From positions 160,001 to 224,000 of the forward strand of contig CAWBAT010000006.1 in NCBI GenBank assembly GCA_963786955.1: a stretch of 64,000 nucleotides of DNA, in the 5' to 3' direction. This DNA comes from an uncultured Acidimicrobiia bacterium (GTDB lineage Bacteria > Acidobacteriota > Terriglobia > Versatilivoradales > Versatilivoraceae). Below the pieces are notes generated by a model, which was not told where the DNA came from, did no database searches, and saw only the letters and a list, made by a program, of their open reading frames with translations. Positions 1-64,000 of the stretch are shown here, piece after piece (the stretch's first letter is position 1; each line of letters begins with the position of its first letter). The position numbers and the translations under genes are program-made.

Positions 1-145
1 TTCTCGCCAGATCGGGCGCTCGGCATTTTCTCCGCCGGAACCTCGCACGCGTCCGCGTCGCTGAAGCCGAAAATTCTCTTGTAATATTTTTCCACAGTCA
101 CCCAGCCGGGGGCAATGGCATTCAGACGAATTTTCTTGTGCCGTA
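1..145 (-). pseudogene. 5'-truncated SDR-family oxidoreductase fragment running off the window edge
   Basis: Manual minus-strand translation gives LRHKKIRLNAIAPGWVTVEKYYKRIFGFS, matching the SDR 'IRVNAIAPG' motif; no SDR N-terminus upstream. Confidence 0.5.
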
Positions 146-282
146 GAGTCAAAAAACTCGAACGAATTGACAAGGCATGGTTTACACGCTTCCCCTCTTA
201 TCCCTTAAATTACCTTTTTTCCATCCTCGGATACAGTCTACAATCCCGACTCACTAACTCGTTTGAGACTAAAAGGATTGGA

Positions 283-421
283 ATAGATTGGTCTCGACTG
301 CCGGCCTGTATCAGCGGAACGGTTGACCATGAATTGCTGTTATGCAATAAATGTCTCGCTGCCGAAAATCAGATTCTCAAAGCCCGGATCCGGGATCGAT
401 TGCTACTTCCCGACGCTGAGA
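283..421 (+). pseudogene. N-terminal remnant of an integrase-core (IS3/IS481-like) transposase
   Basis: IDWSRLPACISGTVDHELLLCNKCLAAENQILKARIRDRLLLPDAER resembles the 'MDW..LLAYITGTVDQELLLRNEYL..ENRIL' transposase N-terminus; start codon decayed to ATA; ends abruptly at the repeat cluster at 421. Confidence 0.6.
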
Positions 422-498
422 GAAATGGGGTAGAAATGGGGTCACATCTTTAGAAATGGGGTCATAGAAATGGGGTCACATCTTTCTTTTTTCTAAAT
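421..498. repeat. Four staggered direct copies of AGAAATGGGGT(CACATCTTT)
   Basis: Copies start at 421, 432, 452 and 466 and have different lengths. Confidence 0.9.
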
Positions 499-865
499 AT
501 TTCAACGCCTGTTTCAGCACTCTTTTCAGCTTTGGGTCCTCGCTGTGACCTGCTTCAAACTCACGGGGATCGCCCGACTATGGTTGCGCTCGCTCGTCTC
601 CACCCCCAGGTGAAAATGATTGTCCGTCCGCACATAGCACCAGGGCCGAAGCTAGAAACGCTCGCTTGGTTCGGCCAGTAATGCGCGAAAATTCAACCGG
701 TCAATCTCGTCCCGGTAAAGGACGCGGCGTTCATTGCCACGCGCTGTTACGTGGTAACAACTGCCGGCCAGATGGATCCGCAAGGGTCGGCTCATCAGGC
801 CCCATCTTGTCTCCGCAGCGAGAACTCGTCAATCCATTTAAGAACAAAGAAAGATGTGACCCCAT
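470..865. mobile_element. Non-autonomous RAYT-type element bounded by ~30-bp inverted repeats
   Basis: ATGGGGTCACATCTTTCTTT at 470-489 is the exact reverse complement of 846-865; imperfect pairing extends to 498/836. Confidence 0.8.
476..795 (-). pseudogene. Internally deleted REP-associated tyrosine transposase (RAYT, Y1_Tnp HUH)
   Basis: Manual translation MSRPLRIHLAGSCYHVTARGNERRVLYRDEIDR...*LRPWCYVRTDNHFHLGVET (HUH motif HFH, in-frame stop), then a jump to the C-terminal EDPKLKRVLKQALKYLEKRKM*; the stop codon lies inside the left inverted repeat. Confidence 0.8.
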
Positions 866-973
866 ACTCTCCCTCGGACCACGGGCCTGTCTGGCTACAA
901 AACACATGAGGATGACAGACAAGGTTGGCTGCATATCATAACCCACCGCCAAAAAAAAATCAGGCCGTCGCGC

Positions 974-2320
974 TTAATGGCCGCCCATCGGGCGGCCGCT
1001 GGTCATCGACTCGCACTTGCTCAGTTTCGGCCAGGCGTAACCGTAGAGGGACACGAAGGCGAAGCAGGCCAACGGCACTACGAAGGCGCGCGACATGCCA
1101 TAAAGATCGCCGACATGGCCCATCAGCTTGGGTAGGATCGCGCCGCCCATAATGGCCATTACGATGAAGGCCGAGGCCTTCTTGGCCCGGAGGCCCAGGC
1201 CGTGGATACCCAGAGCGAAAATGGTCGGAAACATGATCGACATGAAGAAGTAACTGAGGAACACGCAGATCACCGAGAACCAGCCCAGTTTGAGGACCAC
1301 GAGCAGGCAGACCATGACGTTAATCAGGCCATATAGGCCCAGCACCTTGTGGGCGGCAAACTTCTTGAGGATGGCAGCGCCGCTGAACCGGCCGGCCAGA
1401 AAGCAAACGAAACCGAGGGAAGCCAGATTGGCAGCACCCTTGTCGGACAGCGTGAGGGAGCCCGCCTTGCCCGCTTCAAACCAGTTTCTTAGGGTGCCGG
1501 AGGTCCACGCATCCGGAACCGGCGGCGTTTGCGACGTCATGTAGTTGATGAAGAAGCTGAAGATGCCGGCCTGGGCGGCCACGTAAAGGAATTGAGCCGC
1601 CACCGCCATCACGAAGTGCGAATGCGTCCAGATGGAATGAGAGGCATTCGACATGGAATCGTCCAGGTGGTAATCGTCCTCCATTTTCACTTCCGGGACA
1701 GGGGCGAAGTAGAAGATCGCGGCCAGGATGATCACCACCACACCCACAGCGGCGTAGGGAATCCACAGCGTCTGCGCCGCGGTGCTCGCGCCGCTGGCGT
1801 CCTTGCTGTAGAAAAACGCGGCGCCAGCAATGGGACCGAAAATCCAGCCGATGCCGTTGCAGGACTGGGCGAGATTGATGCGGGTGGCCGCGAAGCGCAG
1901 GTCTCCGAGCACCGTAGTATAAGGGTTGGCAACCGTCTCGAGGAAGGTCAAGCCCGCGGCGATGACGCACACGCCGAGCAGGAAAGCCCAGAAAGAAGCG
2001 ATTTGGGTCGCCGGGAAGAACCAGAACCCACCCACCGCCACCATCAGCAGACCCACAATGATGCCGCCTTTGTAGCCGAGCTTCGTAGCCAGCCAGCCGG
2101 CCGGCAGCGCCATCAGAAAGTAGCCGAGGTAGTGCGCAAACTGCACCCAGGCGGATTGGGCCAGCGTCAAGTGGAGTTCGCTCTGAAAGTGCTTGTCCAT
2201 CACGTCGATCATGCCGTTGCAGAAGCCCCAGAGCAAGAATAACGAGCTGACGAGGATGAACGTGACCACCACGTTCGTACCGTCAGCAAGAACGAACATG
2301 CTTTTCTGTTGATCGCTCAT
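974..2320 (-). CDS. FucP-like sugar:H+ symporter (MFS)
   Basis: LFLLWGF, ETVANPY, RINLAQSCNG, SIMFPTIF and MAIMGGA motifs; start chosen at MSDQQK. Confidence 0.85.
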   Translation of the reverse strand: MSDQQKSMFVLADGTNVVVTFILVSSLFLLWGFCNGMIDVMDKHFQSELHLTLAQSAWVQFAHYLGYFLMALPAGWLATKLGYKGGIIVGLLMVAVGGFWFFPATQIASFWAFLLGVCVIAAGLTFLETVANPYTTVLGDLRFAATRINLAQSCNGIGWIFGPIAGAAFFYSKDASGASTAAQTLWIPYAAVGVVVIILAAIFYFAPVPEVKMEDDYHLDDSMSNASHSIWTHSHFVMAVAAQFLYVAAQAGIFSFFINYMTSQTPPVPDAWTSGTLRNWFEAGKAGSLTLSDKGAANLASLGFVCFLAGRFSGAAILKKFAAHKVLGLYGLINVMVCLLVVLKLGWFSVICVFLSYFFMSIMFPTIFALGIHGLGLRAKKASAFIVMAIMGGAILPKLMGHVGDLYGMSRAFVVPLACFAFVSLYGYAWPKLSKCESMTSGRPMGGH

Positions 2321-2860
2321 TATTCTTTGTCCTTTCGCCAGGTTGTGAGGCGGGCAGACTAGCAGACCCGGCCCGACTTCGTCAAACACGTAAGCAAACC
2401 TGTAAGCAAACCTGTCCTTCAACAAGACCCCATCCGCTCCAATGTGAACTAGATCCGTAACAGAGGGTTTTCGTCCGGCACAATCACCCAGATTTCGTGC
2501 TCCCTTGTGGGATGGCGTTCCATTGGCCGTATTACGGCGTCATCGGAAACTGACAGCTCTGCGGATGGGCTACCATTTGAAGTTTCCGGTTAGCCGACTA
2601 CACAACCAAATTGTCAGTCAGCTTAAAGGACGTGATGAGTTCCGGCCCGCTATTCGTGGATCGGGGTGCTCGCCAGCATTGCCCCTCTCCGCTTGGCCGG
2701 CACACCCAGAATAAAGTACTCGACGGGCAGAATGGAACGATCTACCATCGAGTGGTGGCCAGTATCTGAACTGGTTGTCTCAGCCGCGGGGGCAAGCGCA
2801 TCGGCCATCCTCATCCTCGACGGAGTGTTGCGGCCGGCGTTATAGCAAAAGGAGAATCAC

Positions 2861-3811
2861 ATGGCTGAAAAGAAGATCATTGCGGTGTTGGGCGCTACAG
2901 GCGCTCAGGGCGGCGGTCTCGTACGCGCGATTTTGAGCAATCCGAATGGGGGCTTTGCCGCGCGAGTTATTACGCGCGACGTCAACTCCGATAAAGCGAA
3001 AGAGCTGGCAAAGTTGGGCGCTGAGGTCGTTGCGGCCGACATCGATGATGCCAAGAGCCTCGAGACAGCGTTTCAAGGCGCCTATGGCGCGTTCTGTGTT
3101 ACGTTCTATTGGGCGCACTTCTCGCCCGAAAAGGAGTTAGCCCAGGCCACCGCCATGGCCCACGCCGCTAAGCGCGCCGACAACCAGCACGTCATCTGGT
3201 CCAGCTTAGAAGACACGCGCAAGTGGGTGCCTCTCAGCGACAATCGCATGCCCACCCTCATGGGTAAATACAAGGTGCCGCACTTCGACGCCAAGGGCGA
3301 GGCCGACCAGGTATTCATCGGGCTGGGCCTGCCTGTGACTATCCTGCTTGCTTCGTTTTACTGGGACAACTTCGTCCACTTCGGCATGGGTCCCAAGAGG
3401 GGCCCGGACGGCAAGTTGGCTATCACGCTACCCATGGGTGGCAAGAAGCTTGCTGGCATCGCCGCTGAGGATATCGGCAAATGTGCCCTGGGCATCTTCA
3501 AGGATCGTCGCGAGTACATCGGCAAGACGGTCGGCATCGCTGGCGAGCATTTAACCGGTGTGCAGATGGCCGCCACGCTCACCAGGGCGTTGGGTCAAGA
3601 GGTGCGCTACAACGATGTATCACCGGACGTCTATCGCGGCTTTGGTTTCCCAGGAGCCGAGGATCTGGGCAATATGTTCCAGTTCTATCGCGATTTCGAG
3701 GAGTATTTCTGCGGCGCCCGCAATCTCGGGACCTCTCGCGCCCTGAACCCTTCTCTGCGGACATTTGAAGCGTGGCTCGCCGAAAACAAGAACCGCATTC
3801 CGCTCGAATAA
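2861..3811 (+). CDS. NmrA/HSCARG family NAD(P)-binding protein
   Basis: GATGAQGG Rossmann motif, VPHFDAK; AGGAG RBS. Confidence 0.9.
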   Translation: MAEKKIIAVLGATGAQGGGLVRAILSNPNGGFAARVITRDVNSDKAKELAKLGAEVVAADIDDAKSLETAFQGAYGAFCVTFYWAHFSPEKELAQATAMAHAAKRADNQHVIWSSLEDTRKWVPLSDNRMPTLMGKYKVPHFDAKGEADQVFIGLGLPVTILLASFYWDNFVHFGMGPKRGPDGKLAITLPMGGKKLAGIAAEDIGKCALGIFKDRREYIGKTVGIAGEHLTGVQMAATLTRALGQEVRYNDVSPDVYRGFGFPGAEDLGNMFQFYRDFEEYFCGARNLGTSRALNPSLRTFEAWLAENKNRIPLE

Positions 3812-3907
3812 GTTAAGACCTTGCACCGGGCCGTAGGGGCTTGCAACGCCTCTTACGAAGGTCGGCTTGGGATTCTAAGCTTCGAAAGCGCTCTTCCGGA
3901 GGGCAAA

Positions 3908-4807
3908 ATGAAAACCCGTCAAGTCGTCTCCACTGTCGCAGCAATTCTCGCAGCTTTTGGCATCGGCTATTCCGCACCAAGGGCCGCTCGCGTCCTTGGC
4001 ACACCGTCCAGTCTCGGCAACGGCACTGTCGCAAGCTATGCCGAGTTCGACAAGTCCGGCGCCCCGAAGGCAATCGGCGTGGTCTTTTCGGCCGGCGCCC
4101 TGGACGCCTTGCCGGCGGCGCCGTCTGACGGGCATCGTTGCTTCGACGCCAACAACGACGGTGTGATCGACCTCGCCACCGAATGCTCGGGCTGGCACGA
4201 GCGCGTCCTTCCCGTTCCGAGCGAGGCCAGCAGTCGGCTGGATGTCCCGTTCAAGTGGGCTCTGCTCAACTGGAACCCCCGCGGGCACATCCCGCCAGGC
4301 GTGTTCGACACGCCTCACTTCGACGTTCATTTCTATATCGAGCCGATTGAGAACATCTTCGCTATCCAGCGGGGAACCTGCGGCCCCGAAATGGTTCGGT
4401 GCGACCAGTTCGCGCTGGCACGCAAGCCCGTGCCGGGAAACTACCTGCCTCCGAATTTCCAGGACCTGGGGCTGGTCGCACCGGCCATGGGCAATCATCT
4501 GGTCGACCCGACGGATCACGTATTCCACGGCGAAAAGTTCAAACGCCATTGGATCTATGGCGCCTACGACGGCCGGGTCATCTTCTACGAGGAGATGGTC
4601 GACCGCGGCTACATGTTGTCGAAGCCCGACGTGTGCTTCCCGATCCAGTCACCTGACGCCGTTGCACTAACCGGGTACTACCCGACCCGGTCGTGCGTTC
4701 GCTACGCGCCCAGGAAAGACGAATACACAGTCTCCATGGAGGATTTCGTGCTTCGCAAGGCGAGCCCTCCCGGGCCGGCTCGGGACACGGCGAGCGGCAA
4801 GCCGTAG
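3908..4807 (+). CDS. Secreted DUF5602/TTHB210-like protein
   Basis: N-terminal signal peptide; NWNPRGH, PHFDVHFY, PAMGNH and IYGAYDGRVIFYEEM motifs. Confidence 0.7.
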   Translation: MKTRQVVSTVAAILAAFGIGYSAPRAARVLGTPSSLGNGTVASYAEFDKSGAPKAIGVVFSAGALDALPAAPSDGHRCFDANNDGVIDLATECSGWHERVLPVPSEASSRLDVPFKWALLNWNPRGHIPPGVFDTPHFDVHFYIEPIENIFAIQRGTCGPEMVRCDQFALARKPVPGNYLPPNFQDLGLVAPAMGNHLVDPTDHVFHGEKFKRHWIYGAYDGRVIFYEEMVDRGYMLSKPDVCFPIQSPDAVALTGYYPTRSCVRYAPRKDEYTVSMEDFVLRKASPPGPARDTASGKP

Positions 4808-4968
4808 TACGTACTTGCGGTTTGTTCACTCGATGAAAACGAGCATGGCTGTCCACCCGAAAAACCTCGTATCCTTTGATTGATAAGAAGTTAGAGAAGT
4901 TGTAAGGGCGGCCCACCTCTTGCGCACCTAAGTTATTTTTTCCAAATGCAGTCAACAAGTTGATAGAA

Positions 4969-5044
4969 TTCGCAATCGGCAGGTCATCAGTTCAATTCCG
5001 ATCGTCAGATCAATACTATTAAATTATATTTTATCAATGACTTG
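4969..5044 (+). other. Degenerate 3' half of a tRNA-Thr (att-site-like) followed by an IHF consensus site
   Basis: TTCGCAATCGGCAGGTCATCAGTTCAATTCCGATCGTCAGATCA has a T-arm ATCAG-TTCAATT-CCGAT with one mismatch; TATCAATGACTTG at 5032-5044 fits WATCAANNNNTTR. Confidence 0.6.
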
Positions 5045-5200
5045 AGTCACTGAAATTAATCTAATAATTAATATATAGAAGCAATCTGAAGAAGAACAAT
5101 TTGAAAGTCCAGCTCCGTATTAGGGTGCCTAGAGCCAGTAAACGCCGGAACCTAATACTCCATGTCGGATAGCAGGGCCCAGATCATTAAGGAGTGCTCC

Positions 5201-5533
5201 ATGCTCTATCATTGGCTCATCTTAACGATAGTCCTTTTAATCGTCTCTTATCTCTATTCCGGCCTGCGTGTCGATAACCTCCCTTCGGCCATTATAGGCG
5301 CCGCGGTTCTCGGGATCCTCAATACGCTCGTCCGTCCAGTCCTCCAGTTCTTTGCCCTGCCCATCACTATTCTGACACTAGGTATTTTCTATTTCGTAGT
5401 TAACGGACTGATGTTGTACTGGACTGCGTCTCTTGTGAAGGGTTTTGCTGTCAAGAGTTTTGGTTCTGCAATGGTTGCATCCATCCTGGTCAGCCTGGTC
5501 AGCCTTCTACTCAATTACCTTCTCAGTCGCTGA
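5201..5533 (+). CDS. 4-TM phage holin family (YvlD-like) membrane protein
   Basis: LNTLVRPVL...LPITILTLGIFYFVVNG motif; AAGGAG RBS. Confidence 0.85.
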   Translation: MLYHWLILTIVLLIVSYLYSGLRVDNLPSAIIGAAVLGILNTLVRPVLQFFALPITILTLGIFYFVVNGLMLYWTASLVKGFAVKSFGSAMVASILVSLVSLLLNYLLSR

Positions 5534-6203
5534 CAGCTGGAATTGATCCAGTCACCGCAAGTCATGGAACCCTTCGTTCTTCGGTCTCTATTCCTATGCT
5601 GAGCGGTGTAATGGTAGGTCAACCAGAAATTCCCGCTGCAGCGAAATCGACAACGGGCCGCTCCTGACAGAGCTTTGTTTCGCAACGAACAACAAGTTCT
5701 ATTCTATATAGAGGCCGCAGCGCAGCGGCTTTGCCTCGGGTGAAATTTCCGGAGACTATTTCGTTCAAGAAGCCAACGGCACCGTTAGAAGCTCCCGATT
5801 ATAGTAATCAGAGGCAATCTATCCTGAGAACTCCAGAGGAGCGATCCTTGGCTCCGCTGAATCTTCTCGACACATCTGCCTACAAGCCGGTAGCCACGAT
5901 TGACGCCCGCTCTGCGGGAATCGTGGGCTTGTGCCTTGTGGTTGGGCGCAGGCTAATTAAATTCCCTCGATGGTGTTCCGCGCTCCACGATTGACCGGCC
6001 AAACGCGCCATTCAATCGTGGCTACCACTTTCACAAAAAACCGGAATCTAAACCAGGCAGGAGAGCTGTCTCGAAATCGAGAGGTTATTCTTCCAATGAT
6101 GCCGACCGCGATCGACGCTCACGGCCTCTCCAAACTCGCCGTTCTCTCTCTTATGATCAGCCTTCACGAAGGAAAAACCCTCCTCCACTAGAATTCTAAC
6201 AAT

Positions 6204-6272
6204 CTTTTTACGCAATCTTAATGAACTCTTTAGGAAGCATTTATGACTTCCTAATGTACCGGAAACTATAGT
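6204..6272 (+). promoter_or_regulatory. Putative KdpE-activated promoter
   Basis: TTTA/TTAA half-sites at 6207, 6218, 6229 and 6240 (exact 11-bp period), followed by TATAGT at 6267-6272. Confidence 0.6.
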
Positions 6273-6349
6273 GCACACTGACTGCTGGAACTCATTTATG
6301 GAGCAATTGAAGCCAGCAAACAAAGATAGGACGACAGCGGAGGTAGCAA

Positions 6350-6562
6350 ATGCTCATGACATGTGAAAGCGTGATTAGACATGTATCCCAGGTCACTCGG
6401 CTGACCCCAGCCACATTACTCGTCTTCTTCCCGGCTCGAGTGGAGAAAATAGCCAGTCAAATGAGGCGAAACATCCTGCTTTTATCGAGAGACCTCGACG
6501 GATTTGTTTCACTCTGCCTGGCACGATTCATCGTCTGGAGACAGACGCACAAAAATCGTTGA
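6350..6562 (+). CDS. Hypothetical 70-aa protein heading the kdp transcript
   Basis: GGAGGT RBS just upstream of the ATG; lies between the promoter and the kdp peptides; no recognisable family. Confidence 0.35.
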   Translation: MLMTCESVIRHVSQVTRLTPATLLVFFPARVEKIASQMRRNILLLSRDLDGFVSLCLARFIVWRQTHKNR

Positions 6563-6592
6563 CACCGCCTGCGCCCAAAGGAGGTCGGCCTC

Positions 6593-6676
6593 ATGCTCGA
6601 TATTTTGTTTCTCGCCATTGTAGTCATTTTCTTTCTGTTATCACTCTATTACGTGCAGTTCTGTGAGCGCGTGTAG
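6593..6676 (+). CDS. 27-aa hydrophobic peptide upstream of kdpF (MLDILFLAIVVIFFLLSLYYVQFCERV)
   Basis: Manual translation; AAGGAGG RBS; single TM; below the ORF-track cutoff. Confidence 0.75.
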   Translation: MLDILFLAIVVIFFLLSLYYVQFCERV

Positions 6677-6688
6677 GAGGAGGGATGA

Positions 6689-6778
6689 ATGAACCAGGAA
6701 TACTGGATCAGCGGTCTTATTAGTGTCGCCTTGTTCGTGTATTTGACTTATGCCCTTCTGAAGCCAGAAAACTTCTAG
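6689..6778 (+). CDS. kdpF: K+-transporting ATPase subunit F
   Basis: MNQEYWISGLISVALFVYLTYALLKPENF with the YLxYALLxPExF motif; GGAGG RBS. Confidence 0.92.
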   Translation: MNQEYWISGLISVALFVYLTYALLKPENF

Positions 6779-6876
6779 GGCACAGGCGCCTTTCAGTCGG
6801 CAGGAGGCAAACCCCGACAAGGACGGATGTTGGACAATTGTCGAGAGTCAAATGTTTTATCATGTGGAGGAATAGA

Positions 6877-8667
6877 ATGACAGTCAACGGATTCTTGCAA
6901 CTTGCAATTTATTTCTTGGCGGTTCTAGCCGTGACCAAGCCACTGGGTCTCTTCATGGCAAAATTTTTCTCCGGGGAGCCAACCCTCGCGGGAAAACTCC
7001 TGGGTCCGCTGGAGCGGCTTATTTACCGGATCTGCCGAGTCAACGAACACGAAGAGCAACACTGGACTGCCTACACAGCCGCCATGCTGATATTTAATCT
7101 CGTAGGATTGGTCGTCCTCTACGGCTTTGAGCGCCTGCAATACTATTTGCCCCACAACCCGCAAGGATTTACGGGGGTTGCACCCGACTTGGCTTTTAAC
7201 ACGGCCGTCAGTTTTACCACAAACACGAATTGGCAGGCTTACACAGGTGAAGCCACGATGAGTTACTTCACCCAAATGGCCGGGTTGGCCTTTCATAATT
7301 TTACATCGGCGGCTACCGGTATCGTCCTGGCCGTGGCCTTCATTCGCGGGATCGCGCGTCGTAAAGCCAGCACAATCGGTAATTTCTGGGTAGACTTGAC
7401 GCGCACGACACTCTACCTCTTGCTTCCCATTTGCGTTATTGGAGCGCTGGTTTTGGTATCACAGGGAGTCGTCCAAAACTTCGGTCCTTATACTCAAGCT
7501 ACGTTGGTTGAACCTCAAAAAGTTAAGAAGACCGATGAAAAAGGCATGAAGACGACCGAGACGATAACAACCCAGACGATAGCCCAGGGACCGGTGGCTT
7601 CACAGGAAATCATTAAAATGCTGGGCACGAATGGTGGGGGATTCTTTAATGCCAACTCGTCACATCCCTATGAAAATCCGACACCGCTTTCTAATTTCCT
7701 GGAGATGTTTTGTATCTTTGCCATTTCGTCCGGGTTGACCTATACATTGGGTCGAATGACGGGCAACCAAAAACATGGTTGGGGGGTGTTTGCCGCCATG
7801 GCCTTCCTTTTTCTCGCCGGTTTTTTGGTTACATATTATTTCGAGTCGCAAGGAAATCCAATCTTCAATCAATACGGGATTGACCAGACACCAAATGAGT
7901 CTCCTGGGAAAGAACAATCAGGAGGAAATATGGAAGGCAAGGAGGTCCGCTTTGGGATCATGAATTCGGCTTTGTTTGCCACGGCCACCACAGACGCGTC
8001 TTGTGGTGCCGTCAATTCAATGCACGATTCCTTTACGCCTCTTGGCGGGATGATTCCCCTTCTTAATATCATGCTGGGTGAAATCATCTTTGGAGGGGTG
8101 GGGGCAGGCCTATACGGCATGCTGGTGATGGTCGTCCTGACGGTCTTCATTGCTGGGCTGATGGTGGGGCGGACGCCCGAGTATTTCGGCAAAAAAATCG
8201 AAGCGAAAGACGTTAAATTAGCCATGCTTTATGTTCTGATTTTCGCTCTCTGTATTCTTGGATTCAGCGCCTGGTCGAGCGTCGCCGATTACGGAACGTC
8301 AAAAGTCAACAACACTGGCCCCCATGGACTCTCCGAGATTGTCTACGCCTATACCTCAGCAACCGGGAACAACGGTTCGGCCTTTGCAGGAATCACGGTC
8401 AATACTCTTTGGTACAACACGACATTGGGCTTGGCCATGCTGTTTGGACGATTCTTCATGATTATCCCGATGATGGGTATCGCCGGCAACTTGGCCTCGA
8501 AGAAAGTTACGCCTCCGTCGGCCGGAACGTTCCCGGTTCACACGCCGCTTTTTGTCGGCTTGCTCGTCAGCGTGATCTTGATCGTCGGTGCATTGACCTT
8601 CTTCCCCATGCTCTCCCTTGGGCCGATTGTGGAACATTTTCTGATGAAAGAAGGGACAACTTTCTAG
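6877..8667 (+). CDS. kdpA: K+-transporting ATPase subunit A
   Basis: SFTTNTNWQ, LGTNGGGFFNANS, SCGAVNSMHDS and GNNGSAFAG motifs. Confidence 0.97.
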   Translation: MTVNGFLQLAIYFLAVLAVTKPLGLFMAKFFSGEPTLAGKLLGPLERLIYRICRVNEHEEQHWTAYTAAMLIFNLVGLVVLYGFERLQYYLPHNPQGFTGVAPDLAFNTAVSFTTNTNWQAYTGEATMSYFTQMAGLAFHNFTSAATGIVLAVAFIRGIARRKASTIGNFWVDLTRTTLYLLLPICVIGALVLVSQGVVQNFGPYTQATLVEPQKVKKTDEKGMKTTETITTQTIAQGPVASQEIIKMLGTNGGGFFNANSSHPYENPTPLSNFLEMFCIFAISSGLTYTLGRMTGNQKHGWGVFAAMAFLFLAGFLVTYYFESQGNPIFNQYGIDQTPNESPGKEQSGGNMEGKEVRFGIMNSALFATATTDASCGAVNSMHDSFTPLGGMIPLLNIMLGEIIFGGVGAGLYGMLVMVVLTVFIAGLMVGRTPEYFGKKIEAKDVKLAMLYVLIFALCILGFSAWSSVADYGTSKVNNTGPHGLSEIVYAYTSATGNNGSAFAGITVNTLWYNTTLGLAMLFGRFFMIIPMMGIAGNLASKKVTPPSAGTFPVHTPLFVGLLVSVILIVGALTFFPMLSLGPIVEHFLMKEGTTF

Positions 8668-8711
8668 TATAAAAATGTGACTTGATTTTTTTTGGATAGA
8701 GAGAGGAGACC

Positions 8712-10835
8712 ATGGCAGAAAGAGCACAGAAGAGACCGTTGTTTGACCCACCCATAGTCAAGCGGGCCATTAAGGATTCTTTTAAGAAATTAAACCCGCG
8801 GTGGGTGGCCCGGAACCCAGTAATGTTTGTGGTTGAGATCGGGAGTATTTTAACCACCTTGCTGATAATTCGAGATCTCACTATGGGCCATACTACGAAC
8901 TTGCTCTTTTCAGGCCAGGTCGCCTTTTGGCTGTGGTTTACCGTAATTTTCGCCAACTTTGCAGAAGCCATGGCAGAGGGCAGAGGTAAAGCGCAGGCAG
9001 ACACACTTCGAAAAGCAAAAACCGAAACCGTTGCTAATTTGATTACCGATGACAAGGGACGCGGGACAGAACACATCACCTTACGTACTGTCCCTGCTCT
9101 CGAACTGCGCAAAGGTAACCTCGTTTTGGTGCGTGCAGGGGAATTCCTTCCCGGGGATGGCGAAGTTGTGGAAGGAGTTGCATCTGTTGACGAGTCCGCC
9201 ATTACAGGGGAGAGTGCCCCAGTTATTCGCGAATCAGGAGGAGACCGCTCAGCCGTCACCGGAGGAACCAAGGTGATCTCTGACTGGATCAAGGTGCGGA
9301 TCACTTCGGACCCTGGAGAAACGTTTTTGGACCGGATGATTGCCTTGGTGGAGGGTGCTGAGCGACAAAAGACGCCCAATGAAATTGCTTTAAACATCCT
9401 GTTGGCGGGACTGACGATCATATTCCTGTTTGCAGTTATCAGTCTCCTGCCGTACGCCATCTATAGTGTCGGAGCCGCCAAAGCAGCTGTGGCTTTTGCT
9501 GAGGTAGCACCACCTTCAGTTACCGTCCTAGTGGCCCTTTTAGTTTGCCTGATTCCTACAACGATTGGTGGACTATTATCCGCGATAGGCATCGCCGGAA
9601 TGGACCGTGTGATTCAGCACAACGTGCTGGCCATGTCTGGACGCGCCGTCGAGGCCGCCGGTGATGTCAATACCCTGCTCCTTGATAAAACCGGAACCAT
9701 TACCCTCGGGAACCGGCAAGCCGTTGAGTTCCTGCCCATACCCGGCGTGAAAGAAAGAGATCTGGCCGATGCGGCGCAATTATCCAGCTTGTCCGACGAA
9801 ACGCCCGAAGGCCGCTCGATTGTAATTTTGGCGAAATCCAAATATGGATTACGAGGGCGCGAATTAGGCTCTCATGAAGCCCACTTCATCCCCTTTTCAG
9901 CCCAAACTCGCATGTCTGGAGTCGATCTGAATGGGCGTTCCATCCGCAAAGGGGCTTACGATGCGGTTGTCACGTTCGTAAATTCGAATGGTGGAGCTAT
10001 TTCGGCTGAATTGAAGCCGCTGGTGGAACGTATCGCAAACACTGGAGGGACTCCCTTGGTCGTGGCAGAGCGGAGAAATGTACTGGGAGTGATCCATCTC
10101 AAAGACATTGTCAAGGGTGGGATGCGGGAACGATTTGCTCAATTGCGAAAGATGGGGATCAAGACGGTGATGATCACTGGAGACAATCCGCTCACCGCCG
10201 CAGCCATTGCAACCGAAGCCGGGGTGGATGACTTCCTGGCCGAAGCCAATCCTGAGGACAAGATGAACCTGATACGCCGTGAGCAGGCCGAAGGGAAGCT
10301 GGTGGCCATGACTGGAGACGGGACTAACGACGCACCGGCTCTCGCTCAATCGGATGTGGGCGTTGCCATGAACACAGGGACAATGGCGGCGAAAGAAGCC
10401 GGCAATATGGTTGATTTGGATTCCAATCCTACCAAGCTGATCGAAATTGTTGAAATTGGCAAACAGCTACTCATGACGCGCGGCGCGCTCACAACCTTTT
10501 CCATAGCCAATGACGTGGCGAAGTATTTTGCCATTATCCCGGCGATGTTCGCGACCTTATACGCTCTGACGGGATCCAAGCAGGGTCCCCTCGCAGCATT
10601 AAATATCATGCGCTTACAAACTCCCGAGTCTGCCATTTTGTCGGCGGTGATATTTAACGCACTGATCATCATCGCGCTTGTTCCTTTGGCCCTGCGCGGA
10701 ATCAAGTACCGTCCAATGGGAGCAGCTGCCGTGCTGAGGCGAAATCTGATGATCTATGGCGTGGGAGGAGTGGTTATTCCGTTCATTGGGATCAAGCTCA
10801 TCGACATGATCATAACCGCAGTGGGTCTGGCATAG
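8712..10835 (+). CDS. kdpB: K+-transporting P-type ATPase subunit B
   Basis: TGES, LIPTTIG, DKTGT and [10 protein letters not shown] motifs. Confidence 0.97.
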
Positions 10836-10843
10836 GAATTTCG

Positions 10844-10970
10844 TATTCCCCCTTAAAAGGGGGCAAGGCCGTAGGCTTGGGGGATGTCTCTTTAGCGAGT
10901 TACACGGTCTTTCACAATGGGACACCCCCCCGGCAGACTTTGCCTGCCACCCCCTCACAAGTGGGGATTA
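10844..10970. repeat. REP/REPIN-like palindromic intergenic element
   Basis: CCCCCTTAAAAGGGGG hairpin plus a GGGGATGTC arm, mirrored by an imperfect inverted arm GACACCCCCC...CCCCCTCACAAGTGGGGATT. Confidence 0.6.
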
Positions 10971-10983
10971 TTAGGAGAACATT

Positions 10984-11583
10984 ATGAATTTACTGAAACA
11001 GCTTTACCCTGCAATAGCGATGACAGTTGTGCTTACAGTGCTCACGGGAATTCTTTATCCCTACGCGATCACCGGTTTGGCACAGGTGCTTTTCAGAGAG
11101 AAGGCCCAAGGAAGCTTGATCATCCAGGGGGAGAGAAGGGTGGTCGGGTCTCGCTTAATTGGACAACCGTTCAATGGTCCAGGCTACTTCCATTCGCGTC
11201 CTTCCGCTGCTGGAAACGGCTACGACGGCACGGCTTCTGGCGGAACCAATCTCGGTCCGACCAGTAAGAAACTGTTGAACCAAATGGTGAAGCCCGCTGC
11301 CGATCAGAGTCATGCGGAAAATCCCCCTGCTTTGGTGCCGGTCGATCTCATCACAACCTCAGCTTCAGGACTGGATCCGCATATTACTCCGGCTGCGGCC
11401 GAATTTCAGGTCGCCAGAGTTGCGAGCGAACGGGGTGTGGCGGATGACGAAATCAGACGATTGATCCGAGATCACAGCGAGGGCCGGCAGTTTGGAATCT
11501 TAGGTGAACCCCGTGTCAATGTGCTCGAATTAAACCTGGCTATAGATTCTGCTCATCCAAAACGCGGTTCTCAATCGCAGTAA
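10984..11583 (+). CDS. kdpC: K+-transporting ATPase subunit C
   Basis: GSRLIGQPF, YFHSRPSA, TSASGLDPHI and GEPRVNVLELN motifs. Confidence 0.97.
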   Translation: MNLLKQLYPAIAMTVVLTVLTGILYPYAITGLAQVLFREKAQGSLIIQGERRVVGSRLIGQPFNGPGYFHSRPSAAGNGYDGTASGGTNLGPTSKKLLNQMVKPAADQSHAENPPALVPVDLITTSASGLDPHITPAAAEFQVARVASERGVADDEIRRLIRDHSEGRQFGILGEPRVNVLELNLAIDSAHPKRGSQSQ

Positions 11584-11629
11584 TGAAAGGGAGTTACTGG
11601 AAGAATCGGAAACTTTCAAGAGGTGTCAC

Positions 11630-12145
11630 ATGACGAAAGAAAATACAATTCTATTCCCGGTTTGCGGAGTTCTTTATCCTTACCGCTTGGATCACCAATT
11701 GTTTTGGCTGGCTCGGCATTTGTCAGCCAGGCTGTGCCTGGTTGAAGTGCTCCTTCCTGCCGGTGGGTGGATACGATGGTTGTTTGGTCTGTTTAGCAAC
11801 AAGGACAGAGAGTGGCGACTCTGTCAGGTTGAAAAGGTTGTTTTCCAGCAGGATCATATTCCGTGCGAAACAGAAACCGTCGAAGTTCCCAATCTCAGCA
11901 TTGGCATTGCAGAAGCTGCCTGGCGAGTGAAACCGACTTTTGTTGCTCTCACGCCTGAATTACAGGAGAGCCTTGGAACGGTTGGCTTAAAAGACCTTAG
12001 AACTCGGCTGGGCGAAATGGGTCGTTGCATGCTGATTCTTTTTGGCAGAGGCACGGCAATGCGATTGGAGCCGTGCAATTCGGCCGACTCCGCCGACAAC
12101 GGTCAAGTGATTCGTGTCAAATTCAACGGATTAAAGAATCGATAA
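11630..12145 (+). CDS. Hypothetical protein, possibly a degenerate universal stress protein (USP) fold
   Basis: ILFPV...LARHLSARLCLVEV...ETVEVPNLSIGIAEAAWRVKPTFVAL resembles the USP pattern; GAGGTG RBS. Confidence 0.55.
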   Translation: MTKENTILFPVCGVLYPYRLDHQLFWLARHLSARLCLVEVLLPAGGWIRWLFGLFSNKDREWRLCQVEKVVFQQDHIPCETETVEVPNLSIGIAEAAWRVKPTFVALTPELQESLGTVGLKDLRTRLGEMGRCMLILFGRGTAMRLEPCNSADSADNGQVIRVKFNGLKNR

Positions 12146-12265
12146 GCCCACATTGGCCGTCGGGGCCCGAGAGTATAAAAACGGAAGCTTTCTGCGACTC
12201 GATGGCAAGCGAATTGATTTCTTTTCCCAGGATCAATCTCATCTCTCATTGAACCGTGAATCACC

Positions 12266-14149
12266 ATGGGCAGCCTAAAACATAAGCTTCGTTTCAGCTA
12301 TGGATTACTCATCTTCATTATCCTGATTGTCAGCCTTTGGGGAGTTTACCATTTGGCGCGACTGGGACGCGCCGTCGACATCATTCTGGTCAATAACTAC
12401 AAGAGCATTCTTGCGGCTGAAAACATGAAGGAGGCTTTGGAGCGACAAGATTCGGCTATGTTGTTTTTTATCACCGGCCAATCCGATAAGGCTCGTCAGC
12501 AATTCGCTTTGAGCCGTCACAAATTCCAGAATGAATTCAATATCGCCGCCAATAATATCACCGAGAAAGGCGAAACGGAGATCATTGAAGACATCCACTC
12601 TCAATCGTCGGCCTACCAGCACCGGCTTCAGGATCTCATCGCTTCGAACGAGATCCGGGGACCCTCCGAACTCACGAGAATCTATTTTGGGCAGATCGAA
12701 CCAGCGTTTCTAAGACTTAAGTCGCGGCTGGACGACCTTCTCCATTTGAATCAGCAGGCCATGGTGAGAGCGAGTGATCGTGCCAAATCTGAATCCTGGA
12801 GAGCACAAGTCTCCACACTCCTCCTTTCCATGATAACGCTGACGTTGGCATTGTTGTTTGCCTGGCGCTTCACGGGCTACATCGTGAAACCGATTTTAAC
12901 GCTGACGGAAAAGGCAAAATTGATCGGCGAAGGGGATTTTGATCAACATATCCTCATTTCATCCCAGGACGAAATCGGAATTCTGGCCGCCGAGTTTAAT
13001 CGCATGACGACAAAGCTGCGAAAAATCAGAAAATCGGATTACTGGCGCCTATTATTGGAACAAAAGAAGTCCGATGCGGTCATCGACTCCATTGATGAAC
13101 CGATCATTGTGACGGATGCACGCGGAAACGTGACCAAGATCAATCGAGCCGCCGGACTTATCTTCGAAAATTCTCTTCCACTGGAAGGTGGGCCACCTGA
13201 GGATCGCTTTTCCCTGCAGGGCTTCCCAGCTGGAGAACAGATTCTCCAAGCAGTTCGTGATGCCGTAGCGATGCAGCGTCCCATCGCCTCCGAAGGTGAG
13301 GCGGCACTGGTCCCGATCAAATTGGGGGGGACCGAACGGAGCTTCCGTATTCGTGCAACCCCCATGCGTGATGATGACGGTCGGCTTTTGGGAGCAGTTA
13401 CTTTATTAGAAGATATTACCGCTATGCGAGAACTGGATCGACTCAAGACAGACTTCATCTCCGTCGCATCCGGAAAACTGCGGGACCCTCTCCGGTCACT
13501 GCAGCTAGCCTTGCACGCTGTCCTAAGCGGAAGCGCAGGAGAATTCGATGAACAGAAGATGGACATGCTGCTGGACGCGAGAGAAAATGCCGGCCAGCTC
13601 GAAGAAATCATGAATGACCTGTTGGAGCTTGCCGAAATTGAATCCGGGATCAGAACACTGTTGCCTGCGCCAGTGCGTCCTATTGAGTTGGTTCGCCCGG
13701 CCCTGGAACGCCATAGCGCTGCCGCCGAATGCAAACATGTCAAGCTGGAGGTTCACGTCTGGGCAGACCTTCCCAGAGTCCTGGCCGATAGAGAAGCCGC
13801 TCGGCGCATATTTGATAATCTGCTTTCCAATGCCATCCGCCACACGGGTCATGACGGCACCGTGAGTATCTCAGCAACCGATCGCGAGGATCGAGTATTT
13901 TTCTGTGTGAAAGACACCGGCGAAGGGATCCCTCAAGAGGATTTGCCCACTCTTTTCAGCCGTTTCGTCCAAGTAGGCGGAAAGCCTGGAGGTGGAACCG
14001 GCTTAGGTTTGGCTTTGGTCAAGCGACTTGTTGAAGCGCAAGGCGGGAAGGTAAGCGTTGAGAGTCGCATCGGCGAAGGAACAGCAATGACTTTCACTCT
14101 GCCGGTGATTTTGTCCGGCGAAAAATCACAGATCGCGAGGGGCATGTGA
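12266..14149 (+). CDS. Membrane sensor kinase-like protein (4-helix sensor, HAMP, PAS, HisKA-like, HATPase) lacking the phospho-acceptor His
   Basis: Two TMs, HAMP (DEIGILAAEFNRM), intact N/G1/F/G2 boxes; H-box reads ASGKLRDPL rather than xSHELRTPL. Confidence 0.9.
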   Translation: MGSLKHKLRFSYGLLIFIILIVSLWGVYHLARLGRAVDIILVNNYKSILAAENMKEALERQDSAMLFFITGQSDKARQQFALSRHKFQNEFNIAANNITEKGETEIIEDIHSQSSAYQHRLQDLIASNEIRGPSELTRIYFGQIEPAFLRLKSRLDDLLHLNQQAMVRASDRAKSESWRAQVSTLLLSMITLTLALLFAWRFTGYIVKPILTLTEKAKLIGEGDFDQHILISSQDEIGILAAEFNRMTTKLRKIRKSDYWRLLLEQKKSDAVIDSIDEPIIVTDARGNVTKINRAAGLIFENSLPLEGGPPEDRFSLQGFPAGEQILQAVRDAVAMQRPIASEGEAALVPIKLGGTERSFRIRATPMRDDDGRLLGAVTLLEDITAMRELDRLKTDFISVASGKLRDPLRSLQLALHAVLSGSAGEFDEQKMDMLLDARENAGQLEEIMNDLLELAEIESGIRTLLPAPVRPIELVRPALERHSAAAECKHVKLEVHVWADLPRVLADREAARRIFDNLLSNAIRHTGHDGTVSISATDREDRVFFCVKDTGEGIPQEDLPTLFSRFVQVGGKPGGGTGLGLALVKRLVEAQGGKVSVESRIGEGTAMTFTLPVILSGEKSQIARGM

Positions 14150-15324
14150 GTTCCCGGGAGATCGATTCCAAACCGAAAGCGGAAGCCCTGCTTACAAAGT
14201 TGGAACAAGGTCGGCGGGCGAGATTGCGGATCTATATCGGAGCTGCGCCGGGTGTGGGAAAGACTTACCAGATGTTAGAGGATGCCCATCTCCTCCGTCA
14301 ACAGGGCTATGACGTTGTCATCGGATTCATCGAGACCTATGGACGGTCCGACACAGAGGCGAAGATTGGCGCCCTCAATCTTATCCCAAGGAAGAAGATC
14401 GAGTACCGATCGGTGATTCTTGAAGAGATGGACCTGGAAGCGATCCTCGCTCGCAAGCCAGAAATGTGTCTGGTGGACGAACTGGCACACCATAACGTTC
14501 CAGGCTCGAGAAACAAGAAACGATATGAGGACGTCCTCGATCTTTTGGAGGCCGGCATCCACGTCTTGTCGGCCGTAAATATTCAGCATCTCGAGACTCT
14601 GAATGACATTGTCGGGCGCTCTTCCGGAATTCAAGTCCGGGAAACTGTGCCGGATAGCTTTCTCAAGAGAGCGGACGAAGTAGTCAATGTGGACGTAACG
14701 GTCGATGAATTGCGCAATCGGCTTAGACAAGGGAAGGTTTATAAGCCAGAAAAGATTGAACAAGCACTGAATCATTTCTTCCGCAAAGGAAATTTATCGA
14801 CCTTGCGTGAACTGGCACTGCGCACGGTCGCCGAAGAAGTGGGTTCGAAGGCCGCTCAATATCGCGTCCGGGAAGGGTTGGAGCCTGTCCCCATCCCTGA
14901 AAAAGTGATGGTATGCATGTCTTCAAACCAAACCGCTAAACCTCTTTTGCGAGCTGGGGCGCGAATTGCGGGGCGGATTGGAGCCGTCTGGTATGCTGTT
15001 TATGTAGAAATCCCTAAGGAGAGCCCTTCACGAATCAAATCTTCTGATTCAACCCAGTTGGCCGAGAATATCCATTTAGCGGAAGAACTGGGTGCCACCG
15101 TAGTCAAACTGAAAGCAAAGCGTCCGGCAGACGGACTGATTGAATTCGCTAAACGAGAGGGGATTACCCACGTGATCTTTGGACAGTCCTGGCGGACACG
15201 TTGGGATATCCTACTACATGGGTCAGTTCTCAACCGCTTCTTATTGGAGGTACAGGGCGCAGCGGTACACATCATCCCCCCTGGCCACTCTCTCGAGAAA
15301 CAAGGCAATGAGTCCAGACACTAA
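14146..15324 (+). CDS. kdpD: KdpD N-terminal half (KdpD domain + USP domain), soluble
   Basis: GAAPGVGKT, LVDELAH, NIQHLETLND and LRELALR motifs; C-terminal USP; no TM or kinase core. Confidence 0.92.
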   Translation: MSSREIDSKPKAEALLTKLEQGRRARLRIYIGAAPGVGKTYQMLEDAHLLRQQGYDVVIGFIETYGRSDTEAKIGALNLIPRKKIEYRSVILEEMDLEAILARKPEMCLVDELAHHNVPGSRNKKRYEDVLDLLEAGIHVLSAVNIQHLETLNDIVGRSSGIQVRETVPDSFLKRADEVVNVDVTVDELRNRLRQGKVYKPEKIEQALNHFFRKGNLSTLRELALRTVAEEVGSKAAQYRVREGLEPVPIPEKVMVCMSSNQTAKPLLRAGARIAGRIGAVWYAVYVEIPKESPSRIKSSDSTQLAENIHLAEELGATVVKLKAKRPADGLIEFAKREGITHVIFGQSWRTRWDILLHGSVLNRFLLEVQGAAVHIIPPGHSLEKQGNESRH

Positions 15325-15419
15325 ATCCACTCCACTCGCCAGGTCCGAATTCCCTGATTCGTCATCAATGAGAGGAACACCTTTTAGCCAGAATTCCGGA
15401 GTTGGTTATTCCTCATCAG

Positions 15420-15475
15420 GTGGAGCGGGCGCCCCGGCGCACGCTTGAACCCGCACGGGGGGACGGCGGTCCCAC
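15420..15475. repeat. Degenerate GTGG-type REP-like inverted pair
   Basis: GTGGAGCGGGCGCCCCGG...GGGGGACGGCGGTCCCAC. Confidence 0.4.
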
Positions 15476-15720
15476 GTGCCCGTTCCGTTGTCATTGGTAT
15501 GCTTTTTCCCCATTGTTAGGTCGTGTAGGCTTTAAAGCCGGCACAAGCATTCAACTGAGGGTTCCGAATCCCGCATGTGGTCCTCCGAACTGGAATGAAT
15601 GGGATCCAATGGTTGGCCATTCCGATGCCGATTGACTTTTTTCCTAATCTCTTCCACAACACCGACGCAATAGTTCGTGCGAGATCGGACATTTACGAAG
15701 ATAATAAACCCATATGGGAA

Positions 15721-17221
15721 ATGCAATTCGTCAAGTTTGAGTACCGTTACCTGCTTTCCTTGGCAGGAGTAACGGTGGTCACGATGTGTTACAAGTTTTT
15801 ACCTTATCGGGTTAACGCAACTACGGTAGCACTCAGCTTTCTGCTCGTGGTTCTTTCAACGGCGGCAACTCAAGGCATCGGTCCTTCGATCGTCAGCGTC
15901 GCTGGCATCCCTGCTGAGCTTCAATTTTTACTTTCTTCCACCGGTGGGAACCTTTTCCATCGCGGATCCGCAAAACTGGGTCGCTCTTTTTGTTTTTCTA
16001 GTGACTGCGGTCATCGCCAGCCAGCTCGCGTCAACCGCCCGCAAGCGAGCTTGGGAGGCGGAGAAAAGTCAAGAAGAAGTCTGGAAACTTTACCAATTGA
16101 GCCGAGCCATTATTGTGACTCCAGACCCGGAGACGGCTGTATCGACCCTTTCGAGACAAGTTCGGGAAGTCTTCGGGGTGAGCTATTGCGAACTCTACAC
16201 TCCTCGGGAAAAAGGAGAGGGAGAACATTTAGTGGCTGCATCGGGAGCGCTCCTGTCAGGAGCTTCCGCAAATTACCTTAGGGAAGTATTCGAGAGAGGA
16301 GAAATCAGAACCGATGGAGAAGGCGCTGTGTATGCTCCTCTAAAAGTGGGTGTGCGAGTGACCGGGGTCATTGCCTTAGATTCGAATACGTTGGCGGATG
16401 GGACGATTGAAGCAATTAGCGGATTAGTAGCGTTGGCTCTCGAGAGGGCTCGGTTTCTCAAGGAACTGAGCCGAACGGAAGCTCTGCGACAGAGTGACCA
16501 GCTAAAATCCGCAATCCTGGCATCCGTATCCCATGACCTGCATACTCCACTCACCTCGATTCGTGCCGCGGTGGACAATTTGTTGGAAAGTAATCTAAAT
16601 TGGGATCGAGAGGCACTGAATGAGTTTCATTTAATTATAAGAGAAGAAGTAAATCGGTTAATCCATCTTGTTCAAAATTTGCTCGAAATGGCCCGGATCG
16701 AGGCTGGAGAGCTTCATCCCGTAAAGGAGTGGGGCACGGTCGCGGAAATTTTTGATAATGTGTTAGAACGATCCGCTTTTTACTTGAACAACCATCAAAT
16801 TGTCATTGAGTTGGAAGAAAGCTTGCCCATGGTAAAAGTGGACTCCCGCCTCTTGGCTGAAGTACTGGTTAATTTGGTGGAAAATGCAGCCAAATACTCT
16901 CCCGACGGAAGCACAATCATTCTGTGTGGAACCGTCGAAGAGGAAGGGTTGACCATGATTGTAAAGGATCATGGCCCAGGGATACCGGCACAGGATCTCG
17001 CCCATGTTTTTGAGAAATTCTATCGCGGAACCAGCACACCGGAGAAAAAGAGGGACGGGACGGGGATGGGGCTGGCGATAGCCAGGGGAATAGTCGAAGC
17101 TCACGATGGGCGAATCTGGGTCGAGACCCCCCCAGAGGGCGGAGCCATTTTCGGTTTGCGGGTCCCGGCTGAAAACAAGGAAGTCCCTCAAACATTGGAT
17201 CACAACGGGGAGATTGCATGA
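15721..17221 (+). CDS. kdpD: KdpD C-terminal half (DUF4118 TMs, GAF, HisKA, HATPase); one frameshift near 15910-15940
   Basis: ORFs 15577 and 15944 join; NATTVALSFLLVVL, TFSIADPQNWVAL, intact VSHDLHTPL, GTGMGLAI. Confidence 0.88.
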
Positions 17222-17907
17222 GCAAACCAACCCTACTCGTGGTGGATGACGAACCCCAAATTCTGCGCGTGATGCGTGCGAGCTTGCCGGTGAGAGGGTA
17301 CCAAGTGATCACGGCCTCCAGCGGTGAGGAAGCGTTGGATCAAGTGGGCAAACAGGTCCCTGACTTGATCATTCTGGATTTGGCCATGCCCGGACTGACC
17401 GGCCTGGACGTGTGTCGGCGAATCCGCGAGTTCTCTGCGGTACCGATTATCGTGCTGTCAGCAAAAGGTTCAGACAGTGACAAGATTGCAGCACTAGACT
17501 TGGGCGCCGACGATTACATCACCAAACCCTTTAGTATGGATGAACTCCTCGCCCGTGTCAGGGCCGTATTGAGACGCTTGGCCGCTGGGGAATCGAACAC
17601 TCGCGTTCTGACCGTCGGTGACGTGACCATTGACGTCGATGAACGCCGGGTTGTCGTGGCAGACAAAGAGATCAAACTGACTCCCAAGGAGTTTGAGGTA
17701 CTGAAGTATTTGGTGAGCAACGCCGGTAAGGTGGTGACTCATCGAGCCTTGCTTCAAGCCGTATGGGGATGGGAATCCACTGATCAAACTGAATATTTGA
17801 GAGTCTTCATCAATCAACTCCGACGTAAGATTGAAGCGGATGTCAGTCACCCCCATTATCTCCTTACAGAGCCCTGGGTCGGATATCGGTTTGTTCCAAA
17901 CGAATGA
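17218..17907 (+). CDS. kdpE: OmpR-family response regulator KdpE
   Basis: VVDDE, ILDLAMP, DYITKPF, YLRVFINQLRRKIE and TEPWVGYRF motifs. Confidence 0.93.
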   Translation: MSKPTLLVVDDEPQILRVMRASLPVRGYQVITASSGEEALDQVGKQVPDLIILDLAMPGLTGLDVCRRIREFSAVPIIVLSAKGSDSDKIAALDLGADDYITKPFSMDELLARVRAVLRRLAAGESNTRVLTVGDVTIDVDERRVVVADKEIKLTPKEFEVLKYLVSNAGKVVTHRALLQAVWGWESTDQTEYLRVFINQLRRKIEADVSHPHYLLTEPWVGYRFVPNE

Positions 17908-17983
17908 ACTGTTTAGCGTATCTCAACTTGCTTGGAACTGAATCCGCCGAGTTGCCTGCAAAAGTTTACTTCTCCAAGCATCT

Positions 17984-18011
17984 TTTATCTGAATTTTAGG
18001 TATGGTAGAAT
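17984..18011 (+). promoter_or_regulatory. Putative promoter: TTTA-N7-TTTA plus extended -10
   Basis: TTTA at 17984 and 17995; TGGTAGAAT at 18003-18011 directly upstream of the riboswitch. Confidence 0.5.
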
Positions 18012-18020
18012 CTGCCCTTG

Positions 18021-18172
18021 AATACGCCTAAGTCCTCCATTGCGGAGGATGCGGGGGAACCGGTTAGGTGCGCTTTACTTTTGCAGAGTGCATCGCGGGG
18101 CGAATCCTTGCAGTACAAGGTAGGGCAGCTTCCCGGCCCGAGCCCGTCAGCTAACCTCGTCGGCGGAAGCGG
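18021..18172 (+). ncRNA. c-di-AMP (ydaO/yuaA) riboswitch
   Basis: Conserved blocks GGGGGAACC, GGGGCGAATCC, GGTAGGGC and CCCGAGCCCGTCAGCTAACCTCGTCGGCG; CGCC/GGCG closing stem; upstream of a KimA(YdaO)-like gene. Confidence 0.92.
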
Positions 18173-18176
18173 AAGT

Positions 18177-18335
18177 ATGAAACAAAACGGATTACCCAAT
18201 TCAAATTGTAAAGCCACCGGCATTGTCTTTTGGCCAATGCTCGTGGCTTTTTTGCTTTTTGGGGTTTGGATTTTGTTGAGATTGTATTTTTCCGGAGACG
18301 ATTTTCTCCGCATGGAGCCTTCACAGGATGTCTAA
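18177..18335 (+). CDS. 52-aa single-TM leader protein overlapping the start of the KimA-like gene
   Basis: MKQNGLPNSNCKATGIVFWPMLVAFLLFGVWILLRLYFSG...; first ATG after the aptamer. Confidence 0.45.
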   Translation: MKQNGLPNSNCKATGIVFWPMLVAFLLFGVWILLRLYFSGDDFLRMEPSQDV

Positions 18336-20670
18336 ACAACCGAACGTTTCTTCAGACCGTACCACTCAGGTCGTCGTGGCTACCTCGGTGATGCTGACTT
18401 TTATCTCATTTTGGCGGGCGGCCGCCATTGTGCTGAACGACCTCGGCTCATCCGCTTATTATGTCGGAGGCATCGCGGAGCAGGCTGTTGGCCGTGCGGC
18501 TCCGTGGTTTATTCTGGGGGTCATGCTTTTTTCCTATGCCGTTCGAGCCGTTTACGTTGAGGCCTGCACCATGTTTACGCGTGGAGGTGTCTATCGCAAC
18601 GTCAAAGAGGCAATGGGTGGCGCATTTGCAAAGGTCTCTGTATCCGCTTTGATGTTTGATTATATCCTAACGGGACCAATCTCCGGGGTTTCTGCAGGCC
18701 AATATATCGTCGGGCTTTTGGCCCAAACCCTGAACTATTTCGGTCACTCCTGGGATCCGACCAAAGAAACGGTCAATCTTGTTCGCAGCAGTCTTTGCTG
18801 TTGCCATCACACTCTATTTCTGGTGGCGCAACACAAAAGGCATTCATGAATCCTCAGATGATGCGCTCAAAATCATGTATGTGACAACAGCAATGGTTGT
18901 CACCTTGATTCTCTGGTGCGGATTGACGCTTTGGATTCAGCCCGAGAAACGTCGTCTCCCTCCCAGCCCGGTCCCTTCGCACTTATCGTTTGATCACGAT
19001 GCGGTGGGATGGCTTCCTGATGCTTGCGCCCGGGAGCGCTCTCCGGTCAATTCCTGGTGAAGCCCATCAGGTTCCGGACAAACCGGAAAATCAACTCGAG
19101 CCGCAACCACATTATGGTATCCCGATCGAGGCAGGAAAACTGCTGGGCTTGATCGGGATACTGATCGCACTGGGTCACTCGCTGCTGGCCATGTCGGGCG
19201 AAGAAACTCTTGCTCAAGTCAACCGCGAACTGGAATACCCGAAACATAAGAACTTGATGCGAGCCGGGATGGTCATTTTTGTCTATTCTTTGTTGTTCAC
19301 ATCTCTCGTGTCCTTCTTCGCTTATGCCATAATCCCCGACAATGTCAGGCCCCAGTATTTCGATAACCTCATCAGTGGAATCGCCATGAACTTAGTCGGC
19401 CCGATGCCGCTACGTCTCATTTTTCAAGCTTTCATTGTGTTGGTTGGGTTCCTGATGTTGGCTGGTGCGGTCAATACCGCGATTATCGGGTCGAACGGTG
19501 TTCTTAATCGCGTCAGTGAAGATGGCGTGTTGACGGAGTGGTTCCGAAGACCCCACAAAAAATATGGAACGAGCTACCGAATGATCAATATGATCGTTCT
19601 GCTGCAACTGGCTACTATCATTGGATCACGCGGAAATGTCTACATATTGGGTGAAGCTTACGCGTTTGGGGTGATTTGGTCGTTCGCCTTTAATGCCCTG
19701 GCGATCCTTGTCCTCCGCTTCAAGGACAAGTCCCCGCGCGAATGGAAAGTGCCCTTTAATATTAGACTGGGAAAAATCGAGATCCCCTTGGGACTGGCCG
19801 GGGTCGCAACACATTCTCTTCGCACTGGCTGCAATTAATTTGATTACCAAACAGGTTGCAACGATCAGCGGACTTTTGATCACGACCGTCTTTGCGACGA
19901 CATTCTTTATCTCTGAGCGCATTACGCAACGGCGGCGCCTTCGTGAAGGGAATCATGGTCTCGACCAATTCCGGCTGGAGCCTCAGGAAGAAATTTCTAT
20001 GACTACGGTTGGCGTGCGCCCTGACAATACCCTTTGTCTTGTGCGGGACTACAATACCCTAGACCACGTAGCTAAAGTCCTTGAACTCACTCACACTGGT
20101 AAGAAAGACCTGGTCGTCATGACCGTTCATGTGATTCGAGGACCCAACGCCGGGTACAAGGGCATGAGTGAACAACGGCTTTTTACCGACTATGAACAGC
20201 TCCTTTTTAGCAAGGTTGTGGCTTTAGCCGAAAAATCGGGAAAACCGGCTCATCTGCTCGTTGTACCCTCTCCCGACATCTTTTCGGCCATTGCTGAAAC
20301 GGCTGCCCAACTCTATTCGGCTATGATCACGGCAGGAAGCTCCTCCGTCATGGCACCCGAGGAACAAGCCAGAAGAATGGGGCTGGCCTGGGATCGATTG
20401 ACGAACAAGCCGAAGCATCAAGTAGTCTTCCGTGTCATTGAGCCTAATGGGAAAATGCATGATTTTTCTCTCGGAGCTCATGCGCCGGATCTCTCTCAAG
20501 CGGATATCGACAAAATTCATGCCATCTGGCTTCAGCTGACCAGTAGGGCCGGGGGACCTCATTTGCACCACAAGGACATTGTTACGGTGGCCCTCGAGCT
20601 ACTTGAGCGCGAGATCTCTGGCAAGGAGTGGCAAGATGTTTTAGATCATGTCAACCGGGACAAAGAATAA
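18328..20670 (+). CDS. APC-superfamily K+ transporter, KimA(YdaO)-like, with C-terminal cytoplasmic domain; three apparent frameshifts
   Basis: ORFs 18328, 18779, 18990 and 19693 join; NDLGSSAYY and LMFDYILT match KimA DALSSVAY and LLVDYILT. Confidence 0.82.
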
Positions 20671-21585
20671 GAATCGACTCCAATCAATCCCCACACGATT
20701 ACTTAAAGTCCACTGACACACAAACTACTTCGGCTTGGATTATGATAATTAAGAATGCATTGGCCGGATTCAGCACGTTCGTTTGCTCTATCTATCTCAC
20801 GCCATTCCGTTTGGAATGGCCCGTGGCTGTCTTTTCCGCGGTTCCTCCAGAAAGCCTTCTTCAATAAGAATCCGTGCGATCTGACATCTTGGAACTCGAA
20901 TATGGTCTGCTATCCCTTCAATCGATTGACACTGTTGGTGAACAAATTACAAATGGTGAGTGATTTCTTGATCCGAGAGTCAAGTTCGTGGAAGGATTGC
21001 GCTACTTCAAACAACTTCCCTGTTGGCTAGATTGGATCTTGGACGTCAAATGCCATTTTCATTTTTGTCCAATTCTTTTTAATGAGACTCAACACGACTT
21101 TTCCCTCTCCAATCTATTTTGTGATCCTTTTGGACTGATCTATTCTATAACGGCTGAATTGCCATCCTGATTTAGCCTTCTGATTCCCCATTTAACTAAC
21201 ACATATAGTTGGGGGATACAAGGCATTGTGGCTTTCGGACGCAACCGTCCTGTCCATGGCACAGTCTTGTACTCTATTGCCCAAATTAGGGAATATACTT
21301 CTGCCGTGTCTTAACACCAAGCGTGCCGCTGAGGGTTGCGTTCTCCATTCATTAGTGCTGCAGACTATTCGGCTTCACGAGTAGCCGTGAGCGGAGGACT
21401 GTAAACCCCTCTTCCAGTATTTGATTTAGATAAGAGACCTCCGGGTGGACGACTCACTTCCGAAATGTCGAACCCCAGAATAAGCCGAGATCGGCAGGAA
21501 AATTGCTAGCAGAGTATGAATCCGCTGACAAGAATTACCCTGTGATTCGATTTGTTCCCAGAACGACATCCTTCGGAGGCCGAAA

Positions 21586-23799
21586 GTGAAGAAGATTCAA
21601 AGAGTCCTGCACCTTGCAATAACGCCTTTCCTATCCCTTTTGCTTTGGGCAGCCCCGCTAAAAGCCGCCGAGCCCTTAACCCACCAACCTGAAATTGAAG
21701 GGCCCGACCACTTCGACGTTTCGCCACCGATGCGTGAAGTCAACGCCCCGCCTTCACAAGCCGGAAACGTTCAAAGGCCGCGTCCTCGTATCCCTCAATC
21801 TGCAAACCCGACCAGCGGACCAGACGGAGCGCTTCAACAAGCCCCGGGCACAGAAGTCGGTTCCGCCCCAGCAACTAGCTTTGGTGGTGTAGGGGACGTC
21901 AACCAGGTTGCACCACCTGATACCAACATGGCAGTAGGTCCAAACCACATTGTTCAGTGGGTTAACCTGTCGTTTGCTGTTTATGACAAGGCGGGTACCA
22001 TTTTATCGGGATATCCAAAGGCTGGGAATTCCCTTTGGAAGAGTTTTGGAGGTGCTTGCGAGACTACAAACAGTGGCGACCCGATCGCACAATATGATGC
22101 AATTGCCGACCGTTGGGTCATGAGCCAGTTGGCCATTAGCGGTTCAACTTTCTACCAGTGTTTTGCAATCTCACAGAGCAATGATCCAACCGGTGCTTAT
22201 TACCGATATTCTTATACCTTCAGCAACCTAAACGACTATCCGAAGGTAGGAATCTGGCCTTCTGCCTACTTTGCCACATACAATATGTTTAAGCCGATTG
22301 CTGGGGGGCTTCTGGGTTATTCCTTCCAGGGAGCCCAAGCGTGTGCTTACGACCGCGCAGCCATGCTAAATGGCGCCAGTGCAGTCAAGGTGTGTTTCCA
22401 GTTAAGCTCTTCCTTTGGGGGCCTTTTACCTTCGGATCTCGATGGGGGAGCAGCGAACCCGCCTCCTTCGGGATCTCCCGACTTCCTCGTCAACTTCGGA
22501 ACGAACTCGCTGAATCTTTGGAAGTTTACACCGAATTTTGCCACGCCCAGTTCCTCGACTTTCACCGGACCGACGAATATCCCAGTTGAAGCCTTTTCAG
22601 CAGCCTGCAGTGGAGGCGGAACATGCATCCCACAGAGCGGTACTACCCAGCAATTAGATTCGCTTGCTGATCGGTTAATGTATCGCCTGGCGTATCGGAA
22701 TTTTGGAGACCATGAGTCGATTGTAGTAAACCATTCGGTGACCGCAGAAAGCAGTGTCGGCGTGCGCTGGTATGAAATCAGAAACCCTAACGGAACACCC
22801 ACCATCAATCAACAGGGAACTTATGCGCCTGACACAAATTATCGCTGGATGGGAAGCATGGCTATGGATAAAGCGGGCAATATTGGGCTAGGGTATAGCG
22901 TTTCCAGCAGCTCTATGCATCCCTCCATCCGCTATACTGGTCGACAGGCGGGCGATGCTTTGGGGACGATGACTCTAGCCGAACAGAGTATTGTGGAGGG
23001 TACTGGCTCCCAACTTGCGTCGCTCAGCCGTTGGGGAGACTACAGTGCCATGCGAATCGATCCGAGCGATGATTGCACATTCTGGTATACAAACGAATAC
23101 TTGGCTGTCAATGGCACGTTTAACTGGAAAACCCAAATCGCTTCATTCAAGTTTGACTCATGTGGAGGAACGGCCACTCCTGATTTCACGATATCGGCCT
23201 CCCCCTCAAGCAACACGGTGATCCAAGGAGGAGCGACTGGCTATAATGTGACGATCACCCGTTTAAATGGCTATGTCGGAGACGTCACTTTGACGGCATC
23301 TATTTGTCCACAAAATGCCACTTGTACCTTTTCAACCAATCCAGTCCAGGGCGGGAACAGCTCGTCTGATTTTAATATCACCACAGCTACGAATACCCCT
23401 GTAGGAGCCTATACCATAACGATCACCGGTACCGACCCCATAGGAAACCTAACACATTGGATTACAGTCACATTGAATGTGAATTCCCAAAATCCTCCGG
23501 ACTTTTCGATTTCCGCCTCACCGGCTTCTCGAAGCGTGACCAGGGGAAACAGTACAACCTACACGGTGACCATAACGCGGCTGTATGGGTTTCCGGGCAG
23601 CGTCAGTCTGAACGTCAGTGGGCTCCCGTCGAAAAGCTCTGGTAGCTTCAGTCCAAATCCCGTTTCGAGTAGCGGCAATAGCTCGACGCTAACGGTCAAG
23701 ACCAATAGAAATACTCCAACGGGTACCTATCCGCTTACGATCACAGGCACAAGTGGCAGCCTTAATCATTCAACTGGCGTCAGTTTAGTCGTTCAGTAG
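21586..23799 (+). CDS. Secreted protein with a large conserved N-terminal domain and two C-terminal Ig-like repeats
   Basis: Signal peptide; PPDTNMAVGPNH and RWGDYSAM motifs; two DF(T/S)ISASP...G.Y.(I/L)TITGT repeats. Confidence 0.85.
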   Translation: MKKIQRVLHLAITPFLSLLLWAAPLKAAEPLTHQPEIEGPDHFDVSPPMREVNAPPSQAGNVQRPRPRIPQSANPTSGPDGALQQAPGTEVGSAPATSFGGVGDVNQVAPPDTNMAVGPNHIVQWVNLSFAVYDKAGTILSGYPKAGNSLWKSFGGACETTNSGDPIAQYDAIADRWVMSQLAISGSTFYQCFAISQSNDPTGAYYRYSYTFSNLNDYPKVGIWPSAYFATYNMFKPIAGGLLGYSFQGAQACAYDRAAMLNGASAVKVCFQLSSSFGGLLPSDLDGGAANPPPSGSPDFLVNFGTNSLNLWKFTPNFATPSSSTFTGPTNIPVEAFSAACSGGGTCIPQSGTTQQLDSLADRLMYRLAYRNFGDHESIVVNHSVTAESSVGVRWYEIRNPNGTPTINQQGTYAPDTNYRWMGSMAMDKAGNIGLGYSVSSSSMHPSIRYTGRQAGDALGTMTLAEQSIVEGTGSQLASLSRWGDYSAMRIDPSDDCTFWYTNEYLAVNGTFNWKTQIASFKFDSCGGTATPDFTISASPSSNTVIQGGATGYNVTITRLNGYVGDVTLTASICPQNATCTFSTNPVQGGNSSSDFNITTATNTPVGAYTITITGTDPIGNLTHWITVTLNVNSQNPPDFSISASPASRSVTRGNSTTYTVTITRLYGFPGSVSLNVSGLPSKSSGSFSPNPVSSSGNSSTLTVKTNRNTPTGTYPLTITGTSGSLNHSTGVSLVVQ

Positions 23800-23811
23800 T
23801 CTGCTGACTTA

Positions 23812-23840
23812 CCACGGCCAGCCTTAATTGCTGGCCGTGG
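23812..23840. terminator. Hairpin between convergent genes
   Basis: CCACGGCCAGC-CTTAATT-GCTGGCCGTGG, perfect 11-bp stem. Confidence 0.7.
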
Positions 23841-23869
23841 CGGTTCGAACAAACATATAGGTGAGTGGA

Positions 23870-24895
23870 TCAACTGCCTCGTGGAGAGTATTCCCGGAAG
23901 GCATCGTACATAGCAAGAATGTTCTGTAAGGGGACGTCCGGGCCAACTTCCCCACATGCGATGAGTCCGCCAGTGGGGGTACCGCATGCTTCGAAAGTCC
24001 GATGCACCTCTTCTTTGACCTGGGCGGGTGAAACAAACGGAAGAACTTTTTGTCGGTCGATATCCGTTCTGAAGGCCACTTTCCCCCGTACATTTGCCGC
24101 AACCCAATCGTGACCCACGACTGCCACCTGACAATTGATCACATTCACGCCTATTTCAATGAGGTCCCCAAAAATATCGTTGATGCGTCCGTCCGAGTGG
24201 TACCACACATCCATCCCCGCGTCGTGTGTCCGCTTAAACATTTCTGCATATCGTGGCTTGAAAATTCGTCGCCATGTTTGAGGGTGAATTAGGAGAGTTT
24301 GCTGGCCTCCCCAATCATCGGCAAAGTGGAGTCCCTCGTATTCCAGTTTGATCCATTGATCGATCCACCGCAGGTTAAAGGCCAGCAAGTCATCCAGCAG
24401 GCGGTAAAACTCCCGGCTTTCGGTGGCAATATCCATCATGAGACTCTCCATGCCACGTAATTGCTGGAGTTGTTCAAAATAGGTAATCCAGGCGCCCCGC
24501 GCGTACCAATGGTCATCGAATCCGCACATATGACCGCTGTATTGTCGTCCTGACGGAGGCCCTGCGTTGAAATCTTCAGGCCACAGGAATTCATCATAAG
24601 AGCTCAGATCCGCAATCGGGTATTCGACAGGAATCCCGCAAACCCCCATCCATTCCACCTGCCACGTCGTCCCAAAGTCATCCTTGTGGCGCCCCTGCTT
24701 GTAACAGGCCGGGAACTTTTCCAAGGGAAGATCTTTCATGTAGTTCCACCCGAAATCCTCGCGAAATTCCATCAGAATCTCACTCAGCGCTTGCCCATAC
24801 TTTAGCTGGGCAGCCGGCAGAACGGCATGCGAAATGGGCAAACGATCTGGTTTCTGGAATCTGATAGCACGTTTCACACGTTCACGACTGTCCAT
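23870..24895 (-). CDS. Uroporphyrinogen decarboxylase-like (URO-D/MtaA superfamily) protein
   Basis: MDSRERV..AI.FQKPDRLP, LRGME, ADDWG and YHSDG motifs. Confidence 0.85.
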   Translation of the reverse strand: MDSRERVKRAIRFQKPDRLPISHAVLPAAQLKYGQALSEILMEFREDFGWNYMKDLPLEKFPACYKQGRHKDDFGTTWQVEWMGVCGIPVEYPIADLSSYDEFLWPEDFNAGPPSGRQYSGHMCGFDDHWYARGAWITYFEQLQQLRGMESLMMDIATESREFYRLLDDLLAFNLRWIDQWIKLEYEGLHFADDWGGQQTLLIHPQTWRRIFKPRYAEMFKRTHDAGMDVWYHSDGRINDIFGDLIEIGVNVINCQVAVVGHDWVAANVRGKVAFRTDIDRQKVLPFVSPAQVKEEVHRTFEACGTPTGGLIACGEVGPDVPLQNILAMYDAFREYSPRGS

Positions 24896-25186
24896 TCTTC
24901 CCTCCTTGATAATTTACCCGGTTTGATCTTCACTAGAGGCACGGATTCGACTCATGGTACCCTTCCGAGCTCGAATACTCGTTAAGTTATCTGGGTTTAG
25001 GTTAGTTCCGCAAGAACCACCCTAATGATTTTTGCAATTTCGTCATCAGACGAATAGTTCGTCATCTAGGGACACAGCGGGGCTTCAGGTTGCGACGCAT
25101 GAATGAACGTGGTATCTTTCTGACACCGTTGCAGCCTCATGGTACCCCGACCGTTTAAAAATATAACTGCAATAGGATTACACAGA

Positions 25187-26166
25187 ATGCAAACCCAAAT
25201 CAGCAATAAGATTCGACATGATTGGCAAGTCGTTGACATCCTCGCCATTTATCAGTTGCCTTTGCCAGATCTTTTTTTCCGCGCCCAAACCATTCACCGT
25301 GAGTTTCACGACCCGAATACTATTCAAGGCTGCATCCTTCTTAGCATCAAAACAGGCGGGTGCCCGGAGGACTGTGGATACTGCCCGCAATCCTCTCACT
25401 ACGAAACAAATTGGAACGAAACCGCTTTTGAGTGTGGACGAGACACTCCAATGCGCACGCGATGCAGCCATCAGGGGGCCACGCGTTTCTGCATGGGGGC
25501 GGCGTGGCGAAGTATCCCGAAAGGAAGCGAATTCGAAAAAGTACTCCAAATGGTCCGAGGGCGTTCGCGAAACTTGGGATGGAAGCCTGCTGCACGCTGG
25601 GAATGCTGTCTCAAGAGCAGGCTGAGCAACTCGCGGATGCTGGCTTGACGGCGTACAATCACAACTCTGGATACTTCGCCGGAATTTTATGGCAACATGA
25701 TTACCACTCGAACTTATCAGGATCGACTGGAAACATTAGCGCATGTCCGGAGCTCTGGAATCTCAGTTTGCTGTGGGGGGATCATTGGCATGGGAGAGGA
25801 CCGGAAAGACCGCTGTGGTCTGCTGGCGCAGCTGGCAAGCCAGTCTCCTCATCCGGAGAGCGTTCCCGATCAACTTGTTGGTTCAGGTCCAGGGAACTCC
25901 ATCTGGAAAAACAATCTCATCTCGATTCATTAGAATTGGTGCGAATGATCGGAACGGCCAGAATCCTGATGCCCCGATCCAGAGTGAGACTGAGTGCAGG
26001 GAGGCTTTCGTTGTCGGAAGAAGCTCAGGCGCTCTGCATCTTAGTAGGGGCGAATTCCATATTCTTGGGCGACAAGCTGCTCACGACTCCCAATCCTGAA
26101 ATGGAGCGCGATCAGCGGCTTTTGCAGAAGATGGGGATGAAACTGGTGATGAAGGAAACCGGATAA
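25187..26166 (+). CDS. bioB: Biotin synthase (frameshifted in this assembly)
   Basis: [13 protein letters not shown] radical-SAM motif; [29 protein letters not shown] and GANSIF spread over several frames. Confidence 0.9.
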
Positions 26167-26179
26167 AGGAGGCAGACGT

Positions 26180-27407
26180 TCACCTTATCCGATGTGGCCG
26201 GAGCCGAATTAAAGGAGGGCGCCTACCCTCGACGCTCTTTGGCCACCGAAGGTCTGGCTCCCTTGGTATCGACCCGGGAGTCTTTCGTCGCTGAAGCGTT
26301 CTTGCTGAAAATTTCGTCGAAGATGGCGGTCTGGTCAGCGTTATCCCAATTCTGCAGGATCCCGCCATGCTCCTCTTTTGAGAAAAAGAGTTTCCCCTTC
26401 TCCTGGAATCGAAGTCCACTCTAACGAGATCTCCTAACGAAACCTGACTTGTGGCGACTAGATTCGATAATGGATAGACCAGATATCTTTCGAGAGCTCG
26501 TTTCAAGTGTCGAGCTCCATATTTCAAATCGGTCCCTTCGCTCAGTAGAAATTCCTTCGCATTCTGCGAACATTTGAAGATGAATTTCCCTTCCCCTCGC
26601 GCGTTCAGAATTCTCTCCTGGACCATCATCATTTCAATTTCCAATACTTTCTTGAGCTGGGTACTCTGGAGCGTGTTGAAGACTACGACCTTATCGATGC
26701 GGTTCATGAATTCGGGAGAAAATTTCCTCTTGGAGGCTTCAACTGCCGTCCTGTAGATCTTCTTATCGAGCTCACTTTCATCCGTATTGGAGACTGAAGG
26801 GGGTGCGAAACCCTAGGCCCCCAGAAATAAATTCGCCCATTTCTGCCGCTCCCAGATTGCTGGTCAAGATGATAATCGTCTTGCTCAGTCGACGCGCCGA
26901 TTATCTCCCAGGGTAAGCGTTGCCTTATCCAAAACCCCCAAGAGAAGCTGCCATAAGGCGTCGTTCGCTTTTTCGATTTCATCGAACAAGAAGAAAAGTC
27001 AACTTCAGCTCTATCCGTGTGGAACTGATCAATGGCTTCCTGGGTAAGCAACGGTGGGAGTCTCGCGATGTCCCAGATACCCGGGGGGAGAGCCAATTAG
27101 CTTCGCAATTTCATGACTATGTTGAAACTCCGCACAGTCAATCTTGATGACTGCTTTAGAATCTCCAAAGAGAATTTCAGCGGCGGCTTCGACAACTCTC
27201 GTTTTCCCAGATCCCGTAGGCCCAAGAAACAAGCAGATTTCCGATGGGGCGGCCTGGGGAAGCCATTCCTGAAAGGTAAATCTGGTAAAGCGCCGAAAGG
27301 CGACGAACGGCTCTTTCCTGGCCTACGACCTTGCCGAAAAGTTTGTCTTCGAAATCCTGTGCTTCAAAGCTTTTGATTGTCGGATCTAATAAAATTGGCT
27401 CGTTCAT
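26180..27407 (-). CDS. Stand-alone ClpA/B D2-type AAA+ ATPase (frameshifted)
   Basis: VVGQ, GPTGSGKT, KLIGSPPGY, FDEIEKA, NRID and YGARHLKR motifs; no D1 or N-domain. Confidence 0.85.
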
Positions 27408-27798
27408 CGTCTAATCCCCTCACTTGAAGAGTTGCTCCAAGTGGCCTTTAGCCATTCGTTGGATCAAATTCAACTGAATTATCGGTGTTCGGAGCAATTA
27501 CTTTAGTAATCCATATTACTCTTTCGTAAACAAATTTCTAAAGTCGGACCAAGGCCAGCAGATCGTCCGGAATCCAGCCATGATACGAATCACCGTTGCT
27601 CACTCAAACTGATTGGATGAGAGCGGAATGCCGCTTGGCTGCTTATTCTATATTCAGTCAGCTTACTGGTGTAATCTAAGGACTTGAGAGGAAGGACTCC
27701 CGAGCGATCGAGAAATTCAAGAAGTTGCAATACAACTCTACTTCGTCTAGATTAATCTAAATCAGCGAGAGATAGTTATACAGAGGAGGACTTGACAA

Positions 27799-28001
27799 TT
27801 GAGATTCACCAAACTTTTAATTGTGATCTTCTCTATTGTTTCGGTGATCGTTTCTTTTTCAACTTCAAATTACTCAAAGCCCGCGGATGCAAAAAAACAG
27901 GTAAATCTTGTACATTTTGCCACGTGAAGTATGGCTCGAAAGATCTCACGGATGCAGGAAAGTATTACAAGGACAAGGGAACTTTGGACGGATATAAATA
28001 G
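27799..28001 (+). CDS. Very small secreted monoheme cytochrome c (one indel in a poly-A run)
   Basis: GAGGAGG RBS; signal peptide MRFTKLLIVIFSIVSVIVSFS..., then KKTGKSCTFCHVK (CxxCH). Confidence 0.7.
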
Positions 28002-28039
28002 GGGAGTTCAGAGATTTTCCGGAATTAAGAATTCGTAGG

Positions 28040-28489
28040 TTAAAACGACTTTCCACTATCAATCAACAGCGTCACGGGTCCGTCATTAACTGAGTACACC
28101 TTCATCATCTCCTGAAAAACCCCCGTCTTGACAACCAGCGGACTCACCGAACATCGATTCACAAAAAGCTCATAGAGAATTTTCGCTTCTGCAGGGGTCG
28201 CGGCTTCTGTAAACGAAGGCCTTCGCCCTTTTCGGCAGTCTCCATAGAGAGTAAACTGAGAGACGACCAAAATTTCATTTCCTTGCTCGACTACCGAATG
28301 ATTCATTTTACCGTGTTCGTCTTCAAATACGCGTAATCCCAAAATCTTCTCCGCGAGATAGTCGGCGTCGGCAGCATGGTCGTTCATACAGATGCCCAGG
28401 TAAATCAGTAGTCCCTTCCCGATGGAGCCAACGGTTATCCCTTTCACTTCCACTCGTGCTTCAACCACTCTCTGTACGACGGCTCTCAT
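28040..28489 (-). CDS. dtd: D-aminoacyl-tRNA deacylase
   Basis: [23 protein letters not shown] and NDGPVT motifs. Confidence 0.95.
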
Positions 28490-28736
28490 CTTCGCCTCCG
28501 CTTGCATTGGGTTATGCTATCCCGTGACAACACAAAGGAGATGCATGGCACATAGTATACGAAGCAACCCATCTCTTTGAAGAGTTGCGTCTCTTTTCGC
28601 ACACCGGCTTAGCCTGTGTAGTTTCGATCAAGCGGGAAGGAACTCATAAGTAGCGACACCTTCTGACATCGGACGAAATGCCCGTTGAGTCGGAAGAGGA
28701 TTTACCGGTTCGAGGGCTGAGCAGCCAATCATTCGT

Positions 28737-28765
28737 TTGACAGCTCGTGGCGGCTCCTTTAGAAT
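28737..28765 (+). promoter_or_regulatory. Sigma70-type promoter
   Basis: TTGACA-17 bp-TAGAAT upstream of the mutase gene. Confidence 0.7.
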
Positions 28766-28811
28766 TTTGATTTGCAATACCTTTCCTTGGAAAGAGCTGA
28801 CAGAGGTGGGA

Positions 28812-30495
28812 TTGGACAGGTTCGCCGGGAATTCAACCAACAAGAATGAAGCCGGTTCAAACCCGGAAGAAAAGGACTCTCTCTCCCCTTTTCTACTCAG
28901 ACCGCCTGCGCGTCAGCAAATCGTTACGTCGATCTCTGGCACCCCAATCCAGCCACTTTATTCTGCGGAAGACTTAAAAGGATTCGACGATCAGCGGGAC
29001 CTCGGAAACCCCGGCTACCCTCCTTACACCCGCGGGATACATCCAGAAATGTATCGCGCGAAGACTTTGGACGATCCGGCAATTCAGTGGATTTGGAACA
29101 GCTGAAGACACGAACCAGCGATTTCATTATCTCCTGTCTCAAGGGCAGTCCGGACTTTCAGTTGCATTCCATCTGCCGACTTTAATGGGTCATGATTCTG
29201 ACCATCCCTTGTCGTCTTGGTGAAGTCGGGAAATGTGGCGTGGCAATGGATTCTTTGGCCGACATGGAAACGCTTTTCCGCGGAATTGATGTGGAGAAAA
29301 TCACCACTTCGATGACGATCAATGCGCCTGCTGCCATCATTTGGGCGATGTATCTCGTGAATGCCCAAAAATGCGGGTTCGACCTTAGCAAGATTTCCGG
29401 CACCATTCAGAACGACATCCTCAAAGAATACATTGCCCAAAAAACTTGGATTTTCCCGCCAACTCCTTCGATGCGACTCATCACGGACACTTTTAGATTC
29501 GGAGCCGAGAATATTCCGAAATGGAACACTATTTCCATCAGCGGCTACCACATCCGGGAAGCGGGTCCACGGCATTGCAGGAATTGGCTTTTACTCTCGG
29601 GATGGCGTCGAGTATGTTGAGGCGGCGATCAAAACGGGCTTGACGGTGGATCAATTTGCCCCTCGGCTTTCCTTTTTCTTTAACGCACACAATGATCTCT
29701 TTGAAGAAGCGGCCAAGTTCCGCGCAGCTCGAAAAGTCTGGTATCAGCTCATGCGAAAGCGTTTTAACGCCCAGGACCCCCGTTCCTGGATCCTCCGTTT
29801 TCACACGCAGACTGCTGGGTGTGCCCTGACGGCCCAACAACCTCATAACAATATCATTCGGACCACAATTCAGGCTCTGGCTGGGGTTCTCGGGGGAACT
29901 CAGTCGCTCCATACGAATTCAATGGACGAGACCTATGCCTTACCAACGGAATCGGCTGTCACCATCGCGTTGCGGACACAACAAATTCTCGCCCACGAAA
30001 GCGGAATCGCCCAATATCATCGATCCCTTAGCAGGGTCTTATTTCGTTGAAAAACTGACTCTTGAATTAGAGAAGGGGTGCTGGGAGTATTTTGATAGAA
30101 TTGATGCCATGGGGGGCATGGTGGCGGCGATTGAGAATGGCTTTCCTCAAAAAGAAATTCAGGAGGCTGCCTACCAATATCAGAAAGCCGTCGAAAACAA
30201 AGAGAAAGTCGTCGTCGGGGTCAATGCTTTTATTACTGAAGACGCGAGTCCTATTGAGACTCTCACTATTGACTCGCAAGTTGCAGAACGGCAAATGAAC
30301 CGGTTGCGGGAAATCCGGTCGGGTCGCAGCCAAGCCAGCGTCCACGCATGCCTAGGCGAACTGCGGCAGGCGGCTTCCGGCGCAGAGAATCTAATGCCTC
30401 ATTTCCTTCGATGCGTCCGGGAGTACGCTACTTTGGGTGAGATGTGTGACGTTTTGCGCTCTGTTTTTGGAACCTATGTGGAGCCTATCTTCTAA
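28812..30495 (+). CDS. B12-dependent acyl-CoA mutase large subunit (frameshifted)
   Basis: [39 protein letters not shown] and GGTQSLHTN motifs. Confidence 0.9.
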
Positions 30496-30904
30496 TGAGT
30501 GAAAAACAACTAAGAGTTCTTGTTGCTAAACCCGGATTAGATGGTCATGACCGCGGAGCCAAAATTATTGCCCGTGCCCTGCGAGACGCCGGCATCGAGG
30601 TCATCTATACGGGATCTGCGTCAGACTCCGGAACAAATCGTCAATGCTGCGCTTCCAGGAAGACGTGGACTGCATCGGACTGTCGATACTTTCTGGTGCC
30701 CATAATACCATTCTGCCACGAGTGATGGACCTGCTCGGCGAGAAAGGGATTCATGACATCCTGGTCGTTGCGGGAGGGATTATCCCGACTCAGGACATTC
30801 CCACCCTCAAATCTTGTGGAATCTCCGAAATATTTCCGCCCGGAACACCGACTGATCAGATTATCCATTACATTAAAACTAACGTTCACGAGAAGACTTT
30901 TTGA
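30495..30904 (+). CDS. Cobalamin-binding small subunit of the mutase (frameshifted)
   Basis: [19 protein letters not shown] and GGIIP motifs. Confidence 0.9.
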
Positions 30905-31054
30905 CGATCCAGTGGCCGTTTACTGACAATCAGAAGGGACCCGCAGTTACGGGTGTTTTCGACTTGATACTCCCGCACTGATTTGCCCTTCCGATGAGAG
31001 CCGATGGGCGCCCCGAGGCTATCTCCACGATCCAAGGATCTCCGGAGCGAGACA

Positions 31055-32526
31055 ATGATGATGCGCTACCACGGAATCCTGGGACTGATGGTTCTCCTCG
31101 GTTTGGCCGTGATACTATCGTCCAATCGAAAAGCCATACGGTGGAAGATCGTCTGGTTGGGATCCGCATTGCAATTTGTGCTGGCCGTCATTGTTCTTAA
31201 GGGCGATTGGTTGAGCCATTGTTTTGATTGGCTGGCGGTGACGCTGGGGACGAGTATTAGTCCTGATCCTCCTACAAATCATTTTATCAAGCTCTGGCGA
31301 CACTGGTTCTTTCAACGGTCGGCGGGATGGCTTCGTTTTCTGCGGAGCCTGATTCGTCTTCAAGGGTCATCGTCATTCTCAAATTCAATCTCATCTTGAG
31401 TGTTTTTTTACCTGATGCGCGATGTCGTTAACCATCTGATCGCCTATGCTGCGGAAGGAGCCCGATTTATATTCGGCCCGCTGGCTATTGAAACTGGCGA
31501 AAGAAGCTTAGGGTTTATTTTTGGTTTTCAAGTTTTGCCAACGATTATATTTCGTCGCATCAATATTTGCTATTCTCTATTACCTGGGGATTATGCAGCT
31601 GGTGGTTCAGAAGTTTGCCACGATCATGTCTCGTTGGATGTCCATCAGTGGGGCGGAGTCTGTCTCCGTCGCAGCCAGTATCTTCATCGGCCAAGCCGAA
31701 GCTCCTCTAACCATTCGTCCCTTTATTGCTGAGATGACGCGATCGGAACTCATGACAATCATGACGGCGGGAATGGCCCATGTTTCGGGGGCCATCATGG
31801 CGGCCTACGTCCTCGTAGCACACGTCGATGTGGTGCATTTATTGACTGCCGTGATCATGACTGCTCCGGGAGCCATCATGATATCGAAAATCATCGTTCC
31901 AGAGACGGAAACACCACGTACCCAGGGGGAAACGAAGATTGAAATTCCCTCTTCGGATGTCAATCTTGATTGATGCCGCTGCCCGAGGCGCCTCAGAAGG
32001 GTTGCAACTATCATTAAATGTTGGGGCGATGCTCATCGCTTTTATCGCCCTGGTGGCGCTCGTAAATGGGATTTTCGGAGGGATTCATCATGCTTTGGAA
32101 AATCTGCAGTCGAGTCCCACGAGAGGGCTGATGCTCCTCGGTGAAACCGCCCGATTCTGTGCCACAAAACTTGCAGCAAATTCTAGGAGTATTCTTCAGC
32201 CCCATGGCATGGCTGATGGGCGTGAGTTGGAAAGATTCGATTCAGGTCGGTAATTTGCTTGGAACAAGGATGGTTCTCAATGAGTTCGTCTCATTTTTAA
32301 AGCTCGGGGAAATCTCGGACGAGCCTGGACCACCGATCTTTTGTCATTTCCACCTTCGCATTGTGCGGATTCGCAAATTTTGGGTCCATTGCCATTCAAG
32401 TTGGGGGTATTGGCGCTTTGGCCCCCTCCCGTCGACATGATCTTGGCTTCCCTTGGCCTGAGGGCCATGATCGCAGGCACGATCGCGAATTTTCTGTCTG
32501 CCACGATTGCGGGTGTTATTATTTAG
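31055..32526 (+). CDS. NupC/CNT family nucleoside transporter (frameshifted)
   Basis: [23 protein letters not shown] and [17 protein letters not shown] motifs. Confidence 0.88.
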
Positions 32527-32590
32527 GCTTCATGAGACTACGCTGAGCGTATCGGAGGACACGTTTCGGAGGACCGTTTCGGAGGATTTG

Positions 32591-32619
32591 TTGACCCTCC
32601 GCGCCGGTACAGGTAAGAT
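32591..32619 (+). promoter_or_regulatory. Sigma70-type promoter
   Basis: TTGACC-17 bp-TAAGAT. Confidence 0.5.
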
Positions 32620-32648
32620 GAATCTCCAAGGGAACGAGAGGATCTTAA

Positions 32649-33619
32649 ATGACTGGTAGAACTACGATTGAAGGTATTTTATTGATGATTGGCTTGTGCT
32701 TCCTCTTGCGATCATTCTGGAGGAAGTTTAGGACAGGATTCCAAAGTTTTCTTGGACGATAAGCTTGGTCAGCCCGAGAAGAGCACCGAAAACCTGGTCG
32801 TCAATGTTGATTTAATCAACGTCCTCTTTACGGTTACGGACAAAAGAGGGCGGTTGGTTACGGATCTTAATAAATCCGATATTACCTTCACCGAGGACAA
32901 CAAACCACAGACAATTACTAACTTCTCACGCGAGACCGATCTCCCCTTAACGATCGCTCTGCTGATCGACACCAGTACCAGCATCCGCGATCGGTTCAAA
33001 TTTGAACAAGACGCTGCTAGTGAATTTCTTTATCGGACTTTACGACCTCGCAAGGACAAAGCCCTATTCATCACTTTTGACTCCGCAATCGAATTGGTCC
33101 AGGACTACACGGACAGCCCTGAGGTCTTGGCCAAAGCGATTCGGCAAGTGCGTCCCGGCGGGTGGCACAAAAATGCTGGACGCAGTATTTTTGGCATGTC
33201 AGGAGAAATTAAAAGCTGAAACGGGTCGGAAAATCATCATCCTGATCAGTGATGGAGACGATAATTTGAGTCTTGAAACCGCGAATTCGGTTTTGGAGAT
33301 GGCCCAAAGGTCGGATGTCTCCATTTACGCGATTAGTACGAACTCCACGGGATTTTTTAATCTTTCGGCACCGAAGACGCGACAAGCTGTTGAAAAGGCT
33401 CGCCGAAGAAACCGGCGGTCGTGCATTTTTCCCCTTCAAGGCGGAAGATCTCACACAAAGCTTCCAGGATATCAGTACGGAATTGCGCAGCCAATATTCG
33501 CTCGCCTACCGTTCTACTAATACAGTTCGCGACGGTAATTTTCGTGCGATCCGGATAGCGCTTGACCGAAAAATTTGAAAGTAAAAGCGCGCAAAGGCTA
33601 TTACGCCCCGCGAGGTTAA
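32649..33619 (+). CDS. VWFA-related acidobacterial domain protein (frameshifted)
   Basis: VTDKRGRLV, LIDTSTS MIDAS, ISDGDDN, LAEETGG, ELRSQYSLAY and RKGYYAP motifs. Confidence 0.85.
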
Positions 33620-33711
33620 TCTGCTCTTTTGTATGGAATATTGAGTCTTCACGCGGGATGGAAATGTTGAGAAGTCATCCGACGATCGAAGCGGAAACTG
33701 AAGTTTGACTT

Positions 33712-34121
33712 ATGAGCAATTTCTTTTGTATCAAAAGCCGCGTTTTAAGAGTCAAACCCGCCGCCGCAATTTCCAGAAGAAATGTCAGTTGCCTTTCTTA
33801 TGGCCTGGCTCAATGGATCCTTTCAAATTGGGGAATTCCAGCACAGGCCGGCCAATGGAATCTGGAAAAAGGGCAAGAAAAGGCTCCCTCGGCCGAAACT
33901 TTCAACGCGATTGCACCCGCCAAATCTGAAAAGATCAATATCAATATTGCCAGTGTTGAGGAACTGGAAGCCCTTCCGGGATTGGTATTGTGACTGCCAA
34001 GCGAATTGTGGATTACCGCAAGAAGAATCCACCCTTCCGCAAGATTGAAGAGCTATTGATTATCCGAGGGATCAGCAGGAACCGACTGGAACAAATTCGC
34101 AATAAGATCAGTGTCAATTAA
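33712..34121 (+). CDS. ComEA-like helix-hairpin-helix DNA-binding protein (frameshifted)
   Basis: KININIASVEELEALPG..., RIVDYRKKNPPFRKIEELLIIRGI. Confidence 0.8.
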
Positions 34122-34257
34122 GGAGATAGAATCACAGACATAATGTCACTTAGTATGGTATCACCTTCCCGCAAGCAATTTTCCCTTAAATATGCTCAGA
34201 ATGTTGGCGCGGAGGTTCGTTGGTTTGGAATAAATACGCGGTGGAGGAATTAAGACT

Positions 34258-35400
34258 ATGACAACGCTATCCACGCCCCACTTAGAGGCAGTACTGCAGC
34301 ATGACATCGACCTCATCCGCGCCAAACTGCTGGAGATGTTGGCCCTGGACGAACAAGCACTGGCGCGCGCTCTTCAGGCATTTCTTAAACGTGATCGACA
34401 GTTGGCGTACTCAGTGATCTTGCGTGATCAGGACGTAGATGCCTTGGAAACAGAGTTGGACCGGCTTTGTTTAGAGTTCATCGTGCGTCACCAGCCGGCA
34501 GCAGCCCACCTGAGGTTTGTTTATTCAACCAGCAAGATTATTAATCAATTGGAGCGTGTTGGCGACTATGCTGAAAGTATCGCCCGTCAAGTTTTGCTGA
34601 TAAGCTCTATCCCCCTCGAAGTTCCCACTGACAAGTTTAACGAGATCGCGAACCTGGCAATTCCCATGTTGCACAATGCAGTAAAGGCGTTTGTTGACAA
34701 GAATCCTGATCTCGCGCGTGCGACCATGGCCAGTGAACCTCGAGTCAATCAGATGAGGGACAATCTCACCGCCGATTTAGTGGAATGTCGCCTGGAAGGC
34801 CAGTTACCGCTGGAGGCGCTTCCCGCATTGATCACTGTGGCACGCCGTCTTGAACGGGTTTCTGACCAGGCTACCAATATCTGCGAGCAGGCGCTCTACT
34901 TTGCTACCGGTGAGTATGTGCGGCACGTGCCCCGCGAAGGATTCAGGGTGTTGTTCGTCGACGAGACCAACGGTTGTCTTAGCCGAATCGCCGAAGCCAT
35001 CGGCACTCGGTTGGGAGCGAAACGGTTCTCTTTCAGCAGCGCGGGAATCGTGGCCGGCGCAACCGACCCGCAAACCATCTGGTTTTTGGCGGAGAAGGGC
35101 ATTGATATCTCTCCTCAACCCTCCACTTCGGTAAACCAGGTATCCCAGCTTGATCAGATGCAAGTCATCGTGGCTCTCTGCATAGAGGCGGAGAAAGCAT
35201 TGCCTCAAAGACCGACCAAGACCGTGGGCTTGCACTGGGTGGTGCCAGATCCTTCAAAGGCACGCGGAACAACAGAAGAGGTCCGGGCTGAATACGAACG
35301 GGCATACGAATCTCTAACCAACCACATCCGGGATCTGGTTCAAGCGATCCTCGGAAACGACCAGGATTTCACCAATGAAAGCTCCACACCTTCGATCTGA
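34258..35400 (+). CDS. phoU: PhoU fused to a C-terminal LMW-PTP/ArsC-like domain
   Basis: LERVGDYA and LERVSDQATNICE PhoU repeats; then RVLFVDETNGCLSRIAEA, SAGI and HWVVPDP. Confidence 0.9.
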   Translation: MTTLSTPHLEAVLQHDIDLIRAKLLEMLALDEQALARALQAFLKRDRQLAYSVILRDQDVDALETELDRLCLEFIVRHQPAAAHLRFVYSTSKIINQLERVGDYAESIARQVLLISSIPLEVPTDKFNEIANLAIPMLHNAVKAFVDKNPDLARATMASEPRVNQMRDNLTADLVECRLEGQLPLEALPALITVARRLERVSDQATNICEQALYFATGEYVRHVPREGFRVLFVDETNGCLSRIAEAIGTRLGAKRFSFSSAGIVAGATDPQTIWFLAEKGIDISPQPSTSVNQVSQLDQMQVIVALCIEAEKALPQRPTKTVGLHWVVPDPSKARGTTEEVRAEYERAYESLTNHIRDLVQAILGNDQDFTNESSTPSI

Positions 35401-35410
35401 ATCCCAATTC

Positions 35411-36298
35411 ATGAAGCTCGTCGTCACCACTTTCCTGGCGTTCCTGCTCGCGTGGGTACCGCTCAGTTGCTCACGGACAAAGCAACCCGAGAAAACCGTG
35501 ATCCAGAACACTGGTTCAGACACGATTGTGAACCTCGCGCAGGCTTGGGCTGAGGAATACGCCAAAGTGGAACCCCTGGTCTCGGTGGAAGTCTCCGGGG
35601 GCGGTTCTGGTACTGGAATCGCCGCTTTAATCAATGGCACCGTGGATATCGCCAATTGTAGCCGGCAATTTCATCCACAGGAGGTCGAGCAAGCAAGGAA
35701 GAACACTGGCAAAGAGCCGCGCGAATTCAAGGTGGGGTATGATGCGCTTGCCGTGTATGTCCACAAGACCAATCCAATAGAGGAAATAACCCTGGACCAG
35801 TTGGCTGATATCTACAGCGAAGGCGGGAAAGCTATAAAGTGGTCACAGTTGGCTGTAAGGATGTCCGAGGGCGCCGACGAGATTATCCGGGTCAGCCGGC
35901 AGTCGAACTCTGGGACATACGAATACTTCCGCGAGGCAGTTCTCGGCAAAGGCCGTGATTTCAAACTCGGTTCACGCGATATGCACGGGTCAAAGGATGT
36001 GGTGGAACTGGTCTCCAAAACGCCCGGTGCTATCGGTTATAGTGGGATGGGCTATGCGACACCAGACGTTAAGACACTGCGTATTGCCAGGAAGGCAGGC
36101 GACAAGTTTTTTGCTCCAAACATCGAGAACACTTTGAACCACACCTACCCAATAGCACGACCCTTGTTCATGTATACACTCGGCGAACCTGTGGGCCAGG
36201 TGAAGAAGTATCTGGATTGGGTTCACTCCGAAGCCGGTCAGAAAATCGTGGTCCAGAGCGGGTACGTGCCTCTACCCGAGGCAGCCCGACAACCTTAA
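35411..36298 (+). CDS. pstS: Phosphate ABC transporter substrate-binding lipoprotein
   Basis: Lipobox PLSC; GSDT, GGGSGTG, SGTYEYF and YPIARPL motifs. Confidence 0.93.
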   Translation: MKLVVTTFLAFLLAWVPLSCSRTKQPEKTVIQNTGSDTIVNLAQAWAEEYAKVEPLVSVEVSGGGSGTGIAALINGTVDIANCSRQFHPQEVEQARKNTGKEPREFKVGYDALAVYVHKTNPIEEITLDQLADIYSEGGKAIKWSQLAVRMSEGADEIIRVSRQSNSGTYEYFREAVLGKGRDFKLGSRDMHGSKDVVELVSKTPGAIGYSGMGYATPDVKTLRIARKAGDKFFAPNIENTLNHTYPIARPLFMYTLGEPVGQVKKYLDWVHSEAGQKIVVQSGYVPLPEAARQP

Positions 36299-36323
36299 AG
36301 TTGGAGAAAGAAGTTGCGACTGC

Positions 36324-37217
36324 ATGCTGAATCGCCGACATTGGGAAGCCTTTAGTGAATCCGTAATTGAATTATTGATCCGCCTCTGCGGCATCAGTGC
36401 CATTCTGTTTGTCTTTGGCATTTTCTACTTTGTATTCCGCGAAGGGGCCGGGTTTCTCTTCCATGGTTTCAACGCCCGCGAGTTTTTCTTCAGTCCCGAG
36501 TGGTATCCGACATCACAAAGCCATGTACGCTATGGGGTGTTAGCTTTAATAGCGGGCACGGCCAGTGTCACTATGCTGGCCATGGTGCTCGCGGTTCCTT
36601 TCGGGATAGGCGCCGCAATTTTTATTTCCGAATTCTGCGGGCCACGAGTGAAGGAAACTCTGAAGATAACAATCGAACTGCTGGCAGCTATTCCTTCGGT
36701 AGTGTGGGGGTTCATCGGTTTGACCGTGATGAATCCCCTGATCATCAAGCTGTTTGCGACGCCAATCGGCCTGAACGTGTTAAATGGAGGCCTAATTCTT
36801 GCGCTGATGAGCGTACCGATCATTGTCTCCATCGGCGAGGACGCACTGAAAGCAGTGCCGGATTCTTACCGTGAGGCCGCCTTGGCGCTTGGGGTGACAC
36901 GCTGGCAACTCGTGCGCCGTGTTCTGCTGCCGGCCGCAAAAAACGGGTTGCTTGCGGCTGTATTGCTTGGTGTCGGTCGTGGTGTTGGGGAGACGATGGC
37001 AGTGTTGATGGCCACTGGCCATGCGGTGAAGATCCCAACCAGCTTGCTGGACTCAGTGCGGACGTTGACCGCCACGATTGCCGCCGAGTTGGGCGAGGCA
37101 CCCGTACAATCAGAACATTATCAAGTGTTGTTTATCATTGGCATTCTTTTATTCTCGATCACGTTTCTAGTCAATCTTCTCGCGGATCTTTTCATTCGCG
37201 GAATTCGACGCAAATGA
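36324..37217 (+). CDS. pstC: Phosphate ABC transporter permease
   Basis: ELLAAIPSVV, EAALALG and GRGVGETMAV motifs. Confidence 0.93.
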   Translation: MLNRRHWEAFSESVIELLIRLCGISAILFVFGIFYFVFREGAGFLFHGFNAREFFFSPEWYPTSQSHVRYGVLALIAGTASVTMLAMVLAVPFGIGAAIFISEFCGPRVKETLKITIELLAAIPSVVWGFIGLTVMNPLIIKLFATPIGLNVLNGGLILALMSVPIIVSIGEDALKAVPDSYREAALALGVTRWQLVRRVLLPAAKNGLLAAVLLGVGRGVGETMAVLMATGHAVKIPTSLLDSVRTLTATIAAELGEAPVQSEHYQVLFIIGILLFSITFLVNLLADLFIRGIRRK

Positions 37218-37247
37218 TGAATCCTCTCTTATCCAGGTGAATCTGCC

Positions 37248-38132
37248 TTGTTCGAAAGCACTCCATTAACGCGTCGCAAACAGCGCTGGGAATTTCTCGC
37301 AAAGAGCATCGTCTTACTCATGACTTTGCTGATGGTGGTCCCGCTGCTACTCATTGTTGGTTACTTGGTCTATCAAGCTTGGCCAATTCTCTCTCTGGAC
37401 TTCCTGCTGAAGAACCCAATACACGGCATGCGGTCCGGCGGAGTCTGGTCCCCCTTGCTGGGAACAATTTACCTGGTGGTCATATCGCTGGTTGTTGCCA
37501 CGCCCATCGGCGTCCTGGCAGCGGTCTTCCTGAATGAATACGCGCGGGACAACTGGCTCACCCGAATGGTCAATCTTGCTGTAGTCAACCTTGCGGGCGT
37601 GCCAAGTATCGTGCATGCCTTGTTTGGGCTTGGGGCATTTGTATTGTTTGCCAGATTAGGCCGCTCCATCCTAGCTGCATCGTTGACGTTGGCTATTATG
37701 ACTTTACCTGTCCTCATCGCCAGCACTAAGGAAGCCTTGGCCTCTGTGCCCATGGCGTTCCGTGAGGCCTGCTGGAACATTGGGGCCACGCGTTGGCAAA
37801 CGATCCGCCACATCGTCCTCCCAAACTCAATAAGCGGGATTCTCACCGGGGTTATTTTGCAGGTATCCCGCGCGGCCGGCGAGACGGCACCGATCATGTT
37901 CACGGGCGCCGTATTCTTCAAAGCGATCAAAGAAGGGGATGTATTTGCCTACGGCTTGTTCGATCAGTGCATGGCGCTTTCGATGCATCTTTTCACGATC
38001 TCCACGCAGGTACCCGATGTGCCCAAAGCGTTGCCATTCGGCACGGCGGTGGTACTCCTGGGAGCTGTACTGCTTGTCAACTCCCTCGCTATTGTCGTTC
38101 GCGTCCGGCTGCGTTCACGGAGAAAATGGTAA
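37248..38132 (+). CDS. pstA: Phosphate ABC transporter permease
   Basis: NLAGVPSIV and SRAAGETAP motifs. Confidence 0.93.
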   Translation: MFESTPLTRRKQRWEFLAKSIVLLMTLLMVVPLLLIVGYLVYQAWPILSLDFLLKNPIHGMRSGGVWSPLLGTIYLVVISLVVATPIGVLAAVFLNEYARDNWLTRMVNLAVVNLAGVPSIVHALFGLGAFVLFARLGRSILAASLTLAIMTLPVLIASTKEALASVPMAFREACWNIGATRWQTIRHIVLPNSISGILTGVILQVSRAAGETAPIMFTGAVFFKAIKEGDVFAYGLFDQCMALSMHLFTISTQVPDVPKALPFGTAVVLLGAVLLVNSLAIVVRVRLRSRRKW

Positions 38133-38890
38133 TGCCCAATCCCATAGTTGAGATCAGCAATCTGAAAGTTCGATACGGGCGCCACGAGGCTTTGAAGGGC
38201 ATAACTCTAGAAGTACCACGAAACGAAGTCTTTGGAATTATCGGACCTGCCCAATCGGGAAAGACGACACTGTTGAAGACCATCAACCGTACCATTGAGA
38301 ATGTACCCGGTGCCATTATTACGGGTGTTGTAAAGGTCGACGGCAAGAACGTCTACGCGATGAAGGATGTTTTTGCACTGCGCCGCAAGATTGGAATGGT
38401 TGCTCCGTTGCCCGTCGGTCTGCCGCTTTCGGTCTTTGACAACGTTGCTTTTGCACCTCGGATGGCCGGCATTCATGACCGGCACGAACTGGAGGAGCGT
38501 GTGGAGCGCTGTTTGAAGCAGGCCGCACTCTGGGAGGAAGTCAAAGACCGGCTTGACAGTCTCGGCACCAGGCTCTCCGGCGGCCAGCAGCAGCGGCTGA
38601 CTATTGCCCGAGCGTTGTCCCACGACCCAGAAATCCTCTGTCTGGACGAGTTTTCCATCGCGGTCGATCCCGTCACCACGATGCGCATAGAGGACGTGCT
38701 GAAGGAATTACGTTCCCAAATGACTGTTATTTTGGTTACCAATTTGGTACAACAAGCACGCCGGTTGGCCGATCGAACCGCTTTTCTGCTCAACGGCGAA
38801 GTGGTGGAGGTGGACCGCACCGACTTGATCTTTTCCGAGAGCCCTCGCAACAGGAAGACCTACGAATATGTTAACGGGATTTTCGGATGA
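38132..38890 (+). CDS. pstB: Phosphate ABC transporter ATPase, copy 1
   Basis: GPAQSGKTT, intact LSGGQQQR, altered LDEFSIAVDP and VTN (H-loop His lost). Confidence 0.88.
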   Translation: MPNPIVEISNLKVRYGRHEALKGITLEVPRNEVFGIIGPAQSGKTTLLKTINRTIENVPGAIITGVVKVDGKNVYAMKDVFALRRKIGMVAPLPVGLPLSVFDNVAFAPRMAGIHDRHELEERVERCLKQAALWEEVKDRLDSLGTRLSGGQQQRLTIARALSHDPEILCLDEFSIAVDPVTTMRIEDVLKELRSQMTVILVTNLVQQARRLADRTAFLLNGEVVEVDRTDLIFSESPRNRKTYEYVNGIFG

Positions 38891-39675
38891 GTACTTCTGA
38901 TCCGGCCGCGACCTCATACAGTATCGAAACCAGGAATCTCGGTCTTTGGTACGGCAACTTCCAAGCGCTGAAGAATATCAATCTTAATATTCGCCACGGT
39001 CAAATCACCGCAGTGATCGGCCCGTCGGGTTGTGGCAAGACAACCCTACTTCGTTGCTTCAACCGCATCAACGAACGCTACGGCTATGTCTCCACCACTG
39101 GCGAAATCAGGGTCCTCGGACAAAACATCTATGCCCCGGACGTCTCGCTCATCGAACTGCGCAAGGCAGTAGGCATGGTGTTTCAGCGGCCAAACCCTCT
39201 GCCCATTTCGGTCTACGAAAACATTGTCTTTGGTCTACGCATCCATAGTGCCTATGGGACATTGAATAAGCAAAAGTTGGACAACTCGGTAGAAACAGCA
39301 CTGCAAGAGGTTTCCCTGTGGGATGACTTAAAAGACCGGCTGCATGCTCCTGCCACATCCCTTCAATTAGAGCAACAACAGAAACTCTGCATTGCACGGT
39401 TGCTTCCACTGAAGCCCGAAGTCATCCTAATGGATGAACCGTGCTCTGCCCTGGACAGCGAAGCCACTCTCGCCATCGAAGAGTTGATGCTCACTCTTGC
39501 TGGCAGGTACACGATTCTTATTGTCACGCACAACATGGCTCAGGCTCGTCGCGTCAGCCAGGAATGCGCCTTTATGTTGTTGGGCGAGGTCGTCGAGCAT
39601 ACTCGTACTGAAAACCTGTTTCTTACTCCCAAAGACCCGCGGGCAGCAGATTACATTGAAGGCCGCTACGGCTAG
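38887..39675 (+). CDS. pstB: Phosphate ABC transporter ATPase, copy 2
   Basis: GPSGCGKTT, MDEPCSALD and VTHN intact; signature degenerate (LQLEQQQ); YIEGRYG C-terminus. Confidence 0.9.
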   Translation: MSTSDPAATSYSIETRNLGLWYGNFQALKNINLNIRHGQITAVIGPSGCGKTTLLRCFNRINERYGYVSTTGEIRVLGQNIYAPDVSLIELRKAVGMVFQRPNPLPISVYENIVFGLRIHSAYGTLNKQKLDNSVETALQEVSLWDDLKDRLHAPATSLQLEQQQKLCIARLLPLKPEVILMDEPCSALDSEATLAIEELMLTLAGRYTILIVTHNMAQARRVSQECAFMLLGEVVEHTRTENLFLTPKDPRAADYIEGRYG

Positions 39676-40158
39676 GAGTAGCGTGGCTCGGAAAGTCCTT
39701 TTCATTCCACTACTTTGCGAAGAGGACCCAAAGGTGTCGAATTTTTCTTAGACAGGCAGGTGGACGGTTTACAGGCTTTGATTTTCGTTCTAATTTACTC
39801 CCCCGGCATCTTGTGGCAAAGGTTTTCCCTCTTTAGTTAACCGGTTGTATCGCGTAATCCTGCCATGATGCCCATCGTTTTCTGCGTATCATGGATCCCA
39901 AGCGCCAGGCTGTTCTCCTTCTGTTTTACGACTCGATCGAAGCCTTGATATCATGATCCTAGCAGGGATTCAGTGGATCGCGGCCCTTGAGCAAATCGTC
40001 TCTCGAAAAGTAACCTTTGCGTGATAACATTAGTATGGGCTGCTCAAGGTCTTGCAGATCTCGGATCACCTTACCCAAGTCACCTGGAATTGTCAATCGA
40101 TCGAACAGCAACTGGTTGTAGTGCTCAGAAGCCGGCACAAGGGTTTTAGATTGAAGGC

Positions 40159-41984
40159 ATGACAACATCTGGTACCTAATGTAAGAGCCGCCGCCCAGAA
40201 AGGGCCTCTCCGCGTGATCAAACAAAATCACATCAAACGGTATTCCTTGATTGCCGTTGCGCTGCTGTTGTTGTCCTATAGCTGCGTTTTTTTTCTTCAA
40301 GAAGAACAGGAAGAGACTTAGCCGACAAATACCTTACGGTAACGATCGAAAGAGGAGACATTCGCCGAATTGTCAGCTCAACTGGGACATTGCAGGCAGT
40401 AGTGACCGTACAGGTTGGAAGCCAGGTTTCGGGACGCATTCAAGAGATTTATGCAGATTTCAATAGTATCGTTAAGAGCGGACAACTCCTGGCCGTGATT
40501 GATCCGGAAAATTTCGAGGCGCAACGTGAAAGGGCTGAAGCCCAGCTTTCAACAGCTCAAGCCAGCCGTTAAGAATTCTGAAGCCAATTGGTCAATCGAA
40601 AGGCAGAACTCGAAAGCGCCAAAGCAAATCTTGAAGTCTCAAAGGTTAATTTAAAGGAATCGGAACGGCAGAAGATCCGTGCTGAGGGGCTCTTCAAAGA
40701 CGGCCTGATTCCCGAGCGTGATTTACAGACCGCGCAGGCGACCTATGACCAGAACCTGGCGCGCGTCTTGCAAGCCGAAGCCCAGGTCAATCAAACCGAA
40801 GCCGGCATCCGTTCGGCAATCTCCCAACAGGATCAAGCGGCCGCCAGCGTCAAGCAAGCGCAGGCAGAACTGCGAATGGCAGAGGTCACTCTTCACTATA
40901 CCAATATCATTTCGCCTATTGATGGAGTTGTCATTGAGCGCAATGTGGATATTGGCCAGACCGTGGCGGCCAGTTTTCAGACGCCGACCCTATTTTTGAT
41001 TGCCAACGATCTCTCTAGAATGCAACTGATTGCCCAGATTGACGAGGCCGACATTGGCGTTTTATCTGAAAAAGCAAAAGTAGATTTCACCGTCGACGCT
41101 TTCCCGGGCCAGGTGTTCCAGGGCAAGATTTCGGAAATACGCCTTACCTCTAAACTCCCGACTTCCAGTACTTCTGGCACTAGCCAGACCTCCTCCACCG
41201 GCGGCACTGCTTCGAATGTCGTGGTTTATAACGTCATCATTGATGTGGACAACCCGCAGTTGAAGTTACGACCTGCAATGACTGCCAATGTGAGTTTTAC
41301 CGTGGCGAGTGCCCACGATGTTCTTCGGGTAGCCAATTCGGCCTTACGCTATCGCCCCCCGAACATGTCTCCTGAAGAAATCCAAAAACTCTTGGAATCC
41401 ATGGGCAAGGTAAGTTCCGCGGCAGAAGCCACTCGACAGGACCGACTCCGGTGCGAGGTAATTCTGATCCAGGTGGCACCGTACAAACCGCTCTAGCTGG
41501 GGAGCGACGCGAGTTGAAATCCGATAGCCTCAAATCCGGTGGTCCCGAATCCTTTCCGTCTTCCTACAAAACCCAATTCATCGAACTCTGCTATGCTTGA
41601 TCGTGAACAAGACCAGGACGCGTTGCGGATTAAGCTCCGGGGCCACAGGAAGCCTCAACCGCCATGAGCCTCTCGACAACCGATCGCTATGGGATTCACG
41701 GGGGGATGAAAATTCGTTTCCCTCAGGCAGAAGATAGCAAACCGATACCTGGGGTCCTCTGGACATTGGATAGCAATGGCACCCCCCAGCCCCGGAAAGT
41801 GAAGTTTGGAATTACCAATGGCAAGGAAACCGCAATTCTGGATAGTGATCTTAAAGAAAGGGATACAGTTGTCACAGGGGAAATCAATGAGGCGGATGGC
41901 AGCACGGCCCAGCGGAACACGAGTCCATTTCGTGGTCCCTTTAGCCCTGCGGTTCCTCCCTCGCGCAAAGGAGGCGGGCGATAG
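40159..41984 (+). CDS. MacA/HlyD-like periplasmic adaptor (frameshifted; start uncertain)
   Basis: VQVGSQVSG, IISPIDGVV, GQTVAASFQTPTLF and LRPAMTANV motifs. Confidence 0.85.
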
Positions 41985-41986
41985 TG

Positions 41987-42746
41987 ATGCCTGAAACCCT
42001 CTCTTCACCCAAGCCAAGCAATCATTCACTCGCCAGCAGATCCCCCCCACGCGGCTCAAACACGGCGATCATCTCGATGGACGAAATCAAGGAGAGTTTA
42101 CGATACAGGGGAAGTCCGGATTGAAGCCTTAAGAAACTTTTCATTGGAAATTCCCCGCGGCCAATTTATTGCGATAATGGGGATGTCAGGATCTGGGAAA
42201 TCGACCTTACTTAATATTCTTAGGATGTCTCGATCATCCAACACACGGCACCTATAAGCTGGATGGAGTGGACGTTTCCACATTCAGCCCAGCTCAAAGA
42301 GCCGACATTCGAAATCAGAAGATCGGTTTTATCTTTCAGAGCTTCAATTTGCTTCCTCGAACCACAGTATGGGAAAACGTGGAAGCACCTATGTTATATT
42401 CCGGCGTCCCCAAGCAGGAGAGATCGCATCGAATCCAGCATGCACTAGGGGTTGTGGGCATCTCGGAAAAGGCCAAAGCCAATCCGAATCAGCTTTCTGG
42501 GGGCCAGCAACAGAGGGTTGCCATCGCCAGAGCTCTGGTCAATCGTCCCGCCATTCTCTTGGCGGACGAGCCGACCGGTAACCTGGACAGCACGACATCC
42601 GAAGAGATCATGCGATTTTTGCAGTCCGTTAATCGAGATGAAGGGATCACTTTGGTGATGGTGACCCACGAGCATGAAATCGCCGCTTACGCACCAGGGT
42701 CATCCATATGAAGGATGGACTCATGATCCGTGATGAGACCCGATAA
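41987..42746 (+). CDS. MacB/LolD-type ABC ATP-binding protein (frameshifted)
   Basis: [24 protein letters not shown] and ADEPTGNLD motifs. Confidence 0.88.
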
Positions 42747-42778
42747 TTAAGGATTAGCGGGTGTGCTCGAGGTTTCCC

Positions 42779-44001
42779 ATGAATTGGTTCATGACCTTTC
42801 GAATTGCTCTCAAGGCCCTCAGCCGAAACAAGATCCGGTCTATATTGACGATGCTGGGAATCATCATCGGCGTCGGCGCGGTCATTGCGATGGTGAGTCT
42901 CGGCAAGGGAGCACGGCACCAAATTCAAGAAGAAATCGCTTCGATGGGGACCAATACCCTCATGGTGTGGACCGGCACGAATCGAAATTGGGGCATCCGT
43001 GGCGGGGCTGGAACCATGAACACGCTAACCGTGGAGGACTTCGAGGCGATCTTACGTGAATGTCCTGCCGTAAAAATAGTCAGTCCGAGTGCAAATAGCA
43101 TGGCTCAAGTTGTCTTTGGAAATCAAAACTGGAATAGCCGGATTGAAGGCTTTAATGAACAACTCCCCGCTCTGCGAAACTGGAAGGTCTCCCAGGGAAG
43201 CTTCTTTGACGAATCTCACGTCAAGACCGCGGCCCGAGTGGCCGTCTTAGGGCAGACGGTTGTCACTCAATTATTCGACGGCGTTGACCCGGTTGGACAG
43301 ACGATTCGCATTCGCAACCTGTCATTTCAAGTGATTGGAGTCTTGGAGAAGAAAGGGTTTAATGCCTTTGGGGAGAGATCAAGACGACACCATCATCGTC
43401 CCCTTTACGACGGTCCAGAAGAAATTCCAGACAAGCGTCCAGTATGTGCAATCTGGCATCGTCGGGGCAGTGAGTGCTCGTGCCACTTATGCCGCCCAAG
43501 AGCAAATCACCGAATTGTTGCGGCAACGGCACCACGTCGGACCCACTCAAGACAACGATTTCACTGTTCGTAATCTGAGTGAAGTTGCGGAAGCCGCGGA
43601 TGCCACGAATCGGATTCTGACTGGACTGCTCGCAAGCATTGCCGCTGTTTCGCTGCTCGTTGGCGGAATTGGGATCATGAATATCATGCTAGTTGCCGTC
43701 ACCGAGCGAACTCGCGAGATTGGGATACGCATGGCCATCGGAGCTCGCCCCAGCCACGTTCGGATCCAGTTTCTAACCGAGTCGATTGTACTGTGTACCT
43801 TGGGCGGATTGCTCGGATTAGCCCTGGGCGTGGCGGCATCCATGGCCCTTTCTCAAACTGATGGGTTGGCCTACCCTGATCTCGGCCGATTCCATCTTGA
43901 TCTCGATTTTCTTTTCAGCATTTATCGGAATATTTTTCGGCTACTACCCTGCTCATAAGGCAGCGGGGCTGGATCCCATTGAAGCTCTTCGTTACGAATA
44001 G
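42779..44001 (+). CDS. MacB-like ABC permease (frameshifted)
   Basis: [34 protein letters not shown] and [10 protein letters not shown] motifs. Confidence 0.9.
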
Positions 44002-44012
44002 GAGAACTCAAC

Positions 44013-44285
44013 GTGCTCGCCGCAGCTCGAATCATCGTGGAGGGGGCAGTCCAAGGAGTGGGATTTCGTTACTTTATCCTGCATCAAGCGCAGTTGTTCC
44101 CCCTGAATGGTTTTGTTCGAAATCTTCCCGATGGTCGGGTTGAAATCGAGGTCGAAGGAGAGAAATTGGCTATTGAGCGACTCGTCGATTTGGCCACGCG
44201 CGGGCCCAGACTGGCTCAAGTCGAGAACGTGAAAATCGAGTGGAAGGAATCTATGGGCGTCTATTCTTATTTTGGGATCAGATAA
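44013..44285 (+). CDS. acyP: Acylphosphatase
   Basis: GAVQGVGFR and [12 protein letters not shown] motifs. Confidence 0.92.
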
Positions 44286-44773
44286 TGTCTTATCGATTTG
44301 GCTTTGGTTACGATATTCACCGCTTTGCCCACGACCGAAAATTCGTATTAGGAGGCGTCCATCTCCCGTCCGAGCATGGTCTCGAGGGGCATTCGGATGC
44401 CGATGTTCTTCTTCATGCCATCTGTGATGCACTGCTGGGGGCCGCAGCACTTGGTGACATCGGTGTACATTATCCGAACACCGATCCCCGTTTCAAAGAT
44501 ATCTCCAGTCTCAAACTGCTTTCCATGGTCAAGGAGCTCTTGATCAACACTGGCTATCAAGTCATCAATATCGACTCCACCGTTGTCCTTGAAGCGCCCA
44601 AGATTGCAAGCTTCATACCTGCGATGCGGCGGAACATATCCGAAAGCCTGGCCCTTTCCCTCAACCAGGTTTCCGTCAAGGCCACCACCAACGAAGGACT
44701 GGGGCCGATGGGAAGAGGCGAAGGATGTGCAGCGTATGCAGTGGCTTCACTGGGACTCTTGGCTCCAAAATGA
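44285..44773 (+). CDS. ispF: 2-C-methyl-D-erythritol 2,4-cyclodiphosphate synthase
   Basis: [24 protein letters not shown] and KATTNE motifs. Confidence 0.95.
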
Positions 44774-44792
44774 GTTAAAATAGGGGATTCTA

Positions 44793-46004
44793 TTGCGCTC
44801 TCTGGCAAAGATCACTCCATCTTTCCTATTATTCTTGTTGTTCTCGCCCAAGTTTCTACAGGCCGTCTCTCCCTATGACACGGCATTTGCAAGAGCCCTT
44901 AGTTCAATGTATGCCATCGAGTATGACCGGGCGGCGCTTCAATTCGAAGAAGTCATCCGGCTGGACCCCGCAAATCCGCGAGCCTACCTCTATCTTGCAA
45001 CAACGTATTGGATGAAGGTTCTTTATTTGCAGAACACGCTTTTAACCACAGCCTTTGGCCTGCCGCCGGATATCTATGCACCGCCGAATGGGGTTCCCTG
45101 CCCTCCGGATCTGAGACGCAAGTTTGAAGAGGCTGTTAGCCAAATGAAAGAAAAGGCTCAGGCTCTCATTGACGTGAATCCCAAGAATCCGGAAGCCTTA
45201 TTTTGGTTGGGCATGGCAGAAGGAAGCGAAAGTGTATTCATTATTTCGGTCGATCGAAAGCTTCTTGCGGCTAAGGCTCATGCCGACAAATCTTTTGATT
45301 TAATGGAATTGTCGTTCCGTCTGGATCCCAACTTCAAAGACCCTCTCTTCCCCATGGGAATGCATATGCATTTGCTGGGAACGAGAGGAGTCTTCACACG
45401 GATGATTCTTAAAATCATGGGATATAAGGTTTCAAAAGAAGAAGGGCGGAAATTCGTTGAAATCGCCACGGCGCAAGCGCGTTATGTCAGAGACGATGCC
45501 CGTCTGGGTCTCGTTCTTTGTGACATCCGCGAAGGAAGGTGGGATGACGCAGTGAGCGAAATGCAGAATGTTCTGAAAAAATTTCCCCAGGACTCTCTAC
45601 TTACAATGGCCATGGGACGTATCCAGTTTAGCCTGGGTGATTACAAAGGGGCCGTGGCGACATTCGAACGAATTCGAAACAATGTAAATCAGAAACGGCC
45701 AGGATTTCACGTCTTTTCACCCGGTGAAGTAAACTTGCGGCTCGCTTTGGCTTTACTCAGATTAGGCCGCCCCCGCGATGCTCAAGCCGCTGTTGAGAAA
45801 GCCCTCCAGGATGGACAGGCAACGGCTCTAATAAGAGCCGCCTCCCTCTTAACCCTGGGGCAGTGCCGGGACCTCCTGTATAATCGACAAGGCGCCATCG
45901 CTGCCTATCAGGCCGCTCTGGCGCTTACTCCTAAGACCCCTAGCCACGACAAGGCAAAGCAGTTCCTCTATCAGCCTTATGATGGAAAGGTCCCCCCTGG
46001 CTAG
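44793..46004 (+). CDS. Secreted TPR-containing protein
   Basis: Signal peptide; TPR-like helices (LDPANPRAYLYLA, NPKNPEALFWLG). Confidence 0.75.
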   Translation: MRSLAKITPSFLLFLLFSPKFLQAVSPYDTAFARALSSMYAIEYDRAALQFEEVIRLDPANPRAYLYLATTYWMKVLYLQNTLLTTAFGLPPDIYAPPNGVPCPPDLRRKFEEAVSQMKEKAQALIDVNPKNPEALFWLGMAEGSESVFIISVDRKLLAAKAHADKSFDLMELSFRLDPNFKDPLFPMGMHMHLLGTRGVFTRMILKIMGYKVSKEEGRKFVEIATAQARYVRDDARLGLVLCDIREGRWDDAVSEMQNVLKKFPQDSLLTMAMGRIQFSLGDYKGAVATFERIRNNVNQKRPGFHVFSPGEVNLRLALALLRLGRPRDAQAAVEKALQDGQATALIRAASLLTLGQCRDLLYNRQGAIAAYQAALALTPKTPSHDKAKQFLYQPYDGKVPPG

Positions 46005-46287
46005 TGCCTTTAAACGCTAATCGCCAGCGGCCTCAACATTCCGAGTTGCCGTTTCAGCCTTTTTTCGTTTCTTCATTTCACTAATCGCAACTCTGAAACC
46101 CACCGTCCGTTGACATGGTCTCATCAGAGATGTTTCATCGTCGCCGCCAATTGCTACCCTCAGGAAAATCATCGCAATCTGCTTGATTGCCCGAAGAAAT
46201 AGTTGCGTCACATAAAACCAAATGCAAGAATCCCGTATTCCAATTGTTTTTAGATTTGACGCAGCGCAAGCTGAACTGGAGGCCTGC

Positions 46288-47959
46288 ATGTCCGTTGTTT
46301 GGAGCTTGATGTTGCTTTTGTTACTGCCCGTTTATTCTCACAGTCAGACGGGGGAAAAACTTGTGATCCCCGATGATGTCCTCTGGGAACCGGATATTGA
46401 ATATCTGACGGCCGGAGCCAAGACGGTGAATCTGGCTATGGATGTGGTGACTCCGAAAGGTACCGGTGGACCTTACCCTGCTGTGGTCTGCATCCACGGA
46501 GGCGGCTTTCGCAAAGGAGAGCGCCAGAGTCAACTTCCATTGTGTATTAAGCTCGCAAGAAGAGGCTACGTGGCGGCTACGATTTCTTATCGCCTCTCCC
46601 CCAGGGATCAATTTCCCGCACCGGTACATGACGTCAAGACCGCGATTCGTTTCTTACGTGCCAACGCCGTTCGATTCAACATCGACCCCGCACACATAGG
46701 GGTCACGGGTTTTTCGGCTGGCGGTCATCTGGCCTTGTTCCTCGGTCTGACAGGAGGAATCCCCGAATTCGAGGGTCCAGGCCCTTACCGGGAACAGTCC
46801 AGCCAGGTTCAATGTGTCGTGAATTTCTTTGGCCCGACGGATTTTACAAAGTCCTACGGGAAAAGCGTCGACGCAGGCTGAAGTTCTTCCTCTCTTCCTG
46901 GGTGGAGACCTGGAGCACGAACGACTCGCCCACATGCAAGCGAGTCCGCTCAATTGGGTTACTCCCAATGCCTCACCCGTGCTGACAATCCATGGAACTG
47001 AAGACCGTTACGTGGCCTACGAACAGGCAGTCTGGATTACGGAGCGTTTGAAGTCCGCCGGAGTAGAAAGCGAGTTGCTCACCCTCGAAGGGGCTGGGCA
47101 TGGATTCAAGGGCACGGATGCTGAGAAAGCCGAAAAAGGGCTTTTTGAATTCATGGACAGTCATCTAAAAGTGCGACCCGAGAGACAGCTTCTCATCGCC
47201 GATCATGGTCCGGGGGCCGAAATTCTAGCTATCTCCTGGCCTTCGGGAAAGGTTTTGTGGCGCACCCCCAATCAGCGTGGACGCGATGTCCAGGCCTTAG
47301 CCAGTCAACACGTACTCTTTACGATGGACTTCGGCCGGAGGGTTGTCGAAATGGACGGGGACCATCACATTGTTTGGACTTATGGCGCCGCAGAAGGGCT
47401 GGAGCAACCCGTCTCCGCTCAACGGCTCAGGAATGGAAATACGATGATCGCGGACGCTAAGTCCGGGAAGATTATTGAGGTAGATTCAGCCCACAAAATC
47501 GTTTGGGAATACCAGAACCCGGACATCGGAAACATGCGAATGCGCTCCGTCCGGCCAACAGATCAAGACACCTTTCTGATAGCCGTCGAAGCTGCTGGGA
47601 AAATTATTGAAGTGAACCGCTCCGGTCAGATCATCTGGAGCTACGTGGCCGAAGGAGGAAATACGCGATTCCCTTATCAATCCCATCGTCTTGAAAACGG
47701 CAATACGCTCATTAGCCTTGCTGAACCAGGGGAATTAATCGAGGTTGACAAGGCGGGCAAGACGGTCCGCACAATTGCAGGGAACAAATTAGATTTACGT
47801 TTTGGCTGGGTCACAGGGACGCAGCCTCTCCCCGACGGAGGTCTCATTGTCGCGGACTACACTGGCAAGCGCCTCGTGGAATTGGATTCGTCCGGGAGGA
47901 TAGTGCACGAATTACGCAACCCGGTCTGGAACATCGCCAGCATCTCTCTAGTCCCATAG
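46288..47959 (+). CDS. Secreted alpha/beta-hydrolase (HGGG, GxSxG) fused to a beta-propeller; one frameshift near 46875
   Basis: IHGGGF, GFSAGGHL, HGTED and GAGHG, then repeated RL.NGNT.I and IIEV...G..(V/I)W units. Confidence 0.8.
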
Positions 47960-48060
47960 GCTTCCCAGAGCCGATTGAGCAGTTGCTAGTTTCCCATGCC
48001 CAGTCACGAGAAAGCGTCATGGTGGGTTCACCTGGAAAGCTTCTCCAATGCAAACGAGTG

Positions 48061-48927
48061 TTATTTCTTTTTGAATAGTAGATCTGAAAGTTCGGAAACG
48101 AGGAGTCCTGCCAAAATCATGCTTCCACCTGCAAGGGCCACTCTCCCTAATTGTTCACCTAATATGAAATAAGAAAATATGGCCGCAAATAGAGGCTCGA
48201 GAGAAAAGATGACGGCAGACCGGGTCGGGGTCGTTTGCCTCTGGTGTTTTGTAATGAGATACAACGCCAATAGAGTCGCTAAAATGGCGAGATACGCTAA
48301 AGCCAGGAGTAAACTCCAGGTCCAATGAAGGTACGGTTTCTCGAGAAAATAAAATGAACTGCTGGCCAGCAGCGCTGTGACCAGGATCTGCAGAAATGTC
48401 AGCTGTATAAAGGAATGTTGGCGCGTAATCATATCGAGATAGACGAGGTAAAGCGCATAGAGCATGGCAGCCCCAAGGGTCAAGGCATCACCGCGGTTAA
48501 ATCCTGCCCCCTGAGGGGCAGTTAACAGATAAAGTCCGCACGATACCAGTATCACTCCGATGATGTTTCCTCTTTTCGGGACCTTGCCCTCTAGGATCCA
48601 TTGAAAGATGGGTGTGAAAACGACGAGTAGACCTGTAATAAATGCAGACTTGGAGGCTGTCGTATAGTGAAGACCTACCGTTTGGGTTAGAAATCCGCCG
48701 AATAATAATATCCCCAAGATTGCCCCACGCCTCGCCGTTCTTCCGTCAATGGTGAGGACCTCGGCGCGGCAGAACGGGTAAAAGATAACGAGAGCAATCC
48801 AGAACCTAACCGCAATCAGAACGATTGGAGAGGCATCGCGCAGACCAAGTTTTGCGACCGGGAATGTTGCCGCCCAGATTAAAGTACAGAGGACTAAGAA
48901 GAGTTCCGATTGAGCCCGTTGAGTCAT
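48061..48927 (-). CDS. DMT/EamA family transporter
   Basis: About 10 TMs; TTASKSAFITG and IFSLEPLFA motifs. Confidence 0.88.
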   Translation of the reverse strand: MTQRAQSELFLVLCTLIWAATFPVAKLGLRDASPIVLIAVRFWIALVIFYPFCRAEVLTIDGRTARRGAILGILLFGGFLTQTVGLHYTTASKSAFITGLLVVFTPIFQWILEGKVPKRGNIIGVILVSCGLYLLTAPQGAGFNRGDALTLGAAMLYALYLVYLDMITRQHSFIQLTFLQILVTALLASSSFYFLEKPYLHWTWSLLLALAYLAILATLLALYLITKHQRQTTPTRSAVIFSLEPLFAAIFSYFILGEQLGRVALAGGSMILAGLLVSELSDLLFKKK

Positions 48928-49062
48928 TTCAATGATTTCAGAGCGTAGCTGATAACTTGAGAATCTTTCTTGCTTGCTGGAAGCGCGTGATTAATCCGGT
49001 AACTCCAGATCCATAAAGTTTCCTGACTCTTTGGCTGAATTCTGCCAATCGTCCCCGGCCCT

Positions 49063-50454
49063 ATGACATCTGAATCTATTCGCTCCGAGGCTTCCACAGT
49101 GCAGTTTGAAAATCCACGGCCTTCGATTGCTGCCAGACTGGAACGCCTGCCTCTCTGCGGTTTTCATAGAAAATTTATCGGTTTGATCTCTCTGGGTGGT
49201 TGGTTTGATTTCTACGACATCTTTATGATGGCCTATATCGGTGCCGCACTGCAAGATTCCGGGATGCTGACACTTCACCAGTTCAGCCATATGCTTGCTG
49301 CAGGATTTTTGGGAATGTATGTTGGAACCATTTTCTTCGGAATCGGCAGCGACCACTTCGGGCGGCGGACTTCGTTTCTATTCATGTTGCTGATTTACTC
49401 CTTTTGCACTTTGATGGGAGCATTTGCGACTTCCTCTTGGGAACTGATTCTCTGGCGAGGTCTTTCCGGAATAGGGATCGGAGCGGAGTTGGTGGTCATT
49501 GACACCTATGTCACTGAGATATTACCCAGTCATTCACGTGGGCGCTATGTTGCGATTACCCAGCTGGTTGGGTTCACCGCAATCCCGGTCGTGGCATTTT
49601 TCTCAAAAATTCTGGCCCCGACGCACTGGATTCTGGACGGATGGCGTTGGGTCATGATTATGGGAGCCATTGGCGCCTTATTTGTTTGGTATTTGCGCCG
49701 CTGTCTTCCTGAGTCTCCTCGCTGGCTTGAATCGAGGGGGAAATACGCGAAAGCTAATGAAATCATGCAAAATATCGAATCTCAAGTTACGGACGAAATC
49801 GGGGCCCAGCTCCCGGTCCCACAACCCATGAAAACGCCGAGCCCTTCTCGAATGCCTTTCCGGGAACTTTGGGGGCGAGTTTATCGACGAAGAACGATCA
49901 TGCTGATGATTTTCCATATGCTGCAAACCATTGGGATTTACGGATTCGCCAATTGGGCGCCCACATTCTTTCTCAAACAAGGAAGGAGTCTTCATCAATC
50001 CCTCGAATACAGCTTTCTGATCGCACTGGTCAGCCCGATTGGACCATTCATTTCTGTTTATACGGCTGAAAAATTTGAGCGCAAGAACATGATCGTCTTT
50101 TTATCCTTAGCGATGGCTATTTCCGGGTTGGCGTTTCCTTTCGTGGAAACTCCTTGGGCCATTATAGCCGCGGGGGCTTTGATCACGATCTTCAGTTATT
50201 GGTTCTCTGCGGCCCTGCACGCCTACCAGGCAGAATTATTTCCTACTAGGGCTCGTGCCACCGGAGTGGGCTTTACCTACAGTTGGAGCCGCTTGAGCGC
50301 AGTCTTCTCGACATACGTGATCAGTTATCTGTTGGTGGACGGAGTGCTTGCCGTGTTTCTTTTCATGGGTGCTGCCATGGTGGGAGTCGCTCTACTCGTC
50401 GGTTTAATTGGGCCCAGAACTAACGCCATCGTCCTGGAGGACGTTTCGGTTTAA
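49063..50454 (+). CDS. MFS transporter (YdjE/aromatic acid-like)
   Basis: ARLERLP, DHFGRR, LPESPRWL and AELFPTRARATG motifs. Confidence 0.88.
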   Translation: MTSESIRSEASTVQFENPRPSIAARLERLPLCGFHRKFIGLISLGGWFDFYDIFMMAYIGAALQDSGMLTLHQFSHMLAAGFLGMYVGTIFFGIGSDHFGRRTSFLFMLLIYSFCTLMGAFATSSWELILWRGLSGIGIGAELVVIDTYVTEILPSHSRGRYVAITQLVGFTAIPVVAFFSKILAPTHWILDGWRWVMIMGAIGALFVWYLRRCLPESPRWLESRGKYAKANEIMQNIESQVTDEIGAQLPVPQPMKTPSPSRMPFRELWGRVYRRRTIMLMIFHMLQTIGIYGFANWAPTFFLKQGRSLHQSLEYSFLIALVSPIGPFISVYTAEKFERKNMIVFLSLAMAISGLAFPFVETPWAIIAAGALITIFSYWFSAALHAYQAELFPTRARATGVGFTYSWSRLSAVFSTYVISYLLVDGVLAVFLFMGAAMVGVALLVGLIGPRTNAIVLEDVSV

Positions 50455-50544
50455 CAGCAGTGTCATCATCTTAGCTCCAGCCACGGAATCGATACCAACA
50501 GTATCCCGCCTATTCGTGAAAAGCTCTTTGCAGTTCTGTCCACC

Positions 50545-51023
50545 TCGATCCTGATGGAACACCCATATTAATGAGAAACTCCACCATGAGTTGAGCGATG
50601 GGTGGATCCCCTTCCCTGACAATCCCCCCGCGAAACAATCAACACTGATCCTGGAATGAGTCGATATAGGCGAATGCCCTCAACCAGTCTGCAGACCGTC
50701 TCCTGCTGAAAGGTTACCGGTGGTAGGCGTCTCCGAGAAATTCTTCCGTTGCTATAGAGAACGACAATCGAACGGGCATCACCCACGATACCCATATCGA
50801 GCAACGGAGGAAATTGGCGTTCCAAATGAAAAAATGGCAAGTCGACTATCGGGGTGCAACAAATAGCAATGAAAAGACTGGCTCCTATGATGAGCCGCAT
50901 ATTCCCGACCTTTCACTAATTGCGATGGATTGACAGTGCCAAACCAATCACAAATAAAACGGGAACGATACCGACTGGGAGAGCATGTTCTCGAAAATGA
51001 GCTTAATAATTATCACAAACACC
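50545..51023 (-). pseudogene. Decayed and truncated YdcF/ElyC (DUF218) gene
   Basis: LERQFPPL...IVVL...RLVEGIRLY...LIVS, then AQLMVEFLINMGVP in another frame; stop, frameshifts and missing C-terminus. Confidence 0.6.
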
Positions 51024-51704
51024 TTTCCTTGAGTTTCTTATTGGTAATTGAACACGACAAAGGAAAGAAATCTTTTGCTCTTTAATGGAGCTAATAAGAG
51101 AAATTCTAAACCTTGAAACGGCGAGAATCCCGAGCTCCGCCAAGAGAAGGTAGAGGTTATAAATATGGTCCCTCTTTTGCTACATAACGATGACAGGAGC
51201 AGTGAGCTCATTATTCTCTTTTTGGCAATTCCCACATGTCATTGAAACCCAGATCTCAATCCAGTAACCGAAAGATACTGTGGCTGCTATTGCCACCTGT
51301 GATCATTTCATTAATGGCCTATTCTCATTGAGCACGCGAGCAACAGTTGCAAGTTAGGGAGGGTGGTTTTTGAACGTTTGACCAGGTGTCCAGAGCGCGC
51401 TCTGAAACGCAGCACTCAACCGTCGAAGCTCCTAAGTAAAACTCCATAGAACTTTAGTCAAGAGGATCTGCCGTTCCCGAAACCGAAGGAACCTATAAAT
51501 CGATGGAGCGATTGGGCTTGCACAGGTACCGGCCGATAGACTTGATCAATGAAGGCGAAACGAAAAGGGGTGAAAGGATTTCCCGAAGACCAGCACAGAT
51601 GGGGAAAGATTTTATACAATATGAGCATCCCAATGGTGGAAAAATAGGTACATTTTAAGGCTTCCCAAAATCTTTCCTTCTGCACGATCAGTCCCTTACA
51701 GATG

Positions 51705-51719
51705 TGGCTATCCAATTGC
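51705..51719 (+). promoter_or_regulatory. Putative sigma-54 (-24/-12) promoter of the PEP-CTERM gene
   Basis: TGGCTATCCAATTGC = TGGC-N7-TTGC with correct GG-N10-GC spacing, about 40 bp before the start codon. Confidence 0.5.
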
Positions 51720-51756
51720 CAACCAACAGTGGTGGTGTACACGGAATTGACTGTGG

Positions 51757-54700
51757 ATGTCTTCTATGTCGCGGAAAATACAGAGGCACAAAGGGAAGCC
51801 TGGGGAAAGCACAAAATGGGTAATTCTAATCCTCCCATTAATGATTATCTCTGCAATCTTCCTTTTTGTCGGTCGAGGAAACGAGCACCCGGTTCTCCCA
51901 GGCAAGTCGAATCTAGCTGAGCCCTCAAAGTTAAGCTATAACCAACTAGCTAGTCCTTCGCTCCATCAGCGAGCGTTTTCTAACCCTCCAGGATTTGGCC
52001 GAACAGTTTATCCCTTCTCGGTAATCGTTGGGGGCATTGCTGATGCAGACGATCTGCGCTCGTCCCTGGCAAAAGATCGAGTTGCAGCCACCCATTTTTC
52101 TGACTTTGATATTAAGCACGCACGGATTGTGAGACTAGATACTGACAAGAGCGCCTATGTCTCTTACCGGATGAACAACCAGATATACTGGACTCGGAAA
52201 CGGATCAAGTTAACTAAGGGAGAATTCCTGGTTACGGACGGGAAAAACTATGCGAGAACCCGCTGCGCTAACCGAATATCTGATGAACGCCAAGTCCCCG
52301 TGTCGACAGAGCAGCCATCCGAACTAACATTAAACACCCCACTGCCTAATGCCGCTGGACACTCTCCGCCGGCTCTACCAGGAATTCGTGGAGAGGGGCC
52401 TGGAGGATACCTTTTCCCACCCGTTGGAATGTTGCTTCCTCCTGACTATCCAACGGAAAATATACCACCAACGCCTTTCACACCAGTAAACTATTTCCCA
52501 ACGACCCCAACGCCCATTCCTGTGCCTCCGGTAATCGGCCCACGACAGACTAATAGCTCTAGCTCAGGTGGTTCGAGTTCCGGCGGCTCTAGCTCCGGCG
52601 GCTCTAGCTCCGGCGGCTCTAGCTCTGGTGGATCGAGCTCCGGCGGATCCAGCTCCGGCGGTTCGAGCTCCGGTGGATCCAGTTCTAGTGGATCTAGTTC
52701 CGGAGGCTCCAGCTCAGGTGGTTCGAGTTCTAGTGGCTCCAGTTCGGGCGGATCCAGCTCCGGTGGATCAACTTCTAGTGGATCGAGTTCCGGAGGTTCC
52801 AGTTCCGGTGGATCAAGTTCGGGTGGTTCCAGTTCTGGCGGTTCCAGTTCTGGCGGTTCCAGTTCTGGCGGGTCCAGTTCGGGAGGATCGAGTTCCGGAG
52901 GTTCCAGCTCAGGTGGTTCGAGTTCTGGTGGCTCCAGTTCGGGCGGATCCAGCTCCGGAGGTTCCAGCTCAGGCGGTTCGAGTTCTAGTGGCTCCAGTTC
53001 TGGCGGCTCTAGTTCAGGTGGATCGAGCTCGGGTGGATCGAGTTCTAGCGGATCGAGCTCGGGCGGGTCGAGTTCTGGAGGTTCAAGTTCCGGTGGATCA
53101 AGTTCGGGTGGTTCTAGCTCCGGTGGATCAAGTTCCGGTGGATCAAGTTCGGGTGGTTCGAGTTCCAGTGGCTCCAGCTCCGGTGGATCAAGTTCTGGCG
53201 GATCTAGCTCCGGTGGCTCGAGCTCCGGAGGCTCCAGTTCGGGTGGTTCGAGTTCTGGCGGCTCCAGTTCGGGAGGATCCAGTTCCGGTGGATCGAGCTC
53301 TGGAGGTTCGAGTTCCAGCGGCTCCAGTTCTAGCGGCTCCAGTTCCGGTGGTTCCAGCTCCGGTGGGTCAAGTTCGGGTGGTTCCAGTTCCGGAGGCTCT
53401 AGCTCCGGTGGTTCCAAGTTCAGGCGGTTCCAGCTCAGGCGGTTCCAGCTCAGGTGGATCGAGCTCAGGTGGATCGGCTTCCGGTGGCGGCTCCAGTTCC
53501 GGTGGATCAAGTTCGGGTGGTTCCAGCTCGGGTGGTTCCAGCTCAGGTGGATCCAGCTCAGGCGGATCGGCTTCCGGTGGCGGCTCCAGTTCCGGTGGAT
53601 CAAGTTCGGGTGGTTCCAGCTCAGGTGGTTCCAGCTCAGGTGGATCCAGCTCAGGCGGATCGGCTTCCGGTGGCGGCTCCAGTTCCGGTGGATCAAGTTC
53701 GGGTGGTTCCAGCTCAGGCGGATCGGCTTCCGGTGGCGGCTCCAGTTCCGGTGGATCAAGTTCGGGTGGATCTAGCTCGGGTGGATCGAGCTCAGGCGGT
53801 TCCAGCTCAGGTGGATCGAGTTCCGGGGGCTCTAGTTCTGGTGGTTCCAGCTCCGGTGGGTCCAGTTCCGGAGGCTCTAGCTCCGGTGGTTCTAGCTCCG
53901 GTGGATCGAGTTCGGGAGGGTCGAGTTCTGGAGGTTCAAGTTCCGGCTGGGGATCGAGTTCGGGTGGGTCGAGTTCTGGAGGTTCAAGTTCCGGCGGGTC
54001 CAGTTCTGGTGGATCGAGTTCGGGTGGGTCGAGTTCTGGAGGTTCAAGTTCCGGTGGATCAAGTTCGGGTGGTTCCAGCTCCGGTGGGTCAAGTTCGGGT
54101 GGTTCCAGTTCCGGAGGCTCTAGCTCCGGCGGATCCAGTTCCGGAGGCTCTAGCTCCGGCGGGTCCAGTTCTGGTGGATCGAGTTCGGGTGGGTCGAGTT
54201 CTGGAGGTTCAAGTTCCGGTGGATCAAGTTCGGGTGGTTCCAGCTCCGGTGGGTCAAGTTCGGGTGGTTCCAGTTCCGGAGGCTCTAGCTCCGGCGGATC
54301 CAGTTCGGGAGGCTCTAGCTCCGGTGGTTCCAGTTCCGGAGGCTCTAGCTCCGGCGGATCCAGTTCGGGAGGCTCTAGCTCCGGTGGTTCGAGCTCCGGA
54401 GGCTCCAGTTCCGGTGGTTCCAGCTCCGGTGGGTCAAGTTCGGGTGGTTCCAGTTCCGGAGGCTCTAGCTCCGGTGGTTCCAGCTCTGGTGGATCGAGCT
54501 CAGGTGGATCGAGCTCAGGTGGATCGGCTTCCGGTGGCGGCTCCAGTTCCGGTGGATCAAGTTCGGGTGGTTCCAGCTCAGGTGGATCCAGCTCAGGCGG
54601 ATCGGCTTCCGGTGGCGGCTCCAGTTCCGGTGGATCTAGTTCCGGTGGTAGCTCAGGTGGATCCAGCTCAGGCGGATCGGCTTCCGGTGGCGGCTCCAGT

Positions 54701-57700
54701 TCCGGTGGATCAAGTTCGGGTGGTTCCAGCTCAGGTGGATCTAGTTCTGGTGGATCTAGTTCTGGCGGATCGAGTTCGGGTGGGTCGAGTTCTGGAGGTT
54801 CAAGTTCCGGAGGCTCTAGCTCCGGTGGTTCTAGCTCCGGTGGATCCAGTTCTGGCGGATCGAGTTCGGGCGGATCGAGTTCGGGAGGGTCGAGTTCTGG
54901 AGGTTCAAGTTCCGGTGGATCCAGTTCCGGAGGCTCTAGCTCCGGCGGGTCCAGTTCTGGTGGATCGAGTTCGGGTGGGTCGAGTTCTGGAGGTTCAAGT
55001 TCCGGTGGATCCAGTTCCGGAGGCTCTAGCTCCGGCGGGTCCAGTTCGGGTGGATCAAGCTCGGGTGGATCGAGTTCTGGCGGATCGAGCTCGGGTGGGT
55101 CGAGTTCTGGAGGTTCAAGTTCCGGTGGATCAAGTTCGGGTGGTTCCAGCTCCGGTGGGTCCAGTTCTGGTGGATCGAGTTCTGGCGGATCGAGTTCGGG
55201 TGGGTCGAGTTCTGGAGGTTCAAGTTCCGGTGGATCCAGTTCCGGAGGCTCTAGCTCCGGCGGGTCCAGTTCTGGCGGTTCCAGCTCAGGCGGTTCCAGC
55301 TCAGGTGGATCGAGCTCAGGTGGATCGAGCTCAGGTGGATCGGCTTCCGGTGGCGGCTCCAGTTCCGGTGGATCAAGTTCGGGTGGTTCCAGCTCAGGTG
55401 GATCCAGCTCAGGCGGATCGGCTTCCGGTGGCGGCTCCAGTTCCGGTGGATCTAGTTCCGGTGGTTCCAGTTCCGGTGGTTCCAGCTCCGGTGGGTCCAG
55501 TTCGGGTGGATCTAGCTCGGGTGGATCTAGCTCGGGTGGATCGAGTTCTGGCGGATCGAGTTCGGGTGGGTCGAGTTCGGGAGGTTCAAGTTCCGGTGGA
55601 TCCAGTTCCGGAGGCTCTAGCTCCGGTGGTTCTAGCTCCGGTGGATCCAGTTCTGGCGGATCGAGCTCCGGCGGGTCCAGTTCGGGAGGCTCTAGCTCCG
55701 GTGGTTCCAGTTCAGGCGGTTCCAGCTCAGGTGGATCGAGCTCAGGTGGATCGAGTTCCGGTGGTTCGAGCTCCGGAGGCTCCAGTTCAGGTGGTTCGAG
55801 CTCCGGAGGCTCCAGTTCAGGTGGATCAAGTTCTGGCGGATCGAGCTCGGGTGGGTCCAGTTCGGGTGGATCAAGTTCGGGTGGTTCGAGCTCCGGTGGC
55901 TCCAGTTCAGGTGGTTCGAGCTCCGGCGGCTCCAGTTCAGGCGGATCGAGCTCGGGTGGGTCCAGTTCGGGCGGATCCAGTTCTGGCGGATCGAGCTCTG
56001 GTGGTTCGAGCTCTGGAGGCTCCAGTTCAGGTGGATCCAGCTCAGGCGGTTCCAGTTCGGGTGGATCGAGCTCGGGTGGGTCCAGTTCGGGCGGATCCAG
56101 TTCGGGTGGCTCAAGTTCCGGCGGTTCCAGCTCAGGTGGATCGAGCTCGGGTGGGTCCAGTTCGGGCGGATCCAGTTCGGGTGGCTCAAGTTCCGGCGGT
56201 TCCAGCTCAGGTGGATCGAGTTCAGGTGGATCGAGCTCAGGTGGATCCGCTTCCGGTGGCGGCTCCAGTTCCGGTGGATCAAGTTCGGGTGGTTCCAGCT
56301 CCGGTGGATCTAGCTCGGGCGGATCGGCTTCCGGTGGCGGTTCCAGTTCCGGTGGATCCAGTTCTGGCGGCTCGAGTTCCGGTGGATCAAGTTCGGGTGG
56401 TTCCAGTTCAGGTGGATCCAGCTCAGGTGGGTCCAGTTCGGGAGGTTCGAGCTCTGGTGGTTCGAGTTCCGGCGGCTCCAGTTCCGGTGGTTCCAGTTCA
56501 GGCGGATCGAGCTCAGGTGGTTCGAGTTCCGGAGGCTCCAGTTCCGGTGGTTCCAGTTCAGGCGGTTCGAGCTCAGGTGGATCGAGTTCCGGTGGTTCGA
56601 GCTCAGGTGGATCGAGTTCCGGTGGTTCGAGCTCCGGAGGCTCCAGTTCCGGCGGCTCCAGTTCAGGCGGTTCGAGCTCAGGTGGATCGAGTTCCGGTGG
56701 TTCGAGCTCCGGAGGCTCCAGTTCCGGCGGTTCCAGCTCAGGTGGATCGAGTTCAGGTGGATCGAGTTCAGGTGGATCGAGCTCGGGTGGTTCCAGCTCA
56801 GGGGGTTCCAGTTCGGGTGGTTCAAGTTCCGGCGGCTCTAGCTCCGGTGGTTCCAGCTCAGGCGGTTCCAGCTCAGGCGGTTCCAGCTCAGGCGGTTCCA
56901 GTTCGGGTGGTTCAAGTTCCGGCGGCTCTAGCTCCGGTGGTTCCAGCTCAGGCGGATCAAGTTCGGGCGGTTCCAGCTCCGGTGGCTCTAGCTCCGGTGG
57001 TTCCAGCTCAGGCGGATCAAGTTCGGGCGGTTCCAGCTCCGGTGGATCAAGTTCGGGCGGTTCCAGCTCGGGTGGTTCCAGTTCGGGTGGTTCAAGTTCC
57101 GGCGGCTCTAGCTCCGGTGGTTCCAGCTCAGGCGGATCAAGTTCGGGTGGATCTAGCTCGGGTGGATCGAGCTCAGGCGGTTCCAGCTCCGGTGGATCAA
57201 GTTCGGGCGGTTCCAGCTCGGGTGGTTCCAGTTCGGGTGGTTCAAGTTCCGGCGGCTCTAGCTCCGGTGGTTCCAGCTCAGGCGGATCAAGTTCGGGTGG
57301 ATCTAGCTCGGGTGGATCGAGCTCAGGCGGTTCCAGCTCGGGCGGGTCGAGTTCTGGAGGCTCCAGTTCAGGTGGATCGAGTTCCGGAGGCTCCAGTTCA
57401 GGTGGATCGAGCTCGGGCGGGTCGAGTTCTGGAGGTTCAAGCTCAGGCGGTTCCAGCTCCGGTGGATCGAGTTCAGGAGGCTCCAGTTCAGGTGGATCGA
57501 GCTCGGGCGGGTCGAGCTCGGGCGGGTCGAGTTCTGGAGGTTCAAGCTCAGGCGGCTCTAGCTCCGGTGGATCCAGCTCGGGTGGTTCGAGCTCTGGTGG
57601 TTCGAGCTCGGGTGGTTCCAGCTCAGGTGGATCTAGTTCCGGTGGATCCAGCTCTGGTGGATCCAGCTCGGGTGGTTCCAGCTCGGGTGGTTCCAGCTCA

Positions 57701-58075
57701 GGTGGATCTAGTTCCGGAGGCTCTAGCTCGGGCGGTTCCAGCTCGGGTGGTTCCAGCTCAGGTGGATCTAGCTCAGGTGGATCGAGCTCGGGCGGGTCGA
57801 GTTCTGGCGGTTCGAGCTCCGGTGGCTCCAGTTCCGGTGGTTCAAGTTCGGGCGGTTCCAGCTCGGGAGGATCCAGTTCGGGCGGATCTAGCTCGGGTGG
57901 GTCGAGTTCTGGAGGTTCAAGCTCAGGTGGATCGAGTTGTGGTGGATCGAGTTCTGGTGGATCTAGCTCGGGTGGCCCCCCCCATTCAGTCCCTGAGCCC
58001 AACAGCCTGATTCTCCTTACATCGGGATTGGGGAGCTATTTAGTCCACAAGTGGAGAAAAAAGAAGAAGCGTTAA
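51757..58075 (+). CDS. Giant PEP-CTERM surface protein (~2,100 aa) with a (GGSSS)n tract; one +1 indel at ~53416
   Basis: N-terminal TM; conserved domain VYPFSVI.GG...YVSYR....YWT...TDG...ARTRCANRIS; Pro-rich linker; GS tract; C-terminal VPEP, TM and basic tail (VPEPNSLILLTSGLGSYLVHKWRKKKKR); ORFs 51757 and 52568 join. Confidence 0.9.
52567..57970 (+). repeat. ~5.4-kb 15-bp coding minisatellite GGN GGN TCN AGY TCN (~360 units)
   Basis: Directly visible; unit count estimated from span/15. Confidence 0.97.
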
Positions 58076-58103
58076 TTACTTGGCCCCAAGATACTAATTC
58101 ATT

Positions 58104-58138
58104 GGCTGGACGCAAGTTGTCCAGCCTTTTATTTTTTT
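58104..58138 (+). terminator. Rho-independent terminator
   Basis: GGCTGGAC-GCAAGTT-GTCCAGCC followed by TTTTATTTTTTT. Confidence 0.85.
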
Positions 58139-58350
58139 GGGAGCTATTTAGCGCTGCGAAAACTTAGCTTCTCTACGCCACATTCCTTCAAACTTGATAA
58201 CTTGTATCCGTTTGATCATTTGTGGCGGTAATGGTCACAAACCAACGGGAGGTGTTTTTTTCATCCATGAATATTTATAAAGTTTTTCTAATGACATACC
58301 GAAAGGAATAAGTCGTACAGAATCTTCACCCTCGTTGGGGGATTTGTTCC

Positions 58351-59505
58351 ATGAGTAATGGGTCAGAGGTATTAACACAAAACATACGAAGCGTGGCCAT
58401 GCCAAACATTTTTGTGCGCTTTCGCGCGTACTTTTCGGGCGTCGCCTTATATGGTATGGCTATTGCGATCTATTCCTTCCTCCCCTACTACCGGGGCTTC
58501 ATCTCCCGTTCGGATTTAGACATCAGTTACTTGCCCGACATTCTCCGGCACACCCTTGGGGTGGCCCTTGCGGTATTGGGTGCAAATACTTATGGACTGA
58601 TCATACATTGTTATATTGGCTACGTTGTTATCGGCTGCTTTTGGTTCCTCTTTTACCCTAGGGCTCGCGAAAATACTCGGACGGTAATTTTCTGGCGCGT
58701 GGCCGGCCGAACCATGAGAGGCTGGCGAGACTTGTTTATGAACCGCAGTATGGCCGTTCCACCCGAGACACAACTTTCGAAAGAGGAAAAGTCAACAATG
58801 CTGTTTTTCCTCGTCAAGTTTTTTTTCGTTCCCGTTATGGTTAACTTTTTTTTCGCCAACCTGGGCACATTTCTCAAAAGCGGGCACAGTCTCCTCTTTG
58901 CGCCCCTGGCGGATTCTGGGGAGGGCAGTAATCGGCTCTTATACTTCACGGTTCTCAATTTCATGCTCATTGTTGACACTGGATTTTTTGTATTCGGTTA
59001 TCTTTTTGAATTTGAGTTGTGGGGGAATGAGTTACGTTCCACAGAGTCAACCATTTTCGGCTGGGTGGTAACCCTGGCCTGCTACCCGCCGCTTAACGGC
59101 CTTGTGACTCATGAGATTGGATGGGGTTCAAGCGACTATGCCGTTTTCCCATCGCCCTTGGCAGCCTCTGTAACCGTGACCGTGAGTCTCGCCCTCTTCT
59201 TCGTCTACACTTGGGCCACGGTGTCATTAGGGCTCAAAGCGAGTAACTTAACTAACCGCGGCATCGTCAAAACCGGGCCATACGCCTATGTCCGTCACCC
59301 GGCTTACATTACCAAAAATCTGCACTGGTTGGTAATGGGCCTGCCACTGATTGCCGTCAATTGGGTCGCTGCCCTCTCGATTCCCGGCTGGGAAGCGATC
59401 TACTTCCTCCGCGCCGTTACGGAAGAACGGCACCTGCTGGCCGACCCTCAATACCAAACCTATTGCAAGAAAGTTCCCTACCGCTTTATCCCAGGGGTTA
59501 TTTGA
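58351..59505 (+). CDS. Isoprenylcysteine carboxyl methyltransferase (ICMT/PEMT)-family membrane protein
   Basis: Multiple TMs; SNLTNRGIVKTGPYAYVRHPAY, RAVTEERHL and Y..YCKKVPYRFIP motifs. Confidence 0.85.
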   Translation: MSNGSEVLTQNIRSVAMPNIFVRFRAYFSGVALYGMAIAIYSFLPYYRGFISRSDLDISYLPDILRHTLGVALAVLGANTYGLIIHCYIGYVVIGCFWFLFYPRARENTRTVIFWRVAGRTMRGWRDLFMNRSMAVPPETQLSKEEKSTMLFFLVKFFFVPVMVNFFFANLGTFLKSGHSLLFAPLADSGEGSNRLLYFTVLNFMLIVDTGFFVFGYLFEFELWGNELRSTESTIFGWVVTLACYPPLNGLVTHEIGWGSSDYAVFPSPLAASVTVTVSLALFFVYTWATVSLGLKASNLTNRGIVKTGPYAYVRHPAYITKNLHWLVMGLPLIAVNWVAALSIPGWEAIYFLRAVTEERHLLADPQYQTYCKKVPYRFIPGVI

Positions 59506-59738
59506 CAAGAGTCAGGCGGTCATCTCACGCCCAACAAGTTTTTCAAAAACTAGTTTTCGTTGAAAATCTACAGTTTCTCATTTTCCCTCCCACCGAAATT
59601 CATCCACCTTTTCCTCTACTCTCCCGAACGAATATTTGCCACTAACGGCCTCCGAGGTTGAACTTGCTATTCCCCCGGGTTTGTAGAATAATTCAGTAAC
59701 ATTCAGGCTAAGCGGCTAGAGTGGTTCTTCAGTGGGAC

Positions 59739-60677
59739 ATGACCTTGGCAATGATAAGAACGAATATTCGATTTTCCAGACATCCAGACTGGTTGCGAGT
59801 TCGCTTCCCGGGCGGTGAGAATTTCCACGATTTGAAGCGCTTGTCAAGAATCACTCTTTACATACTGTCTGTGAGAGCGCCCAATGCCCGAATATTGGTG
59901 AATGCTGGGACAAAGGGAACGGCTACTTTCATGATCCTGGGGAATATTTGCACCCGGCGCTGTGGTTTTTGTGCCGTCACAACCGGACGGCCCCTTAATT
60001 ACGACCGGGATGAGCCCTTGCGCGTAGCCAGAGCCGTCCAGATCTTAAACTACGACATGCCGTCATTACATCGGTGGATCGCGATGACCTCGAAGATGAA
60101 GGCTCTCATGTCTTTGCAGAGACGATCCGCAGGATCCACGAAATCAATCCTGCCACAAAAGTCGAAGTACTGGTTCCGGACTTCAAGTCATCTCTAAGAA
60201 ATCTTGAAATTGTCATCAAGGCGGCCCCAGACGTATTGGCCCATAATCTGGATACTGTTCCGCGCCTTTACCCCAAAGTTAAACCAAAATCCTCTTACAA
60301 ACTCCTTGGAGCTGTTACGACACACGAAGAGGATGTCAGCCACAATGACCACAAAAGCGGGTTTCATGCTGGGTTTAGGGGAGGAGATTGAAGAAATTTA
60401 TGAGGGCATGGATGACGTTCTAGAGGCAGGAGTCGATATTTTGACGATCGGCCAGTATCTGAGGCCCTCTTTGAAACATCTTCCGCTTTTAAAGCATTAT
60501 CATCCCGACGAGTTTAAGGAATTGAAGCAAATCGGCGAACGCAAAGGGATCCCCCACGTTGAATCCGGGCCTCTGGTTCGAAGTTCCTATCATGCCGCCG
60601 AGCAAGTAGATGAATTGCTGGATCGGAGTGTTTCAAATCTTTTTCCTATTTTTCCAGCCGAACCATCAACCCATTAA
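59739..60677 (+). CDS. lipA: Lipoyl synthase (frameshifted)
   Basis: [37 protein letters not shown] and [11 protein letters not shown] motifs. Confidence 0.92.
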
Positions 60678-61305
60678 GATCAAGTTTTCGAAGATCATTC
60701 CTTGTTTGTAGGGCTTCCTGCTCGTTTTTGAATCTACCGACCATCACACGGAACAACTTTCCGTCATGACTCTTGTACTCTTCCACCAAGACAGGCGAAT
60801 ACTTTTGACTGAGTTCCCGTTGCAACTTGATGGCATTGCCTTTCTCCCGGAATGATCCAACCTGGATCGAAATCGGATAAGGATTCGGAACCACCTTCAG
60901 AAGCTCCAAGCGTACCTTCGCCGTCCCTGGCCCAACCATGTCAATCGTACGAGCGGAAGCATAGGAAAGATCAATGATTCGATCTTTCACAAAGGGACCT
61001 CGATCATTAATCCTGACTGTAACTTCCTTCCCGTTCTCAAGATTATTGACCTTTACGACTGTATCGAAGGCCAGCGTGCGATGCGCTGCCGTCATTTCAA
61101 ATTTATTGTAAATTTCCCCATTCGACGTACGTCGCCCATGATACGGATCTCCATACCAAGAAGCATAACCGACCGGCTCTTCAAGCGTTCCGCTGCCCGA
61201 TGCGGGAGCCGTGTCAACCGGGAGGGCTCACATGAACCTTTTTCTTGTGCAGCCGATGGGAAGTCCGCAAAGCAATAACGAAATCAGGAGAACAATTTTT
61301 TTCAT
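60646..61305 (-). CDS. rlpA: Septal ring lytic transglycosylase RlpA with SPOR domain (frameshifted)
   Basis: Lipoprotein signal MKKIVLL...PIGC; [13 protein letters not shown] and INDRGPF motifs; SPOR (IQVGSF). Confidence 0.88.
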
Positions 61306-61411
61306 CGTTCATGGAAGTGTTTACGGTTAGAAGGGAGACAAGCTGTGGTGCCTTAGCGTAATCCGGGTGGGGGCGAGTGAACGAGATCAACAGACGAAAC
61401 CCAATTCCCAA

Positions 61412-63224
61412 TTAGGTATTGTCGGCAAATGGGAGCGTGAATGAAAAAGTACTCCCAACATTGAGCTCACTTTCAACCCAAATCTTCCCTGAATGGGCTT
61501 CAACCATCTGCTTGACGATGTACAGACCTAAACCTGTTCCACGAATATGGCGAGAAGCCTCATTCTTGATCCGATAGAATTTCTTGAAAAGATTCGGCAT
61601 CTCTTCCTCGGGAATCCCAAACCCGTGATCCTGCACACTGACCACAACACAGCGTGCAGATCCAATCCGGTTGAGTCGAGATGACGATTTCTTTCCCCGC
61701 GTTCGAATACTTGATGGCATTGGTGATCAAATTGTCCAGAATTTCGTGCAATCTGAGCTTGTCTGCCCGCACCTTCGGAAGGTCCTTGGCGAAGTTTCTT
61801 TGCGATGGGAGTTTCATGTTGGTGGATGGCAGCCAAGATTCTCTATCGGGTAGACAAGATCTACGTCTTCCAAGTTCAATTCGATGATTCCAGACTCAAT
61901 CTTCGAGATCGCCAGAGTATCTTCGATTAAGCGCGCCATCATTCGGGTCTGGGAAACGATCTCCTGTAAGATGGAGCTCCAGTTTTCACCTAATCGATTC
62001 GGACCATCCATCAGAATCTCCGCATATCCCGAGATGACGGTAAGCGGGGATTTCAGATCATGGGAAATAATATGTAGCAAGTCCGATTTCAGGTTGCTTA
62101 GTTTCTTGAGTTGCTCGTTGGCATCATTGATTTGTCCGAAGAGGTTCCCATTGTGCAATGAGATCGATGCCAGGTTAGCCAAAGCCTGACAAATTCCCAC
62201 CTCCTTTTCCGCTAAAAGAGCGTCGGAATCCAAATTTGTTGACGACGATAAACCCAACCAGCGCTTCCTTGGCAATCAATGGAATGACCAGAAACGGTGT
62301 CGGTTCCGTCGATTTCAGTTGGTCCGCAACATTTCTGGGAAGAATGCTGCTTTCCGTATTAAACGTCACCGTAGCCTTGCGCGACATCAAGGGTTCAGAC
62401 AATTCAGGATGTTCTGATATTCGAATATTGAAAACGGAGTAATTCTTATTTTCAATGCTCGCCTTGCTATAATAGCGCTTAAGTGTTGCCCGTTCCTGAT
62501 CCTGGCATTGAATGACAGCAAGCCGCGAGTCGGGGATAATCTCCATGAGTCGGTAGGCCAACCCATCGATAATCGAATTTAATTCAAGCGAAGAATTCAA
62601 GTCTTTGCTGGAATCAAGCAGTAGTCCCAAATCCCGTTGCGTTTGATTGACCTCACTAAAAAGCCGGCCATTTTCAATCGCGATCCCCAATTGGCCTGCG
62701 ACAGTCTGAATTTCAGAGATTTGGACAGATCGCATACTTATCGACAAGTCACAAGCGACATATAGAACCGCAAAGGGCTCTCCCGCAATATTAACTGGAA
62801 CATAGACTTCCCGCACAGCCTGGCCGACTAAGCGTTTCATCCAGATTTTCTTTGGAGACGGCCACAATTTGTACTTCCCCTGTCCGGGCACATTTCCCCA
62901 GTAGACCGGTATTCAGATTTTTTCTGAAATGTGCCGGTATCATTCCGATAAATTCTCCACTCTGGGCCTTCAAGACCAGATCGGAATACTGGTAATCAAT
63001 CAAGAAGACGGCAACATGCCGGAATCCCATAGCAAAGCGGATCGCGTCAACTGCCACTTTGTAAATCTCATCCTGGTCTAGAGCAGAAAGCACCACGCGA
63101 CCAATCTCGTTGAAAAGATTCAGTCTCCGCAGAGATTTCTGCCTCGATACGCCGTTCTTCTTCACTGATCGCAGGAGGATGAGTTGATTCTCCCGAAAAT
63201 GTCATATTCGTTCATATCGTCCAT
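61412..63224 (-). CDS. Cytoplasmic GAF-GAF sensor histidine kinase (frameshifted)
   Basis: GAF signatures ([12 protein letters not shown]); [20 protein letters not shown] and [10 protein letters not shown] motifs. Confidence 0.85.
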
Positions 63225-63501
63225 CGACGCTAATTTGCCGACTGAAAAAACACTTTCCCCTTAACCTTCTTCTCTGCCTTTTCTATATAAGACATTAGCA
63301 CTTTTTGACCGTATCCCAAAATCTCTGAGGGTGTTGGGGCTTCCGCCCCAAAATCCCCTTTAGTTTCGGATACTCTTACACTTTTCTATCTTTAACTCAA
63401 CGGAAATGGAATCAAGTCCCGTTTCCTCATCGACAAGAGAGGCCGACACCCTTTCAAATGAATGAGGATCCTACGATCGCATCTCCACTTTTCGCAATGG
63501 G

Positions 63502-64000
63502 CTATTGGTCAAACTCTCGGCGCCAAAATGCCTCGAGTTTTTCTTGCTTGTCTAGGTCTGATAGACGGTTGGTTTCGAGCCTACAATAGGTTTCACGACC
63601 CAGGCGATCTTTGATCTTTTGCACTTCGCCGCTTCGTTCAATAAGCAGCGTAAATTCATCCCCCGGCTGCATCTCACTCCGGCACTTGACTAAATCAACC
63701 GGTCTCAGGATCCGTTGATTATTAATCGAGATAATTTTGTCACCCACCCAAAGTCTTCTGTCGTCCCCCTCCGGCTTTACTTTGATCCGCTCAACCTGAA
63801 AATTTTCATTGAGGTCAAATGACCAGCCCCCCAATTCCTTCATTTCAAATACCAGTCCAAAAGGCTTCAACCTTTTAGAAAGGTCATCGGTGTCACCCTT
63901 GGGGAAGACAAATCTCTGCTGGATGAGAAATCCTGTATCGTGCAAAAGACTCCGAGGGGGATCGCCTTCTACGATTTTTTCAAAGACCACAGAGTTCGTT
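63502..64000 (-). CDS. 3' end of a PDZ-containing protein, probably an M61-family peptidase (partial)
   Basis: PDZ-like VGDKIISINNQRI...GDEFTLLIERSG; runs off the window edge. Confidence 0.55.
   Translation of the reverse strand, partial: TNSVVFEKIVEGDPPRSLLHDTGFLIQQRFVFPKGDTDDLSKRLKPFGLVFEMKELGGWSFDLNENFQVERIKVKPEGDDRRLWVGDKIISINNQRILRPVDLVKCRSEMQPGDEFTLLIERSGEVQKIKDRLGRETYCRLETNRLSDLDKQEKLEAFWRREFDQ

Follow-up and report, generated by a model that had tools for sequence, protein, structure and literature searches.

At positions 51757-58075 of the window, the whole 64-kb stretch of DNA analysed here, which comes from an uncultured soil/sediment-type Acidobacteriota genome, lies what reads as a single gene of 2,105 codons once an extra A at 53416 is read through. 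The predicted product is an envelope protein of ~2,105 residues, 86% of which is a Gly-Gly-Ser-Ser-Ser repeat, and its parts run from N- to C-terminus as a hydrophobic segment, a head of ~120 aa, a Pro-rich hinge, 1,810 Gly/Ser residues and a PEP-CTERM tail, with a terminator hairpin beyond the stop (Table 1). An N-terminal transmembrane segment, a domain with one Cys, a hinge, GGSSS repeats, a VPEP tail and a terminator had been listed in the initial annotation, and all were found in the places it gave. The hydrophobic N-terminal segment, a counterpart of which is seen in head homologs, is present, but one frameshift in the assembly parts head from tail: the frame 1 ORF continues out of frame as far as 53775, and it is in frame 2 that the GGSSS repeats run on to ...GGPPHSVPEPNSLILLTSGLGSYLVHKWRKKKKR and the stop at 58075. 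The genes within ~8 kb of the array gene are MFS, EamA, a DUF218 remnant, an ICMT-like gene, lipA and rlpA. None of these neighbours was recognised as a glycosylation gene. The DUF218 remnant, with pieces in two frames and ~60 residues gone, looks truly degraded, and both same-genus genomes lack the whole segment that runs from the MFS gene to lipA.

Table 1. Features of the (GGSSS)n gene and its surroundings, in window positions
Feature	Position	Strand	Details and basis
Gene, 5' part	51757..53415	+	Frame 1, 553 codons: ATG 51757, hydrophobic segment, head, hinge, ~288 Gly/Ser residues
N-terminal hydrophobic segment, residues 21-39, 19 residues, WVILILPLMIISAIFLFVG	51817..51873	+	After a basic stretch; signal anchor or signal peptide
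Conserved head domain, residues ~78-200	51988..52356	+	Alignments A1 and A2; AlphaFold2 model
Pro-rich hinge, residues ~201-265	52357..52551	+	Translation; aligns with the start of the homologs' Pro/Gly-rich linkers
(GGSSS)n array, 15-nt units GGN GGN TCN AGY TCN	52567..57975	+	Tandem Repeats Finder, composition, codon structure, self-comparison
Single extra A, frame 1 to frame 2	53416	+	GGS, a, SS
Gene, 3' part	53417..58075	+	Frame 2, 1,552 codons and stop: remaining Gly/Ser tract, PEP-CTERM tail
PEP-CTERM sorting signal: VPEP, hydrophobic helix, basic tail	57989..58072	+	TIGR02595
Terminator-like hairpin and T run	58104..58136	+	Hairpin 58104-58126: 9 pairs, 6 G-C
ICMT-like membrane methyltransferase, 384 aa	58351..59505	+	PF04140; profile match to 4a2n; homologs 3' of (GGSSS)n genes elsewhere
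DUF218 (ElyC/YdcF-like) gene remnant	50568..50900	-	Neighbours the head-family gene in relatives (synteny)

Tandem Repeats Finder resolves the repeat as one array (period 15, 358.3 copies, 76% matches), and with the break read through the tract of 1,810 residues holds 1,072 S, 721 G, 11 A, 2 P and one each of N, T, W and C. The earlier count of about 360 pentamers is right as a length, and ~27 of the units are imperfect; the 335 perfect GGSSS units make up 92.5% of the tract. Every one of these 335 is spelled GGN GGN TCN AGY TCN, in 100 distinct synonymous versions. Identity between units is 77-79% whatever the offset in a self-comparison of the array, against an expectation of 0.79 for independent third positions (calculated by hand from the base frequencies of the array), and the longest exact repeats inside it measure 150-199 bp. 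With third positions independent and no exact repeat reaching 200 bp, the array is neither a recent burst of slippage nor the product of identical copies collapsed in assembly. Judged from its codons, the GGSSS repeat is old and evidently constrained, with fully randomised third codon positions, and this codon structure points to strong purifying selection on the Gly/Ser peptide sequence. A codon pattern four units long occurs in the genome itself 272 times on the forward strand, never on the reverse strand and never in a control, and none of 400 other genomes from the class has it. The third forward frame was considered as a coding frame and rejected. A point against this reading is that the codon argument is symmetric, in that the antisense frame, (ELEPP/ELDPP)n, likewise has its variable bases at third positions. 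The contour length of several hundred nm attributed to the tract holds as an upper bound only, since an unmodified Gly/Ser coil of ~1,810 residues is expected from polymer theory to span tens of nm.

The length of the array rests on one error-prone assembly. Both of its junctions are covered by short-read contigs from four sediment runs of four studies (52470-52649 and 57905-58209 among others), and independent runs supply pieces from 22-26 of the 30 bins into which the stretch was divided, with many of these pieces also fitting a second place in the array; among the short-read contigs of related strains none crosses the whole of it. No expression data turned up. One run (X2) yielded two joints that skip 1,444 and 3,436 bases, in which the shorter side is only 20 letters, and these were set aside as of low confidence. 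One metagenome contig (L144) differs from the window in the array at 21 sites, all of them third positions and all confined to the initial ~75 nt at the end of that contig, so that the units compared are probably not orthologous and the comparison is not valid for judging selection on the tail. Possibly the order of units differs from strain to strain; alternatively, the ends of contigs may not be reliable.

The head carries an invariant signature, ...SYR..WT..KGE..TDG..ARTRC.N, with its single Cys in ARTRCANR, and in an alignment of 81 sequences that takes the window sequence as reference row (A2) there are 19 invariant columns (S, G, L, F, S-R, W, G-E, D-G, A-R-T-R-C, N-R, P), all kept in the window sequence. 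AlphaFold2 models the head with a pLDDT of 88.6 and a pTM of 0.79. No match to it was found in Pfam or NCBIfam, in the PDB by Foldseek with the model at E <= 0.001, or in the PDB by sequence profile at E <= 1; the best Z against solved structures (VIA-align wide) is only 2.2, and a fold search of the Atlas with the head returned only hypothetical Acidobacteriota clusters, at 0.83. A profile search with the head gathers 2,630 cluster representatives, of which the best 150 span 180-439 aa, and tblastn confirmed 320 loci of the family, almost all of them, among the matches listed, in Acidobacteriota MAGs. A PEP-CTERM-like tail ends 75 of 83 head-family ORF rows, and in relatives of the window's family the head gene occupies a slot in the order MFS - DUF218 - gene - lipA - rlpA. 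By alignment, the window head is a member of a large, so far unnamed PEP-CTERM family of Acidobacteriota.

What sets the window protein apart within this family is what follows the signature: ~1,930 aa, against a maximum of 297 aa in 82 other ORF rows, the usual linker being 100-300 aa of Pro/Gly-rich sequence. A comparison of linker length across head homologs had been proposed as a check, and in those 82 rows no other member has such a tract. Not one longer relative emerged from 1,999 candidates in the size range 474-2,000 aa, which is weak evidence, and a metagenome scan with the head protein gave 148 pattern matches, 0 of them confirmed. The earlier picture of the tract as a long leash for the head is doubtful: the head lies ~40 residues from an N-terminal segment long enough for an uncleaved membrane anchor, and so it may remain at the inner membrane, the C-terminal end of the protein being the one that is processed.

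That C-terminal end reads VPEP-NSLILLTSGLGSYLVH-KWRKKKKR-stop, a PEP motif, a hydrophobic helix and a basic cluster, and is the same in L144 and conserved in two further metagenome contigs (L130 and L135). It scores 20.1 bits against TIGR02595 (20.8 bits in a genome scan), above the cut-off of 16, and 18.6 bits against Pfam PF07589, under the cut-off of 20.7. The TIGR02595 score, the translations and the composition agree with the original description of an exosortase cargo whose head is conserved and whose Gly/Ser tract is uncharged and extreme. A search for an exosortase gene, also proposed at the outset, found one in the genome itself at C5:1311738-1312493 (PF09721, 179.9 bits; TIGR02602, 131 bits, above the cut-off of 105.6, with the EpsI part in the next ORF). 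Its neighbours, a TIGR03019 FemAB-family XrtA/PEP-CTERM-associated gene and sugar-nucleotide genes, mark a polysaccharide-type locus. It is the only exosortase of the genome, and it falls below the XrtW cut-off (252 vs 425 bits) and below that for XrtA, with 23-24% identity to the XrtW encoded in L135. Exosortase genes lie in the flanks of 3 of 87 head-family loci, all three from the window's own family, so that this adjacency is lineage-specific and not family-wide.

The gene that travels with the Gly/Ser tract is the 384-aa gene downstream. It matches PF04140, in the SAM-binding region at the C-terminal end of ICMT, over residues 296-362 (33.3 bits, cut-off 24) and PDB entry 4a2n by profile (4a2n_B, E 3.5e-8), and at 42.8 bits it is far below the cut-off of 160 for NF040696, the equivalog of protein-S-isoprenylcysteine O-methyltransferase. 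In a metagenome set of 56 loci with at least four GGSSS units, most matches are short tracts (20-140 aa) belonging to lipoproteins or secreted proteins; three (L144, L130 and L135) have a PEP-CTERM ending, and all three have an ICMT-like gene directly 3', with 99%, 69.5% and 70.5% identity, respectively, to the window copy. In L135 the ICMT-like gene is followed directly by a full exosortase W (NF038142, 477.4 bits, cut-off 425, positions 3-494 of 494), and in L130 by the start of an exosortase gene. A fourth locus (L114) has a Gly/Ser tract without a PEP-CTERM tail and, 3' of it, an ICMT-like homolog of 36-37% identity. The gene was found in 0 of 30 other genomes of the window's family, in 5 of 400 other genomes of a phylum sample (E <= 1e-10), and beside ordinary-linker head-family genes at 0 of 87 loci; the one decent homolog in the phylum, with 37% identity, has no Ser/Gly-rich neighbour. 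An order-level search, which fell on the 31 genomes of the family-level one, brought nothing further. Our literature searches returned no pairing of exosortase with isoprenylcysteine carboxyl methyltransferase or of PEP-CTERM with ICMT, nothing joining PEP-CTERM, Acidobacteria and exosortase, and, judging by titles, nothing on XrtW or 'exosortase W'. From gene order and similarity, the (GGSSS)n-PEP-CTERM gene and the ICMT-like gene form an apparent conserved partnership, undescribed so far. For the glycosylation that had been suggested for the tract we found no evidence, its companion gene encoding an ICMT-like methyltransferase and not a glycosyltransferase.

Whether the gene is intact turns on the break at 53416. 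Its context is ggt ggt tcc [a] agt tca, one surplus A inside GGS|SS, with GGSSS on both sides, the 5' side in frame with the head and the 3' side in frame with the PEP-CTERM tail. At least ten other genes in the 64-kb window are split likewise; in five of them the Pfam profile coordinates of the pieces are complementary (AA_permease_2, MM_CoA_mutase, Nucleos_tra2_C (twice), ABC_tran and BD-FAE), and four further split genes are multidomain (MacB/FtsX, KdpD, a ClpB-like gene and GAF-HisKA). Both same-genus genomes have lipA and the GAF-His kinase gene as single ORFs, and L144, at 97.3% identity to the window, shows 4 indels in 2,292 bp, three of them within lipA, which stays open in L144. The nearest head homolog (88% identity) is also frame-shifted, at an A5 run. 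The frameshift flagged in the initial annotation is thus present in the assembly, and with other window genes split alike while relatives keep lipA and the GAF-His kinase gene intact, the extra A is probably an assembly indel.

We consider it probable overall that the locus holds one gene for an envelope protein of ~2,105 residues, a head-family member with an extended (GGSSS)n, in which 53416 is an assembly indel and to which the ICMT-like protein is a partner in the pathway. A genuine frameshift, which would make this a recently inactivated pseudogene or the source of a 672-aa product (head, 288 Gly/Ser residues and an out-of-frame tail) without a PEP-CTERM anchor, is unlikely. It would fit the break as it stands, the DUF218 neighbour degraded beyond simple indels, the loss of the whole MFS-lipA segment from the same-genus genomes and the failure to find an XrtW-grade exosortase in the genome, and among the short-read contigs of related strains none bridges 53416. 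It sits poorly with 4.66 kb past the break still open in the GGSSS frame, with tail and terminator intact, with an ICMT-like partner that is likewise intact and 99% identical to the L144 copy, and with the frequent shifts in window housekeeping genes that are intact in relatives. A programmed +1 shift past the break, or a phase-variation switch at 53416, is very improbable: the shift required is indeed +1 and phase variation is common among surface proteins, but tcc-aag-ttc offers no known slippery or stall motif, only an AA dinucleotide, and such a device is superfluous for the many other frameshifts of the window.

It is also quite unlikely that the architecture is real and the assembled array length far off through misassembly of the repeat. 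The single assembly with its many indel errors, the two low-confidence joints of run X2 and the differing unit content at the end of L144 all speak for such an error; against it, randomised third positions and exact repeats below 200 bp mean that long reads should map uniquely in the array, and most bins are represented in independent runs, though many of the pieces fit a second place. Scarcely credible, finally, is the antisense ORF at 53368-58002, (PPELE/PPELD)n, as the real product. It is open over 1,544 aa and, as in the sense frame, the bases that vary are third codon positions, but start context, signal and non-repeat domain are all missing from it, and it terminates at the frameshift. 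Base counts at unit position 6 imply that it mixes Asp and Glu roughly equally at one position where the sense peptide is invariant, and it is the sense frame that links the conserved head to the PEP-CTERM tail in the window and gives a (GGSSS)n-PEP-CTERM end in three other contigs. We conclude that the protein is a real, extreme case of a known protein kind, with an undescribed conserved partner.

Under the favoured reading, a single gene interrupted by an assembly indel, the usual linker of 100-300 aa of Pro/Gly would have been extended in the window lineage by ~1,810 residues of (GGSSS)n. The protein would be exported by Sec, its C-terminal helix would retain the precursor in the inner membrane and, as family knowledge of PEP-CTERM proteins suggests, exosortase would cut at VPEP. 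The composition of the Gly/Ser tract suggests a spacer or matrix polymer that is long and disordered, hydrophilic and free of charge. Linkage in diverged lineages, with the three-gene cassette of L135 and the exosortase start in L130, suggests that the ICMT-like, SAM-dependent membrane methyltransferase serves the same pathway. A bolder version, which we put forward tentatively and think somewhat unlikely, is a three-gene system (GGSSS protein, ICMT-like enzyme and exosortase W) dedicated to making a giant uncharged protein 'exopolymer', in which the methyltransferase would perform a novel methylation step of exosortase sorting, on the membrane-embedded C-terminal end of the cargo or on the receiving lipid or carrier, and codon scrambling would keep the array stable.

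With the cargo of PEP-CTERM/exosortase (EpsH, Xrt) systems the window protein shares the PEP motif, helix and basic tail, the richness in Ser and an exosortase in the genome, and it differs in its near-pure (GGSSS)n of ~1,810 residues, its undescribed head and its ICMT-like partner. Enrichment in Thr, Ser and Asn has been reported for PEP-CTERM proteins, and glycosylation suggested, in Haft et al. (2006, PMC1569441). Within the head-domain family it has the N-terminal hydrophobic segment, the invariant residues of the head, the PEP-CTERM end and the syntenic slot in common with the other members, which by contrast carry 100-300 aa of Pro/Gly after the signature and no ICMT-like neighbour (0 of 87). 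Gram-positive bacteria's serine-rich repeat proteins (SRRPs), described in PMC6973325 and PMC7661464 as O-glycosylated proteins with LPXTG and sortase and an accessory Sec system, resemble it in design, as a functional analogy and not by homology: a functional or binding domain, a very long Ser-rich repeat and a C-terminal sorting signal cut by a dedicated membrane enzyme. Compared with SRRPs as those sources present them, the window protein has PEP-CTERM instead of LPXTG, belongs to a diderm phylum and repeats GGSSS. The downstream gene resembles the ICMT family (PF04140, 4a2n) in its C-terminal ~90 residues, but has roughly double the length and an additional N-terminal membrane part of ~290 residues. 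A prenylated substrate is not expected, and the genes beside it encode a Gly/Ser PEP-CTERM protein and, in L135 and L130, an exosortase. Polyserine and Gly/Ser linkers serve as flexible uncharged spacers in bacterial carbohydrate-active enzymes and lipoproteins, at a length of tens of residues against ~1,810, or 86% of the whole, in the window protein.

Giant repeat genes in genomes from long-read metagenomes are thus liable to indel artefacts and to being split by gene callers. The tract is nature's equivalent of the engineered (GGS)n linker, on a scale of ~1,800 residues, and with its synonymous sites fully randomised it offers a clear case of selection on a homopolymer-like peptide, possibly also on non-repetitiveness of the DNA. 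The head domain merits a solved structure and a name of its own: the family counts 2,630 cluster representatives, the structure prediction is confident, and searches of Pfam and the PDB gave no match. To our knowledge, the target to which exosortase cargo is attached and the further needs of the pathway are still unknown. One very simple cargo, one methyltransferase and one exosortase make a compact system for expression and mass spectrometry, and the three-gene system, if true, would be a minimal and tractable entry to the unsolved chemistry of exosortase sorting.

The Gly/Ser gene carries every element that the initial annotation had assigned to it (hydrophobic N-terminus, one-Cys domain, Pro-rich hinge, GGSSS array, PEP-CTERM tail and terminator), as seen by translation, Tandem Repeats Finder and TIGR02595. 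From 51757, frame 1 encodes a basic N-terminus, a 19-residue hydrophobic segment, the conserved one-Cys domain (…ARTRCANR…), the hinge and GGSSS repeats. Tandem Repeats Finder reports a single array (52567-57975; period 15, 358 copies, 76% matches), with a G+C content of ~62% against ~48% in the flanks. With the break at 53416 read through, the gene as assembled has 553 + 1,552 = 2,105 codons and the Gly/Ser tract 1,810 residues (1,072 S, 721 G, 11 A, 2 P and one each of N, T, W and C), including 335 perfect GGSSS units. The tail scores above the cut-off of TIGR02595 (20.1 bits, cut-off 16) and slightly below that of Pfam PF07589 (18.6 bits, cut-off 20.7). The protein is one of the PEP-CTERM cargoes and belongs to an unnamed Acidobacteriota family.

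Features of the Gly/Ser locus and split genes elsewhere in the window
Feature	Position	Strand	Description
KdpD	14062-17218		split by frameshift
AA_permease_2	18280-19835		split, profile 1-115 / 189-388
ClpB-like gene	26183-27322		split by frameshift
MM_CoA_mutase (methylmalonyl-CoA mutase)	29361-30492		split, profile 219-362 / 361-512
Nucleos_tra2_C (nucleoside transporter)	31512-32437		split, profile 1-33 / 47-91 / 97-147
ABC_tran (ABC ATPase)	41988-42708		split, profile 1-33 / 35-136
MacB-like	42758-43955		split by frameshift
Esterase/propeller gene	46222-47959		split by frameshift
BD-FAE			split, profile 1-150 / 161-215
DUF218 (ElyC/YdcF-like) remnant	50568-51000	-	pieces in two frames, ~60 residues missing; neighbour conserved in relatives
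Gly/Ser gene, 5' part	ATG 51757 to 53415	+	frame 1 (translation)
Gly/Ser gene, 3' part	to stop 58075	+	frame 2, GGSSS on to …GGPPHSVPEPNSLILLTSGLGSYLVHKWRKKKKR (translation)
Terminator-like hairpin	58104-58126		3' of Gly/Ser gene
ICMT-like gene	58351-59505		384 aa, after terminator; C-terminal PF04140 33.3 bits, cut-off 24

One surplus A at 53416 (ggt ggt tcc [a] agt tca) shifts the GGSSS reading from frame 1 to frame 2, and we consider it likely to be an assembly error. At least ten genes between 10975 and 47959 are split by frameshifts; in five window genes the fragments have complementary Pfam profile coordinates, and four multidomain genes (MacB_PCD/FtsX, KdpD, ClpB-like and GAF/HisKA) are split as well. 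At a rate of at least ten breaks per 64 kb, a gene of 6.3 kb would be expected to carry one. In both same-genus genomes the GAF-His kinase is one ORF of 599-651 aa and lipA one of 315-320 aa. The window's lipA (lipoyl synthase, 59721-60677) is broken by indels at 59838, 59918 and 60046 relative to L144, a 2,292-bp JGI metagenome contig that is 97.3% identical to window 57846-60137 and whose lipA stays open. The remaining one of the four indels between them, at 58132, falls in the T run of the terminator, where the window is one T longer than L144 and contigs from three of four short-read runs. None of the contigs of these four runs bridges 53416, and P0003, the nearest head homologue in the protein database (88% identity, 119,916-bp contig), has a switch at an A5 run into the window's +1 frame. 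The assembly is apparently indel-rich, so ORF-based readings of this genome need care. The split KdpD lies in a Kdp potassium-uptake cluster (10975-17904) together with KdpC, a hybrid sensor kinase and a response regulator.

All 335 perfect units read GGN GGN TCN AGY TCN, with no unit in any other arrangement of Ser codon types, and occur in 100 distinct synonymous versions with third-position entropies of 1.0-1.9 bits. Aligned with itself the array is 77-79% identical whatever the offset (0.79 is expected, by hand calculation from the array base frequencies, for independently drawn third positions), and its longest exact repeats span 150-199 bp. Unit versions, offset identity and short exact repeats together indicate that the synonymous sites are saturated, yet 99% of the residues are Gly or Ser. 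The repeat is old, and the constraint on it is at the level of the peptide; a recent burst of slippage or a stack of identical copies is ruled out by this saturation with the residues kept. Codon structure by itself leaves the strand undecided, because the variable bases of the antisense frame, (ELEPP/ELDPP)n, likewise fall at third positions; the sense assignment is settled by the head and PEP-CTERM tail lying in frame and by the same arrangement in other contigs. Two long open frames, 53368-58002 (-) and 53454-58010 (+, the second sense frame), arise from the lack of stops in the repeat, and gene callers may annotate them as genes. The codon pattern over four units was found in none of 400 other genomes of the class.

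The head places the protein in a large family. It matches nothing in Pfam or NCBIfam, and neither its AlphaFold2 model, which is confident (pLDDT 88.6, pTM 0.79), nor its sequence profile matched a solved structure. Its relatives number 21 proteins in a word-indexed protein search. In species-representative genomes tblastn confirmed 320 stretches, and nearly all of the 80 listed come from Acidobacteriota MAGs; a profile search at E <= 0.001 gave 2,630 cluster representatives, whose best 150 are 180-439 aa long. A PEP-CTERM-like tail ends 75 of the 83 ORFs with the ARTRC signature, the eight tail-less ones including the window's own broken ORF and three truncated by contig ends; a Pro- and Gly-rich region of 70-297 aa comes after the signature. 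This count leaves out five relatives with a variant signature (loci L003 and L006-L009), which by eye end in VPEP or IPEP tails. Four relatives from the same taxonomic family share the slot MFS - DUF218 - head-family gene - lipA - rlpA, and in both same-genus genomes lipA directly follows the MFS gene, the entire segment being absent.

The exosortase that the initial annotation proposed to locate is present: the genome has one such gene (PF09721, 179.9 bits), on contig C5, which scores under the cut-offs of exosortase W (XrtW) and XrtA, and no XrtW-grade exosortase was found in the genome. An EpsI part follows in the same frame after one TAA (9631-11181 of L090, a stretch of C5), so placed that the two are either separate genes or a fused XrtW/XrtD-type gene with a substitution error. 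Within ~7 kb lie wecB, a sugar-nucleotide dehydratase/epimerase gene and, ~5.7 kb upstream of the exosortase, a TIGR03019 FemAB-family XrtA/PEP-CTERM-associated gene. The Gly/Ser protein is the sole PEP-CTERM candidate found in the genome (one match among 60 scored candidates; one convincing among nine regex matches). At L003, L006 and L008 (genomes G004, G008 and G002, same family), a divergent XrtW-like exosortase gene adjoins an ordinary ~300-aa head-family PEP-CTERM gene, which suggests a dedicated exosortase-cargo pair in the lineage.

Downstream of the terminator, the ICMT-like protein matches PDB 4a2n by profile (E 3.5e-8) and differs from ICMT in an additional membrane part of ~290 residues. 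A codon-pattern scan of the metagenome collection gave 56 loci with four GGSSS units, mostly short linkers in unrelated proteins; exactly three, each at the start of its contig, have a PEP-CTERM tail, and in each of these an ICMT-like gene lies directly downstream (L144, 99% identity; L130, 69.5%; L135, 70.5%). Next in L135, on the same strand, comes a full-length exosortase W (477 bits, cut-off 425), and L130 ends within the start of an exosortase gene. Linkage between the Gly/Ser PEP-CTERM gene and the ICMT-like gene is conserved, and extends in relatives to exosortase W. Another contig, L114, has a Gly/Ser tract lacking a PEP-CTERM tail and then an ICMT-like homologue of 36-37% identity. 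No ICMT-like gene was found at 87 head-family loci with ordinary linkers, nor in the 30 other genomes examined from the family. In the phylum sample, five of 400 other genomes gave a match at E <= 1e-10; four of these matches cover only the C-terminal third to half of the protein, and the one better match, G235, has no Ser/Gly-rich gene beside it. Of the closest database relatives, the 11 whose contig has a recorded length (67-99% identity; there is none for a twelfth) are all on contigs of 1.4-9.4 kb, circumstantially fitting breakage at an adjacent repeat. Long Gly/Ser tracts also occur outside the PEP-CTERM family: in metagenome contig L152 (match at 8001-8302) another protein has an unrelated N-terminal region and then a Gly/Ser tract, cut off by the contig end, of at least 315 residues.

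The Gly/Ser protein would be exported by Sec. By analogy with the family (PMC1569441), its C-terminal helix would retain the precursor and an exosortase would cut at VPEP. The tract may serve as a spacer or matrix polymer that is flexible and carries no charge. The contour length of several hundred nm proposed for it comes to ~650-690 nm as assembled, at 0.36-0.38 nm per residue; the coil, we estimate, would measure only tens of nm if unmodified. Glycosylation of its ~1,000 Ser residues, also proposed, is possible, yet nothing in the analysis favours it. Gram-positive serine-rich repeat adhesins work in a similar way and are not related. The ICMT-like methyltransferase may act in the same pathway as the cargo. 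Enzymes of the ICMT type draw on cytoplasmic SAM at the membrane's inner face. The PEP motif is predicted to lie at the outer face (PMC1569441). With SAM inside and the motif outside, one may speculate that the cytoplasmic tail, the leftover anchor peptide or a lipid is a likelier methylation target than the new C-terminus of the mature cargo. In the literature searched we found nothing linking exosortases with ICMT-type enzymes and, by title, nothing substantive on exosortase W; the novelty of the system lies in its conserved ICMT-like methyltransferase partner.
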